NCBI GenBank assembly: GCA_973895155.1
Contig: OZ316892.1
Location: forward strand, 18,528,357-18,592,356
Reading direction: 5' to 3'
From: Marsupella aquatica
Taxonomy: Eukaryota; Plantae; Marchantiophyta
Length of the DNA: 64,000 nt
The notes below the pieces were generated by a model. It was not told the DNA's origin, searched no databases, and saw nothing but the letters and a program-made list of their open reading frames with translations. A program made the translations under genes and the position numbers. Shown here piece after piece: positions 1-64,000 of the stretch (within the stretch, counting starts at the first letter, position 1; the number at the start of each line of letters is the position of its first letter).

Positions 1-578
1 TGAGAGTATTCTTCACTCCGTTGGCAGTTAGTTTATAATCTTTGAATATCAGTTAGTTTATAATATTTGAATATCTGATCATCTTTGCACTCAAAGGCAA
101 TGGAGCAAAGAGTTTCAGACAACATGAAACAAGGGATATATTGGACTTCACAGAACACGCTGGAAAACTTTTAGCTGGAAAAAAAGACCCAGAAGTTATC
201 AAAATAAATACACAAATTTGCTGAAAAATAGAATTTTACAGTTGACTAAGACACCTAGAAAACTACTTGGAGCATACTTCTCAAAAGTGAAGAGTGGTTT
301 CAAAGATAGCCCAACAATCTGGATTTTGGGTGTAAAGTGAAGCGGTGTGTGTCAGAGTCTATGGGGATGGGCAAATCAAACTCCCTGGTCCATCCGGGCT
401 TAACTTTCTTGAGTTATGGCCTAAAACATGGCGGTATCTTTCGGTGGGCAAGAGTTTTGAACCATTGGACAACCCTTACATTGTAGGACAACAATAGGGG
501 GTCTCAAACCTCAAAATTTGATGAATTTTAACTTAGTAGTTGAGGATATATACAGAAAAAGTTATGATCTGCCAAAGT

Positions 579-753
579 CATAGTCCACAACTTTTTGCAG
601 TAAAGATTGGTTTGTGGAAAGAAAAAACTTTCACATCACCTTGTGAAAATGCTCCATGTTATGGACTACCACATTCATAGTCCACAACTTTTTGCCCTAA
701 AGATTGGTTAGTGAACAAAAAAACTTGTACATAATCTTGTGAAAATGCTCCAT
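579..753. repeat. Imperfect direct duplication (~98-bp period)
   Basis: catagtccacaactttttgc...taaagattggtt...cttgtgaaaatgctccat occurs at ~579 and ~676. Confidence 0.7.
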
Positions 754-1692
754 TTGTTTATGGCCAAAAGCCATCATCACTTTGAAGCTTTGAGACGCCC
801 TACTCCATTTACTTTGAAAGAGTTCTCGTTTGACAAGCTGAGTTGCAATCTGTCACTTATTTGCACATTCTTTGCACATATAAGCTCTTATGAAAGGCTC
901 CCATAGTCTGTTGTACTAAATGCAGTATGGCTGGGAACAAACCTTGGTGCTTGAGATGCTGAGCGGGGAACCAATCCTTGGTGATGAATAACCGGATGCC
1001 TTCTCAGGACAGGTGCATCCACCCAAAAGCACTCTCCTATTTCTTTTGAGCCCTTTGCCCTCCGCAGGCGTATGAATAACAGATAGTACATGCAACAACC
1101 AAACTTCTAACTAAATAATGAGGTAGTATAAGTTAATCCCCTTTTCGCCACTCAGTTTGCCAATCTAGTTCATCATGACATTAGTAATGATCTACTTTTT
1201 GTAGATCCCATTGAACCTTGAAGCTAATGATCGGCTTTGGAGATCCCATTGAATTCTTGAAGGAATTCTTGAAGCTCGTAAACTCCAAACTTCCCTTTAA
1301 ATATGGCTAGTGGCAGTTTAAGTGATCCTTCACTGATGTCAATGGGTCACAAATGAGTAAAGTGTAGTATCTATTGAATGCAAAAACTATATGATTATAT
1401 ACCCTATATATATGTAAAATGTTTGTTATGTCACGGTGACTTTGATGACCATGCTATCATTTGTAATTAGTTCTTCCCCGTTTGCTCAGCCAGGGCCACA
1501 ACAGACATGCATTGGTTGGAAGCGAAATTCCAACCAATGCATAGGTTGACCGTCACCAAAATTCGTGTGAACAATTGTATGGTTTAGAAAAGGAGGACCG
1601 ATGCGACCCAGTTCCTGAGCTCGAATGTATATTGAGAGCAGAACGCGGCTAAACTCGTGCTAACATTTGACAACCTACTGAGTATGGTAGTT

Positions 1693-1934
1693 TTGCTCTG
1701 AAGGAATGCATTCTACTTTTCGTCTCAAGCTGATTGGTAAGTGCGCTTCGTTGCTGACTGGCTACTTGGTTATTGCTCTGAAGGAATGCATTCTATTTTT
1801 CGCCTCAAGCTGACTGGTAAGTGCGCTTCGTTGCTGACTGGCTACTTGGTTAGTTTTGCTCTGAAGGAATGCATTCTATTTTTCGCCTCAAGCTGATTGG
1901 TAAGTGCGCTTCGTTGCTGACTGGCTACTTGGTT
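1693..1934. repeat. Tandem repeat, 3 x ~80-83 bp
   Basis: Near-identical unit ttgctctgaaggaatgcattcta...gtgcgcttcgttgctgactggctacttggtt starting at 1693, 1773 and 1856; no unique spacers. Confidence 0.9.
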
Positions 1935-2878
1935 GACTTGCACCTTTGCATGGAAGACATGCAGTATATGGACCAACAATCGGGCCAACAATAGACAATA
2001 AGAGGCAATTTGTGGTGATATTCTGGCTAAAGAGTGAATCTAATAATTACCAACTGAGTTTTGGAGAGCAGACAGCCGCTCGAGCACCAGACATTGTGAA
2101 TGGTGCAATTATAGTTTCTACCATTCCCAGGTTTTTAGCGGACTCGGGGGTTTACTCCTTGGACTGTAGCTTCAAGGTGGCTTTAGTTGCCAACGAGACA
2201 GGCCGTGCTATGCATGCAGCCTGTAGCAGTTAAACCAGAATTGAAGCACAATTAACCAACAGGCTGAGCTCAGTAGTTGGCGCGGGAGTTGGAGTTACCT
2301 GATTCGTAGTGGACACAGATCTTTGCCCATCAAATTTCATGTCACTAACATGGTTCAGTTCTGTATATGATTTTGCTATTTTAGCCAAGGGGAGAACCAT
2401 TCGGCACTGCGCGCTTTCATTCAGCAGGTGTCGTGTCTTCGCCAGCTTTCAGTTCCAGACGTGCTAATGGAACTCCACTGCCAATGCTGGTTGGGGATAA
2501 TTCCAAAACTTGAACTCTATTTTCCAGATCATATACGCCCCAAGACAGGGATAGATCGAGAAGCCTAGTACTTTACGGACGTGGACAATCCTGCACTGAA
2601 TGGCTGGATTTCAGTCATGGAGGTATATGCATACTGTGTTGGGGAAGGCGCTGGTGAATATAGTAACCTCATTGTTTGCACTACATTATGGGACATAATG
2701 CCGTGAAAATAAGTGATTTAGCTCGAATTTTGTCTGGCTCTATTTTTAATAGAAGTAGAACAGAACCTTCATAATAAGCCTATCCAAATTTGAACTATGC
2801 ATTTTCTCTATATATGCATTGAAAATTCAAATTGGGAAGGCCATAAATTAAGTAATGCTCACTCTTCAACTTTTGCCC

Positions 2879-3022
2879 AAGGCTGTCAAAGTGCTTTCCT
2901 GCTCTAATTTACAGGGATTGAAGACTGAATGACGCTCCACCGCTCCACTCAAGGCTGTCAAAGTGCTTCCCTGCTCTAATTTACAGCGATTGAAGACTGA
3001 ATGACGCTTCACCGCTCCACCC
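2879..3022. repeat. Tandem repeat, 2 x 72 bp
   Basis: aaggctgtcaaagtgctt...gattgaagactgaatgacgct..accgctccac repeated twice. Confidence 0.85.
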
Positions 3023-4221
3023 AAGACTGGTTCGAGTGACCTTTTGGAGTATGTGCATAGGGAGACATACTGCTGAGCTACCACTTCAGAGATTTTGCCT
3101 GACAAGAAATATGAATAGACAAACCGAGCAATTAAATCATGAATTCGGATACACTCAGCAAAGGAATGAACCTCGAGCCACTAGTCGATAAATTTCGCAA
3201 TCTCGGCTTATCGAGTTTGGAACATTTGTTTGAATGTATGTGATCTCGAGCATAGGAGGCCTTTGGAAAAGCACCCAAGCAAGCACCCAAGCAAAACATT
3301 TGGGACGTGCACGAGTGATCGGGTGTCCAGTTTAGGAGATCGATTATTTCACACAATACAAGTAGCTGCAAGGAAGCGTGGATTTCAACATACCATTAAT
3401 AAGACATTGCTTGACAATGTAGGACGTGGGAGAGGGTATGAAATTGCAAACTGTTGGTCAATTTTGCTTCTAATTAAAGCCATGAGAATGGGATGGGAGC
3501 ACTCTGGAAGTCAATTGCGACACTTTAGCATGGATCACTTATGCCTCCATGTTTCCAAAACACCCAGATAGGCCACAGCAACAACCCTTTCCTGCTTAGA
3601 TGATACATATTACAAGAAAGAGTGAAATGTGACTGAAGTCAAGGTAGTCTTGGAAATCCATAGCTCTTTGAATTTTCAGTGAAGGACGCATATATTAGAC
3701 TAGTTGGAAAGATCTTTGCAACAACTAATCCAAGAATAGCCAATTCCCCTGCATATCAATGGAGAAATTAAAAGTCAAAACTTGCTAATAGAAAGCTTTT
3801 GGAAGATTGAAGGAAGAATGGACAGGGATTGAGTGCACTCATAATCTTGAAATTTGAAAGGGGAAAAGTGGCTGATTAGAAGCTTTCAGAATGGGGAAAA
3901 GTGTAGAGTGAGTTTGGGAGTGAGTGACAAGCTAGTTTTGAAAAATGCATAGATCTCTCCCGGGATCTCTCCATTACAACTATAATAAGGGATCCCGCAT
4001 TTTTTCGTCCTTTGTCACAGTATAAAACAGCTCCTAAGTGTAAAAGATCCACAACTATTGGATTCAATTAGTTGTTTACCCCGACCATTGATAGAAGAAA
4101 TATGCACCCCTGGCACATATGTGCTTCCCGCTGCCCCATAAATGCCCTGGCCCAACTCCCTATGGGTCGGCCTTCTTTGCACAGTGCAACCCACTGGCTT
4201 AGGGCTCGTTTTTAATGAAAG

Positions 4222-4420
4222 CCAAACCTGGGTGATCTATCCTTGATCAGAATGAAGCTTGTGTGAAACTAAGTGGAGGTCTGAACCGACTGATGTTGAA
4301 AAATCAGCGGATGAGTTGTGGTTAGGGGTGGAATGCCACTCAAACCCAGAGCTAGCTTGTTCTCCCCAAAATGTGTTAGGGAGCAGCAGTTGACTGGACT
4401 ATCTAGGGTAGCACTGTTTT
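4222..4420 (+). pseudogene. rrn23: Fragment of plastid 23S rRNA gene inserted in nuclear DNA (NUPT)
   Basis: aacctgggtgatctatcc...gaagcttg.gtgaaactaagtggaggtc.gaaccgactgatgttgaa.aatcagcggatgagttgtggttaggggtg...cccagagctagct.gttctcccc.aaatg...gcagcagttgactggac matches chloroplast 23S rRNA as I recall it; only ~200 bp, with several CG->TG/CA changes. Confidence 0.88.
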
Positions 4421-7400
4421 GTTGAATGACAACATTACTTGTTGGAAGATCTTTCATATAAGGGAATATACCTTGGATTTGTTGCAAGCACTTGGGAATG
4501 ATCTTTAATAAGGGATTTGGTATATTTACCTTATATAAAACCTGCCTTCAGATATTTGCATGCATGGATTGACGTATCTATTTTCTAATTTTTCAAACGG
4601 GCTAAGTGGGTACAACACAGCATCTAGCCATGGAGGTTGGAGAGGATAAGATTGGAATTCTGCCATTACTGTCTCATACTGTACTGCCAATTGGGAAATG
4701 AATGGACCTTGGAATGGACTTCTCTTATCTTCTCTCCTTTGATGAGAATTGAGAAGCAAGGTTTGATTTATATATTGTGATGCATTCATGTGAGCAGTTT
4801 AATTATGGACCCCCATTAGAGGTCCTTTCCAAAATTCCTGGCTCCACAGTGCGCCACATCATCATGGCATGCCACAAACAGGAAGGGACTTGTTTTGGGA
4901 TAAAATTAACTTCTACATTCGTGTTTGTGGCAACTTTGCTGTAAAAACTAGGACGCCATGCCGTAAAAATGAATGTAAAAAAATTGACATGCAAATCAAA
5001 AGATAAAAAGATTGAGGTAAACTGCTCCCAATAATGGTTTTATTTCCATTTTGATTTCATTCAATACATAAAATTTTCCTGAAAATAATTTTTGATTTGA
5101 CATTGTTGAGTCAAATCATAATAAAAACTCACGTATAATATGGCGTTGGAAAGATCTTGAAGAGACGGTTGTGATGAGCTCAGAATTGTCACCATTCGAT
5201 AAGAATTGAGTAAATAATTTGAAAAATAGATTTTACCCGTGATTTTGTAATCTCTAATGTGAATAGAAATTTTTGTTGTACAACCCCTAAAATGTTGACC
5301 CCTTCCATGAGAATGAACCTAAAATTGATAGATTTTATTGAGTACTAAGGAGATTATGAATTTTAGAATTTCTTTAGTTGCTTAATGAACTTAACATTGA
5401 TAGATTTAGTTAAGTTCTGAGGAGATTATAAGTTTCCAATGTTCTCTAGCTTTGATTAAGATTATGCAAGGTAAGTGATTTGATGACAACAATGACTTCT
5501 CTCTCTTTGTCTATCTGCATGTAAGAATTGAAAAGTGATTACTTTCGATGCAACCTGAATACATCCAGCATCCCTTCGATAACGTGGAGGAAATCAACAA
5601 ACACCGTTTTGCTGAAGTGGGCAATTAAGCTGCCCACACATTAAACAGTAGTTCACATTGCAGCTTGTTTTGTGATTGATGTTAATTATGGTTGTCTTGG
5701 TAAGTTTGGCAATTGTTTCAAGTGTCAAACCTTGACTTGTCCATTTTTGAAATTTTTTCTTAAGATCTGGAAGTCCATCTAGGCTTGGAGGTCCATCTAG
5801 GCTTTCTAGATAAGTGTCTCTAAAATAACATGGGGGTTGATGATGTAGATTAATGATGGATAGTTGAATGTGACGTTAGGTAAATAAGTGTTTGATGAGA
5901 TAAACTATTAAAACGTATGTGGTGGACTTAAGAACAAATCTTTGCTTTTTGTACTGGTCAGCAGAGCATTGTGTTTCCATGTAAGATTTATGCCTAAGTT
6001 TGCCTGGTCGGGGCCACACAGCGGCTGTTTGATGGGGCCTTGGTCTGGACTATGGATTACAAGTTGGCAACTTACATTTTTTACTCCATACTTTGGTCTT
6101 TGCGCTTTGAGGTGGACTACCTCACAAGTTATAGCTTAATATCTCAAGCATAAAGCAGATTATCAGGAAACCTTTATGTTTGTCTTAGTTTATACACTGT
6201 AGGGGCAACCATTTTCGCTAATTTTGGGAGAGGATTGTGAGTGGTAACTTCTCCCCGTTGATGAGAAGTAGTTTCCAGTTTCTAGTACAGTCTACTGTGT
6301 CTAAGAGCAGGTTCCCCAGACAACACCCCAAGCCTGCACTTATCCATAGTATGCACTAATATGTTATAAGTGCATGAGATATGCTTTATGCACTTTGTCA
6401 TATTTGACAATTTTGCAACAAAACAACAAGGAATGTTACATGTATCGTGTAGACATAGAGGTATTTTCGGAAACATTTTGTATGGAGAATTACCCTCCTT
6501 ATAACCATGAATGTACTCCTCTTTATTTTCAATGAAATTGTCCTAAGTATTGTACCTTTAAAATCACTTCATTTAATCTATATCCTCTCATCTATCTATT
6601 CCAATGTGCAACTCTTCATGGCTCCAAATAGTTCAATAAAACAAGCTTACATAACCAAGGGGTCTTCAAACTAATTTAAACTTGGGACTGGTTGGAAGCC
6701 CTGGCCTGAGGTACTGCCATTCAATGCTAGCTGCCCATATATTGTGGACAGAAAGTGAAGACCCATGTGTATATCTTCACATTTCTGAATGATGCCTACA
6801 GTGTGCGCGCAGACCCAGATATGTGCAGAGTTTGCTCTACAGTAGTTGTCCCAACAATCATAGCCAGCCCAACATCAGTAGTCTTCTCTGTGGCAACATA
6901 GGTTCCAAGAAGTTCAAACCCTAGTTCAAGCTTCATCTGATGACCAGGTCTTGCACAAACCCTGATCTCAAAGTAAGGTTCACCAAAACTTTTGTACACA
7001 AAAGATTTGACACTTGGAAAAATTGGAGGTCACTCTCTTAAACACCTACATGCAATCAGATAAGTGTGGGACCCTATGGAAAGTAATCACAAATTTCCCA
7101 CAACCATGTAGGAGTGTGACCCAAGGGGTTGTCATATGTGAGTCTCCCAGGAACCATCAACTGTCCACGTGCCTTAAGTGTACTGTCCATAACTACATTC
7201 TTTGGTTATGTGCAGACCAGGAATATTGTAGTCCCCCAAAGTAATAGCAATCATCTTTGTAAATGCACCAACAAATTCAAACTTTAAAACTGTGGTTTTG
7301 ACTATCACTAAACATCAAATATGTAGGTGCATTTCTGTCTACAAGTGTAGAGTCATATGCCCTTATCAATGGCGGACAAATACATTCAGAGTATTTACAT

Positions 7401-7875
7401 ACTGATAAGTTTCATGCACTTGTCCAGCTGAATTATGCCCTATGAGGGCTTGGGGTATTAGGAGTCCACTGTGTGTGATCTTCAAATACATATGGGGAAG
7501 TGCATGAGCAATTTCCCATGCACTTATTAGGTTGTGGAGACGGTGCCCATATGGAGAAATGCTTGAATGATATACCGGGCACTTATAATATAGTGTATAT
7601 AGTAAATAAGTGTAAGGCTTAGGGTCAGTTCTTTTTGTAGTGGTGAAAATTGGACACAGTAGATTTCACCAAGAGGCTTGGTCACTTTTTACCCCGCTTT
7701 TGGCAAAAAGTGGCTCGGTATTTCAGCAGGAGGCTTGGTCACTTTTGGCAAGAACTAGCTTGGTGTTTGTTGCTCCATCGCCCAGTTTCCCTCCTAGCTA
7801 GAGACCCCATCTTTGGGGGATCTGAAAGTCAGAACAAAGAAAATTAGATAAAGAGTATACTTCACAGCTTCTCTT

Positions 7876-8033
7876 GAGACATATACTTAATGGACCCCTA
7901 AAATGAAAAGTGTTACTTGATGGGTAGCATGAGTGATCCAGACCCTTGTTAGACTTTAAATCAATGAACTCAAAAACTCACGAAGTCCATAAAGTAACAC
8001 TTTTCATTTAGGGGTCCATCAAGTATATCTCTC
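7876..8033. mobile_element. Small MITE-like element with ~47-bp inverted repeats
   Basis: gagacatatacttaatggacccctaaaatgaaaagtgttact (7876) mirrored by agtaacacttttcatttaggggtccatcaagtatatctctc (to 8033); a related end occurs at ~16865; no clear TSD. Confidence 0.6.
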
Positions 8034-8757
8034 ATTTTCTCTTTCACACAAAGTGAAATCAGTCACCCAGGCCAAAAATAAAAACCTGCAAAAATAAAGT
8101 TGCTTGGGTGGGCGCAGTGTTTTTTTAGTGGCAATAACTCCTTAGATTCCACCTCCACAAAAAGTTTTTGTCACTTTTGGCAAACATTTGCTAGGTTTTC
8201 TGTGTCTTATCCAGTTTTACACAGTCACAGGCCCTATCAGCCAGAGTCTGACGGGTCATTTTTATATAAAGGGAGATTTTTTACACCCAGTCACAGGCCC
8301 TATTAACCAGAATCTAAAGGTCCCCTTAAATCTAGGGAGATCTAACAGCCCAAAAATAATTCAGGAAAATCACATAAAGAATATACTAGCGTCTTCTCCT
8401 TCACACACTGACATTCGCCACGCTGGCAAAAAAGGGAAAACCTTAAAACAACCTTAAAGATTGCAGAAGGGGAAAGTCAACCAAGGAGCCTGCACTTAGA
8501 CACGTTAGACAGTAAGAACCTTACTCAGATTTGGGTTCGGGCAAACTTTTGAGCTTCTTCTCTTCGCTTCTCATCAAATTCATCACATGCCGTTCTTGGA
8601 CCCAATCATTCTACTACTGAGTGCACTGTGGATGTGGATGACGCTCTACTCTTTTTGTTTGTTCCCAATTCTTCTGGTTTCAGTTGTAACCAGCTCTCAT
8701 CAATCGTCACTCTCCTGGACACTCGAGAGAAAGGAGAACCCTCCCCCCACAGCTGAC

Positions 8758-8827
8758 GAGGCACGGAATCACTATCCTCCCCTGAAAATCTGGGAGGCAC
8801 GGAATCGATATCCCTCCCTGAAAATCG
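8758..8827. repeat. 2 x 36-bp direct repeat upstream of the phosphoglycerate mutase gene
   Basis: gaggcacggaatc...tatcc..ccctgaaaatc repeated twice. Confidence 0.7.
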
Positions 8828-9413
8828 GTGGGTGCTCCGTTTTTTGAGTCTGTGAGTGGAGAAAAGCGACACACTTTTGAAATTGCTAGAATCGCTTGAT
8901 CGATTCCTCTCTTCAGTTTTGATGAAATACTCTCTTTTTCTCGGCTCAACGGGAGATTGCGTGTAACATCTCAAGGCCGTCTGACCTTTTGGCCATGTCA
9001 TATCCATACCCTGCTTGTCAATCAATACCTCCGGACGACGGAATTCCACAAGCTGGGCATTGTTGCCGCATTCATACCATGTGATTGGAAGTCAGGTGCT
9101 GACACTTTGATAAGGACCATTCTTCCCTCTGTTCTGGGAACTTGTTGATTCATTCTGGAATTGAAAGAGTGCAGAGCCACAGGTTTCTTGTTGTGATTGT
9201 ACGAGGAGGGGCCATTGGACTGGGATTTTTGTCGCCGCCCACATTTCTGACAATTGTCTCGGGGACCCGTTCGCTGCTTTCCGGATCCTCTGTATCTCTG
9301 TCTTTCCGCATTGAACAGAGTCCTCATTTCGTACAGGAAGGTGGCGGAAACAGATCTCGGCCCACCAATTGGTCTCCACCGTCCTAAGGATTGGGAGTCG
9401 AATTGGGAGCTGA

Positions 9414-12286
9414 ATGGAAGCGTTCTCCCTGGAAATGGTCTCTGCTCTTCAATCTCCTGGGGGCAACATTGTTCGAGGATTGCAAATGAGAGTCTACCCG
9501 TCACCCAATTCTTCTCGAGTAGTTTATCCTCTTAGGGTGATATCCAATTCCTGGAGAAGTCGGAGCTTCGGCTTAGTCAGAGCTCAAGCTCTTCCTCCAG
9601 CCGGTGGACCCACGAATCGCGTTGCTGCAGCCTCTGTGCGCACTGTTGAGGCTCCGGCCAAGTTCGTTGGGGCTCCTGCTAAGTCCCTGAATGGAGACAC
9701 CGGGGAAATGGAGCTGATGCATCCTGCACCAGAAAATGTGCAGACCAGCCAACTCGTACTTATGCGCCATGGTGAGTGTTTATTCTGTAGATGCGTCACA
9801 TGTCATTCGGGACGTGCATCATTTGACCGTTGCATCGACCTCCTTCAATGCTTGACTGTCAGATTTCCAACTATGACGGTGGGATGTGGAAGAAAGGGTC
9901 TCACATTTGGACATTAAGAAAGCATACATGGCATTGGGATGAACATAATGCAAGTAGTAGGGTAGAACCGGACCACTTCTTTGACTTAACTGGACAATAA
10001 AGTGAGGTAATTTCAGAAAATCTACTTCGAAAGTGAATTGGAGAATTTCGGTTGCCTTCAGACTTAAAGAACAAAGTAAGGATTGGTCATTTACAGCATA
10101 TAATGTTGATTGTAAAAATTCAGATATCGACTCTAGACAGGGAGGGATGCACTTGTGAAGCTTGTAATTTATTAGATTTGAGGAAACAGTTTGAGTTTTT
10201 AATGTTACCATCTTTTCATGCAGGGGAGAGTATGTGGAACGACCTGAAGTTGTTTACAGGGTACGCAAATCTCTTTCATAGGGCGTTCATTTTGGTTTCA
10301 GATGTCAAAGGTTCATGTGAGATTTCATCATCTCCATGCCTAAGTAAATGTTGATCTTAAAAGGAGTAAAACGAGAGTTTTGGTAGTGCTTACTCAGTAG
10401 AAGAAGAAGATTAGCAACCATTATTTGTATCACTGGCTTATTGCTCGTTTGCTCGATGTTCACCATCTGAATAGGTTTCGAGAGTTGATAAAAGGCTTTG
10501 GATATAATGCAGTGCTCACATGATGTAACTTATTACTCTAGGCGAAGATGATGATCTACAGTAGATCTGACCGTTATAACTCGGCTGTTGATTTTGCAGG
10601 GACGTGGATATCCCTTTGACGGAGAAAGGAGTAATGGAGGCGCTAGCAGGAGGGAAAGCCGTCCGTGAGATTGACTTTGACATCATTTTCACAAGTCGTC
10701 TAGTTCGATCTAAGCAAACGGCTCTTATTGCCATGACTCAGGTTTGCAATCCTATCAAATGTTTACCTTAGCTCTCTGCAAGTTATTGTGATCCGCTGTA
10801 CCTTTGGATCTTTGCGCTTGGTCAAGCTCTGAATTGTGAACGAGATGAAGGGCTATCCCTACATGGACTGTAATGTCACGAGATGGAGCGAATATATTTT
10901 GAATCAGATGGTCTTTGTGGTGGGACAGTATTCTCGGCACGTTTATCGTTGAGATAATTAACAAAACTTAGGGTTTGCCTTTAAGTAAAACGATTGCATT
11001 CTCTTTGTCTATCGACGTGCCGGCTTTCTAGTGTCTTGATGATTCAAACAGGGAGACTTATTCAGTTTTCGAAATGGATGCAGAACCAGTTCAAACGAGT
11101 GCCAGTTCTTGTGAGGGGAGGGTACTATGGAAATGGGAAAACTGGAGATGCAAACCGGTTGAGATTACGTGATGCAGCGGCAAATGCTTTAGAGCATGCA
11201 TCCTGTCGGATGGTTCCAGTGTATGCAGACCCTGCTCTAAATGAGCGTTGCTATGGTGATCTGCAGGTCTGTTTTGCAATTTGCATGGATCATTCAAAGA
11301 AAATCTTCTTTAAAAGTCAGCACGTAGCCCATCCCTTGGCCGGAACGAGTACTGATGCATTGTAAGTTCTGAATTCTTTCTGCAGGGCCTGAGTAAAGAA
11401 GCAGCTGTCAAAGAATTTGGGTCAGATGTTGTGCGCAAGTGGCGCAGGAGTCATGATACTAGGCCACCCAATGGAGAAAGTTTGGAGGTACGTTTTGAGA
11501 ATAAGTTTTTGCTTTGTCTGTGGTGAGATCGTTTCTTAAAGAGTCTAATTGAGCTCAGTTCTTTTCATGCTGTGGGACTAGCCAGGGAACCCGCATTGCA
11601 ATAATAACCTTTTGCGTTGGACGGTAGTTTAAGAGACAGCATGTTTCTCTTATGATTTACAGATCTACGGTGCTCCAACGATTTCTGCTAAACATTTATA
11701 TCAAAATTTCATCCTCGTTACTTCAATTTGTCTCGTCCATGGTTGCGATTGGTGTGGGGTTTTACCTCCTAATTGAAGGTGGCAGAACTCAGCTTCTCGA
11801 TCCGAATCTAGTTTAAAACAACAGGCTGTTCTAACCCACTCCCTTCTCCCTTGTTCATGTGTACAGGACACTTACAAGAGAGCAGTTCAATTTTTCATGT
11901 GGACCATAGAGCCGAGGCTCAAGGAAGGGCGAAATGTGATGATGGTTGCCCATGGAAATGTGCTGCGATGCATCATCTCTCATCTTTCTGGCCTTACAGC
12001 CCAGGAGATGCTTGCGCTTCAGGTAGCTTCAGTGCTTTGCTTTAATGACTGTTTTGTTTTCCTGCTGCAAGTGCTACATGCATGCAATCTAATTCTTCTT
12101 TTGGATGATCTGGGCCACCTGCAGATAGTTACAGCAATGCCGTATGCCTATGCATTTGATGGGCACCATTTTGCGGAGTGTTGTGTGATGCCTCCAATTG
12201 ATCCTATAACCAATAAGCGACTGGAGGGAGTTCCATTGGGAATTACGTCAAGCCTGAAAAAAGGTGAAATCGATTCCTTGATTTAG
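9414..12286 (+). CDS. gpmA: 2,3-bisphosphoglycerate-dependent phosphoglycerate mutase (histidine phosphatase family), probable plastid transit peptide; 7 exons: 9414-9771, 10224-10260, 10600-10741, 11084-11266, 11386-11487, 11867-12022, 12125-12286
   Basis: Spliced frame is continuous across GT-AG introns: LVLMRHG/ESMWNDLKLFTG/DVDIPLTEKG...FTSRLVRSKQTA...LNERCYGDLQ/GLSK...WRRSHDTRPPNGESLE/D...VMMVAHGN; the N-terminal extension is Ser/Arg-rich. Confidence 0.93.
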
Positions 12287-14421
12287 TGGAGTTCCCCCAG
12301 ACTGGTTGTATCGAAGTTTATCTCATACCCCACGTGCCCCCTTCAAACCTGGTTATCCATCATTAATCCAGCGAACAAAGTGACTATAGATTGGGGGTGT
12401 TTAGTAAAGCTAAAGTGTAGTTGTAGCCCCGAGTATTTGAATCTCCTGGCATTTAGACGGAGGCGTGAAGTAGGGCAAATGTACATTTGTTATATAATCA
12501 CTACCACACAGTTAATGAGAAGCAGGAGGTTTTGTTGAGTACATCTGGATTGGCAAGCTTAAAGTTCTACTCTTTGTCAGCCAAAAAGTCGTGTAGTTCT
12601 CATGGGATGTTACTAACCCGTTCGAGTGTCACCCCAAGATTTGTAGTCAAGACATGCCTGTGGATATGCATACTCTTAAACCTCTGTCATAGGAGTTTTT
12701 GTATTTGACTATGGATTTGTTTTCCTATTATGAGGGAAAATTTTCATCAGTGAGGGCCAACAAGGACATTTCATGAGAGGGTACGTTACCACTGTGTCAT
12801 GGATGTGGAGTCTTTGTGGCTACTGGCCGAATGAGTCTTCTCACATGCAAGACGCAATGAGGGGAGCCAATAGCAACCTACACTTAGCCGTACGGCGTTC
12901 CTAAGCCCTTCAATTTGGACAGAAATTGGACAGAAATTCTCACAAGCACCTAACCAGCCCGCCTCAGGCGCAATGCATCCAATCTGACTTGGATGAGCAA
13001 CCTCCACCACAACCACGATTTTACTTAGGGCACCTTGGTCTTGCCCACTCTATCTCCGATCGGTTTCACGAGTAAGTTTTCGATCCCAGCCACATCTACA
13101 CGTGGAGACGGACAAGCCAGTTCAGTTACATCTGACCAGCTGCAGTTTAATTTGAAGCACTGGCCAGCCAAGGTATTACAAGGAAGGTCTCATTCATACA
13201 CAAGCGTTAGAAACAACTTGCTCCTGTCAGGGTCTGTAAGCCTACAGTAGTTGGGCTACTCTTTTTCTACATGATGAATGGCTATCTATACCTTGCAAGA
13301 TCCTATAGGCAATCGGACCAGGTCTAGACAAAGATCTCCATCATGATGGTGAAGGAGTTACGCCACCAACTGGTCGATCACCAGGTCCTCTCAGTGTGCA
13401 AATGATTTCTGATTGTTGCAATTTTGGCAAGCTGGGTCCGATGTTGTTTAATAGCATCAAAAAGTTCAGAGAGCATATTCTTTAGCAATCAGATTTCCAG
13501 TACAGTTCCTATGAAGAATGGGTTGGTAACATTCTGAAGCGCTTGGTATTGCATAAAGTCTGAACGTTTCACAAAGGTCGTCAGAAACGCTTTTCTGAAA
13601 AGGTTGCAATGAGTCCAAATAGTCATGTGAAGTAAATATGGAGCATTTATTTAGAAGGTCGAACTGGTTGGGTAGTGAATATTACGACTGTTGGTATTGT
13701 CGTAGTGCTTGAGCTAAGTGCAGCAATTGCCGTCTTGATGTGACTTGTGATGTATCCTGAGCAATAGGAAATAGCCGTCATGATCTTGTGATGGAGGAGC
13801 AATAGCCAATCATAGTTGGAGCTATTGAAATTGGTGTGGAGAAGAGATTCGGATTTTGACGCAACTCCTTTATTTTTTAGAGACTGGATGTTTCAAAACT
13901 GGATGTGTCAAAAGTTGGTGTCAAGACAAATCCTTAGCAGTCAAGCCTTCTTGTTGTACTGGGCCTCCTGACGAAATGATTCAGTGTTTGTTGATACTTT
14001 GCCACCGCATTTACTAGGTCAAGTGATCCACTGGCCTGAGCGAGGGTCTTCGCAGCAACTGATGTAGTTTTGACTGTCTAACACTTATGTGATGCAATGG
14101 TCGATGTTATACTAGGAATATGTGAACGCCTAGACAGGCTGCATAGGGCTCTCACAAGTCACACAATGCTCACTGGAATATTTTCCAGAAAAACGAATTA
14201 CTTAAACATCTCATGCACATGCATTCTCCCAAGAAGAAGCACGGCAGGCTGCCTTCGGGCTTATTAAGGAAATCTTCTTCCTAAGGAGGCTTTCCTACGT
14301 AGGAAGACGTGCATTCGACGACGCTGTCTTAGAAAGAATTCCTGAGATTTGAGATTATTGAGACTCTGTAATGCTTGGCAAGGATTCCATCGGCACCCGA
14401 AATCAGCATGGAGCTGGAGAA

Positions 14422-14491
14422 AAGTCTATCCACTATTGACAGGCCAAACAAATTCAAGTCTCTATCCACTATTGACAGGCCAAACAAATTC
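14422..14491. repeat. Short tandem duplication (39-bp period)
   Basis: tctatccactattgacaggccaaacaaattcaa repeated twice. Confidence 0.75.
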
Positions 14492-17400
14492 AACCCGAAG
14501 TCGGACACCAGGAGGCTAGCTCTTCACAGTCGAGGGACCGGTATACTGAAGATGATTTACTGACCAGTTACTATCAGGATCCCCAAAGGGTGTCCAAACT
14601 CCCCAACAACAATAGCTGAAACTGCGTTACACTGCAAGACAGTTTTTGTCATGACTAGGCACCAAACGACGAGTGACCAGCTTAGAAGCACAGGACTACG
14701 GACAGAGCGCAGGTTATTTCCAACAAGACTAGTGACCACACTAGTTGCACAATACCAGGGATTAGACTTATCCCTAGCTGCACCAGGCAGGACAAGTGAC
14801 CAGAAATGGGCACAACTTAATGACAATTTGTTTCAATGTACATCAAACATATCTGCATAAATTATCTTTGAAACCTGTGTAAACCTGGCTTAAGGGCGTT
14901 TAGTTTTAAGGGTCATGCATGGTGCCTAGTCAACAAATGGAGCACGTCACTGAGAGCAGAACAGAGGAATTAATGCCCAACGTTTGGCCCTGAATGAAGT
15001 TGTCTACCCTTCGAGGCCACAAAAGGCCGAACCGGCATGTGAAGTACGTAAACTAGACATGCATATGATAGGACATGCCCCTTGTCAGAACCTCTACGCG
15101 TCTACTTCAGAGGGGCTCGGCAAAGCCTAGGTGGATGGATCTCCAGTCCCCGCTCCAGTCTCGGCGCCCAAACAGATAGTGGAATCTTCATTTCGAGGAG
15201 AGAGCTGGGAGTTGCCAACTTGACGAAACCCAAATAGGAACTTTTAAAATCTGAATAGAAATCTGAACTCTTTGCATTTTTTGGAGACTGATATCCCCAA
15301 AAACAATTTACATAGGTGGATTACACAAGCAATGGGATGAAGCTAATTTCAAAAACATCCCTTTTAGTAAACATCCAAGCAGAAGGCCAGCTCTGAATGG
15401 GTAGCTTTGCCTCCGTTTTTCCAGCAAGACAGTCTTCCAGAAAGAGTGGACAAAACTTCTGGAGCACTCATAATGCTCCGACACTCTACGTACCCCTATT
15501 CTGCTATTTTCTTTCACCACGATAGTACATAGTGAGTCGCAAATCGTAATCCCTCTGTGATTTAACTCACCTTGAGGCTCCCAGTCTTTCGCTAAAGGAG
15601 CCAACAGTTGTTTTGACGACAAAATCTATAGCTTATTAATGGCTTAACATGCAGGTCAGTAGCTGCAGAAAAAACAAGGTTGATTGGCTGCACAATCAAT
15701 CAGCGATCACGGAAAACGCTTTTAACGGGCAGTGTGCATCCATAGTATTTTAGTAAGCAATATTTGATACCTTGGTAGTACTCCGAGCACCACAACTTCC
15801 ATCTTGCATCTGAACCATTAGCATTGAGGCTGTTGCTGTTGCTGATCGACACTCTCACTTGGATTGTTAGATACCATCCCGATATTCCCCTGCATCGGAG
15901 GCCCTACATGAGACTGGAGTTATTGCAGCGCATCTGATAAATCCTGTGTTAGATTCATTGTGACCTGCTCCGATTGCAGGCCGGTACTAACTGGAATCAG
16001 AAGTTTGAGTCCATCATTAGCTCCAGGCCGCTCATTAGCTCCAATAAGTACTCACCCCTGGCCGGTACTGGAATCAGAAGTGAGTCCCCTTAGATAACTG
16101 TCCTTTCAATAACTCTAATAAGTACATCTGTCCGACCTCTTTGCCCTTGCATGGCTCCGGCAGAAATCCCCCCCCAGGACCTCTTGGTCTACGCAGAGCT
16201 TGTCGTGAATCATGAGTGTATTTCGTGACAGATTTATTCCCCGCTCCTTTCTTTGCGTTGCTCTTTCCTCTGCTTTCTTTGCTCGAACCTTTCTGCGCAT
16301 TATAATTTAGTTGGTATTGTTTGGCATTGACATAATTATGTCACGGCCTCTGGAACCCTATCTGCCATCTGGACCCCAATAATGTATTCTGAAAAGAAAA
16401 TCCTGATCAAAGGATAGATGGATTGAATGGGCTCAAGACGAGTTTCAGGACCAAGAGTGATATTGGAATGAGAACCTGAAATCAACCACCATTCCTGTGA
16501 GAGTACCAATCAAGCAATACCATAATGTCACTATTAAAAAAGCATAAAACTCTGTCAGCCTACACAAAGTAAACCCCATGGGCCACTTACTGAGAAATTG
16601 CTCTTGATCTGCATGTGTGGTATATGTGTATACTTCGAGGAGTTCTGCCAGGTTAGTATCAGTCAGTGCTACCCAGTAATAACCCCGATTCACTGACTCA
16701 CTGACTACAAATAGACCCTGTGGTACCCACTGACGAGAAAAAAACCCTCAGTGTCCTTGAGTACTAGGAACACTGACTACTAACATATATACCTTGCGGT
16801 TGCACAGGAGGAATTCTCAGGCTATCAGCAGGCCGTGCTACACATTGCTAATTAGGGATTTGTTTGATGGACCCCAAAAATGAAACCTGTTACTTGATAA
16901 TACCCTTGAATGATCAAGTCGGTTGATTGACCTTGAATCTTTACTTTATAGTACCTCTGAGTGATTCAGACCTTAACATACCCAAAATTAGTTAGTACAC
17001 TTGAGTGATTCAGACCCATTGACCTTGAATAAACATACCCAAAATTAGTTCATGGACCCCTAACTGCTGCCAATTAGTTTTCATAGCTTACAAGAAATCT
17101 TGTTGAACATTTTGACCTCAGATGCTCTCTAATTGGACAACCCATAAAAGTGATCCCATCACAGATTCCACCCATCCATGCAACAACAGCAACTCACTTG
17201 GATTCTAGTGCAAAGCCTACGTACATCAGGATTGATTGTATGTAACCCCCGTCTCCTCTTTTTCTCCACTAGCTGCCTCGATACGGTGATTACACCAGAT
17301 TGAACACTGACCAGACCATGACGCTCTGATTGGATTCTACTCGGTCGAGTTCTTTCTTCTCTCTCTTTGTCCCTCTCTGTCTCTCTTTATCAATCAATCT

Positions 17401-17689
17401 TTCAATCAATATCTAATGATGAACCCAACCCAAACATTCTAATACAGGATTGTCATCCTAATTCTTGAAATGGCATTTCTTTATTCTTTTTTTCATTCCT
17501 TCAAATATTTTATTGTGGGTAACTTGGAAGTTTGAATCCAAATGCCCCTCCCCATTTCTCAAATTTATAAGAACCAAATCGGTTGAGTGCCCATGTTCTT
17601 GTTGGTAATAAAAAAATTAGATTCATTCTCAGACAATGTTATTATTTTTAAAATGCCTCTAAGTGTTTAGTACAAAAAGTTTATTAAGA

Positions 17690-18330
17690 GATGAGTGAGA
17701 AACGAGATCATGATTTTCTGAATTTCTATTGGTTTTGTATGAGTATCACATTGAAATTCAACACATTTTGTCAAGTACTAAGTAAACCATGACTTAATTA
17801 CCAATTTTTCTAGTTTTCAATGAGCTTCAAATTCACAAATTTTGTCAAGTTCCAAATGAATTTTGAATTTCTATGCCTTCCAATGAGTGTGGCAATAACA
17901 AATTTTGATCATGAGTTCATGAATTTTTCTAGATTTCCAACAGACAAACTGATGTCCAACATTAACAACTTTCATTGTATATTTAATTTGTCATGATACT
18001 AAAGAGATTATCTAAAGAGATTATGAGTTTTTCAATGTCTCTAACTTTCTAATTTGTGACATTGGTAATATTTGTCAATAATTAGAGGAGATCATGAGTA
18101 TCCAAATTCCTCTAGCTTTCCAATGAACCTAACATTGATAGATTTTGTCAAGTACTAAGCAGATGATGAGTTTCTAATTTTGCTATAGTTTTCCAATGAG
18201 TGTGACATTGAGAGATTTTATCAAGACAATACTATAGAGATCATGAGTCTCTAAATATTGATCTTGAACTTTCCACCGAATCTAACATGACATATTTCAT
18301 CAAATACTAAGGAGATTTATTATTTAGTTT
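17690..18330. repeat. Degenerate AT-rich satellite-like repeat (~60-65 bp); related copies at ~5320-5460
   Basis: Recurrent motifs aacattgatagattttgtcaagtactaag, gagat(c/t)atgag and ttccaatgag. Confidence 0.6.
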
Positions 18331-20231
18331 TACAATGTGAAGCTAAAGGGGTTCTAACTATGTACAATTCTATCGATTTGTTTTTTAAAACTTGCAAAGA
18401 ATTAAAAAATATATAATTTTTTTGATATAAAACATTGATATATCATTGACAAACATCAGAATGATAATAATTTTATTTCATGGTTATAGTGTAAAAATAT
18501 GACATCGCTTCCTTTGTATTCTGGTTTTTAACACTTAATACTTACCGTATGATACCCCATAATTTTCACGAATATGGACACAAACATGACAAGCTAGTCC
18601 CTTTCTGTTTTTCAGAAAATTTGCTGTGTCTAGCTTGTTTGTCACCATCCTCAGATGTGGCACATCCGGGTGCCAGGGAATTTGGAAGGGACCCCTATTA
18701 TAACTAAGAGTAAACCCAACCTTAATTTATTGTAGTACAGACAATAGGCATCACAACCTTACTTGTTAATCACATGGATTGGCCTTTTCAAACTCATACA
18801 ACCTGGATCCATTTATAATTTCTTTATTTTCAGCTAATTTTCAGCCCAACAAGGTTTAAGGATACTGGTTTTTGTTTGTTGCTGCGGGGGACTCTTGCCC
18901 GGGACTGTCAATATTTTTTGTCTTTTTGGTCTTCCTGGGTTTTTACTGTCCTTAATTACTCCCTTTTATTGGGTCTGCCTTTGGGATGTGTTTCCTATTT
19001 GGGCGCCTAAAGTTGTTTGGCAGTGTGAAGTATTAAGATTATTGTTTGAGGATCTTTGGCCTGTACAATTGTAACGGCAGGGTTCTTGTTCTAGTTCAAT
19101 TAGCGGGGGTTATTAGTGTGACTGCTGCTGTAGATTGCAGATTCAACTTATTTAAGCCCCACTCAACTGGCGGTGTCTCATGCATTTCGCCTTCAACGTT
19201 CTGCTAACTTTCGGTGCTATTTTTGTAACTGCGGGGGATTGGTGTTGCATTTGGTTTGCACGATGCTCAAGCTCGGCAGGGTTCTGAATATTCTTGATCA
19301 ATGAGTGAGGGTTAGTACTGTAATACGTGACTGCTGATTTACTCTGTAGGTTTAGCTCATGCAGTTTAGGCCCCCTCAATTGGCACGGTCTTGTGCATTT
19401 TGCCTTCAACCTTCTGCGAACTTTTGGTGCGATCTTTGTAATCTCACGGGATTGGTGGTGCATTTAGGTTGCTCATTCAAGCTGTCCAGAGGTACGCTTT
19501 GCGTGTTCCAATCTAAGCGGTACGCTTTGCAAAGCGACTTCCGATTTCAAGAGGTACGCTTTGTGAATTCCGATATATCCCCTCGAAGGATAGAGCAGTA
19601 GTATGTTTCATCTTTTCCAAGTAGTTTGCTGCAGATTTTGAGATTGTAAGCTAGGTTTTGGTCTTTGAAATATATAGCACCATCATAATTCATCTGGTTT
19701 TTTGGAGGCAAAAAAGAATATATTGCACCAAGCTAGTAGGATGTTTTCGGCGGAATTAATTCTTGCCTCTTGCCATCGAAAACTTCTAGGTACTTATAGG
19801 TCATCCCAATCAATTTGAAGGTGCACTTGACATCTTTCCAGCAATGTTGCAGGAAATATACAGTTACCAGGCGCGCTTGTGTGTTGACCTACATGGGTAG
19901 TCTTCCAACTTTTGCACATCTGCAGTAGATTACACACCAGTTTCAGAGCTATATTAGCTTGATTTTTGAGCAAATTGAATCGTCGGGCAATCGTCGGGCA
20001 ACCAGATGGGGAAATTGAATCGTCGGGCAACCAGAGTGGGAAATCAGACTGTCGACAAAACTTTCACAGGACGACTCCTCTGACTACTTGACCAGTGAGA
20101 AAATTGAATGTTTGAAAAAGAATGCTAGTGCTTGCCAGTGGAAAGGGGAATTGTAAGTACTGCCAGATAACCCAGACCAAACTGAGTATTGAAAATTTGT
20201 AGTTGACAAGTGGAAGGAATCGAAGCGGAAA

Positions 20232-21857
20232 ATGCAGAGTAATGACGATGATCTACTTCCAGCCCACCACAACTTTGGGGGAGTTGCAAATGGAGTAAAG
20301 ATGACTGGCAAACTCCACGAGTGCGAGGACATCAGAAGAAAGGGGATCTCGCTTGGAGAGGCAGATCGCCGACAGAAACGGAATCACCACTCTAAAGAAG
20401 CTGTGTTGAGCCTTAGGTACGTAATGTGTACGGCTTCGATCGTTTTCATGATTTTTGAATACAATTCAAGGCCACAAGTATACCATTATATAGATAATTG
20501 TGTATATATATCGACAGAGTAGAAAAACTTTCTAGTACAAAGCGTTTTACACATTTTTCACGCGGGTTCAAGGTCTGACATTTGTATTGGATTACTTACG
20601 AAGACACTACGCATACTTTAAAATAATTCCTTCCCGATGAAATGCAGAAACTTCTATAATAACGAAACTCCTTATCCCGACGATAGGCAGCTTTACAAGC
20701 TTTCGAAGCTTCCCAATCTTTCTGGGCTCACAATAAAGCAGGTACAATTTTAATTTACATGTGAGGCCGCTCAAGTAATAACATGGACCCAGAAAGTTTC
20801 ATTTGGGATCGAGCTAGCTACCTGAAAATAAATGAATGATAAAATCTTCAGTAGCATAACACTTTCCAGTCAGCATTCACCTTCACAAAAGTTCTCGGAA
20901 ACTTTGTGCAGATTAACACATGGTTTTGCAACGAAAGGGAGAGGAAACGCCGGAATGGCACAGGCAGTGCTGGTGTTAACTACAAGACGCTAAACAACCA
21001 CCCTGACGCTGCAATCAATGTGTTAAGGTAGGAGATACCACCACAGCTCCCCAAATATTACCCAGGAGATAGTCCGTAGCTAGTTGACTGCATGCCTTTA
21101 CATTAAAATATACTTACATTGCATTGATATATTGTCAATAGATGGTAGTAGTACGTAATTAAGAAATCATAATTTGCAAGAGATTCTTGTTGTTTAAACT
21201 TTGAAGCTGGAACTTACAATATTTTGTAGTTAACTGTATGTAAGATACTGAGTACCCAGGTAGGGATTATATTGTTATGGTAGCTAGTATTGCTAGACCA
21301 TTGTAAGATTATCCCAGATTCTTGACCTTCTCGATAATGAAAACCTTGTGACCAATTAGAAACTTGACAACTCACATGGTGATTATTCAGGGCATGGGTG
21401 GATGCCCACCCGGGAAGTGGCCGGCCGACTGCGGAGGAGAAAATTCAGCTGGCTAACAAAGCCGAACTTACCCTGAAGAAAGTAATTAAAGACATTCACA
21501 CCAGCGTTCTTTCTCTCAGTTCCGGCTAGCAGAAATAGAAGAAGCCAACAACTCTTACATGTGCAGCATCTTACTAATAACCTGGAATCTTGAATGCAGG
21601 TGTCGTACTGGTTTGAAAATAATCGAAAGAATCACCGGAAACTTGCACTTAAACTTCAGAGGAATGAACAGGTCGACATTGAAGTAAATGAGGCAATACT
21701 TGGCACCTCAGAATTTGAGTCACCAGACCCCAGAGAAAATGCAGAAGTCGTGCAACAAACAGGAGATGACCTAGAACCTCTCCAAGACAAGAATTCTAGC
21801 GATGATATGGATGATTGGGATCTAGATCTATGGGAGTCTTGCATCGATCAACGATAG
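20232..21857 (+). CDS. Double-homeodomain transcription factor (TALE/BELL-like, divergent); exons 20232-20416, 20648-20741, 20912-21027, 21391-21481, 21600-21857
   Basis: In-frame GT-AG splicing gives HD1 RQKRNHHSKEAVLSLR/NFYNNETPYPDDRQLYKLSKLPNLSGLTIKQ/INTWFCNERERKRR and HD2 NHPDAAINVLR/AWVDAHPGSGRPTAEEKIQLANKAELTLKK/VSYWFENNRK; both have the WFxNxR helix 3; acidic C-terminus. Confidence 0.82.
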
Positions 21858-23289
21858 CTAGCGTTCATATTCTAAAGATGTCGATCACGTCACGTCTAGT
21901 CTAGCTCTCTCTGAGTATTCTCATTTTCGTTTGTTTTGATTCATCACGTCCTTTGAGTGTAGCACTCTATGAGTCTTTTCATTTTCGTTGTAGGTTCTGA
22001 TCTTACCGTAGAACATCCCAATAATTTCGAACAAGCGGAACCTCTTGTAACTGGATTTGGGGGAAATACGCAAATTAAGGTCTTTCGACCAACACTGGTA
22101 GAGAGGTAGCTCCCTATCTTGCTCAGGAGAGGTAGGAATTGCTGTAATTCGATCAGATTGAGATTGTGTCTGCCAAGGTGATGTCACGATGTATCTAATC
22201 TTTTAATGGATTTCGATTGAGCTACTTAATTTGCTCATCTGAAAGACCTCATCTCATGCCTATTGAGCTAGTGCCTGTGAAATATAAACTTGATTCTCGG
22301 CAGAGTATATCTTTGTGAGAAACATGCCCGAAAATTGATCTTCTGAGGAAACATGATCGATGAACTGATCGAGCTTTGGCCTCCCAGATTCATTCTCTTA
22401 TTTACTAAGTGATCGTGAATCTCTAGATCGATACATGCATGAAAGATCGACTGAATTCTTCCCGATCTTCAGCGAGCTGAAGTTGTACGTCCTAATGAAT
22501 GTGCAAATCTTCTAGTACGTGTTGGAGTCTTTATATGGGCGTGTCATGTGGTTCCGTATTTAGAATTCGAGCAGTGGACCTGTGCTGCTTCGAATACATC
22601 GAATCTGTGTGAAGTTACCCAATCAGCTACTTCAAATTGATTACACCCCCCTTTGAGAACCTTGTATTCAGCCTAGATCCATGAGCAAGACAGTAGGTTC
22701 CTTTTAGAACTCCACGTGATTGGGTCACGGAGAGTGTGAAGCCTTGGAGTCGAAGAGACATTCATTGAGAAGAATTGAAAGCGCCGATGTCATGGTACGG
22801 TGCAACTTATATATATACCTAGCTAGCCTGACAATATGCATGGCCGAATGGAGAATGATGCGCGCAGTAGTTGTGGGTGAGCCATGAAACGGCTCACAAG
22901 CCCCACGGAGAGAGATATCCGACGCTGGTAAGTACGGATCGATATAAGCTTGCCAACTAATTTCGAGTAGGAAGTAGGGTCGATGTTATAGGTTACGCCG
23001 GTATGTACGGTGTCTCAGACAAAAGAGTAAGGCCTTCTGGAGTAGCAATGGAATAGTATCATCCATTCCCTACTCTGAGAATAGTTAAAGCGCAAAAAGA
23101 ATCAATGCTTTTAACAGGGCCGAAACCCCTCATTTCGTATTTGGTCTGAGATGATTTTTCAGATCTGAAGTGCTAGTGGAGCGGTTGCCCGTGATTAGTG
23201 AATGATCGACTAAGAGAAGATCAAATGAAAGCTAGATGAAACTCAAACTTCTGCTGAGAAATGTAGAGCTTAGGATCGAGATCATGAGC

Positions 23290-23365
23290 AAATGGAGCGA
23301 ATAAATGAGTCAATTTCTTCATACCAGGCTAGTGGGCTTTCTTCGAGTCCATATACAGATGGATT
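23290..23365 (-). mobile_element. Degenerate Ty1/copia reverse transcriptase fragment (copy at ~33270-33345)
   Basis: SVYGLEESPLAWYEEIDSF / SIYGLKESPLAWYE resembles the copia RVT_2 motif SLYGLKQSPRAWY. Confidence 0.5.
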
Positions 23366-24669
23366 TCCGGCCGGAGTTCCAGAGTCCAGGTTTTCCTGTC
23401 CTGCAGAAGGAACCTGAAATATAAAGCATACAAATGATTTTCCTGCGAGTACCATTTTGAAATCCGTGACAACATCCATGTGATAAATTTCCCACTGGCA
23501 GTGGCAATGGCAACAATGCCTAACTGCGGACAAGGTAGCGAAAACCTAGGTAAACCTATCATCACTGACAGTGGACCAGGGAAAATCTATATAAGCAAAC
23601 CTTCCATGACTATTGTCTAGCCCTTCGCGCTATTCGTTTCCTCCAGAATCAACGTACGTACAATGGCCTTGAATTTGATATTGCCCCTGGTCAATCTTCG
23701 CTGATCCACTCCTCGAATCGAATATTCCAGAGATCTCTGTACTACTCTATCTAGATCTACAACAAAGTGTCGAACAGTCCTCTAGTCTAACAGGCATTTT
23801 GGGTTAGATCATCTTGCTTGTCAACCCAGGTTTTTCCATGCATGGTTACCACAAATTCACCAAAAACTGAAACCTGCTCAACGTACACTTCTGAGATTTA
23901 ATATGATAATTCTGCAAAGCTACTGCACTCATCCAAGCAAAATATGGCTCCTCAAATGAACCCTTGAGTACACTGTTTTTATCTACAGTATAAAAACTAT
24001 AAGAAAGCGTTGTGCCAAAAATTGCCATGGTCGTGTTGAAAAATGCAGGGCTGTTTAGGTTAGAAATTTTTTAAAGTTCTAAACAAGAGAAATCAAAGCA
24101 ATAAAGCCTGAAAGAAATTTCCCGTACACTAAAGTGCTGCAACCCTCACTCCGCGCCGCAACGAGCAAGCCAGCCTGACAACGAGCAAGCCAGACAGGAT
24201 CAAGGCCCAACACCCGACGAGGAGTCATGCCCTATGTTGGACGGAGGCCCGAGCCAGTCCTGACTATGGAGCCAGGCCTCGAGCAAGGCTCGACGTTGGA
24301 GAAAGGCCCAAGGAGCGAGGCCTGAGTGGGGCCCGACTTTGCGTGACGGCGGTGGAGCCACGAGGAGCAGGAGAAAAGGAGGAGCAGGAGAAAGGGAGGA
24401 GCTACAACTTGCAAGGAGAGACGGATGAGGTAGGCCCGATTCGTGAGGGCGGGAGGAGCCAGGCCCGACGAGTTGTAAAGTGGCTGATTAATTAAATGCT
24501 ATCCTACTATTATGGTAAGGATGCCGTAATGCTATTGTAAAGCAATACACACCTGGTTATATCAGCATGGCATCAAGGCTTCCAAGCCTTCTTAAAGCCG
24601 TACCCTGTCTGTCACAAATCCCAAAGCTGCTGCTCGCAAGCCCGTGCATCTGTCAATCATCGTTCTGGT

Positions 24670-24969
24670 CTCAGGGGTCTCACTATATGGATGCCTCCGC
24701 ATCACATTGCGATGTTTTTAGGCCTTGGACCCCACAAAATGTAAGAAAAATAATTTATTTTTCAATCCTTATAAAGTTATAATATTCTTGGAATTAATTC
24801 CAAAAATTTGGTTATAAGGACCTTAATGTTCTTATAAGTCTCAAAAAATATTTTAAAAGACCCTATTGTTCTTCTCAAAAAATTCTTAAGTCTTCCATTT
24901 GAACCAATAAAATGATCCTATACTTTGTTGCACGTGATGTACCATTTTTGTAAAAGTGAAACCCCCGAG
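24670..24969. mobile_element. MITE with CTCRGGGG termini and 8-bp TSD
   Basis: ctcaggggtctcact...agtgaaacccccgag flanked by gttctggt (24662-24669) and gttctggc (24970-24977). Confidence 0.85.
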
Positions 24970-25313
24970 GTTCTGGCGCACTTGAAATGCATTAGCCCTG
25001 ATCGTTGAAAATTTCCGTCTGTTTCAAATTTCACACCCTTTAGGGCGCAAGACACGCCTAGCTAGCCTCCAACGCCACCCACTCCATAGCCCATTTGGCA
25101 TGCTTGTTATTCCTGCTTTCATTCGATTTCTGTACTTCGTAGCGTTCTTGCACTATGGAGAGAGCGTTTTGCCTTGCACTTCTCTGTCTCCAATGTTTTT
25201 CAGGTTGTGGTGAGCAAGACAACAGTCAATCAGGCCGCTTTCTTGTGGACCCACATTCTTCACGGTTCTGCATGTGGACACATCGTCAATGTTGGGGACC
25301 TTTTTACTTTTTC

Positions 25314-25850
25314 TGCCATAGACTTGAGTGCCTATTGTGGTTTGAGACGACCGTGCGGCTGGGAAGTGACAATTGGTGCAACCCTGCCTATTGCAATGAC
25401 AACAATGGTGTGTTTCTTACGCAATGCTGACTTGGATTTTGTGGCATGGGGCATAAGGTCCCCCGTTTGAGCTTGCAACTTGCGCCATGCAATCGTAGAC
25501 AGTTCTTCATAAACGCTAAACTCTAAACTGTCTATTTGAGTTATTGTTATGGGTTTGTGACAGTAACTTCCCCAATTTGCCATAGACTTCAGTCCTTTTG
25601 GGTTTTGACAATTGTGTGGTTGGGAAGCGGAGATTGGTGCAACACTGCCCCATGCAACAATGACGACAGTGTATTTCTTTGAGACAACCGTCCCCATGCT
25701 CTTCTCAATTAGATTTTGTGGCGGAAGCGGGTTTCGAAAGGTCCCCCATTTGAGCTTGCAACTTGGGCCATGTTATCATCATTTTTCATAAAAGCTAAAC
25801 TCTAAACTATTTGTTTGTGTTACCATTTTGGATTTATGATAGTAAGTTTC
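25314..25850. repeat. Diverged tandem duplication (~265-bp period)
   Basis: tgccatagactt...attggtgcaac...aggtccccc.tttgagcttgcaacttg.gccatg...gctaaactctaaact occurs twice. Confidence 0.7.
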
Positions 25851-25992
25851 TCATTTTGCAGTGAGTGGGATCTCGACAATTGTATAGTGTTGTGACCATG
25901 ATGCCTCAGTCATTTCAAGTCAGGCTAGGAAAAGCACGTTGCCTGTCCTGCCACCTGAAGTATGCGCATAGTTTCCTGAGGCACAAGAGAAT

Positions 25993-27552
25993 GTGCATTG
26001 GGTCCAGCAGAAAAACCCTTCCTTTCTCAAAACTTTAGGATCTGGTTACATTTGCAAGGTGATGACTAATGATAGTTGTACACATTTCATCCGAAGAACC
26101 TCCTTCCTGGATCACATGCAATCCTTACATCGCATGAACCCAGGAGAATGTAAAAAAGGTCATCCAAAGATCTCAGCCCGACAAAGGTGTGTAACTTTAT
26201 TTGCATTATATGTGACTATTCTGCCATGAATTTATGTGATGTTTTGTCATCTTCACTATTCTGGCATGCAAATGTTCAGGAATCCACCAAGTACAATTGA
26301 ACATAATAGAGAATCAACACTTGGGTCATTTTGTGGATGGGTGTGCAAGCAAAAGAGGCAGAAGTTGACATGGTGGTTACGCTCGGCACATAATTTGAAG
26401 ATCAACCATGAGGGGGATGAAACCGATTCATGGATAGTTCAGAAGGCAACAAAAAGTACCAACACTGGAGGCAATTGGCTGCCTTCACGAGCATATTGTC
26501 CAGTGTTAGGGACAACACATTGGCATTTTGGAACAAGCATAGTCCTGACATTAATTGATCCTGAGGAGATGCGTGCTAAGGTATGTTGCTTACCAAATTG
26601 CTCTGCCTCGTACATAACTGTTTGTTGGTGTTTGTCTACCATCACTTTCTTGTGATCTGAATTTTCAAATGATTGCATGTGTAAACATAGGTATGTTTGT
26701 CGGAATATGAACTCAAAGATTGGAGCAGCAATGATGGAATGCCTGAATGCAACTTGCAGCAAACCAATTTTCCGACTGAGAAGTATGTCTTCCACTTGCG
26801 GAAGGTAATAGAAAAGCCCATACAAAAGCCAGAAAAAAAACAGAACCAGAAGGCTAAGGGGAAGCCATCTCATGAAACAAACCCCCCCCCCCCCCCCCCC
26901 CCCCAACAAAGCCTACATCCAGGAGCAAGAAAAAAGCAATGCATGCAAAGCAGGAGCAGGCACAAGTTCAACCTGATAGAGAAGCAAGAGCAAAAAGAAG
27001 GGAAGCTCGTAACAATGACAAACCCACCAAAAAGGAAGAAACAAAAGAAGATGGTTGAATGTTACTGAGGTACTATGTCTTACTTAGTTTGTGAATTACT
27101 ATTTCACAAACTTTTTCTTTCGACAATTCATACTTCTTTGTTTCTATTGTTGTTCTGGTTTGCAAGCTTTCTCTAGAAGTCCGAAATTCATACTTGTTGT
27201 TTTCTATTGCTGTTCTGGTTTGCAAGCTTGCTCGTCCAACAATTCATACTTGTTTGTTCTTATTGTTGTTATGGCCGGTAGTAAGTGGCGGACAAGGAAG
27301 TCTTGGAAGCTACCAAAGAAGACCCCGACACTATCTGCCATGGAACAGAGCCTTCACATGAAGATAGTCATGGGGGAGGGACACTCAAGTACTGGTGATG
27401 AAGAAGAACAAGAAGTCCTGCAGAATGAATCCACCAAAAATCAAGCCAACAATGAAGAATATGCCTTTGAACTTTCGAAGGAAATGAAGCCAGAGATGGT
27501 CAAGGCACTGAATCAGGCTCCGAAAAAGCCATTGAACAAGCAACTATATTGA
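25993..27552 (+). pseudogene. Degenerate multi-exon ORF with a C2H2-like zinc finger and a Lys/Pro-rich region, probably transposon-associated
   Basis: YICKVMTNDSCTHFIRRTSFLDHMQSLH; exon-like blocks bounded by gt/ag; frame broken by stops; poly-C tract at 26882-26904. Confidence 0.3.
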
Positions 27553-27901
27553 AAATGAAACTGGATTATTTCCTAGACGATCAAGAATCCTACGAAAATG
27601 AAGGTGGAGGCACAAAAGAGCAAGAACCAGACTAGGGCAGTGAAACCTCTGCAGTACACACTGGTACAGAGCAGAGGATACTGAAAACACAAAAGCCACA
27701 AATGTGACGTCTACAGTTACTAAAGGTATGGGCACTTGCTAGTTATGTACACTCTTAACTTGAATTAAGTTTAGTTTGCTAGCACTGTACAGTTTAACTC
27801 AATTCTGTGTGGTAACACTTTAGTTCAATTCAATTTCTTATGTGTAGTAAGCTGGTTATGTGTAGTCTCAGTGTGCTAATGTTCACCCTAAGTTAATTGC
27901 A

Positions 27902-28173
27902 GTTCAGTCGCTATGACTTGTAATATCGATCATTGAAATTTAGGGCCATTGTGAGTTTTAATTCCATTTGTTCAGTCGCTATGACTTGTAATATCGATCA
28001 TTGAAATTTAGGGGCATAGTGAGTTTTAATTCCATTTGTTCAGTAGCTATGACTTGTAATATCGATCATTGAAATTTAGGGGCATTGTGAGTTTTAATTC
28101 CATTTGTTCAGTAGCTATGACTTGTAATATCGATCATTGAAATTTAGGGGCATTGTGAGTTTTAATTCCATTT
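27902..28173. repeat. Tandem repeat, 4 x 68 bp
   Basis: gttcagt(c/a)gctatgacttgtaatatcgatcattgaaatttaggg...gagttttaattccattt starting at 27902, 27970, 28038 and 28106. Confidence 0.95.
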
Positions 28174-29835
28174 GCTCCTGTTCATACACATGATAGACAA
28201 TTTTGACTCTTCATGGATTACTGTTTCGTGTTGCAGGGTACTCCTTCCGTAGAGAAAAAAGGGCTAAAGAAGAAGCCATCAACCAGGAAAAAGGCATCAA
28301 GAACAAAAACCCCAGAGAAGTTCAAGGTTCTTTAGTTGCCACTATTGGAGGTAAGATAAGAGGATTTCAGGGTCCAAGACTTATGGTTGTTTCACTTTTA
28401 CTTATTACATTTTGTATGGATTTGTGGAAATATATCAATGAATTCAACTTACTATTGTTCTCAGACTCACTGTTATGGTAGACCTGCTCCCACACCGCCA
28501 AGTTCCGATGAGTCATTGTGCAGCTCGGGAGTGAAAAACTTTTGAACACTCAGCAAATTGATACTCCAACTTTTGAACGGTCAGCAAATTGATACTCCTT
28601 TTCAGTAGGATCTCTAGTAGGTTCAGTCGCAGTCCCATCAACAAACTTTCAGGCACTGGAGGCCTTGAGTGTGGAAGTACACAGTAGCTTCCATGCGGGA
28701 AAATTGAGACTGCCTTCTAGCTTAGGTATAAGATGGCTATTGTAGCCTACGGAGGTACTCATCGAGAAGTTGCAAAGATATGTCAACAACGAAACGAAGT
28801 ATGAGAGAAATCAATGAATGTATCGATAGAAGTAAAGCAAATGTAAGAATACTATGTTAGAGCGAGATGAGTAGAACTTATTCGGCCCATAACCTGTGAC
28901 TAAAGCATACACTCACGCTCAAACACAAGAAAATACAGAAGTACAATGCGATGAATAGCATGAGAGGAGACCCCTACGTAGAGGCGCTCCATCTGAGAAA
29001 ATACAAAGGCAGTAGCAGCCCAAGTGATCAACACAAACAGGTGGCGCGGCTGCCAGTACACAAAGAGCTGGCCGCGTCCCGCTTGTCACGCTGGCAGATA
29101 GATTTAATTCAAATCTTTAAACTAGATCTTTGTTGTTTGATGCTGCTTGAATTTAAATCTGACTACGTACGGCTAGTCTGAGTCTGAGGCTAATATCCTG
29201 CGGCTAGTCTGAGTCTGAGGCTAATATCCTATCTCACATGTAAAGCTAATCCTAATGTTAAGATCTTACTGTCACTAGTCTGAATGTCGGGAATCAGTCT
29301 GAGTCATTCACAATGGGAACTGTCCCTAATTACTCCCTTTTATTGGGTCTGCCTTAAGTTTGGAATGTGTTTCCTATTTGGGCGCCTATTGTTGTTTGGC
29401 AGTGTGAAGTATGAATATTATTGGTTTAGTATCGAGTGTGTACTGTAACTATGTTGTCAGGCAGGAGAGTAGGTTGGCAGAACTTCTTTGGCCTGTACAA
29501 TTGTAACGGCAGGGTTCTTGTTCTAGTTCAATTAGCGAGGGTTATTTGTGTGACGGCTGCTGTAGATTGCAGATTCAACTTATTTAAGCCCCACTCAACT
29601 GGCGGTGTCTCATGCATTTCGCCTTCATCGTTCTGCTAACTTTCGGTTCTATTTTTGTAACTGTGGGGGATTGGTGTTGCATTTGGTTTGCACAATGCTC
29701 AAGCTCGGCACGGTTCTTATTCTTGATCAATAAGTGAGGTTATTACTGCAATATGTGACTGCTGATTTCGTCTGTAGGTTTAGCTCATGCAGTTTGGGCC
29801 CCCTCAATTGGCATTGGGAGGAATCGAAGCGGAAA

Positions 29836-31487
29836 ATGCAGAGTCATGACGATGAACTACTTCCAGCCCACCACAACTATGGGGGAGTTGCAAATGGAAT
29901 AAATATGACTGGCAGTCTCTCCCAGTGTGAGAATGACATGACTCACTGCAGCTTTGGGGGAGTTGGAAATGGAATAAATATGACTGGCAGTCTCTCCCAA
30001 TGTGAGAATGATATAGCCCACCACAATTTTGGCGAAGTTGGAAATGGAGTAGCAATGAGTGGCAGTCTTCCCCAGTGCGAGAATGACACAAATATGGTCC
30101 AGTGTAACTTTGGGGGAGTTGCAAATGGAATAAAGATGACTGGCAGACTCCACGAGTGCGAGGACATCGGAAAGAAGGGGATCTCGCTTGGAGAGGCAGA
30201 TCGCCAACAGAAACGGAATCACCACTCTAAAGAAGCTGTGTTGAGCCTTAGGTACGTAATGTGTACGGATTCGATGGATTTCATGATTTTTGAATACAAT
30301 TCAAGGCCACAAGTATACCATTATATAGATAATTGTGTATATATATCGACAGAGTAGAAAAACTTTCTAGTACAAAGCGTTTTACACATTTTTCACGCGG
30401 TTCAAGGTCTGATATTTGTATTGGATTACTTACTGAGAGACACTACGCATACTTTTAAATAATTCCTTCCCGATGAAATGCAGAAACTTCTATAATAACG
30501 AAACTCCTTATCCCGACCATAGGCAGCTTTACAAGCTTTCGAAGCTTCCCAATCTTTCTGGGCTCACAATAAAGCAGGTACAATTTTAATTTACATGTGA
30601 GGCCGCTCAAGTAATAAAATGGACCCAGAAAGTTTCATTTGGGATCGAGCTAGCTACCTGAAAATAAATGAATGATAAAATCTTCAGTAGCATAACACTT
30701 TCCAGTCAGCATTCACCTTCACAAAAGTTCTCGGAAACTTTGTGCAGATTAACACATGGTTTTGCAACGAAAGGGAGAGGAAACGCCGGAATGGCACAGG
30801 CAGTGCTGGTGTTAACTACAAGACGCTAAACAACCACCCTGACGCTGCAATCAATGTGTTAAGGTAGGAGATTCCACCACAGCTCCTCAAATATTACCCA
30901 GGAGATAATCCGTAGCTAGTTGACTGCATGCCTTTACGTTAAAATATACTTACATTGCATTGATATATTGTCAATAGATGGTAGTAGTAAGTAATTAACA
31001 AATCTTAATTGGCAAGAGATTCTTGTTGTTTAAACTTTGAAGCTAGAACTTACAATATTTTGTAGTTAACGCATTCGTACCAGCGTTCTTTTTCTCAGTT
31101 CCAGCTAGCAGAAATAGAAGAAGCCAACAACTCTGAAATGTGCAGCATCTTACTAATAACCTGGAATCTTGAATGCAGGTGTCGTACTGGTTTGAAAATA
31201 ATCGAAAGAAGCAGCGGAAGCTTGCACTTAAACTTCAGAGGAATGAACAGGTACCGGTCGACATTAAAGTAACAGAGGCAAAACTTGGCACCTCAGAATT
31301 TGAGGCACAAGACCCCAGAGAAAATGCAGAAGTCGTGCAACAAACAGGACATGACCTAGAAACCCTCAAGGACAAGAATTCTAGCGATGATATGGATGAT
31401 TGGGATCAAGATCTATGGGAGTCTTGTGAATCTAAAACACAACAAGACTCTCACATGCATGTACAAGAGAGAATGTACAAGAGATGA
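29836..31487 (+). pseudogene. Second copy of the homeodomain gene; exon 4 deleted (exons 29836-30251, 30484-30577, 30748-30863, 31179-31487)
   Basis: HD1 exons are nearly identical to copy 1. The 91-nt AWVDAH...LKK exon is absent, so joining a phase-2 donor to a phase-0 acceptor frameshifts HD2. Exon 1 has 4 x 75-81 bp repeats, and the last exon carries an LTR-like insertion. Confidence 0.78.
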
Positions 31488-31830
31488 AAAATATGAAGGC
31501 AGTGCTCAGATCTGCTTCTCACGGTATGCCTGATAATAATGAATCACTGCAAGGGCAGGGACATATAACATGACGGAACAATCATCCGCGCGGCAGGCAA
31601 GGGCGGCCCCCAAGTGGGTTGGAGCGCGTCCATGGCGCGGCCTTGCTGGCAACCAAGTGGCATGGAGACAAATCTTAACAGAAGGAAAAAAACAACGACA
31701 GCTAACTACGTGTCGCATTACAGCTAATGCAGATGCTGACTAGTCTGTCTACGTATATCCTATACGGTCATCAACAGGTCGATCTGTTTCAGTTGTATGT
31801 CAGAATTAAGTAAGACAATTCGGACTGACA
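31425..31830. mobile_element. Solo-LTR-like insertion in the last exon of homeodomain copy 2
   Basis: Absent from copy 1 (empty site gggagtcttgcatc); termini TGTGA...TGACA flanked by duplicated gtct. Confidence 0.75.
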
Positions 31831-34163
31831 GTCTTGCATCGATCACTGATAGCTAGCGTTCATATTGTAAAGCTGTCGATCACGTCACGTCTAGTTCTCT
31901 CTGAGTATTCTCATTTTTGTTTGTTTTGATTCATCACGTACGTCCTTTGAGTCTAGCACTTTATGAGTCTTTTCATTTTCGTTGTACGCTCTGATCTAAC
32001 CGTAGAACATCCCAATAATTTCGAACAAGCGGAACCTCTTGTAACTGGATTTGGGGGAAATACGCAAGTCTTTGGACAACACTGGTAGAGAGGCAGTTCC
32101 CTATCAAGAGAGGTAGGAATCGGTTTAATTCGATCAGATTGAGACTAGGTGATGTCACGATGTATCTAATCTTTTAATGGATTTCGATTGAGCTACTTTG
32201 CTCGTCTGAAAGACTTACCTCATCTCATGCCTATTGAGCTAGTGCCTATGAAATATAAACTTGATTCTCGGTAGAGTATATCTTTGTGAGAAATTAAACA
32301 TGTCTGAAAATTGATCTTCTGAAGAAACATGATCGATAAACTGATCGAGCTTTGGCCTCCCAGATTCATTCTCTTATTTACTAAGTGATCGTGAATCTCT
32401 AGATCGATACATGCCTGAAAGATCGACTCAATTTTTCCCGATCTTCAGCGAGCTGAAGTTGTCCCAATGAATGTGCAAATCTTCTAGTGTTGGAGTCTCT
32501 ATATGGGCGTGTCATGTTGTTGCGTCTTTAGAATTCGAGCAGTGGACCTGTGCTGCTCGAATAGAAAGTGTGTCCCCCGGCCCCCCTTTGAGAGCCTAGC
32601 TTGTATTCAGCCTAGATCCATGAGCAAGACAGTAGGTTCCTTTTAGAACTCCACGTGATTGGGTCACGGAGAGTGTGAAGCCTTGGAGTTGGAGAGACAT
32701 TCATTGAGAAGAATTGAAAGCGCCGAGGTCATGGTACGGTGTAACTTATATATATATACCTAGCTAGCCTGACAATATGCATGGCCGAATGGAGATGCGC
32801 GCAGTTGGTGCGGGTGAGCCATGAAACGGCTCACGTACAAGCCCGACGGAGAGAGATATCCGACGTTGGTCAAGTACGGATCGATATAAGCTTGCCAACT
32901 AATTTGGAGTAGGAAGTAGGGTCGATGTTATATGTTACATATCGGTATGTATCCTGTCTAAGACAAAAGAGTAAAGCCTTCTGGAAATGGAGTAGCAACT
33001 GGACTAGAATCATCCATTCCCCTGCCCTGAGAATAGTTTAAGCATTATAATAAAATGCCGTTGAGCGCAAAAATAATCAACGCTTTTAACAGGGCCGAAA
33101 TCCCACATTCGTATTTGGTCTGGGATGATTTTCAGATCGGAAGTGCTAGTGGAGCGGTTGCCAGTGATTAGTAAATGATCGATCGACTAAGAGAAGATCA
33201 AATGAAAGCGAGATGAAACTCAACATCCTGCTGAGAAATGTAGAGCTAGCTTAGGATCGAGATCATGAGCAAATGGAGCAAATAAATGAGTCAATTTCTT
33301 TCATACCAGGCTAGTGGGCTTTCTTTGAGTCCATATATAGATGGATTTCCGGCCGGAGTTCCAGAGTCCAGGTTTTCCTGTCCTGGAGAAAGGAACCTGA
33401 AATATAAAGCATAAAAATGATTTTCCTGCGAGTACCATTTTGAAATCCGTGACAACATCCATGTGATAAATTTCCTAGTGGCAGTGGCAATGGCAACAAT
33501 GCCTAACTGCGGACAAGGTAGCGAAAACCTAGGTAAACCTTTCATCATTGACAGTGCACCAGGGAAAACCTATATAAGCAAACCTTCCATGACTATTGTC
33601 TAGCCCTTCGCGCTATTCGTTTCTGGAATAATCTCTCTACTACTCTATCTAGATCTACAACAAAGAGTCGAACAGTCCTCTTGTCTAACGGGCATTTTGG
33701 GTTAGATCATCTTGCTTTTCAACCCAGCTTCTGCCCAGGCATGGTTACCACAAATCACCAAAAACTGAAAAATGCCCAAAATGCACTTCTGAGATTTACT
33801 CATCCAAGCAAAATATGGCTCCTCGAATGAACCCTTGAGTATACTGTTTTTCTCTGCAGTATTAAAAAAATATAGTAAAGGGTTGCGCCCAAAAATTACG
33901 GTGTTCTTGGCTAAAAAATTCCTGGCTGTTTTGCTTTAGAAAAATCAATTCACGAAAAACCAAAGGAAGAAAGCCTGAATTCAAAACAATTGCCAGTACA
34001 CTAAAGCAACCCTCACGCCCGCCGCAACGAGCAAGCCAGACAAGAGCAAGGCCCAACACCCGACGAGGAGTCAGGCCCGATGTTGGAGGGAGGCCCTAGC
34101 AAGTCCTTTAGACTATGGAGCCAACAGAGAGAGGCCCAAGGAGCGAGGCCTGAGTGAGGCCTG

Positions 34164-34534
34164 TGTTAGATATTGTTCTAGTCTTGTGACTCATGAATCA
34201 ACCACAGTTAGTCTAACTTGGGTTAGAACTTAGCTAATGTTAGCTACGGTAGTGTTGTTGTGCATATAGCCAGGGCTGATGCCAGACCCTGGGTGAAACT
34301 TAGGCTCATTGTTACGGAGGTAGTTGAGAGATAGGGAGAGTCAACATAGAGAGATACGTGGTTCACCTCCTCATGACGCTACATCCACGGAAACACACGA
34401 GCTTTACTACACTCTAGGCCGACCGGTCATACCAAACATTTACAGCACAAGCTCTTCCTATCTCTCAACTAGCTTCGTAACAATGAGCCTAAGTTCCACC
34501 CAGGGTCTGGCATCAGCCCTGGCTATATGCACAA
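34164..34534. mobile_element. Rearranged LTR fragment forming an inverted repeat
   Basis: Starts TGTTA; 34258-34337 is the reverse complement of 34456-34534; 34338-34490 is the reverse complement of 34735-34887 in the adjacent solo LTR. Confidence 0.75.
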
Positions 34535-34610
34535 TAGCCTGACTATATGAGTGAGGCCAGAGGAGCCACAAGGAAGCAAGGCCCGACCCCTGGGCCCCCA
34601 CTCCCACTAC

Positions 34611-34942
34611 TGTTATGATTTATTCTTAGGTCTAGAGTTACAACTGGACCGTAGTTAAGTCGCAGACTTGGTTATGTTAGTCATGTTGTGCACACTCTAT
34701 AATCAAGCAGTGTTTGCTTGGAGAGTGGGAACTCAGGCTCATTGTTACAGAGCTAGTTGAGAGATAGAGAGAGCTTGCGTTGTGGATGCTTGGTATGGCC
34801 GATCGGCCTAGAGTGTAGTAAAGCTCGTGTGTTTACGTGGACGTAGCATCATGAGGAGGTGAACCACGTATCTCTCTATGTCGACTCTTGTGCATTGGAT
34901 GGTTCATGGGCTTGCTGTTGCAATTGTCGTCTATGCTCAACA
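34611..34942. mobile_element. Solo LTR (332 bp) with 5-bp TSD
   Basis: TGTTA...CAACA flanked by ACTAC (34606-34610 and 34943-34947). Confidence 0.85.
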
Positions 34943-35326
34943 ACTACAAAATATCTACCCTGAATTGAACCCCCTCTAGTACCCCTTGTTATTTATTTTG
35001 AAATAATAAAAATTTGCCTTATAATCTAGAAAAACACACAATCATTTTGACAATACTTAATATCTTTCACAAAAGTATAAAATCCAGATTTGAATATTTT
35101 TATATAGGCTTCATTAGGTACATCATTTTCTTTATTCAAAGATAATGATTCACACAAAATAATCATAACCAAGACACTTAATGCAATGATGTATGCACTT
35201 TATTGAGAACAATATTCCTAAAAATAGAAATTACTCATATATGCCTATTTGGCAACATGATAGAAATTAAAAAAAAAAAAAATTTCTAGAAGTGAGAAAA
35301 TGTAAGCTTCTCGAGTTCTCCTACTA

Positions 35327-35500
35327 CCGTCTTCCCCCGAACACAACGCTCGGGCGCTATATTCGAATAGTGGGCCGGGGGGCGCTATATTCGTATATAG
35401 CGCCCTAGGCGTTGTGTACGAATTTTGTGACATGGTTTTGTTTTTTTACACTAGTGGCGCTGTGTTTGAAAATGGCGTTGTGTTTGAAAAATGGCGTTGT
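35327..35500. mobile_element. Probable terminal inverted repeat and subterminal repeats of the pogo-like element
   Basis: TA followed by CCGTCTTCCCCCGAACACAACGC (Tc2/pogo-like end), then repeated ggcgctatattcg and ggcgttgtgtttga motifs; partner TIR not found. Confidence 0.5.
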
Positions 35501-36138
35501 GTTTGAGTTTAGAGTGTTAGGTTTTAGTTTAGGCCATTATGTGCATGGTTAGGAGACTAATTTATTGTGTAAGCACTAATTGAAGTCTTAAAGAAAGTGT
35601 TTGGGAATGTGTAAGTAATTCAAACGCTGGAATTACATAATGGAAGGTAAGAGAACAAATTTGTAATGCAACAAAAGGCCTTACAAATCATAAGTACCAT
35701 AAATTTATGACAAAGAACAATATCTTAAAAATTAAAAGATCACTATTGTCAACTTAGTGCAGGTCATACCATAAGACAATTGTTTGGTTGCCTCAAACAA
35801 GGAGACTTGGACAAGTTCACCTTGTGTACCTATGAGAGTTACATAATTTGACTCTCATTGAAACAAACCTGTCCTGACATACATCTCATAACTCTCATAG
35901 TGACACAAGGAACACATGCCCAAGAATAGTGTCACCCAAAAAGGATTTTTTGTAATCACTACATGAACCCTTCATTGAGCTGCAAACAAAAGTAATTGCC
36001 ACTTCGAGCCAAATGAACTCGTTTCACAAGTTCTTCCACCTTGTAAAACAAAGTTTTGGATGATCTTGCTATCCAGATTCACTTCTGTGAGCTCAATCTC
36101 CCATTCCTCCAATTTTGAAGCTGCAAACACTACCAAAG

Positions 36139-36466
36139 CTCGAGGGGGTCACTATATGGAGGGTCATACATCGCGTGCGACGTTTTAGGGTTTGACCCCC
36201 CTAACTTTAAAGTGAAAAATATTTTTTTGCAAAGCCCTTTCTTTCTTAAAATTTTGTCATTTTTTATTAAAAAACCCCTAAAAACTTTATAGAAAGTATT
36301 TTTTGCAATTAAATAGGCCTATGTGTTCTTTAAAGTCGACCAATCAATAAAACATGCCCTATGTGTTCTTCCACCAAACTTTGGAAGTCTTCCGCCACAC
36401 CCATTTAAATGGGCCTATACTTCGTCGCACGTGATGTGTCACTTCCGTGGAAGTGACCCCCCCGAG
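36139..36466. mobile_element. MITE with CTCG-G-run termini and perfect 8-bp TSD, inserted in the pogo element
   Basis: ctcgagggggtcact...catcgcgtgcgacg and cgtcgcacgtgatg...agtgacccccccgag, flanked by TACCAAAG (36131-36138 and 36467-36474). Confidence 0.9.
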
Positions 36467-36474
36467 TACCAAAG

Positions 36475-38260
36475 TACCTGCCACCATTTCTCCACTCACC
36501 ATATCAGCTGCAGCGTCATCATCAAAAATGTCATCGAGATCAGGACACATTGACATGTGCACCACCAACTTTATCACATAAGTGTCAAGATATTCATCCA
36601 CATCACTTCCGTGAATACCCTTGCAACGAAGAAGGCATCTAAATAGAGAGTAATCCTCCTTAGGACAAAACCATGTAGGTGGCTCGACAAGGAGAGTAGG
36701 GCGCAATTCTTCACTCTCTTCAAGTACATGCCCATATTGTTCACTCCATTCGGCCAAGTCCAAGTCTGCCGCATACAATGCTCTAAGTGGCGGATGTAGG
36801 TTTTCCACTGCAAATTGTGAGCTTGGCACCAAGCCACAAACCTGAGAGTACAAGATACATCCATTTAGGATTCATCAACAAATATATGCCAAATGCCACA
36901 TAAAATTAAACAAAATTCCATCTTACCCTAAACACATTTGTGATGTCCTCCTTCTGACAATTGCCAATCCATGAAAGTGCCCATTTTGCCACCACCTTGG
37001 CAGTTGGAACTTTAGGGTTTCCAGCAGTTGTTTGCATCCGTGGATTACTTAAGGCATCCGCAATGTAAGTGTCATATTGCGTTGCATAATCTACCTGGTA
37101 GCTTCGGTTCACTGCAACGTCAAGAGGCTGCATTAGGGAGGTCAAGTTTGCTAGCACAATGCGCACAAACACATTGTAGTCCTTGAGTACCTTTGCATGT
37201 GCCTTGGGCCACTTCAAGTGGGGACCATATGCGTCAATGATGTACAAAGTGGGCTCCCGGTAGAATTGGGTCTCACTCGCTTCATCACTGTTTCATTGAA
37301 GTGCTCCCAGCATATCCTTTCATTCCACATACCTGCATAGTTACAATTTTTGTTACATTTTGTACAATTAGAAAAAAGTTGGGAAGTCCATTCTCCCTAA
37401 ATACCATGCTTCATAAGAAATTAAGAAATAAATAATGAGAGAATTGAATATACCAGTTTGGTTAACTTCAACAAACACGCCAAGCGGGACTTCAGGTTTG
37501 TTCTTCCGCTTTGAAATTAGAATATGTGGCTTCAAATGTTTGCCTTCCCTTGTTATGGAAAAGGCTATAGTGAACCATTTATGGCTGGTGCCACCTTTTC
37601 TCATCATCACGGTTTGACTGCCTCGGGTAGTAATGGTTGACCTTGGCTCTGTCTCATAGTACCGTGGCACCTGGTCCATGTTGATGACATTTTTGAGCTT
37701 GATTTTGTGAGTGTCAATCAATTCTTGGCACTCCTGAATGAATGCCCGACACAAATCAGCAGCATTGTCTGGTAGCTTGCGATCAGTTGTATGTCTCCTG
37801 GACACCAGGTCATGTCGCTTTTTGAACCTGTCTAACCAACCTGTTGACGCTTTGAATGTCATCAATCCTCATTTTCAGTGTTGGCCGCCATCCTCTCAGC
37901 AATCTTCAAGCCCATCTTAGAGATGTACAAATCCTTCACCCTCAAACCCTTCTCATTTCGTGCCAAGATCCAATTATGAAGCTCCTCCTCCATTTCTGGC
38001 AGCAATGGCCTCCGCCCACCTCCCCTTAACCGGCGTGATTTCCGGGTTGAGATCTTGTCATCCTTAAGAGAGGCTTGCAATTCTGCCTTCTTCTCATACC
38101 ATCCTCTCAAAGCTGATCGGGGCACTCCAAACTTTTTGGCAAGTGCCCCAAAGCCTTGCCCTTTGATGTTTGGGTCATACTCTAGTATGACGTCCAACTT
38201 GAACTTAAGAGAGTAAGTCCGTCGCTTGTCGTGTGCTGTTCCACGAGGATGTCTTGCCAT
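36475..38260 (-). pseudogene. Pogo-type (Tc1/mariner, DDE_1) transposase with Brinker-like and CENP-B/Tc5 HTH domains; frameshifted; introns 37333-37453 and 36842-36926
   Basis: RRTYSLKFKLDVI...ALAKKFGVPRSALRGW; EMEEELHNWILARNEKG; FKASTGWLDRFKKRH; INMDQ; IIDAY; MQPLDVAVNR; frameshifts near 37862 and ~37275. Confidence 0.88.
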
Positions 38261-39069
38261 GGCTGTCAACAAACAGAAGGGGCGGCAATCTTGCAGCACC
38301 TTCAACAGTTCCTGCAAAAAATAAATGGCATGAAAGAGCATAGTCGTGTGGCATCAGCCAATGCCTCGCTCCTGAAGAAGTTGCAGTGGGAGAGGCTCGC
38401 GCACAAGCACTCGAAGGTGAGGGCTTTGCTAACTCGTGAGGCCTCAGCCAAAGCCTCGGTCCCAAAGAAGCTGTAGTGGGAGAGGCTCAATTCTGCACTT
38501 TGTGATTCGATTGGCGACCCTAAGGACCAGAGGCTGAAGGAGTTTGGAGTGCTCACGGGCCAGCCGAAGACCATCAAGTAGGCGTAGGAGGTGCTACCCA
38601 ACTGGATTGAGCTCGAGGCAACGGAAACGTTCCTCAAGGCAATGTTCAAAGCTATCAAAAAAAAGGTCTCTAAGACTGTGGTCCTCACCGTCGACGTTAT
38701 GTACCAGGCTGTGAACCAATTCGGGACCAAGGTGGCACTAGTAGAAACCGGGGCAATTTAGACCAAACCTTATAGGACTAAGGCCACTAAGTCCTTTTTT
38801 GCAACTTCAAATGACTCAAAACCATTGCACCAGTTCACATGAACACTACAAAAGACTGTGAGTGCTTTTTGGTTTAGGATAAGACTATCAAAAGTTTCCA
38901 CGTACCCTAGTTTGTGAAAGGGTGAACACTCTCACACATGATGGTTGTGGGGTTTAGTTGTCAACTTTAATTTGATAATGGCCATATGGGGGGACTTTAC
39001 GTCCCGCTATATTGAACACGTACAAACTCAGTAAATGTCTAAATGCCCTAATGTCTCATAAACTCCATA

Positions 39070-39330
39070 GTGGGTTTAGGGGGGGTTTACTTCTCAAGGG
39101 TGGGCCGGTTATATGTGAAGGGTGTGGGGGGTCACCACTAAAGGGGGTTTAGGGGGGTTTATATGTCAAGGGTGAGTCGGTTTGGATACAACTTGGGGGT
39201 GGGGGTCAATAAAGGGGATTTATATCTCAAGGGTGTGCCGGTTATATGTCAAGGGTGTGGGGGGTCACTAAATGGGGTTTAGGGGGGTTTATATGTCAAG
39301 CGTGGGGGGGGGGGGGGGGTTACATCTTCA
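39070..39330. repeat. G-rich tandem repeat
   Basis: Repeated tttaggggggtttatatgtcaagggtg...ggggggtca motifs and a long G run. Confidence 0.75.
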
Positions 39331-41660
39331 CGGGGTGAGGGGCTTATGCTTCACATTTAGAGTCGTTGTGGTCAACTTCACACCCCAACGGTAAGGGCCT
39401 TCTTACCCTAATCAAGTTTAAGGGCGTGGGTTAACGCTTAACTTGTGGGCACGGGAGAATCTCATTGATTACTTGGTGGCCTAAGCAAGGGGGTGGGGTC
39501 CTGGGTTGGGCGTTTGGGGTTTTCCAAATGGGTGCTGGGCTTCACCAACATCCCATTCTATTCAAGTTTGCCAAGCCAAGAACCGGTGTGCACGCATACC
39601 CAAGATTTTTGGGCTAGCATGATCCCGCTTTATTGAAGTTTTCCAAGCCAAGAAAAATCAGTAACATATCCAAGATGGCCATGTAGTAACACTTTGTAGT
39701 GGTGTCTCACTTTGGGTGACACTCAACTCTCACTTTGGGTGACACTCAACGGCTCACTCAAACGGTAAGGCTCCCCTTAATGACTTAAGTCCCCTAATTT
39801 GGTAAAGAGGCACTAAACTTCACTTTGGGAGTGACTTTGGAGTGTTCGGGCCATCGTCATTGGACTTAGAACGTGAGGGGTCCAAGGTTTGGGGTTTTAC
39901 GTAGGGTTTTCCTTTTTCATGTTGCCCACTTTTGCGATGATTGCAGACTTCCCTTCCCGCGCGTAATGTGATGGTAGGGCGAAGAGGGTTGTGCTGGTAG
40001 GGCGAAGAAGGTTGTGGCTGCGAAAGGGCAATGTGTAGCGCAACGGCAACATTGTCAAGGGCAATCCTGAGTGCTTACGTTTTCAGTGAGTTGCAGTCCG
40101 GGAGGAGCTGTGATCTGGGGACTGAGGCGCTGAGGGTTTAGCTGAGGGGAGGAGTTGTGCGCCATTGCGGTTGCGGACCAAAGCTTGTGTGGTCGGACAG
40201 TGGTGGGAGTTTGGTGGGAGGAGAGCTAAGGTTCCAAGTTTGACTAATCCACAAGTGACCAACCTGCTGCTGCGGAAGGTGGACTTGCATGCTCCTGCAG
40301 AAGGTGGACTACGGAAGGAAATCGCTGAGGAAGGCGATCCATGCGGAAGGCGATTGCTGCGGAAGGTGGACTGTAGTGGCTCCTTAAGCTCGCGGAGGCA
40401 TTGCAAAGACAGTCTACTCACAGTGGAGTTGTGCTCGTTGCTCATCGATTGGAAGCCGATTGGGCTGCTCCATCTTCAAGCTGTACACGCAACTTTCAGG
40501 TGACCTTCTTGAGCGCTGATTCATACACTCCATTGTTTGAGCTAGACTTTCCACTACCATTTCTTCTCCATAGCTACGATGACCACTGCATTGCCTTACT
40601 CTGTTCATTGCAGTAGCACAACATTGCATGTCCATCACGGGTTTTCTTTAAGGAATCGCGGAATGGCTGGATCTAAAGCTGTTAGTCTTGACTCAGAACG
40701 AGGTTAAACCACCTTTGCAACTCGTCGCTGGCCCTTAGACATAGAATGCTCCGTTGTGATATTGCCTCCAACTTTTCTAGTGCCGTCTAGGCAATTAGAC
40801 TGCTTTTGAGAAAACTGCCTTTCTTAAAAGTGAGCAATACTAATAAACCCCGGTAGGCGCGGAGCTGGGCGGAGCTGTGGGTATTGAGGGAGCTGGGTGT
40901 GAGGGTTGGTTATGATGGTCATGGACCTACCGTGGGCTATGGTGGAACACTCTATTGTCTATGATGATTCTGAATCTGATTGAACCGCGAGTGGATGTGC
41001 TTTAAGGCAAACTCGTCAGAGAAATTAGAATGGGGGGACGGAGCTATGAGTGCTTAGGTTGTGGCATTTTTTAGATTGTCAAGAGTAATCTGTGATCTCA
41101 TTTCTAAATGGTTTGAGTTTTTTCTGATGTGCACAGGAATCGGGCTGAGGAAAGCTTTTCGGAAGAAGATTTTTGCCAGGTCTACGCCTGTAATCCTTTG
41201 TCTATTGGTCGCTGGCATCTACATTTTTTTAGGGACCGTCCACAGTTGCGGTGGGAGTGGATAGTGCTGGTCACTTGTTCAGTAGGTGCAAGGTGAGAGG
41301 GTGGAGAAGACCTGCGCTGCTCAGAATAGAAGTGGCGAGGTTGAGGGGAGCACCCGGGGGAGCAACTGCAAGCTTACCATCTTCAGAGTGGGGATTTTCT
41401 TGGGGATTTCTGCTAAACTGCTCTGGCTTTCTTCTCGGAGGTAAGCTACTCCGGACTGTCACTTAGCGAGTTGGTCGCGCTACTGGAAGTACTACCACTT
41501 TTACTATAACGCCAACCTCAATGCTTTTTATAGAATGCTTTGTTGTTCTTCTACTCGGCATGGCATCATCCTGATTGCCCGTCGCGCTGTGACCAGCAAT
41601 GGAAAGCGTAGACTATCTCCCTTTGCTAGTCAAAAAGCTGCGAGGTCTAATTTATGTCTT

Positions 41661-41886
41661 GCTGGAGTTTTGTTCCTCTATGTGCTTTGTTGTGTTAGCT
41701 TTGTTTGTTGTGATCTGTCTTACCCTACTGGTTTTACACTCTACGATCCGACTTCATTCCCTACAAATAAATGGACATGACACTATCTTTGCTGGAGTTT
41801 TGTTGGTCTAGCTCTGTGCTTTGTTTGCTGTGATCGGTCTTACCCTGTTGAGTACTAGTTTTGCACCCTGTGATCCAACTTCATTG
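41661..41886. repeat. Diverged direct duplication (~130-bp period)
   Basis: gctggagttttgtt...tgtgctttgtt...tgtgatc.gtcttaccct...gatcc.acttcatt occurs twice. Confidence 0.65.
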
Positions 41887-43456
41887 CCCCGGTGATTTTC
41901 TCTATCTCTATCCTCTACATTCAGCTTGCGGGTGGGTTTGTTATGATTTGATTGGGTGACTGATTGTTTTGGAGTTGTAGCCGTGGTCAAACGCACTTCT
42001 ATTAAAAACAAGTTCATGTAGCTCAGGTTGCTATTGTATATAAAGTGCAGCAGGATCTAGAACTGCTTGTAGTCCCAGCAAATCATACATGCTACAATCA
42101 CAGGATATGACTTCAATAAGTCTTCACAGTTTCTCATTTTTGTAGAATCTGAGATGTTGCTGGCCCAGGAGATGAGTTTCCCTTAAGAGTCAGGGACATC
42201 AGCAGTGTGGGCCATGTAATACAGTTGAGAATGATGGCAAGTATAATTTTTTAATGGGTCCAATGCCATGTTTGTGAGCTACTGAGTTGGATATAGGAGA
42301 AAATTACCAAAACATTATCGCAACTGCTTCCAGAACAATCATTCGTGGTTAGACTAAGCTCGGCTGAACACCCCTTGCTTGCATGGGACGGACACAATGC
42401 GGAATAGGCTGTCATGGAGTTGTCAAATGGATCTTCAATTTTCATGAGAAATGTCCTGGGTTTCCGTCCTATGTGTAGATTTCAGAATTAGAACGAAACT
42501 ACTATTAAGAATACTGTACTTAGCAATTCTTCTTTTCCTGTGAAGACATTGCCGCAAATGTTTCCTTGAGTTCCTGTCATACCAGTGTTTCCCATGCCAT
42601 TTTCAGCAACTACTGACGGAGTTGGCACCGTAAGTTTAAATGTATAGCTCTCATTACTTCAATCCAAAATTCTATGTAAACAGACATGAAGTAGCCTTTG
42701 TGCTTAATTGCTATGTAGCATCTGACTGCTTAAATTGCACTGCTTAAATACGTCAGACGGGGATTTTATGGATTGCGGAACCTACTGTCCAAGTATGTTG
42801 TAGTGGTCATCTTGCGCAGCTCAATGAGTCAATTTCATTTTCCCTGTGCACTTCTATTTCTCAGAGAATTCCCTTGTCATGCTCATTTCCCCCAGAGTTA
42901 GGAAACAAAGAAGAAGAGCTGACTAATTGTAATTCCAATCCATATCCTGATCGGTCAAGGATTGTGAACTACATTGGCCTTGTCATTGGCCGAGGTCACC
43001 AAATTTTGCTTGGTTTCATTCCTGTGGAGCACTGTTGTGATGGATGAATAGTTGTCGTAGCATTCTGCAAACTCTCACGGTTTGCTTATGGCCATTATTT
43101 GCAATTTGCTGCTACTAATATGTCTCCGACTGAGCAGCATACACCAGAAGTAAGCAATAGTGGAGGTTTAACTGCACATCAACACATCTAGTGAACTACC
43201 TCTCTGCTGCTCACTGGAGGGTGAGACTTCCACTATTTCTGGATATTGTAGTTTGTAAGCAAGTTGATTAAGAGTGTTTCATGCTATGTTTACATTGTGA
43301 CCCCTAGCTGGAACCAATGGAATGACACAGTGAGTGGGAACTGATAATTTAAGGTTGGTTGCTGTTGGTGAGGCAAGTACAGCTCCTGCTCACCTTGCTG
43401 ATCGAAGGTGCTTATCAGAGGACGTGAACACACAACACTCCACAAAAGCAACACTT

Positions 43457-43906
43457 ATGGTGAGGACCCGCAATGCTGAACATGTGCGGCTTGCACGCAA
43501 GGCAGAGATGTTGCGCCTTGAGTATGTCAGACTTGGGATCCTTCCAGCCCAGTCTGCATGGTACTTTGAGTACCCAATTGTTGCCAGGAATAACTACAGC
43601 CGCCCTGTACCTGCTTCTCCACCCTTCCCAACATCCTTGGTATTTTTGTCTCTCATACATGACCCGCCACAAATTAGGGCCCAAGGGTGTGTGCACAGTT
43701 GCCAGTATGACTGTCCTGCTTGTAGGGCTTCTGGCCTAGAGTTGGATGACCGTTCTCTTGGATGTCAGTTTTTTCACAGAGCACAATGTATCATCTGGAA
43801 CCACTCGCCATCCTGCAGTGTGCCTGGCGATGTCACTTGTCCTGCCCTCCCAGACCCCACCACCGGTCACTTTGGTGTCTACACATGTTTGGATCACACG
43901 CTGTAG
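43457..43906 (+). CDS. Cys/His-rich orphan protein (149 aa), transposon cargo; paralog of 61006-61455
   Basis: MVRTRNAEHVRLARKAEML...CVHSCQYDCPAC...; same length as the paralog, 13 aa differences by my count, no frameshift. Confidence 0.65.
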   Translation: MVRTRNAEHVRLARKAEMLRLEYVRLGILPAQSAWYFEYPIVARNNYSRPVPASPPFPTSLVFLSLIHDPPQIRAQGCVHSCQYDCPACRASGLELDDRSLGCQFFHRAQCIIWNHSPSCSVPGDVTCPALPDPTTGHFGVYTCLDHTL

Positions 43907-44575
43907 AAGACCACTTGTCACACCGCATGCACAGACCAGAGACCATTGACCTATAACTTAACACTTTGACTTGAACAGAGAGGATATTTACTTAAGATTT
44001 TGAATTATGAGCAATTTTGGGTCCAGGGTTTACGGTCAACAGTACATAACTTATCCTATTATGGCTGCACTAAGTACAATATCCTAATTTAAGAGGCTAG
44101 CAAGCTCACTTAAAAGTTTCCTTTCAAAGACTGGAATTAATGGGCCATGTGATAACCTGGAAAAAGTGATTTATGCCTAACTTATTTGTCTCATTCACTA
44201 TCATAGCCTATTTAGGATGTATAAATTACAACCCTGATCACACTGCTTGATACCAATCCTGTTCAAAAAATGCCTGTTTTACATGTCACGACTGTTATAT
44301 GTGATTCAAATGCATTAAATCTTGTTGCAGATCTCCTTTGGTGAATCATAGCCACAAAATTGAGGTGTAGGTGGAGCTATTGTACGAGGGGATCAGTTTT
44401 TAGTGTGGGCTCAACAAACCAAAAAGTATGTCTACTCTGCACATGTGTGTGAACATTTCATTGCAGTAGCAATTGCCACTCTAGTCTATATGCTACACTG
44501 TACTTTTTGTACACTGCACTAAATTGTATTGTCTGTGCACTCTGCTAAATTGTACTATCTGTCTCATGCGTAGGC

Positions 44576-44727
44576 ATGGCACGCCCTAAAATCCGAGCCA
44601 AGAAGCGGGGGATAGAGGTGAGCAACACAGGTGTAGTTGGGCCAGATGGTAGTAACTTCTCCGCAAGTCAGATTTTCCAGAAGGCAGCTCATTGTTGTGC
44701 CATTTGTGACGATGGTGGTGGCTTAGC
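44576..44727 (+). pseudogene. Truncated EDM2-like PHD ORF interrupted by an insertion
   Basis: MARPKIRAKKRG...HCCAICDDGGGL matches the 60235 ORF, then switches abruptly to a CTCGGGGG terminus at 44728. Confidence 0.85.
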
Positions 44728-45259
44728 CTCGGGGGTCTCACTCCGCGAAAATCTCATATCACGTGCGACGAAGTATAGGGTCCGTTAATTGGGTTTCTCG
44801 GAAGACTTAAGAAGATTTGTGTAAGAACAATAGGGCCAACTTTATATGTTGGACAACTTGTAAGAATAATAGGGATATTAATATTTTTGACTTTGTAGAT
44901 GGAAGGCATACAAAGAAGTTAGGGGGTCTTTGTGTCGGACTATGTAAAGTACACGTGTCACTATGTCATTGGTACACATGGCACACATAACATTCCCAAT
45001 ATATTTTCCTAATTTTTCTAATATGTTAACATGGCAAGAATTTGAGAATGATCTGGTTTTATGGGGACTCACGTTTAGGGTTTGACCGGGATTAAGTTTG
45101 AATTTTTCTATTTAATGTGTCTCGTTTACCTCAATTGGCCCTTGTCAGTCTCCTCCCGTGTCGTTTCCCTCCACTATCCCTTTGGCCCCACCCGCTCTTT
45201 GCCTCAACAGAGTCTCTTTTGTTTGTACCTTGCAGCAAATGGTCTAAACGGGGTCTAAA

Positions 45260-46100
45260 CCAGTTGTGCTCCTGCTTGGAGTGAAGGTCGGATCGAGCGA
45301 GAGTGTGCTCTTGACTGCACTTGGAGTGAAGGTCGGATCGAGTGAGAGTGTGCTCTCGACTACACTGTTGCTGGAGTGAAGGATCGACTCCTGTTGTGCT
45401 CTCGACTGCACTGCTGCTGCTGCTGGAGTGAAGGATCGAGCTGCGTTGCTGCTGCGGCTGGAGTGAAGGATCGAGCTGCGGCTGGAGTGAAGGATTGAGC
45501 TGCGTTGCTGCTGCGGCTGGAGTGAAGGATCGAGCTGCGTTGCTGCTGCGGCTGGAGTGAAGGATCAAGCAAGATTTCTCGGAGAAGGATCGAGCTGCGT
45601 TGCTGCTGCGGCTGGAGTGAAAGATCAAGCAAGAGTTCTCGGCGAAGGATCGAGCGAAGGAGTGAAGGGGAGAGCGAGAGTGAAGGGGAGAGCGAGAGTT
45701 CTTGGCGAAGGATCGAGTGAAGCGCTGCTACTTGGAGTGAAGGGGAGAGCGAGAGTGTTGCGCTCTCGGCTGTGCTGCTGCCGTTGCAGCTTGAAGTGAA
45801 GGATCGACCAAGAGTTCCTGGCTGCGCTGCTGTTTAGAGTGAAGGGGAGAGCGAGACATCTCAGCTGCGCTGCTGCTTAGAGTGAAGGGGAGAGCGAGAC
45901 TTCTCAGTTGCGTGCGCTGATTAGAGTGAAGGGGAGAGCGAGACTTCTCAGTTGCGTGTGCTGATTAGAGTGAAGGGGAGAGCGAGACTTTGCAGCTGCG
46001 CTGCTGCTTGAAGTGAACCCGGGAGTGAAGGGGAGAGCGAGACTTTGCAGCTGCGCTGCTGCTTGAAGTGAACCCGGGAGTGAAGGATCGAGCAAGAGTG
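45260..46100. repeat. Complex minisatellite (35-bp and 40-60-bp units)
   Basis: Many copies of gctgcgttgctgctgcggctggagtgaaggatcga and gagtgaaggggagagcgaga. Confidence 0.9.
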
Positions 46101-46354
46101 TTGTGCTCCGGGAGGTGGGTGTCGAGAGTGTTGCTGCTAGCTTGCTGAAACGGGAGGTGGCTACTACAGGGAGTGTTGCAATATCTCAAACCGGAGTGCC
46201 AGGATTGGAGCTGCATTGCTGCGTTGCTCAATCGGGAGGTAGGCGCTGCCTACTTTGACGATCGTACTTGCTTGCTTGCTACTATTTGACGCCCAAATCT
46301 ATCACGCATGGCACACCTAGAGTCGATCTGGTAGCGGTCATAGACGAGAAGCAC

Positions 46355-46470
46355 CTGATCTGCCCGTTTAGCTTTTCAGCTATAAAATTCCTGTTCTGAG
46401 CTCCGTGAATGGCGATAAGCTCTTTGAGTATTTTGTCCTCCAGAGCTCGCCATGCCCTCGCAGATAAGGT
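46355..46470 (-). pseudogene. Captured fragment of an R2R3-MYB first repeat (subgroup-21-like)
   Basis: SARAWRALEDKILKELIAIHGAQNRNFIAEKLNG vs canonical ARGHWRPAEDEKLKELVALYGPQNWNLIAEKLEGRSG; small indels; ends at ag|gtgc donor at the usual GRSG intron position. Confidence 0.7.
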
Positions 46471-47308
46471 TTGGAGCCACTGCTGAGATCCAGCTCCAAC
46501 TTCCCAGCCGAATACTAGCTCAGTATTGTCGTCATTTGTCTCGACGTTGTCCATACTCATCTCTCCTTCTGTGTCCGCATCGACGACTTGACGCACATGT
46601 TTTTTGGATGCATCGTTAGAGTAACCGCGAGTACAGGTCTCCAATGATTGCACTTGCCATGATTGACCACCTTACATGATCTCCATCCGTGGGCTGGACC
46701 CCAGGAAAAAAATCTTGTAACTTGACTTCTGTCGTCCCCCACACACCCGCACAAATCTGGTTCTCTATTACATGCCTTGGTGTCCCGTTGGCTGGTTCCT
46801 GCAATTTTCTTTAAGTCATCTAGAAGAGAAGACTTCTTTAAGTGTTTACTCAGCCAGGGGGGACCACAGCCTCCAGCCATACTGGGTGGCGGGCCTGGTC
46901 AAGACGTGGATGACGCTCGTGCTTGATTTTAAATTCTCTTTTGTTTCTCAAGCTTCTGGGCAAGGGCATTACCATTCTGGATTCTGAACTTGATCCTATT
47001 CAGGTTAGCTATTCAGGTCTGTTGAGCGATTGGGTTATTATTTTATTGCTGTAGTAACATGCATGGCCAATTGGTTGTCTTCATGTAATGGGAAGTTTTT
47101 GAAACTTAGAAATTGAATGGTGGTTTCAATTTTGTTCACAGGTTGCAAAAGGAATTGTAGAGGTTGTCATCAGCGCTTGCAGCAGTGAGCACCAACACTT
47201 GCGGTGAAGCAGTTTGCTAGAACACATAGTGTACCTAGTGAATTGTAAGTTGCCTGTCATTGCACGTCTAATCGTCTGGCCATTCACCGAGTATAAAAAA
47301 ATAGTGCC

Positions 47309-47707
47309 ATGGCTATATTGGGCATTACATTAGAAGCGAATTATGAGAAGCTCCTTCTGCAGCATCCAGATGAATGCTGTTGGTGTGAACCTTGTGTCAA
47401 GTGCAGGGTTGGTGATGGGAATTTTGAATGGTTCCATTGCTTCTGCTTGAAAATGCGTGGAAGGCTTGTTACTAGGACATACATGGGAAAGCATGGCAAA
47501 GTTGTCACACGTCGTTGGAAGTGCTCTTGTATAAGGCCAACCATTTGGCCTCAAAATGAGTGTCTTTTACGCAAGATTGTCATCCCGGACACGCTTGACA
47601 TTGTAGTCCCTGATAGTATTCCACATTCAACTGAGCTTGATATTGTAGCCCCAGATAGTATTCCAGATCAAGCTAAGGTTACAACCCATGGATGCTTGAC
47701 ATTGTAG
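47309..47707 (+). CDS. Cys-rich orphan ORF (132 aa) upstream of the PHD ORF
   Basis: CCWCEPCVKC...HCFC...CSC; C-terminal LDIVxPDSIP repeats. Confidence 0.4.
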   Translation: MAILGITLEANYEKLLLQHPDECCWCEPCVKCRVGDGNFEWFHCFCLKMRGRLVTRTYMGKHGKVVTRRWKCSCIRPTIWPQNECLLRKIVIPDTLDIVVPDSIPHSTELDIVAPDSIPDQAKVTTHGCLTL

Positions 47708-48023
47708 TCCCTGATAGTACATGGATGCGTTGTTCATATATGACTAGGCCTTTGTTTGCAAGGCTGCAATTGTACCATCCATGATATATGAGAATATTTT
47801 TCATTCCCATTATGTGGCAAAGTTTTGCAAGCTGGCATTGTATTTATGTATGTCTTGGTTGGTGGGTGTTCAGGTTGCACTGTGTAGTTGACTTCATCTG
47901 GGAGGGAGGTTTGCAGATCATTGGAGCAGGTGCTATGATTAACCTTATCTTTGTCTATGGATTGCTCACTATCATCATGTCCCCCTCATATGTGATGTGC
48001 TTTGTGATGATTGCAGTTGAACC

Positions 48024-48698
48024 ATGCCGACAAGGACTTCAAACATAAAGAAAGCAACACAGTCCTCTGACAGAGGAGCCTCTTTGGAAGAGGTATTGTG
48101 TATTCCGTTGTTCTCTGAGCAAGAGATTCTACAAACTAGCCCTCATGTTTGTGCAATTTGTGAGCATGGTGGGAAGTTGGTAATTTGTGATGGGCCATGT
48201 CACAGGCAATTTCATTATGTGGTTGGAGATGAAGCCCCTAATGACTCTTGCCCCTGTGTAGTCCTTCCCCTCCATCATGGAGGGAAGCCATGGTTTTGCC
48301 CAAATTGTAACCAGGACCAGGCCATGTGTTATGGGTGCCGCACTGTGGGACCGTCACCTACAATTGTGCGAAAATGCTCTGATCGTTTTTGTGTACGATT
48401 TTATTGCTTTGGGTGTTTGGTAGCTGATGCAAAGTCCTGCCCACTGCATACATGTGTGACATGTTATCAGAGTCTTGAGGGTCAGATGGTCAAGAACATG
48501 GTACAATGTCTACGATGTCCAAATGCCTGGCATACAGATTGTCTCCAGATGATCAAAAGCAAAGGGTTCGCTCATGATAGGGACATCTGGGACCATGAAG
48601 CACATGGACAACAGCGACAGATGTTTTATTGCCCCCGTCATCCTATTGATCCACACCTCAAGACTCCAATCAGGGACCACATTTCATGGCTCCAGTGA
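48024..48698 (+). CDS. Stand-alone EDM2-like composite PHD-finger protein (224 aa)
   Basis: CAICEHGGKLVICDGPCHRQFH...WFCPNC...CYGC...CPLHTCVTC...CLRCPNAWHTDCL...FYCPRHPIDPHLKTPIRDHI; intact, intronless, acceptor ttgcag just upstream of the ATG. Confidence 0.85.
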   Translation: MPTRTSNIKKATQSSDRGASLEEVLCIPLFSEQEILQTSPHVCAICEHGGKLVICDGPCHRQFHYVVGDEAPNDSCPCVVLPLHHGGKPWFCPNCNQDQAMCYGCRTVGPSPTIVRKCSDRFCVRFYCFGCLVADAKSCPLHTCVTCYQSLEGQMVKNMVQCLRCPNAWHTDCLQMIKSKGFAHDRDIWDHEAHGQQRQMFYCPRHPIDPHLKTPIRDHISWLQ

Positions 48699-49204
48699 TC
48701 TGAATAATGAACAAACCTATTACTTAGGTTTCAACGTCTTAGTGGGGTATGAGCAAGGCACATACTTAAGGTGCATCATGGGTGGTAGTACCCAATTTTA
48801 TTAGTGTTGACATTTTGTCATAATTAAGGTCACTAATAGTGCTGTATTTTGATGAGCAGAAGCACTAAACTTCGGGAATTGTTAGAAAAGCAGGCGAAAA
48901 GGATATTTTGTCCAAAGATATTTTATCCAACTTTAGCGGTATATCATGATTTTCACTGAATACATTTGCATGTATGATGGATTGCATTATAAAGTGTTTT
49001 GGCCTATTAGCACTTCTATTGTTAAATGTATGCTGACATTATGTACATTACATGAGAATGTGTATGTTGTCATTGCATCTCTTGAAGATCCTAATGTGTT
49101 TCCCTTGTGTGTATTTCAAATGTATTTGTGCAGGTCTCCACCTCTTACACATTGTGGACTAATTTTGTTGGTGATGCTGAGCAACTAGCTAGTGTGGCTG
49201 GTTT

Positions 49205-49560
49205 CACTAGAAGAATCCGAGGTGAACTGAGACCGCAATATATGACTCATTTTGGCTCATGTGACTTCATTGTGACTCAACGTGACTTGACCCACGCTGT
49301 GACCCTTGGAGTTGCAAAAGTTGAGACCAAAAAATGGAAGTCACTATTGATACTGGGCTTTGCAACTTGCTTGATACCCATTTGTGACTGATCTGTGACT
49401 TTATTGTGGAGTCTAGCCTTGTTTCGACGTGACTGCAATATGACTTCAGCGAGTCACATCGTAAATCACATACATGACTTACCCGCATTCAACAACGACT
49501 AGCGTGTGACTATTTAGTGTCACAGGAGAGACCAATGGAGACCCTGGCCCGCGTCACACA
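49205..49560. repeat. CACTA terminal inverted repeat and subterminal repeat region
   Basis: ttt|CACTAGAAGAATCC followed by more than ten tgtgac/gtcac motifs in both orientations. Confidence 0.8.
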
Positions 49561-50059
49561 ACAGAACCATTTGGGACTCTATATACTCATGTTTATAACT
49601 AATAAGGATCACATGCAAGTTATAACCATGACTAATGAACACAGAGGGACAGTTCATAAGAAGAGAGAGCACTCGACATTACAATACATAGAAACCTGAT
49701 GTTCTAACTTTAGAAATATAACACATTGAATACAAGAAATGAACATAGCATGAATGACATCCACATGAAACAAAGCATCATATAAGCAGATCCTACATAA
49801 AACATTCATAAGAATTAAACACAATCACAATCTTGCTAAAAAATGAAGATCATTTGAATTCCAATGGAATAGTTTACAATGTGATCAATGTAATTTAGAC
49901 AAAACAGGAACTCATAATTGATGACTGTAGGATGAGATAACTGAAAGCACATGCATGATACTATGAATCTCCAAGAGGACATGATTCTTGTACTGTTTCT
50001 TGACATCTAAAATCTACATAACATGACTCACACTACAAACAAATAATGGCATGACATTG

Positions 50060-53000
50060 TTATGGATCCTCTATGAACTTGCTTGGCCATAATACCAAAG
50101 AACCTGCAGCATCTCCAAGTGTCTTTTGAGGAGGATCATCATTTGTGTTTGGAATGGGAAGGACAGCTTTAGGTTTCACTAGTAATGTGACTAACACTAC
50201 TGAATAACCTGGGGGAATCCTCTTGCCATGGAACGTTGTGGAACCAACCTGCACTCTGGCAAATCCTACTCGTGTTCCACTCTCATCAACAGCTAACAAG
50301 CCACTTTGTCCCTCAGCATTAGGTGCTTTCCCCACTTCCACCTTAGATCTTTCTGCCAGCACTGTTCTTGGAGGTTTGTATGAAACCTTTGACGTGGCTC
50401 TGCTCCCACCAGCAGACTTGCTTCGTGTGCGCATGCTTCCTCTCTTCACAGTAGTGAAGCTAGGCTCAGTAGGTTCCTCTGTTAGGACTGTCACAGTAGC
50501 AGGTTCATCACCTGGGAGTGTCATACCAACTAACTCTTTGGTTGGATTTATCTCAACAAGAGGCACACCTGTCATTGAGAATGATACATTCTGCAAATCA
50601 TTTATCTCTGCAATGGAGTCAAGATCTACATAGCATGAATCTGGCTCAATGGTATCATTGTCATGCTTGCTGATATCCTCATTTGCCCCAACATTGATAT
50701 CATCCACTCCCTTGCCAATGTCATCCTCATCCAAACATGGTTGACTGCCCTCTGTCAAACAAGTTGCTTGTACAGACTGCAACTTTGTTGCCTCTAAATT
50801 ACAGCGAGTATTTGCCAGGTTCTCATACTTCTTCTCTGTAGCACCTGTCTTATTCTCTATGGACACAACAACCACAATATATGTTACTGAAAATAACACA
50901 TTCAACAAACAATGTCAATTCAAACTATACATTTAATAATCATATCCCACACAGTTGTAAAGGCCTTACCTTCAAGCCTACATGTCGTTGGCATGCCAGA
51001 AGAGTGCATCGACTTTGCCACCTCAAGTGGTGATGGTGGAACTCCTGCAGAATTGGAATCAATTTTATCTCTCACCGACACAACAGCTTCCATTAATGTC
51101 TTGAAGTTCACATGGAACAAGTCAGTCAATGAATTCAAACGTTCATTGATCTCTGGAAGACATGTTTCGACAGCCTTCAAACGACCACTTATCTCTGTAA
51201 GTGAAGATCCACCTCCCTACATGACACAGGGGTATAGGTTCAATCACTCCATATGAAATGTTGGGCAATATATGCACAATCAATGTTATATACAGTGTAC
51301 ACCTGAAATTCAACGCAGGTCATTCAATTACCAATCAGAACTCATATAACTTACATGCTTGGAGGATTCAGATGCACCCTCTTGAGCCCGGGTGTTCACA
51401 ATTTCAGCCCTCAACTCTTCTTTTGAAGGGCTTTGCCCCAATTGGGCTTTCTGCACATGCATGGCAAACACAAGTTATCGATCAATATTCAGGGAACGTA
51501 CACTAAAAAACAAAGTTTACATGTAGGGACAGTACACTAAAAAATAGTACATAGTGTAGCATAAATTACATAGCTAGGCCATTCATTCTTACCAAACGTT
51601 TAGCTGTCGGTGCAGTGCCGGTCCTTCCTGTCAGATTAGGGTTCTGAACACTCAACCTGGCCTCGGTCATCTGTGAACTCTTCTTTTTTGAAGCATCTGT
51701 TACAAAATAAGCTACTAACCTTGCCCACACTTTATCATCACAACTGGCTGGTGGAGGCATATCTGGCTTCTCCCCACCTTCCTTCCAAGCCTTATGCATT
51801 CTCCACCTCTCTTGCTTGATAATTTTACCTGCTGTACTCTCTAGGCAACCTATGTCCACGCCATCATCACTGCCCACATAATTCCATTTGGCAGCAACAT
51901 TTTCACATACAGTCTTCCAATCTTTTGGATGCTGTTTTTTAAAATTAATAACACTCACATCTAACCAACGCAATACTTCAGCTTTCAAATCAGCATGCCA
52001 TCGGTTCTTGCGAGGACACTCAGCATCCACCCATTGTCTCTCATTCAACTTTACGTTCCCTTTCTTTGTCACCTCCCCTCGTGCACTGCTCTCGGTAGTA
52101 CTGGGCGTTGTATTGGCCACCCCTTCATTCACCCTACCTGGGGTTCTGAAGCCACCTGGGAAAATACAATGCCATTCATGCTTGAGAACTACATATAGCA
52201 GAATGGATGACGGCAACATTCAATGCTTCACTTCAAGAAAAATTCTTCAAACATACATACCTGTAGCTCTGCCTGTAGATGCCTGTGCAGGGACTGCACT
52301 CTGAAATTGTTGCGACCCTGGACCACCTGTCCAGCCTAGTACAGGGGCCGGATGATGTCACTTTCTAGGTATGTGTGTGCAAACATATGTACTGAAAACT
52401 AAGTACAAACTGTAGGAAAACAACTGAACATTCACCGACATACCTGTCCCCCTTCCGTGCTGCATCTGCATAGGGGCATTAGTGAATACTTGAGTCGATG
52501 GTTCGACTGTCCAACCTGCACACATACATTTTCTATCATTATACATGTGCAGAGTCCCCCCCACGTGAATGGACTCCACATATAATGAGTTCTTCCATTG
52601 CTGACAAGATCAGACATTACCTGCTCCTCTTCCAGCGTTTGTAGGTACTGAATTTTGATATCCCTGCCAATTACCTTCACCACCTTCCCAACCTTGTTCA
52701 TTCCACGACCCACCACCATCCTCCCAACCTGGTTCAACCCATGTCTGTCCTTGTGGACATTGGAACTGATCATTACTAGCATTTGCCCAATCAGGTTGGG
52801 CAGAATCTGCATGCAATGGCAGGTGGACAGAATTTCATGTTGTCTGAATCCAATACATCCCAAACAATGTCAAAAATTGATATGCAGTCTGAAATTCAGG
52901 AGTGCCATGCCTTCACAAAGAACTGGCATATAGATATATACTCACATCCCCACGGTTGAGGTGGACGTCCATACCCACGAGATTGTGGGTTTGGACCTGC

Positions 53001-53767
53001 TCTGCCTCTACCACGGGCATAACCTAGAGCTTGCCCCCTGCCATAGTATTGGGCACCAGCCTGGGATCTACCACTACTACCACCTCGCCAACCTTGATCA
53101 GAGGTCAGCCCCCCCTGCTGGTATGGTGCATGCACAGGCTTCGAAGGCAAAACAGAACTGGCAGGACGCTGCATCACATCACCAACTACAATGTCAGGAA
53201 CTAAGCAAGGTACATATGTGTAGTACTGAACATATGAAACCTCTAAACAAGAGTTTTTAACTCAAAACCTTGTTGGGAAAACTACTTACATGTTTCTTTT
53301 GGGGCTGCTCTGCAATGTATTCATCTTCATAACCCCCATCCTCATCCATTTCCTCTGGAAAATACTCATCATCTGCATCTTCTTGTCTAGTGTCTGCACC
53401 CACCTGTGCAGCATCAATGTCATCTCCACATTCTGCCATTGTAGGTACGACCTTCTTGCTCAACCTGTCACTCCGACGCACAGGCCCAGAGATAGTGCTG
53501 GTCACCCTTCTTGCGTACTCCTTTTGTTTCTTTGAAAATGCTGTGGCTCTGCGACATTCCAATATGAGAATACAGTCACAATTTCAGTGCCACATTGAAC
53601 TATTCATGTCACACAAACTCAGCGGAGGGGTGTAGTTGAGAATCGTTCCCTTACAATTCAGCCACATCCTTTTCCAGATCCAGTTCTGCGATTTTGGCTT
53701 TCACGTATGCTCGTTGTTCCATAGCTTTCCTTTCATACTCACACATCTCTGTGTCACTCTGTTCCAT
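50060..53767 (-). CDS. TnpA-like multi-exon protein (Ptta/En-Spm Transposase_24 and Tnp1/Transposase_23-like domains)
   Basis: ATG at 53767 after tag|g; exons 53767-53655 and 53548-53290 splice in frame; PPPASCDDKVWARLVAYF...KKSSQMTEAR...TGRTG; C-terminal FHGKRIPPGYSVVLV...LPIP...TLGDAAGSLVLWP; internal exons only partly resolved. Confidence 0.8.
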
Positions 53768-53923
53768 CCTACTGGACCACAAAAACATGTCATCTATGGT
53801 CACCCCGTATAACACAATGCAACCACAATCACCAGGCATCCATCCATACATCTGTGTTGCTTCAGAATTACTTTATTACACATCCTTCCCCTCACTAATG
53901 TCTATGCAAACAATTCACATTAC

Positions 53924-56900
53924 TCATGGCACAGGCACACTGTTGGCATCTGCATCTCTGAATTCGCCTCCTTCAGCAAATGCATCTACCCTTGTCACAG
54001 GAATGAAGTCCCCGCTATCATGAACTACAGGCACTTGGTCTGAACGCCGACGATCAAAGGCACTATGAGAGTGTAAATGAAACTCAAGGTTTGATCCTTC
54101 CATCCGGCGTTGCCTGGCCTGTTTATGACACACTACACGCCAACCTGGGGAGTCTTCCACATCCAGGAAGAAAGCTTGCTCCACCTGACTAGGAAACACA
54201 AATGGCTCAGACCATTCGGGCAATTTCCCTCTGAAATTGGCCAGCAAGAAACCGTCGTTGTCTCTCTTCATGGTAGCCCTGTTACCAAGCCAATCCTGCC
54301 GCACCCATGAACCTTTCATAAGAATCACAGGACTGGACACCGCCCCATAGTCCAGAGCCCATATGTCAACTAATTCTCCCACATATCCCATCTCCATCCA
54401 GGCCCTGTCGTGATTGTGGCTCTGTTGCTCAAATACAGTGATGAGCCCGCAGTCATTCGTCACCCTGTAGGCACTGTCACCATCCTTCACTCGGAAGTGA
54501 TTCCCATATGCTCTCATCCGTTTGTAAGTCTTCACTTTCAGGCTAGGGGCATTAGACAGTAGGTAAACATCTGCATCCATGTCTGGGTGGGTCTCGTGAT
54601 GCTCTCTAATTGCCACTCTGATCCACTCCATGAAACCTGGAAAAGTTGTTCCTGCAGTGGGATGGGCCGCCTTCAATGACTCATACTCCCTGAACGAACA
54701 ACCACACAGCATTAGCTTGGGTAAACATGAACAGGCTGAAGGAGAAAACCACACGAACACAACATTTAAGCTCATGAACTGGATTATAGCACATGTATGC
54801 ACTCACTGTATCCAGGGTTCCATCACCACAGTGTTGTGCAATACAAAGTCATGTGCCAAGTCTCTCATAGATATGGTCAGGTTCTTTGTGGTTGCAGCCC
54901 CTTCCAGTACTTCACCTACCACCCCTTCCTCCTCATCAGAATTCCACACCCTGGTCTTCACATGCTCATATTGTGCTATGTATTCGGTCAGAAATCCCAG
55001 AGTCTCATCCTTGATGTAACCTTTAGCCATGCTTGCTTCAGGTTTGTAATATGTTCTCACGTGACCTTTGAGTAGCTTCATGTACCGTTCCAAAGGGTAC
55101 AACCAACGAGCACTCACAGGCCCAAATTGGTGTAGCTCTTCCACAACATGGACAAGTAGGTGGGTCATGACATCAAAAAATGCGGGAGGAAAATAAATCT
55201 CCAGGTCACACAGCACCTGAGCGACATCTTCTGTCAGTTGTGGGAAGTGTGTTTCATCCCAAACCTTCACACAAATACGACGAAACACATCACTGAGTCG
55301 CATGATCACAGTACGAACAGGCTTCTGCAACAGGCCCCTCAGGCATAAAGGCAACACCTGTTGCATCAACATATGGTAGTCATGGCTTTTCATACTACCA
55401 AGCTTTCTAGTCATGATATGCTTCTTGAAAGCACTGCCATAGTTTGAAGGAACCTTCAAAGAACTCAACCTCTGCACAAATAGTTCCCACTCTGTGTCTG
55501 TCAGAACATAGGGCGCTTGGTACTTCAAGAGCACATCAGCTCTGTGGGCATGTGGCCTCAACCAAAGATGGGGTTTCATTCCCCTCTGTTCAAGATCCAA
55601 TCTCACTGAACCAGTGTCTTTCTCTCCACACAAGAATCTGAGTAGACTCTCACAAATATTCTTTTCAATGTGCATAACATCAATGTTATGTTTGCTTGGC
55701 TCAAACTCCTGCATCGTTGCAATGCAAAAGCGTCAGGAAATGCCTCAAGTTTAGTCTCTCTCTTCGAAATGAATGCACATGCTCTGAACCAAAACATGTA
55801 TCCCAATTAGCATCAACTCCAAGAGGCTTACCCTCCAGTACTTGAGCTCCAAGTCCAATATGCTCAGTCTTTTTACACCATATCGCTTTATTGGATCACT
55901 CACTCCATCTTCCCTGCCCCCTCGTTTGATATAGTCATCCCTCAGTGCTCCCCACTGCCTGATCTCCTCTTTGGTCACTCGTGCCGGGGGTCCACGTTGC
56001 TCAATCTCATTGCCAAAGTGTGCAATCAGTGCCTGTCTTTCTCTGTAAGGGTGATCTGTCTTCAGAAAACGACGATGGCCCATGTATATCACTTTCTGCA
56101 GGGCTCTGGAGTACTCACTGGTGACATTGCGCCCACAGATAGTACAAGCACAATATCCTTTTGTTGTTTGGCCTGATATCATCCCATGGGCTGGGTAGTC
56201 AGCTATAGTCAGAATGACAATGGCTCTAAGGATGAATGGGTTTAACCTCCCAAGCCTCTGTAGGACATCATATGTGAGAACTCCTTCCTCCCAAAGCTTT
56301 CTCAATTCCTCCACTAGGGGAGCCAGAAACACATCTATGTTGGCAGATACAGCACTGTCTGGCCCTGGTATCAGTAGGACCATCAGAACAAAAAATCGCT
56401 TTGTAGTCATCCAAGGAGGAAGGTTATAATTCAAAATAGTTACAGGCCAGCATGAAAATTTGTTGTTCTTGTCTCCAAATGGGTTTACCCCATCCAATGA
56501 CAGCCCAAGTCTGACATTCCTCGGCTCAGCAGCAAATTCGGGATACATCTCATCTATGAGTTTCCATTGCCTTGAATCTGCAGCATGTCGTTGTAGCCCA
56601 TCATCACTTTTCTTGTCAGTTGCCCAAGTCATCATCTCCGAGATGGCACGGCTTCTGAACATCCGCTGAAGTCTGGGAATGAGTGGAAAATGACGAAGTA
56701 CCTTGGCGGGAACCATAGACTTTCCTGAGTTCCGATACCTGTGCTTCCCACACTTAGGGCATGTCAACGATTCTTTATACTCCTTTCTGAAAAGAACATG
56801 CCCATCAGGACAGGCATGGATCGAATCATAGTTCAATCCAAGATTAGATATGCATCTTTTTGCCTCGTACATGTTCTTGGGCAAAATATTACCATCTGGT

Positions 56901-57655
56901 AGCACAGTTGTTCGCAAGAATGCCAACAACTCAGAAACCAAAACGTTGGGGACATTGTGGTTGCCGCAAATGTTCAGGAACATGATGACAAATCCCAGTT
57001 TAGAACATTTGCTACCGGGGTACAAAGACTTCCTGCCTTCCTGTATTTGCAGGGGAGAGCCAAACATCCCATCATGCCCAGGGGTTTCCTGCCCTATCTC
57101 AAACTCATCAAGAGGCTCTTCGACAGGGGGCACACTTGCATCTGCAGCCGTATCCTCTTCATTGTCCAGCCCATCATGAAATGCATCCAAGTCTTGGAAG
57201 ATGTCTCTCACCATCTCTTCCACATGAATTCCTTCGTCACGTGGTGCTGCCTGAGCACCATCCCGTTGGAGAGCTGACAACCCACAGAGACCAGCTACAA
57301 CATTTTCAAATGCACCAGGCAGAACCTCACTTGCCCGTCTTGCAGCATTGGCAGCATCAAATTCTAACCTCCACTCCTCGTCGGAAGAATCTTCCTCTGC
57401 AGGATCATTCCAAACTCGATGTCGTGGATCTCTTCCATGAACCGCGATATGCCGCCAAACCTCATTCAGACCCCTGGTACGGGATCCTTGGCAGATTGCA
57501 CAAGGACATCTCATCCTACTGGCTCCTGAAAGTCTGGTTCGTAACCTTTCACGCTGCCAAAGCTTATTATCATGGCGTGATATCCTTGTGGGATGATGCA
57601 AAGGCAGTGCCTGTGCCCTGGGCTGGGTCTGGGGAGGGTGGTGACCAGGGTGCAT
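53924..57655 (-). CDS. TnpD-type CACTA DDE transposase, apparently intact; exons 57655-55832, 55708-54807, 54689-53924 (~1160 aa)
   Basis: CPCAIC..HIAVHG; IHACPDG...CPKC; KVLRHFPLIPRLQRMF; RNVRLGLSLDGVNPF; TIADYPA; IDVMHIEKN; MKSHDYH; FPPAFFDVMTHLLVH...WLYPLERY; EPFVFPSQVEQAFF; GT-AG introns keep the frame. Confidence 0.93.
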
Positions 57656-58088
57656 TGTAACAGGCTGGGAGCTCTGCAGTCATGGACAGCAGTGAACAAG
57701 GATGCCTAATGGTGGTATTTGTGTTCCATATATCCCTGACTGTATCTGCCAAAAGAGTTAACATAACGTGTACTAAATTCTCACAAACCCTAAACCACCC
57801 CAAAAGAAAAAAACAGGTTCGCAAGTAGTGTACCTATTGTCAAGTGAATGACACAAAATTTCTAAATGTTGGAGGGTGTCACCACCTCCTCCGCTGTCCT
57901 CAAATGTACCGCCTCTGCATGTACGTTTACAGTGACACCCCCAGGCAGCAGGAAACAACAATCCGCCAACAGTAAAATAAGCCCAACTGCCACCAACCAT
58001 AACAAGGTACATTAGTTCAAAGATCACATTTATTTCAATGATCTGATTTATACAAAAAAACTTGTGTCCAAACTGATGCTACTACTCC

Positions 58089-58961
58089 TCACTCTGATTC
58101 AGAATCGCTAATGACCCATTCCTCACTTGTTGTCTCATAGTCCTCTCTGTAAGGATCCTGACCCTTCCGTGGCCAGGCCTCAAAAAGATCATAGTCCATT
58201 GGGTTTTGACGCTTCCCAGCTGCTACTGATTCCACAAGCCAAGCATATGAAACCACAAACACATTATGGGACATGACATAAAAGCGAATGTCTCCCTTCC
58301 CAAACTTGCGGCAGGCTTTGGGATATGACTTAGTAATGACATGAGTGGTGTCCTCTGTTATATTCTCCTCCACTGTCCCACCTAGGTCAAGCACTGTGGA
58401 CTTGTACACTTTGCACTTAACCTCTCCAATTCCCGCCTCCACAAATACCATGCTCAGCCCTTTCAGAATGGGGGTTGGTTGCTTCGTCTCCTCAGCCAAC
58501 ATACTCTTCAGCCTTGTAGAGCTCTGTCCTTTGTTGAGTACAGGTCCATATTGGAGATCAGCAAGCCGTGCCTTTGCTTCCCAGACTTCTTGTTCAGCCC
58601 AAGCTGATGCAGTAGCTTCTTCATCCTCCCACAACTCATATTGCTCAGTATCCTGTACAATCTTATGTGCTATGGAATCTGTGATCCAAGAGGCCTCAAC
58701 TACTTTTAGGCCTTGCTTAGTAATTGCAGAATTCATGTAGGACCATGACCACTTCTTTATCACTGATAGCCATGTCCCTGCAACAACATGTGTAGTCTCT
58801 GGAGTGATGTCCTGAACTACAGTGCCATGGAGCTCAGAGAATCGTTTCTGTACAGTTGGCCAATGCACTTTGGTCAACCCATGCTGGCCATGGACCAAAA
58901 TCGCTCTGACCCCTGTAAACACTGCTGGGTGGTCACACTTTCTACGTTTACCAGGCTCCAT
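58089..58961 (-). CDS. Tandem BRCT-domain protein (transposon cargo)
   Basis: Two repeats: FTGV...HGTVVQDITPETTHVV...VVEASWITDSI...EQYEL and LKGL...LGGTVEENITEDTTHVI...VVSYAWLVESVAAGKRQNPMDYDL, with BRCT GG/THV/W-x-x-x-S hallmarks. Confidence 0.85.
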   Translation of the reverse strand: MEPGKRRKCDHPAVFTGVRAILVHGQHGLTKVHWPTVQKRFSELHGTVVQDITPETTHVVAGTWLSVIKKWSWSYMNSAITKQGLKVVEASWITDSIAHKIVQDTEQYELWEDEEATASAWAEQEVWEAKARLADLQYGPVLNKGQSSTRLKSMLAEETKQPTPILKGLSMVFVEAGIGEVKCKVYKSTVLDLGGTVEENITEDTTHVITKSYPKACRKFGKGDIRFYVMSHNVFVVSYAWLVESVAAGKRQNPMDYDLFEAWPRKGQDPYREDYETTSEEWVISDSESE

Positions 58962-59554
58962 GTACACACACCCTACGTGATGACAGTGAATTTTGGAAGA
59001 ATGGGTTCACCTGACAATACAAGGACAACAAAATTCCTGCTTTTTGAGTTGATCTGGCCCACTGGTGCTCAGGTCCGATTTTGATAGGTACAAGGGATAT
59101 GTCACACAATACGTACTAGGCACCTGCACGGATGCAGGACATTGTTTGAATATATACTACAAAATCCATATCCGTGGTGAAATGAAGTGCAACCAACTTG
59201 TCATGGCACATACATATTTTGTTGTAAAGGAGGATACATTCAATGACAAACTTATAGGGCAATTTGATTAATTGCATGCCTGATAATTTATACGCTTACA
59301 ACTTAGAAGTCCTGTTTTAATTTAGCAGTGTGATGAAAGTGTTTATGAAAATGACCACTCAGCCTAAATACTTCCAAGAAGGCTTGTAAGGATAAGTTTG
59401 TATAGGCATGTACCCAGCCACTGACGCCAGAGCACAAGATAAGTGCTGCCTATATAAACTCGCCTACCCAACTCCTTTTCAAAATTGGAATCTCTGCAAT
59501 CTCAAAAAATAGTACATCCACATCAGGTGCACTGTGCATGTACAATGTTCAGCT

Positions 59555-60235
59555 TCACAGCCAAGATATGTGATCTCTCACAGGAGTGCGCGAGGTAGGA
59601 TCAATGGCATGGCGATGACAATAAAATATCCATCGATCAACACCATGTGCAGAGTGATCATAGATTTCTCTGTCACAAGCATAACCCTCTGCTTGATGAT
59701 CTTTCAGGCAATGATAGTGCCACATAGTGGGACACCTAGCACAGTGGACTATGTCAGTCCAGTAGTCATCATCATGCTCACCACATGCCTTGCACCTATG
59801 AAGTGGGCAAGCTGTGGCATGAGCAGGCAAACACTCAAAACAGAAAAATCTCACACAAAAACGGTCTGGACATTTCCTAACATTTGCTGCAGCATCAACA
59901 GAGCCCTCATAGGACCCCAACTTCCCACACTGTGCACACTTAGCCTGCTTCTCCAAACAATCAGTGCACATCCAGTCTCCCTGGTGTGTTGACGGGAGGC
60001 CCACCCCTGGACAGTTGTTTTCTGCAGCAAGGTCAGACTCCGGGTTGAGGTGGAAATGCCTCATGCAAGGGCCCTCACAAATGACCAGGCCCCCACCATC
60101 GTCACAAATGGCACAACAATGAGCTGCCTTCTGGAAAATCTGACTTGCAGAGAAGTTAGTAGCATCTGCCCCAAGTACACCTGTGTTTCTCACCTCTGTC
60201 ACACGCTTTTTGGCTTGAATTTTAGGCCGTGCCAT
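59555..60235 (-). CDS. Stand-alone EDM2-like composite PHD-finger protein (226 aa)
   Basis: CAICDDGGGLVICEGPCMRHFH...WMCTDC...CAQCGKLGS...CPLHRCKAC...CARCPTMWHYHCL...FYCHRHAIDPTSRTPVRDHI; basic N-terminus (possible NLS). Confidence 0.88.
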   Translation of the reverse strand: MARPKIQAKKRVTEVRNTGVLGADATNFSASQIFQKAAHCCAICDDGGGLVICEGPCMRHFHLNPESDLAAENNCPGVGLPSTHQGDWMCTDCLEKQAKCAQCGKLGSYEGSVDAAANVRKCPDRFCVRFFCFECLPAHATACPLHRCKACGEHDDDYWTDIVHCARCPTMWHYHCLKDHQAEGYACDREIYDHSAHGVDRWIFYCHRHAIDPTSRTPVRDHISWL

Positions 60236-60248
60236 GCCTGCGCATGAG

Positions 60249-60390
60249 ATAGACTCTACAATTTAGCAGACTGCACAGAAAGTAATATATATTTAGCATT
60301 TAAGGTACAAAGGCATTTAGATAGACTCTACAATTTAGCAGACTGCACAGAAAGTAAAATATATTTAGCATTTAAGGTACAAAGGCATTT
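60249..60390. repeat. Tandem duplication, 2 x ~71 bp
   Basis: atagactctacaatttagcagactgcacagaaagtaa...aaggtacaaaggcattt occurs twice. Confidence 0.85.
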
Positions 60391-61005
60391 GCTACTGCAA
60401 TGAATTGGAATGGCCACACAAGGATGCAGAGCACACATACTTTTGGTATGTTGAGCCCACACACAAAACTGATCCCCTAATACAATTTCTCCACCAACAC
60501 CTCAATTTTAATTGTGGCTATGATTCACCAAAGGAGATCTGCAACAACATTTCATGCATTTGAATCACATACAATAGTCGTGACATGTAAAACAGGCATT
60601 CTTCGAAGAGGATTGGTATGAAGCAGTGTCATAAGGGTTGAAATTTATACATCCTAAATAGGTTATGATAGTGGCTGAGACAAATAAGTGAGGCATAAAT
60701 CATTTTGCATATTATCACATGGCCCATTAATTCATTCAACGTTGCAATGTTCACCAGGTTAAAGCAGTCATGAAAGCAGTCTTTCAATAGAGACTTTTAT
60801 GCGAGTTTGCTAGCCTCTTAAATTAGGATATTTTGCTTAGTGCAGGCATAATAGGATATAAGTTATATACTGTTGACCCTAAACCCTGGACCCAAAATTG
60901 CTCATACATCAAAATTTTAAGTAAATATCCTCTGTGTTGAAGTCAGAGTGTTAAGCTATAGGTCAATGGTATCTGGTCTGTGCATGCGGTGTGACAAGTG
61001 GTCCT

Positions 61006-61455
61006 CTAGAGCATGTGATCCAAACATGTGTAGACACCAAAGTCACCGGTGGTGGGGTCTGGGAGGGCAGGACAAGTGACATCACCAGGCACACTGCAGG
61101 ATGGCGAGTGGTTCCAAATGATACATTGTGCTCTATGCAAAAATCGGCATCCAAGAGAACGGTCATCCAATTCTGGGCCAGAAGCCCTACAGGCAGGACA
61201 GTCATATTGGCAACTGTGTACACACCCTTGGCACCTAATTTGTGGCGGGTCATGTACAAGAGACACAAATACCAAGGATGTCGGGAAGGGTACTGAAGCA
61301 AGTAGAGGCCGGCTGTAGTTGTTCCTGGAAACAACAGGGTACTCAAAGTACCATGCAGACTGGGCTGGAAGGATCCCAAGTCTGACATACTCAAGGCGCA
61401 ACATCTCTGCCTTGCGTGCAAGTCGCACATGTTCAGCGTTGCGGGTCCTCACCAT
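61006..61455 (-). CDS. Cys/His-rich orphan protein (149 aa), transposon cargo
   Basis: CQGCVHSCQYDCPAC...C...H...C...H...C...C...CLDH; conserved paralog at 43457-43906. Confidence 0.65.
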   Translation of the reverse strand: MVRTRNAEHVRLARKAEMLRLEYVRLGILPAQSAWYFEYPVVSRNNYSRPLLASVPFPTSLVFVSLVHDPPQIRCQGCVHSCQYDCPACRASGPELDDRSLGCRFLHRAQCIIWNHSPSCSVPGDVTCPALPDPTTGDFGVYTCLDHML

Positions 61456-62450
61456 AAGTGTTGCTTTTGTTGTGATGTCCTCTGTTCACGTCCTTTGATG
61501 AGCAAGGTGAGCAGGAGGTCGACTTGCCTCGCCAACAGCAACCACCTAAACTAATCAGTTCCCACTCAACTACAGGTCATAGTATACACATAGCATGAAA
61601 CGTGCATAGTACATATTTGATTCTGAGTTTATGAGTTTCCTAAGACAAAGAGCTTGGTGATAAACCCATATTCTCGATGGACATGTATATCAATCGTATT
61701 AAAATCCTGTTTTTTCATCCAGAAAGACCGAAAGTCTCACCTTGCAGGTTGCAGCAGAGAGAAAATTCACTGGTTGTCGTGTTGTGCAAGTGAACCTCCA
61801 CTGATGCCCCCGGTGTAGCCCCTCAGATGCAGGTGACACTTACCAACTCCCAAGTTGCCTGGTCTAACAGAAAATGCTTATATCTTCAGAACTTTATAGA
61901 GCAAGTACATGATCACATACTTCTGGATCTATTCATATTTGGAACTCTTGCCAACTACAACTCCCATTATGCACAAGCTCACATCAACAGAGAAAAATAC
62001 AGAATGCATACTTACTATGGCTCTAAGCACCTTCACTACCTTGTTGAACCCAGTCCTGAAGTCTTTTCAGCGTGTTTGTTGTGCTGTCTCCTTTGGCACC
62101 CAACACCTTAGTCCTTGATGTAACAGAATGCGATTTTACAAGTTAGATGCTTTGGAACCTTCTATGGTCTTAGCTGAATTGATGTCATCGTAAGTGGTGA
62201 AAGACAAGGAAGACGAAAGCTGGTTGAAGAGCTGTGGACAACACACTAGCATGAAGTGCTTCAACCAATCCACTGCCAAACGGAACTCTTACACAGTCAC
62301 ATTCTTTCAGTAAACAGAAACTCAATCAAACTTCATAATCAAAGTACAGACTCTGAAGGACCAAAGGAGGATGTTGTGAGTTTCTCTGTTGTTTAATGTG
62401 TTACCCTTCTAGTTTCGAAGTTAGCAAATGCTGAATAATGTGTCTACCAG

Positions 62451-62790
62451 ATCTTCAAAAAGAAGCCCACCACAATTAAGAACTTTGGTATCTGGGTGAG
62501 GTATCAGAGTTGTACAGGTTATCCCAACATGTACAAGAAATATTGTGATACCACATTAAACAACCACACAGCAGATGTATGATGAGATGGCTTCTTGTCA
62601 TAGAGTTCGGTTCCCTTGCATCCAGATCATCAAGACTACGACAGTCCCTGTCTCTCTGTGCAAGCGAGAAAGTACCAAGCAGTTCCATGATTCAAAGATC
62701 AAGTTCCCCTTGACGTACCGCAAGATTCAACCTCCATCGCGAAAGCTAAAGACGACTTACAAGGCCACCAAGCCCAACACATTTGTTTGA
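62451..62790 (+). pseudogene. RPL18A: 60S ribosomal protein L18a (eL20) last-exon pseudogene fragment
   Basis: cag|[29 protein letters not shown]...(frameshift)...[22 protein letters not shown]...[18 protein letters not shown]...[15 protein letters not shown]; conserved Arg codons changed to Cys (CGT->TGT); upstream exons not found. Confidence 0.88.
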
Positions 62791-64000
62791 GTAGTGCGGG
62801 TGTAGGTTCCCAATTTTGAAACAATTTGGCTCATTTTATGTCCCGAGGGACTCCAGGAGTTTATGTATTGAGTTTCTAGGTCAAGATGCTTAATATAAGG
62901 AAATTCAATTATCACCTCGTTCCCAACTTCTATTAATTGAATATACACAAGCTGGAAGCAAGAAGACAAGCCACAATCTAGCATCTTAGCCAAACACAAT
63001 CGTCCCGACAAAGCAAAACTCAGCTGGACAGAAGTCACTCGGATCCACAAAAAATTGAAGATTCACCTCCAAGCCGGAGGCCGATCACTTCAGTACAGCA
63101 GCTTCTGGACGGAACAAACTCTGCTCAGCCCCACAAAAACACAAATGTTAAGGCTCCAAGTCAGAGCTCACAAACAGAAACTCAGATAAATAACATTCAA
63201 AATCTGTCCAGGTTTGTGCAAAGTGTACATATTCATTCTTCTGGAATGAACACGCAATGCATACATCGCCTAGACACAGTCATTATAAATCATTGGGCAA
63301 TTGGGGACCACTAAGCAGGTGTGTTCCTATTTCGAGGCTACAAGAAAGGATAGAGTGACACCAAACTGAAGAGTACACCAAAAGAAAAACAGCAAGAACC
63401 AAAGTCAATCATGTGTGGATATTTTGCACATGGGAAGTTCCCCTGAAGAAGCACCAGTTGCTAACATTGTCACCCGAACCACACCCAGTTTATTACCTCA
63501 ATGTCTTCAGCCTCAATATCCAATCCTCAGCCCCCTGGTGCTTCCGTGTTTGTTCTGAAAATTTCTGTGATGAAATAATTATTCAATACATTCAATAGCA
63601 AAGAGAACTCAATCACAAAAGAAAAATAGTTAGTGTGAATGCTAATTTCTCAACACTTAACTAAATTCAAACCACCAATTCAAGTAGTAAGTTTCAAAAA
63701 CTTGCCTTTACATGAAGAGAAACCAATTGGCCATGCATGTTACTAAAGCAATAAACAAATAATTAGGCTCAACCCCGGGCTCAACACACAGGCAAACTAC
63801 TCGAAACATGCTGCTGAGAAGTAACATTTTTTGAATGTCAGACTATGTGTAAGTGCCATGATCGTGCTCCTACGTTTCACAAGGAGGGCTGGCCCGAAAG
63901 GGAGAAGCAACAATGTGGAGTCTATACACGTAGCACAAATCCCAGTTTAGAAGGGTGGATGAAGTTCAGACAAGAGTTCAGAACTTGCCATTTGAGATTG

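What the first reader, a model, noticed from the sequence alone, without database searches (positions are those of the whole stretch)
49205..61602. CACTA transposon with an accessory cassette: histone-reader PHD + tandem BRCT + Cys-rich protein beside intact TnpD/TnpA
Seen: five co-oriented ORFs (Cys-rich 61455, PHD 60235, BRCT 58961, TnpD 57655, TnpA 53767) running toward a CACTAGAAGAAT terminus with subterminal repeats. The cargo ORFs are uninterrupted, and two of them recur in the same order in a second copy (43.3-44.7 kb). Known: canonical En/Spm elements encode only TnpA/TnpD (some add ULP proteases), and VANDAL Mutator elements encode VANC anti-silencing proteins. Inference: this family maintains its own chromatin-reading and repair-interacting proteins, a possible anti-silencing or integration-targeting system. 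I do not know of this combination being described.
Basis: partly seen in the sequence, partly recalled or inferred. Interest (0 to 1): 0.88.

Follow-up and report, generated by a model that had tools for sequence, protein, structure and literature searches.

The report
CACTA transposon carrying captured EDM2 reader

Summary
A CACTA terminus with subterminal repeats lies at 49205. TnpD (1163 aa) and TnpA (872 aa) splice in frame without stops under predicted GT-AG introns. Three uninterrupted ORFs lie upstream on the same strand.

New here: the PHD ORF is the PHD module of plant EDM2, the H3K9me2 reader of the ASI1-AIPP1-EDM2 complex, stripped of EDM2's other domains. Such stand-alone modules form one clade inside the EDM2 family. 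Ten of 18 members carry an H3-tail-like M-[A/T]-R-x-K start.

The Cys-rich ORF and the PHD start show purifying selection against a second copy (dN/dS 0.23 and 0.26). Public contigs show the cargo in many variant copies, and one contig from another study links BRCT to TnpD.

Not shown: the 5' TIR and target-site duplication (not found in the window), expression, histone binding, the BRCT donor, or any role for the Cys-rich orphan. The second copy's PHD is truncated.

Best reading: a selected accessory cassette whose EDM2-derived reader likely keeps the element expressed in H3K9me2 chromatin (0.45). A new variant of transposon-borne chromatin factors; not found in the searched literature.

The parts
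49205..49604 (.). 3' terminus of the element: CACTA terminal motif (49205-49216) and GTGAC/GTCAC subterminal repeats in both orientations
   Evidence: summed contig depth rises several-fold across this point in 4 of 4 runs
50060..53767 (-). TnpA-like gene, 10 predicted exons, 872 aa, no internal stop
   Evidence: exon model, predicted; Transposase_24 E 1.5e-4 on one exon
53924..57655 (-). TnpD transposase, 3 predicted exons, 1163 aa, no internal stop
58089..58961 (-). Two-BRCT protein, 290 aa, repeats about 50 residues apart; donor unknown
   Evidence: linked to the TnpD start on one 1381-nt contig of run X6
59555..60235 (-). Stand-alone EDM2-derived PHD module, 226 aa, with an H3-tail-like N-terminus
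61006..61455 (-). Cys-rich orphan ORF, 149 aa, under purifying selection
   Evidence: dN/dS 0.23 against copy 2; no Pfam or Atlas match
61717..61802 (-). Block conserved with copy 2 (43159-43244) holding a shared splice-donor-like site at 61740; candidate non-coding leader exon
   Evidence: predicted
61803..64000 (-). Upstream region, probably still element; 5' TIR not found
   Evidence: depth tapers from 61.7 to 63.4 kb; 63659-63762 matches 47035-47136 at 87%
43331..44728 (+). Second copy of the cassette: intact Cys-rich ORF (43457-43906) and PHD ORF cut after 50 codons (from 44576)
38736..38747 (+). Second CACTA-like terminus, 4.7 kb upstream of copy 2; possible 5' end of that copy
48024..48698 (+). 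Diverged stand-alone EDM2-type PHD ORF (224 aa) outside the 49205 terminus

Best explanation
This is an intact CACTA element that carries three extra ORFs, one of which is the PHD module of the host protein EDM2, and that module likely binds H3K9me2-marked nucleosomes on the element itself and would help keep its TnpD/TnpA genes expressed in heterochromatin. Shown: element anatomy, EDM2 origin of the PHD ORF, retained Cys/His ligand positions, purifying selection on the Cys-rich ORF and PHD start, many variant copies. From literature: EDM2's PHD fingers bind H3K9me2 and the ASI1-AIPP1-EDM2 complex suppresses proximal polyadenylation in heterochromatic genes; Arabidopsis Spm genes activated by TnpA keep H3K9me and internal DNA methylation. 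Inferred: TnpA would open the termini while the EDM2-derived reader would deal with the still-methylated 12-kb body, by favouring read-through past the poly(A)-like signals between ORFs or by masking the mark from silencing readers. The BRCT and Cys-rich proteins are probably partners or act at excision and repair; that step has no direct support.
For: A profile of 7 stand-alone PHD proteins retrieves 703 proteins at E<=0.001. Of 10 long hits looked up, 3 clusters are named EDM2, including Arabidopsis EDM2; the other 7 are unnamed or 'PHD-type' plant proteins. The window protein aligns with Arabidopsis EDM2 residues 225-432 (30% identity, E 2e-27 pairwise) including the tail after the last finger. 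It keeps Cys/His at 25 of 26 columns where 6 host EDM2-family proteins all have Cys or His. AlphaFold model pLDDT 86.5; its best fold matches are PZP and NSD PHD histone readers. In a 60-row tree rooted on 3 NSD-like rows, 13 stand-alone rows form one clade (99/95) inside a 47-row EDM2 clade (99/98). dN/dS 0.23 (18 syn, 15 nonsyn, p 1e-4) for the Cys-rich ORF and 0.26 (p 0.011) for 50 PHD codons. None of 19 displayed indel positions tested falls in a cargo ORF. In run X1, contig depth over the BRCT start (1641) equals that over TnpD (1554-1782), against 224 in the left flank. AATAAA-like signals lie in all four spacers. EDM2 function: PMC7472560, PMC7529245. H3K9me retention at activated Spm: bioRxiv 10.64898/2026.08.24.746577.
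Against: No binding, expression or mutant data. The module lacks EDM2's RFD and ELP domains, and which part of EDM2 binds AIPP1 was not found in the passages read, so it may not be able to act as EDM2 does. The acidic stretch before EDM2's first finger is replaced, so mark specificity may have changed. EDM2 acts both ways on transposons: it promotes COPIA4 and represses Mu1 (PMC3632883). Among displayed variant rows BRCT and PHD each show 2 synonymous and 4 non-synonymous changes, near neutral (80 rows shown of about 1330, a biased sample). Deletion joints through the cassette exist in other runs. Host genes with the PHD module alone exist in grasses and Marchantia. Genomic context is known only for the window's three PHD copies, not for the other stand-alone rows. 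Containment by a 5' TIR is not shown.
Confidence: 0.45

Rival explanations
1. The cassette serves transposition rather than expression: the PHD module would tether the transpososome to a chosen chromatin type and the BRCT pair would recruit end-joining or checkpoint factors to excision and insertion breaks.
For: Two BRCT domains with weak matches to LIG4, BRCA1, Rtt107 and Rad4/TOPBP1 (E about 1e-3). BRCT stays at TnpD depth and on the same contig in run X6, while PHD and Cys-rich regions are several-fold deeper, so BRCT tracks the transposase-bearing subfamily. The window has a CACTA end next to other cassette copies.
Against: No donor for the BRCT; pocket residues vary among three homologs. 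The PHD donor is an RNA-processing and silencing factor, not a known integration factor. No insertion-site data.
Confidence: 0.22
2. The PHD protein is mainly a decoy: its N-terminus imitates the histone H3 tail and would absorb H3K4/H3K9 writers or readers, or gate its own fingers, while the module competes with host EDM2.
For: The window protein begins M-A-R-P-K-I-Q-A-K-K and matches H3 at A1, R2, K4, A7 and K9 (H3 tail recalled). 10 of 18 stand-alone rows with a usable N-terminus have M-[A/T]-R-x-K (9 at the first Met), including pairs only 35-40% identical. 3 of 167 other retrieved proteins do, and these 3 are short PHD-only EDM2-like proteins, 2 of them named from a grass. Only 2 of 1706 Met-started 9-mers in the window reach 5 matches; the window PHD and copy 2 each score 5.
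Against: A basic nuclear localisation signal could give part of the pattern. Full-length liverwort EDM2-family proteins also begin M-A-R, so the start may be inherited. 8 of 18 rows lack the motif, including the 48024 copy. An AG lies 2 nt before the ATG, so an upstream coding exon is not excluded.
Confidence: 0.18
3. The ORFs are passive captured passengers, or are kept because they help the host, and do nothing for the element.
For: Pack-CACTA capture of host DNA is well known (PMC13317346). Copy 2's PHD is truncated. Displayed BRCT and PHD variants look near neutral. The Cys-rich ORF has low language-model recognition (1281).
Against: Intronless, full-length ORFs persist at 37-82% (PHD) and 54-60% (BRCT) identity with intact ligands and shared ends. 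dN/dS 0.23-0.26. The stem of the stand-alone clade is long (0.9), so capture is old.
Confidence: 0.15

Closest known systems
Plant En/Spm (CACTA) elements with head-to-tail tnpD and tnpA genes (Arabidopsis EN/SPM2, 5, 6, 9; PMC13547354)
   Same: CACTA terminus, subterminal repeats, TnpD then TnpA in tandem
   Different: Three further conserved ORFs upstream of tnpD; the passages read name no PHD, BRCT or EDM2 product (0 occurrences in the main text)
EDM2 / ASI1-AIPP1-EDM2 complex
   Same: Homologous PHD module with its C-terminal tail and ligand residues
   Different: No RFD or ELP domain, no introns in the ORF, acidic pre-finger stretch replaced, one helix-bearing insert deleted, basic H3-like N-terminus, borne on a transposon
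VANC of VANDAL Mutator elements (PMC13547354, PMC13317346)
   Same: Accessory gene probably captured from a host chromatin regulator (MAIN for VANC) and kept by the element
   Different: VANC recognises DNA motifs and causes hypomethylation; here the captured part is a histone reader, with no sequence similarity found and no function shown
TET/JBP-carrying fungal DNA transposons, including EnSpm and Plavaka (PMC12730594)
   Same: CMC-clade transposons carrying an epigenetic factor thought to help escape silencing
   Different: An enzyme acting on methylcytosine in fungi, not a histone reader in plants
PHD-only EDM2-like host genes (e.g. rice Os03g0266600, Marchantia MARPO_0172s0021)
   Same: EDM2 PHD module without the large C-terminal domain
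   Different: They group with angiosperm or liverwort host proteins, not with the stand-alone clade

Membership tests
CACTA / En-Spm | CACTA terminal motif | tested here: met
   49205, one end only
CACTA / En-Spm | Subterminal repeats in both orientations | tested here: met
   12 motifs in 400 bp against 0.9 expected
CACTA / En-Spm | TnpD transposase | tested here: met
   Transposase_21 E 2e-70, DUF4218, DUF4216; 1163 aa open under predicted splicing
CACTA / En-Spm | TnpA accessory gene | tested here: met
   Transposase_24 E 1.5e-4 (below cut-off), position after tnpD, 872 aa open under predicted splicing
CACTA / En-Spm | Second TIR and 3-bp target-site duplication enclosing the cargo | not testable with these tools
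   No 5' TIR in the window; no genome held
EDM2 protein family | 2.5-repeat atypical PHD module with C-terminal tail | tested here: met
EDM2 protein family | N-terminal RFD and C-terminal ELP (methyltransferase-like) domains | tested here: not met
   226-aa ORF ends right after the tail; no such domain by Pfam against DNMT1-RFD in host EDM2. It is an EDM2-derived module, not an EDM2 ortholog.
EDM2 protein family | Binding to H3K9me2 chromatin and AIPP1 | not testable with these tools
   needs bench assay
BRCA1-type phosphopeptide-binding tandem BRCT | Ser/Thr-Gly and Lys pocket in the first repeat, tightly packed repeats (features recalled) | tested here: inconclusive
   First repeat has H/P/S at the Ser site and no Lys in the BRCA1 alignment; the second repeat has an aligned Lys; linker about 50 aa; model unusable, pLDDT 36.5
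VANC-type anti-silencing system | Homology to VANC | tested here: inconclusive
   No Pfam match of that kind for any cargo ORF; no direct comparison with VANC was run
VANC-type anti-silencing system | Trans-acting loss of silencing on cognate copies | not testable with these tools
   needs transgenic expression and methylome data

The most novel reading that the evidence does not exclude
An old lineage of plant CACTA elements, outside the angiosperm EDM2 clade, captured the reader module of the host's anti-silencing RNA-processing complex and fitted it with a histone H3-tail mimic. It now encodes a three-protein toolkit (reader-decoy, BRCT adaptor, new zinc-binding protein) that lets the element be transcribed and repaired inside heterochromatin. 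This would be transposon-encoded histone mimicry and hijack of ASI1-AIPP1-EDM2.
Probability: 0.25. Interest if true: 0.92.

Novelty: new variant of a known kind. Interest (0 to 1): 0.74.

Why it matters
Known transposon anti-silencing factors act on DNA methylation (VANC, TnpA, TET/JBP). How an activated CACTA element makes long spliced transcripts through a body that keeps H3K9me is open. A captured, selected EDM2 reader offers a small, testable answer: one 226-aa protein to assay on histone peptides and on poly(A) site choice. The protein also folds with high confidence and could serve as a minimal model of the EDM2 module, for which the PDB searches here returned no structure.

Tried and rejected
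No whole genome is held, so copies, the 5' TIR and TSDs could not be collected. No RNA holder was listed among 11 runs; this says nothing on expression. A word-based search for longer PHD relatives found none; the profile search overturned that. Scans of metagenome contigs with the BRCT and PHD alignments and of viral contigs with the PHD alignment confirmed no locus. The BRCT fold was unusable (pLDDT 36.5), so no fold search was run on it. A resemblance of the BRCT to plant DNA polymerase lambda is recalled only; no polymerase lambda chain appeared in the PDB hits. The complex prediction of the N-terminal tail with the PHD core gave no verdict. A PDB search with the first 30 PHD residues found nothing. 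The Cys-rich ORF has no Pfam or Atlas match and no similarity to the Cys-rich ORF at 47309. Near-identical, low-depth 151-nt pieces in runs X7, X8 and X9 may be carry-over and were not counted as presence in other organisms. A common-leader splicing model got mixed support: acceptor scores upstream of the ATG were matched by 0% (BRCT), 8% (TnpD), 20% (TnpA), 31% (PHD) and 63% (Cys-rich) of 429 background ATGs. Earlier scan findings: none returned.
Full report
Observation. Pfam identifies TnpD (Transposase_21 E 2e-70, DUF4218, DUF4216), a TnpA exon (Transposase_24, E 1.5e-4, below cut-off), two BRCT stretches and NSD-type PHD fingers; the Cys-rich ORF has no match. Using GT-AG introns of 105-142 nt that I chose by eye, TnpD gives 1163 aa and TnpA 872 aa with no internal stop; the splicing is predicted, not observed. 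The CACTA 12-mer occurs once, at 49205, followed by 12 GTGAC/GTCAC motifs in 400 bp against 0.9 expected. No matching 5' TIR lies in the window and no genome is held, so enclosure of the cargo is inferred.

Is the cargo part of the element? Eleven public runs were listed, nine holding part of the stretch, none on record as RNA. In the four best runs laid (three studies; one may be the window's source), summed contig depth rises several-fold at the 49205 terminus, stays high through TnpA, TnpD, BRCT, PHD and the Cys-rich ORF, and falls between 61.7 and 63.4 kb. Depth is no copy count, but single contigs in X1 have depth 1554-1782 on TnpD, 1641 on the BRCT start and 224 in the left flank, and 687-13,540 contigs were laid per run, many at 90-99% identity. 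In run X6, from another study, one 1381-nt contig with 69 differing letters spans the TnpD start and most of the BRCT ORF at the depth of TnpD (186 against 183), while PHD and Cys-rich bins are several-fold deeper. The PHD-Cys pair is therefore probably shared by more subfamilies than BRCT, as copy 2 also suggests. This rules against single-copy host genes.

Selection. Against copy 2 the Cys-rich ORF has 18 synonymous and 15 non-synonymous changes (dN/dS 0.23, Fisher p 1e-4). The other frames give 0.78-1.28, except the antisense frame that shares third positions (0.25). The 50 surviving PHD codons give 0.26 (p 0.011). BRCT homologs at 60% and 54% identity are full length. Of 24 displayed indel rows (of 128), 21 positions are distinct; I dropped 2 outside the element, and of the remaining 19 none falls in a cargo ORF and one falls in TnpA. 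Against: among 80 displayed substitution rows, BRCT and PHD each show 2 synonymous and 4 non-synonymous changes (Cys-rich 4/2, TnpD 7/3, TnpA 2/2), a small biased sample near the neutral ratio; deletion joints through the cassette also occur.

What the PHD ORF is. A profile of seven stand-alone homologs searched over 1.84 billion representatives gave 703 hits at E<=0.001; many of the 150 listed are 1000-1400 aa proteins matched near residues 220-430. Of ten looked up, three clusters are named ENHANCED DOWNY MILDEW 2, one holding Arabidopsis EDM2; liverwort paralogs are also among the top hits. The window protein aligns to EDM2 225-432 (E 2e-27) through the tail after the last finger, a tail that the NSD-like rows lack. 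It keeps Cys/His at 25 of 26 columns where six host proteins all have Cys or His and folds with pLDDT 86.5. In a tree of 60 chosen rows (of 156 usable), rooted on three NSD-like rows, 13 stand-alone rows form a clade (99/95) on a long stem inside a 47-row EDM2 clade (99/98), outside the angiosperm group (88/96); its sister is unresolved and the bootstrap had not fully settled. Group labels for rows not looked up are my guesses. PHD-only host genes of grasses and Marchantia fall elsewhere, so truncation to the module happened more than once. The other stand-alone rows come from unnamed contigs of up to 13 kb, or of length not looked up, whose context I could not fetch; only the window's copies are known to sit by CACTA sequence.

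N-terminus. The protein starts M-A-R-P-K-I-Q-A-K-K, matching the histone H3 tail (recalled) at positions 1, 2, 4, 7 and 9. Ten of 18 stand-alone rows with a usable start have M-[A/T]-R-x-K, against 3 of 167 other proteins, and those three are short PHD-only EDM2-like proteins. A nuclear signal or inheritance from non-seed-plant EDM2 (which also begins M-A-R) could explain part of this, and an AG 2 nt before the ATG leaves an upstream coding exon possible. The candidate leader exon at 61.74-61.80 kb has no ATG in that frame and carries a stop in copy 2.

BRCT and Cys-rich ORFs. The two BRCT repeats are 25% identical to each other, about 50 residues apart, with only weak PDB matches and an unusable model. 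No donor or partner can be named. The Cys-rich protein is an orphan whose only support is selection.

Mechanism. EDM2's PHD fingers bind H3K9me2 and its complex favours distal polyadenylation across heterochromatic repeats (PMC7472560, PMC7529245). In Arabidopsis, TnpA demethylates only Spm termini, and H3K9me stays on the activated element (bioRxiv 10.64898/2026.08.24.746577). This element places tnpD and tnpA behind three ORFs, each followed by AATAAA-like signals. The simplest use for a captured EDM2 reader is thus to keep the element expressed in its own heterochromatin (0.45). Targeting or repair (0.22), H3-tail decoy (0.18) and passive carriage (0.15) are the rivals. That the cargo is real and selected I put near 0.85; every functional step is inferred.

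Literature. Searches for this combination returned no describing paper: CACTA + PHD finger + EDM2 gave 1 paper, on host EDM2; two searches gave 0; some searches gave 9, 3, 4 and 34 papers, of which 8, 3, 3 and 20 were listed and none by title or abstract start describes it. Seen: passages of PMC3632883, PMC7529245, PMC10241880, PMC13317346, PMC7472560 and PMC12730594; passages and section 10 of PMC13547354; passages and part 1 of 9 of the bioRxiv preprint. No supplements were read, and element tables there or in Repbase could hold this family. The library lacks most subscription papers.

Verdict. A real, apparently autonomous CACTA element with an old, selected accessory cassette that includes an EDM2-derived histone-reader module. 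New variant of a known kind; interest 0.74, held down by the missing 5' end, expression and function.

Noticed in passing
window 38733-38747 and 49190-49197: The 38736 CACTA-like terminus is preceded by TGG, and a CTAGTG followed by TGG lies at 49189-49197, just before the main terminus. This may bound a 10.5-kb non-autonomous element holding copy 2 and the 48024 PHD; chance expectation 0.06, TIR match only 6 bp, no subterminal repeats there.
   Followed up: partly
window 47297-47707 (+): Another Cys-rich ORF lies just upstream of the 48024 PHD, in the same relative place as the cassette's Cys-rich ORF but with no detectable similarity to it.
   Followed up: partly
window 44728, 36312-36466, 24861-24970: A shared repeat end (about 75% identity) occurs three times; one copy cuts the PHD of copy 2. 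Its type was not determined.
   Followed up: partly
window 36906-38353 (-): Broken pogo/Tc5-type transposase: CENP-B N-terminal, HTH_Tnp_Tc5 and DDE_1 matches in three frames.
   Followed up: no
window 50060-50300 (-): The TnpA C-terminus looks like the small beta-barrel region of plant TnpA proteins (recalled; no Pfam match). PMC13547354 states TnpA-like domains are confined to flowering plants; if this host is a non-seed plant, that would need revising. Host lineage was not determined.
   Followed up: no
window 19.0-24.3 kb and 29.5-34.2 kb: Direct duplication with a spacing of about 10 kb at 90-99% identity per block, including a weak homeodomain match at 31173.
   Followed up: no
window about 9-12.3 kb (+): Probable spliced host gene of the histidine phosphatase (phosphoglycerate mutase-like) family.
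   Followed up: no
window 45130-46120: Array of degenerate 35-44 nt tandem repeats inside the insertion that follows copy 2; weak Myb match at 46285-46671.
   Followed up: no
window 49205-64000: CpG observed/expected is 0.23-0.40 across element genes against 0.62 at 9-13 kb, consistent with long-term CG methylation; CHG is not depleted.
   Followed up: no
proteins P0040, P0044, P0081: Short PHD-only EDM2-like proteins (two named from the grass Eleusine, one unnamed) also begin M-A-R-x-K, possibly convergent with the transposon-borne clade.
   Followed up: partly

Follow-up and report, generated by a model that had tools for sequence, protein, structure and literature searches.

An EDM2-type triple-PHD reading frame as a probable accessory gene of a CACTA element in the liverwort Marsupella aquatica

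What is a short reading frame for an EDM2-type set of PHD fingers doing among the genes of a plant transposon? Is it a fragment of a host gene or a gene of the element in its own right, and what might its product do at chromatin? We addressed these questions in a 64,000-nucleotide stretch of the Marsupella aquatica genome (assembly GCA_973895155.1, contig OZ316892.1, positions 18,528,357–18,592,356), hereafter the window. The open reading frame in question (the PHD ORF) lies on the minus strand, with its ATG at 60,235 and its stop codon ending at 59,555, and encodes 226 amino acids without internal stops (Table 1). As far as the coding region is concerned, a preliminary description of the locus was thus right to call it a single intronless ORF. 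Three NSD-type PHD models (PF23011, PF22908 and PF23004) matched along the protein at residues 39–93, 96–140 and 148–180, in the order in which they occur in NSD1/2/3, with E-values of 4.6e-5, 3.9e-3 and 7e-5, every one of them under its curated cut-off. These were the sole Pfam matches: SET, PWWP, RFD and other EDM2 domains were not found, with RFD present in Arabidopsis EDM2 (P0162) and in the named EDM2 orthologues. Six of the first 20 residues are Lys or Arg, which agrees with the earlier statement that the protein consists of a PHD module and a basic N-terminus alone. No recognisable transposase-binding domain was found in the protein. Immediately upstream of the start, at 60247–60390, is a 72-bp tandem duplication that doubles an acceptor-like tract and is absent from copy B.

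Table 1. Features of the window around the PHD ORF (window coordinates).
Feature	Position	Strand	Basis or remark
Stand-alone EDM2-type triple-PHD ORF (copy A, P0001)	59555–60235	-	ORF, Pfam, BLASTP, AlphaFold2, ligand alignment
Basic N-terminus, codons 2–10	60206–60232	-	H3-tail register at positions 1, 2, 4, 7, 9
PHD1 (C41–C93), EDM2-type, His-x12-Cys insert	59957–60115	-	Pfam, BLASTP, ligand alignment
PHD2 (C100–H146), Cys132 for host His316, ~19 residues shorter than EDM2	59798–59938	-	Alignment
PHD3/variant PHD (C148–H209)	59609–59794	-	Pfam, ligand alignment
C-terminal motif, stop codon directly after	59558–59623	-	Common to streptophyte EDM2-like proteins, absent from NSD-like rows
ORF-X, 149 aa, Cys-rich C-terminal half	61006–61455	-	Selection relative to copy B; second copy at 43457–43906 (+)
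Tandem-BRCT ORF, 290 aa	58089–58961	-	Pfam; two full-length stand-alone relatives
tnpD, first open frame (Transpos_assoc, Transposase_21)	55751–57679	-	Pfam
tnpD, second open frame (DUF4218)	54803–55732	-	Pfam
tnpD, third open frame (DUF4216, below cut-off)	53924–54802	-	Pfam
tnpA-like frame (Transposase_24)	51566–52219	-	E=1.5e-4, 22.3 bits, below the 28.7 cut-off
CACTA element, 3' end	49205–49524		CACTAG terminus at 49205; subterminal GTGAC-type repeats at 49259–49524
Copy C (P0002), intact stand-alone PHD ORF	48024–48698	+	49% identical paralog, just outside the 3' end of the element
Copy B, ORF-X and PHD codons 1–49, partial copy of the 5' part of the element	43159–44722	+	Cut off by unrelated DNA

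The resemblance to EDM2 proposed from the Cys/His pattern and the C-terminal motif was borne out. BLASTP aligned the PHD ORF with residues 225–432 of EDM2 (64 identities in 211 positions, 30%; E=2e-27), and none of the 24 inferred zinc-ligand positions is lost in a 36-row alignment that includes EDM2, one of them having changed from His to Cys; the division of these ligands among three fingers is read from the alignment. The alignment with EDM2 takes in the C-terminal motif, which had been given as YC-x-H-x-ID...TPVRDH; the motif is present, with two residues rather than one between its first Cys and His (YC-x-x-H). Unrelated PHD proteins, named beforehand as the outcome that would count against the assignment, were not the best matches, which were short EDM2-type relatives.

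EDM2, ELP1 and the streptophyte EDM2-like proteins share with the PHD ORF the triple-PHD cassette, an insert of 10–12 residues between a His and a Cys of PHD1 (H-x2-C in NSD2 and AIRE) and a C-terminal TPxRDH extension, which was absent from the NSD-like rows. It is because of this insert and this extension that we class the cassette as EDM2-type rather than NSD-type. The NSD1/2/3 PHD1–3 cassette is alike in the order of its Pfam models and provided the best solved-structure matches, both by profile and by VIA-align, whereas it lacks the insert and the C-terminal motif, just as the PHD ORF lacks SET and PWWP. The differences from EDM2 are considerable. EDM2 has 1297 residues, with RFD, PGR, methyltransferase-like and proline-rich regions in the domain list available from PMC7529245, none of which occurs in the PHD ORF. 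In the 36-row alignment, host His316 is His in all 24 host rows and Cys in all nine family rows; PHD2 has lost about 19 residues in the family; and the acidic run ahead of PHD1 in EDM2 is gone, with a basic, H3-like tail in its place. The PHD ORF is, moreover, transposon-encoded and falls in a separate long-branch clade. Judged by its sequence, it is an EDM2-type cassette at the domain level and not a member of the EDM2/ELP1 protein family at the gene level.

AlphaFold2 run with a 62-row alignment gave a mean pLDDT of 87.5 and a pTM of 0.81, with a confident fold for residues 30–226; an earlier model from seven rows was too weak (pLDDT 59.6). Foldseek returned generic PHD/PZP matches alone for both models, with low TM-scores. 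A profile of the 62-row alignment, which also contains host EDM2-like rows, matched PHD1–3 of NSD2/NSD3 at an E-value of about 1e-22, and the best solved structure by VIA-align was the NSD-type 9gbf (Z 5.0, rmsd 2.6, 75 aligned residues). In the second model, residue 7 was assigned to a strand bridge, at low confidence and with no visible partner, and nothing is drawn from it here.

Is the PHD ORF then a recent fragment of a host EDM2 gene? Its closest relatives are themselves short: all five matches have 217–245 residues (37–82% identity), and in a wider search with 249 matches, all seven at E<=1e-30 were 245 residues or shorter. The best host-type matches were 27–35% identical. None of ten short relatives looked up had an NCBI or UniRef record, as expected of ORFs that are repeat-masked. 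In a 57-row tree from a quick search, the short family was monophyletic (13 of 13 rows, SH-aLRT 100) inside an unresolved set of streptophyte rows. Removal of 22 redundant, partial or long-branched rows and addition of P0094 gave a 36-row tree, in which the family was again monophyletic (9 of 9 rows, 100/99), on a long stem, and sister to the other streptophyte rows (83/85). The NSD-like rows formed a branch of their own (100/96). Grouping the family with flowering-plant EDM2 was rejected by the AU test (p=0.004); grouping it with a liverwort paralog clade was not (p=0.29), the long stem making the placement unsure, and the donor of the cassette is uncertain because of the long branches. The phylogeny called for in the preliminary description therefore upholds the separation from NSD and places the family outside the flowering-plant EDM2 clade. 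By these comparisons the PHD ORF is not a recent EDM2 fragment; the monophyletic family to which it belongs is an old one, made up of unannotated proteins. Short PHD-only EDM2-like proteins are also annotated in grasses; they sit inside the flowering-plant clade, so that stand-alone cassettes have more than one origin. Two metagenome searches were made as well. An alignment scan confirmed none of 221 pattern matches. A degenerate-motif scan gave four loci, all of which were rejected: three (L001, L002 and L004) were bacterial NADH-dehydrogenase-like operons, judging from their ORFs, and the fourth (L003) had no tblastn match to any query.

The PHD ORF lies in a same-strand array in the order ORF-X, PHD, BRCT, tnpD, tnpA-like, head-to-tail upstream of the BRCT ORF. 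Its description as transposon-borne stands insofar as Transposase_21 (E=2e-70), DUF4218, DUF4216 and Transposase_24 follow downstream and a CACTAG end lies at 49205; the 5' end was not found, with no TIR partner for the 49205 end at 60000–64000 and no matching second end in the window. The tnpD frames are probably exons, since they end near GT donor-like sites. The window holds no second complete element, and among the contigs shown there was none that bridges the PHD ORF to tnpD and no external locus with both. The PHD gene is strongly indicated to belong to the CACTA element, which is bounded on its 3' side only. In contigs from the public runs X2 and X3, depth steps up about tenfold near 49250, which fits the terminus; depth in these data stands neither for copy number nor for support.

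Two of the neighbouring genes had not been recognised in the preliminary description, which likewise lacked the two further PHD copies and the H3-like N-terminus. The BRCT ORF, for which two stand-alone relatives of full length were found (60% and 54% identity, both from Logan only), had the BRCT region of BRCA1 as its best solved match, a weak one (E about 0.007), and a canonical phosphopeptide pocket was not obvious by eye. ORF-X gave no usable Atlas match and no Pfam match under E=0.09. Comparison with its counterpart in copy B showed 18 synonymous and 15 non-synonymous differences (pN/pS 0.25, p=6e-5), indicating purifying selection; of the five remaining frames, a similar signal came only from the antisense one that has its third positions in common with ORF-X.

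A protein encoded between two such neighbours could be one exon of a longer spliced product, joined for example to ORF-X or to an upstream exon. In copies A and B a YAG directly precedes the ATG; alternative splicing occurs in CACTA genes according to PMC13547354; and several relatives carry a short in-frame extension ahead of the conserved Met. However, relatives that are just 38–45% identical begin at the same Met, with the basic motif, and likewise stop directly after DHISW, ORF-X has a stop of its own, and the in-frame stop of the PHD ORF excludes read-on into BRCT. The acceptor may also splice a non-coding leader only. A search among longer proteins found no such product, although this search was insensitive, as a later one did return long EDM2-like proteins. 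On balance, we consider the exon reading improbable.

If the PHD ORF is a separate gene, the next question is whether it is maintained. A passively captured host fragment, hitch-hiking without function as in Pack-type cargo, would fit the decaying cargo in the region: at 62400–62790 (+), on the 5' side of the element, there is a broken RPL18a-like piece, frameshifted and intronless (PF01775, E=1.3e-5 for 62560–62787), which may be a processed pseudogene or a captured fragment. Close variants of the PHD ORF also show no significant synonymous excess. Copies A and B differ with a dN of 0.074 and a dS of 0.205 over 49 codons (p=0.09), suggestive at most. Among the variants listed from the contigs (40 of 69 rows), 25 fall in the PHD ORF, eight of them synonymous and 17 not (p=0.14); none introduces a stop or hits a ligand position, and the three indels listed at a share of at least 15% all lie outside the ORF. 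Over greater depth the picture is different. Reading frames and zinc ligands are intact across a family 38–82% identical, and between copies A and C synonymous sites are saturated (pS 0.78, pN 0.33, 192 codons) with both frames open, which largely refutes the cargo reading; the remote host-type matches noted above offer no close donor either. These comparisons show constraint on the PHD ORF clearly over long divergence but do not demonstrate it between close copies. That the gene is passive cargo thus seems highly improbable.

We judge about equally improbable that the PHD ORF belongs to a domesticated host gene family that merely sits among transposons here. The annotated grass proteins and the position of copy C beyond the 3' end of the element would agree with domestication. 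Against it, copy A is part of a same-strand gene array, copy B repeats the layout of ORF-X followed by PHD, and the ORF is covered by over a thousand variant contigs in one run: the 1.2-kb PHD stretch drew 1774 contigs from run X3, 1023 of them under 99% alike. The larger interval 46300–64000 drew 6525 contigs from run X2, possibly the sample from which the window derives, and 13,561 from run X3. In run X6, from another organism, contigs covered the conserved PHD ORF motifs at 59596–59688 and 60045–60144, and near-identical contigs covered pieces of tnpA, tnpD and ORF-X; the immediate flanks of the PHD ORF had no cover in this run, to which no weight is attached. Taken together, the PHD ORF is very probably a selected accessory gene of the transposon. 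A point on the other side is that the window shows no homologue of the element's transposase beside copy C. As further observations on the copies, a Cys-rich frame of 136 codons without a Pfam match lies just upstream of copy C (47297–47707, +) and has no similarity to ORF-X, and an inverted repeat of about 100 bp (87.5%), at 47035–47136 and 63659–63762, is found upstream of both copy C and copy A and could represent either a shared 5' segment or a small repeat.

The N-terminus of the protein drew our attention next to the fingers themselves. After removal of the Met it would begin with A-R-P-K-I-Q-A-K-K, in which positions 1, 2, 4, 7 and 9 agree with the tail of histone H3. The pattern [RK]xKxx[AS][RK] occurs in 14 of 23 family N-termini where 0.5 would be expected from shuffles, a post hoc pattern counted over related rows, and in one of 147 and two of 147 control segments of host-type proteins. 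When the best 9-residue H3 match was picked in each of the 23 N-termini, Arg or Lys stood at position 2 in all 23, Lys at 4 in 20, Ala or Ser at 7 in 17 and Lys at 9 in 17; 11 of the 23 matched H3 at p<=0.05 relative to their own shuffles. M-[AST]-R-x-K was present in 11 of 23, starting at residue 1 in ten. M-A-R-x-K also opens four short grass-clade EDM2-like proteins (P0033, P0185, P0045 and P0094; 320–386 residues, two of them named from Eleusine), which sit elsewhere in the tree, ahead of their PHD cassette.

Such a tail, joined to an H3 reader, could serve as an anti-silencing decoy that soaks up the host writers, erasers and readers of H3K4 and H3K9, or blocks EDM2-like proteins, with less silencing of the element as the result. 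The recurrence of the motif in the family and in the grass proteins points in this direction, as does the use of captured chromatin proteins for anti-silencing in Mutator-like elements (PMC13547354, available text). However, the pattern was chosen after the sequences had been seen, and the rows are related. The start of a MADS box scores as well as H3 for P0001 (20 versus 20), copy C and P0005 lack the motif, and the basic starts of the BRCT ORF and ORF-X mean that a plain nuclear localisation signal explains much. By sequence, the basic N-terminus is possibly a histone mimic and possibly a plain NLS, and we treat the H3-like N-terminus as a lead, not a result. The decoy, although unlikely, is the main rival to the adaptor reading developed below.

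The original suggestion that the protein might help transposon transcripts read through heterochromatin fared less well. The PHD fingers of EDM2 bind H3K9me2, and the ASI1-AIPP1-EDM2 complex promotes distal polyadenylation, as described in the available parts of PMC7472560 and PMC7529245 (further background in those of PMC3632883 and PMC9292364); by homology to this cassette, the PHD protein could recruit or mimic the complex and let transposon transcripts pass through H3K9me2 chromatin. However, every other EDM2 domain is missing, and the family lies outside the flowering-plant EDM2 clade, is 30% identical, and shows changes in PHD2 and ahead of PHD1. We find no support for the view that the protein is just the EDM2 module with its specificity unchanged: the family is long-diverged and remodelled, so that neither H3K9me2 binding nor AIPP1/ASI1-dependent read-through can be transferred to it from EDM2. 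We regard read-through as very unlikely.

We tentatively favor, at somewhat less than an even chance, a reading in which the intact PHD protein of the CACTA element binds the free N-terminal tail of H3 and acts as an adaptor between the transposition machinery and chromatin. The PHD ORF would be expressed as a separate 226-residue nuclear protein. We presume that PHD1 reads the N-terminal end of H3, since it retains both the acid in the C-[DE]-G turn and the pocket before the Trp. In AIRE-type PHD fingers these features hold A1 and R2 of H3. In the alignment, PHD1 has no acid two residues before its first Cys, and since the acidic run before this Cys is lost, its mark specificity is probably unlike that of EDM2. 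PHD2–3 would serve as the surface to which a transposon partner binds, and the H3-like N-terminus may lie in the groove, to be displaced by a nucleosome tail; complex prediction for the cassette and residues 2–33 of the same protein gave no answer (score 0.02). The neighboring BRCT protein would link the same complex to DNA repair. Such an adaptor has parallels in the available text of two sources, one linking PHD readers to transposons with a proposed role in targeting (10.1101/2021.11.30.470311) and one in which transposons encode RAG2-like PHD proteins in a gene of their own (PMC7204232). Evidence against H3K9me2 as a default target comes from PMC13621724, where the Arabidopsis transposon families under study avoided this mark in their somatic insertions. 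A more elaborate version, which we consider rather unlikely, is an old CACTA lineage with an accessory cassette of three genes (Cys-rich ORF-X, triple PHD and BRCT), in which the PHD protein would be both a mimic of the H3 tail and an H3 reader, the mimic gating the reader or baiting the host H3K4/H3K9 machinery, and BRCT would recruit repair. If this were true, one small protein would both sense and subvert host chromatin, as a transposon-encoded histone mimic in plants.

Several known systems resemble this arrangement in part. Like the PHD ORF, the RAG2 and RAG2-like proteins of RAG-like transposons are encoded by a separate transposon gene with a PHD finger able to read the H3 tail (PMC7204232, as available), whereas they belong to another superfamily and carry a single PHD attached to a kelch domain, which cooperates with the transposase; they are not known to be related to the PHD ORF in sequence. 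Host chromatin readers of the PHD and chromo types have been captured by transposable elements, with targeting or evasion proposed (10.1101/2021.11.30.470311, available text), although in those cases they are joined to transposon domains in one gene model, whereas here the PHD cassette has its own ORF beside a BRCT ORF. VANC of VANDAL and the NDX-like domain of EN/SPM TnpA are accessory proteins derived from host chromatin regulators as well, but with other folds and donors, and the available main text of PMC13547354 mentions neither PHD nor BRCT. In Table S6 of PMC12973397, as available, all five PHD rows belong to Mutator-like elements, in a table that may predate the NSD-type PHD models, and BRCT is listed once, for an accessory protein of CACTA type (1 of 775 clusters). 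A CACTA-borne EDM2-type PHD protein was not described in the literature searched, outside of which most subscription papers fall. Capture of PHD readers by transposons is thus already known, and what we report is new in form: a stand-alone, old EDM2-type family beside a BRCT gene in a CACTA element. Beyond TnpA and TnpD, little is known of how CACTA elements choose chromatin and escape silencing, and a small relative of the EDM2 reader with a well-folded predicted structure offers a direct handle on both. A module that serves the host as a tool for intronic transposon chromatin would have long been kept by transposons themselves. Histone mimicry is known from viruses (PMC6028506 and PMC11738798, available text); were the N-terminus a working H3 mimic, it would extend to plant transposons.

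The remainder of the window contains other mobile sequences and a probable host gene. Pieces of a Tc5/CENP-B-type (pogo-like) transposase (BrkDBD, CENP-B_N and HTH_Tnp_Tc5) lie at 37368–38353 (-), and two further CACTAG-type ends face each other at 38736 and 40782, with a weak TIR match and no TSD. The unrelated DNA that cuts copy B (44723–46700) includes a GC-rich tandem array at about 45300–46100 and a weak Myb-like frame at 46282–46671 (-), and its 150-bp repeat recurs at 24861–24970 and 36312–36466. A direct duplication of about 5 kb is formed by 18945–24333 and 29319–34161, with 74–97% identity in blocks. The probable host gene, at 9414–12286 (+), has a histidine-phosphatase (His_Phos_1) exon; the observed/expected CpG ratio is 0.64 at this gene versus 0.25–0.39 in the element.
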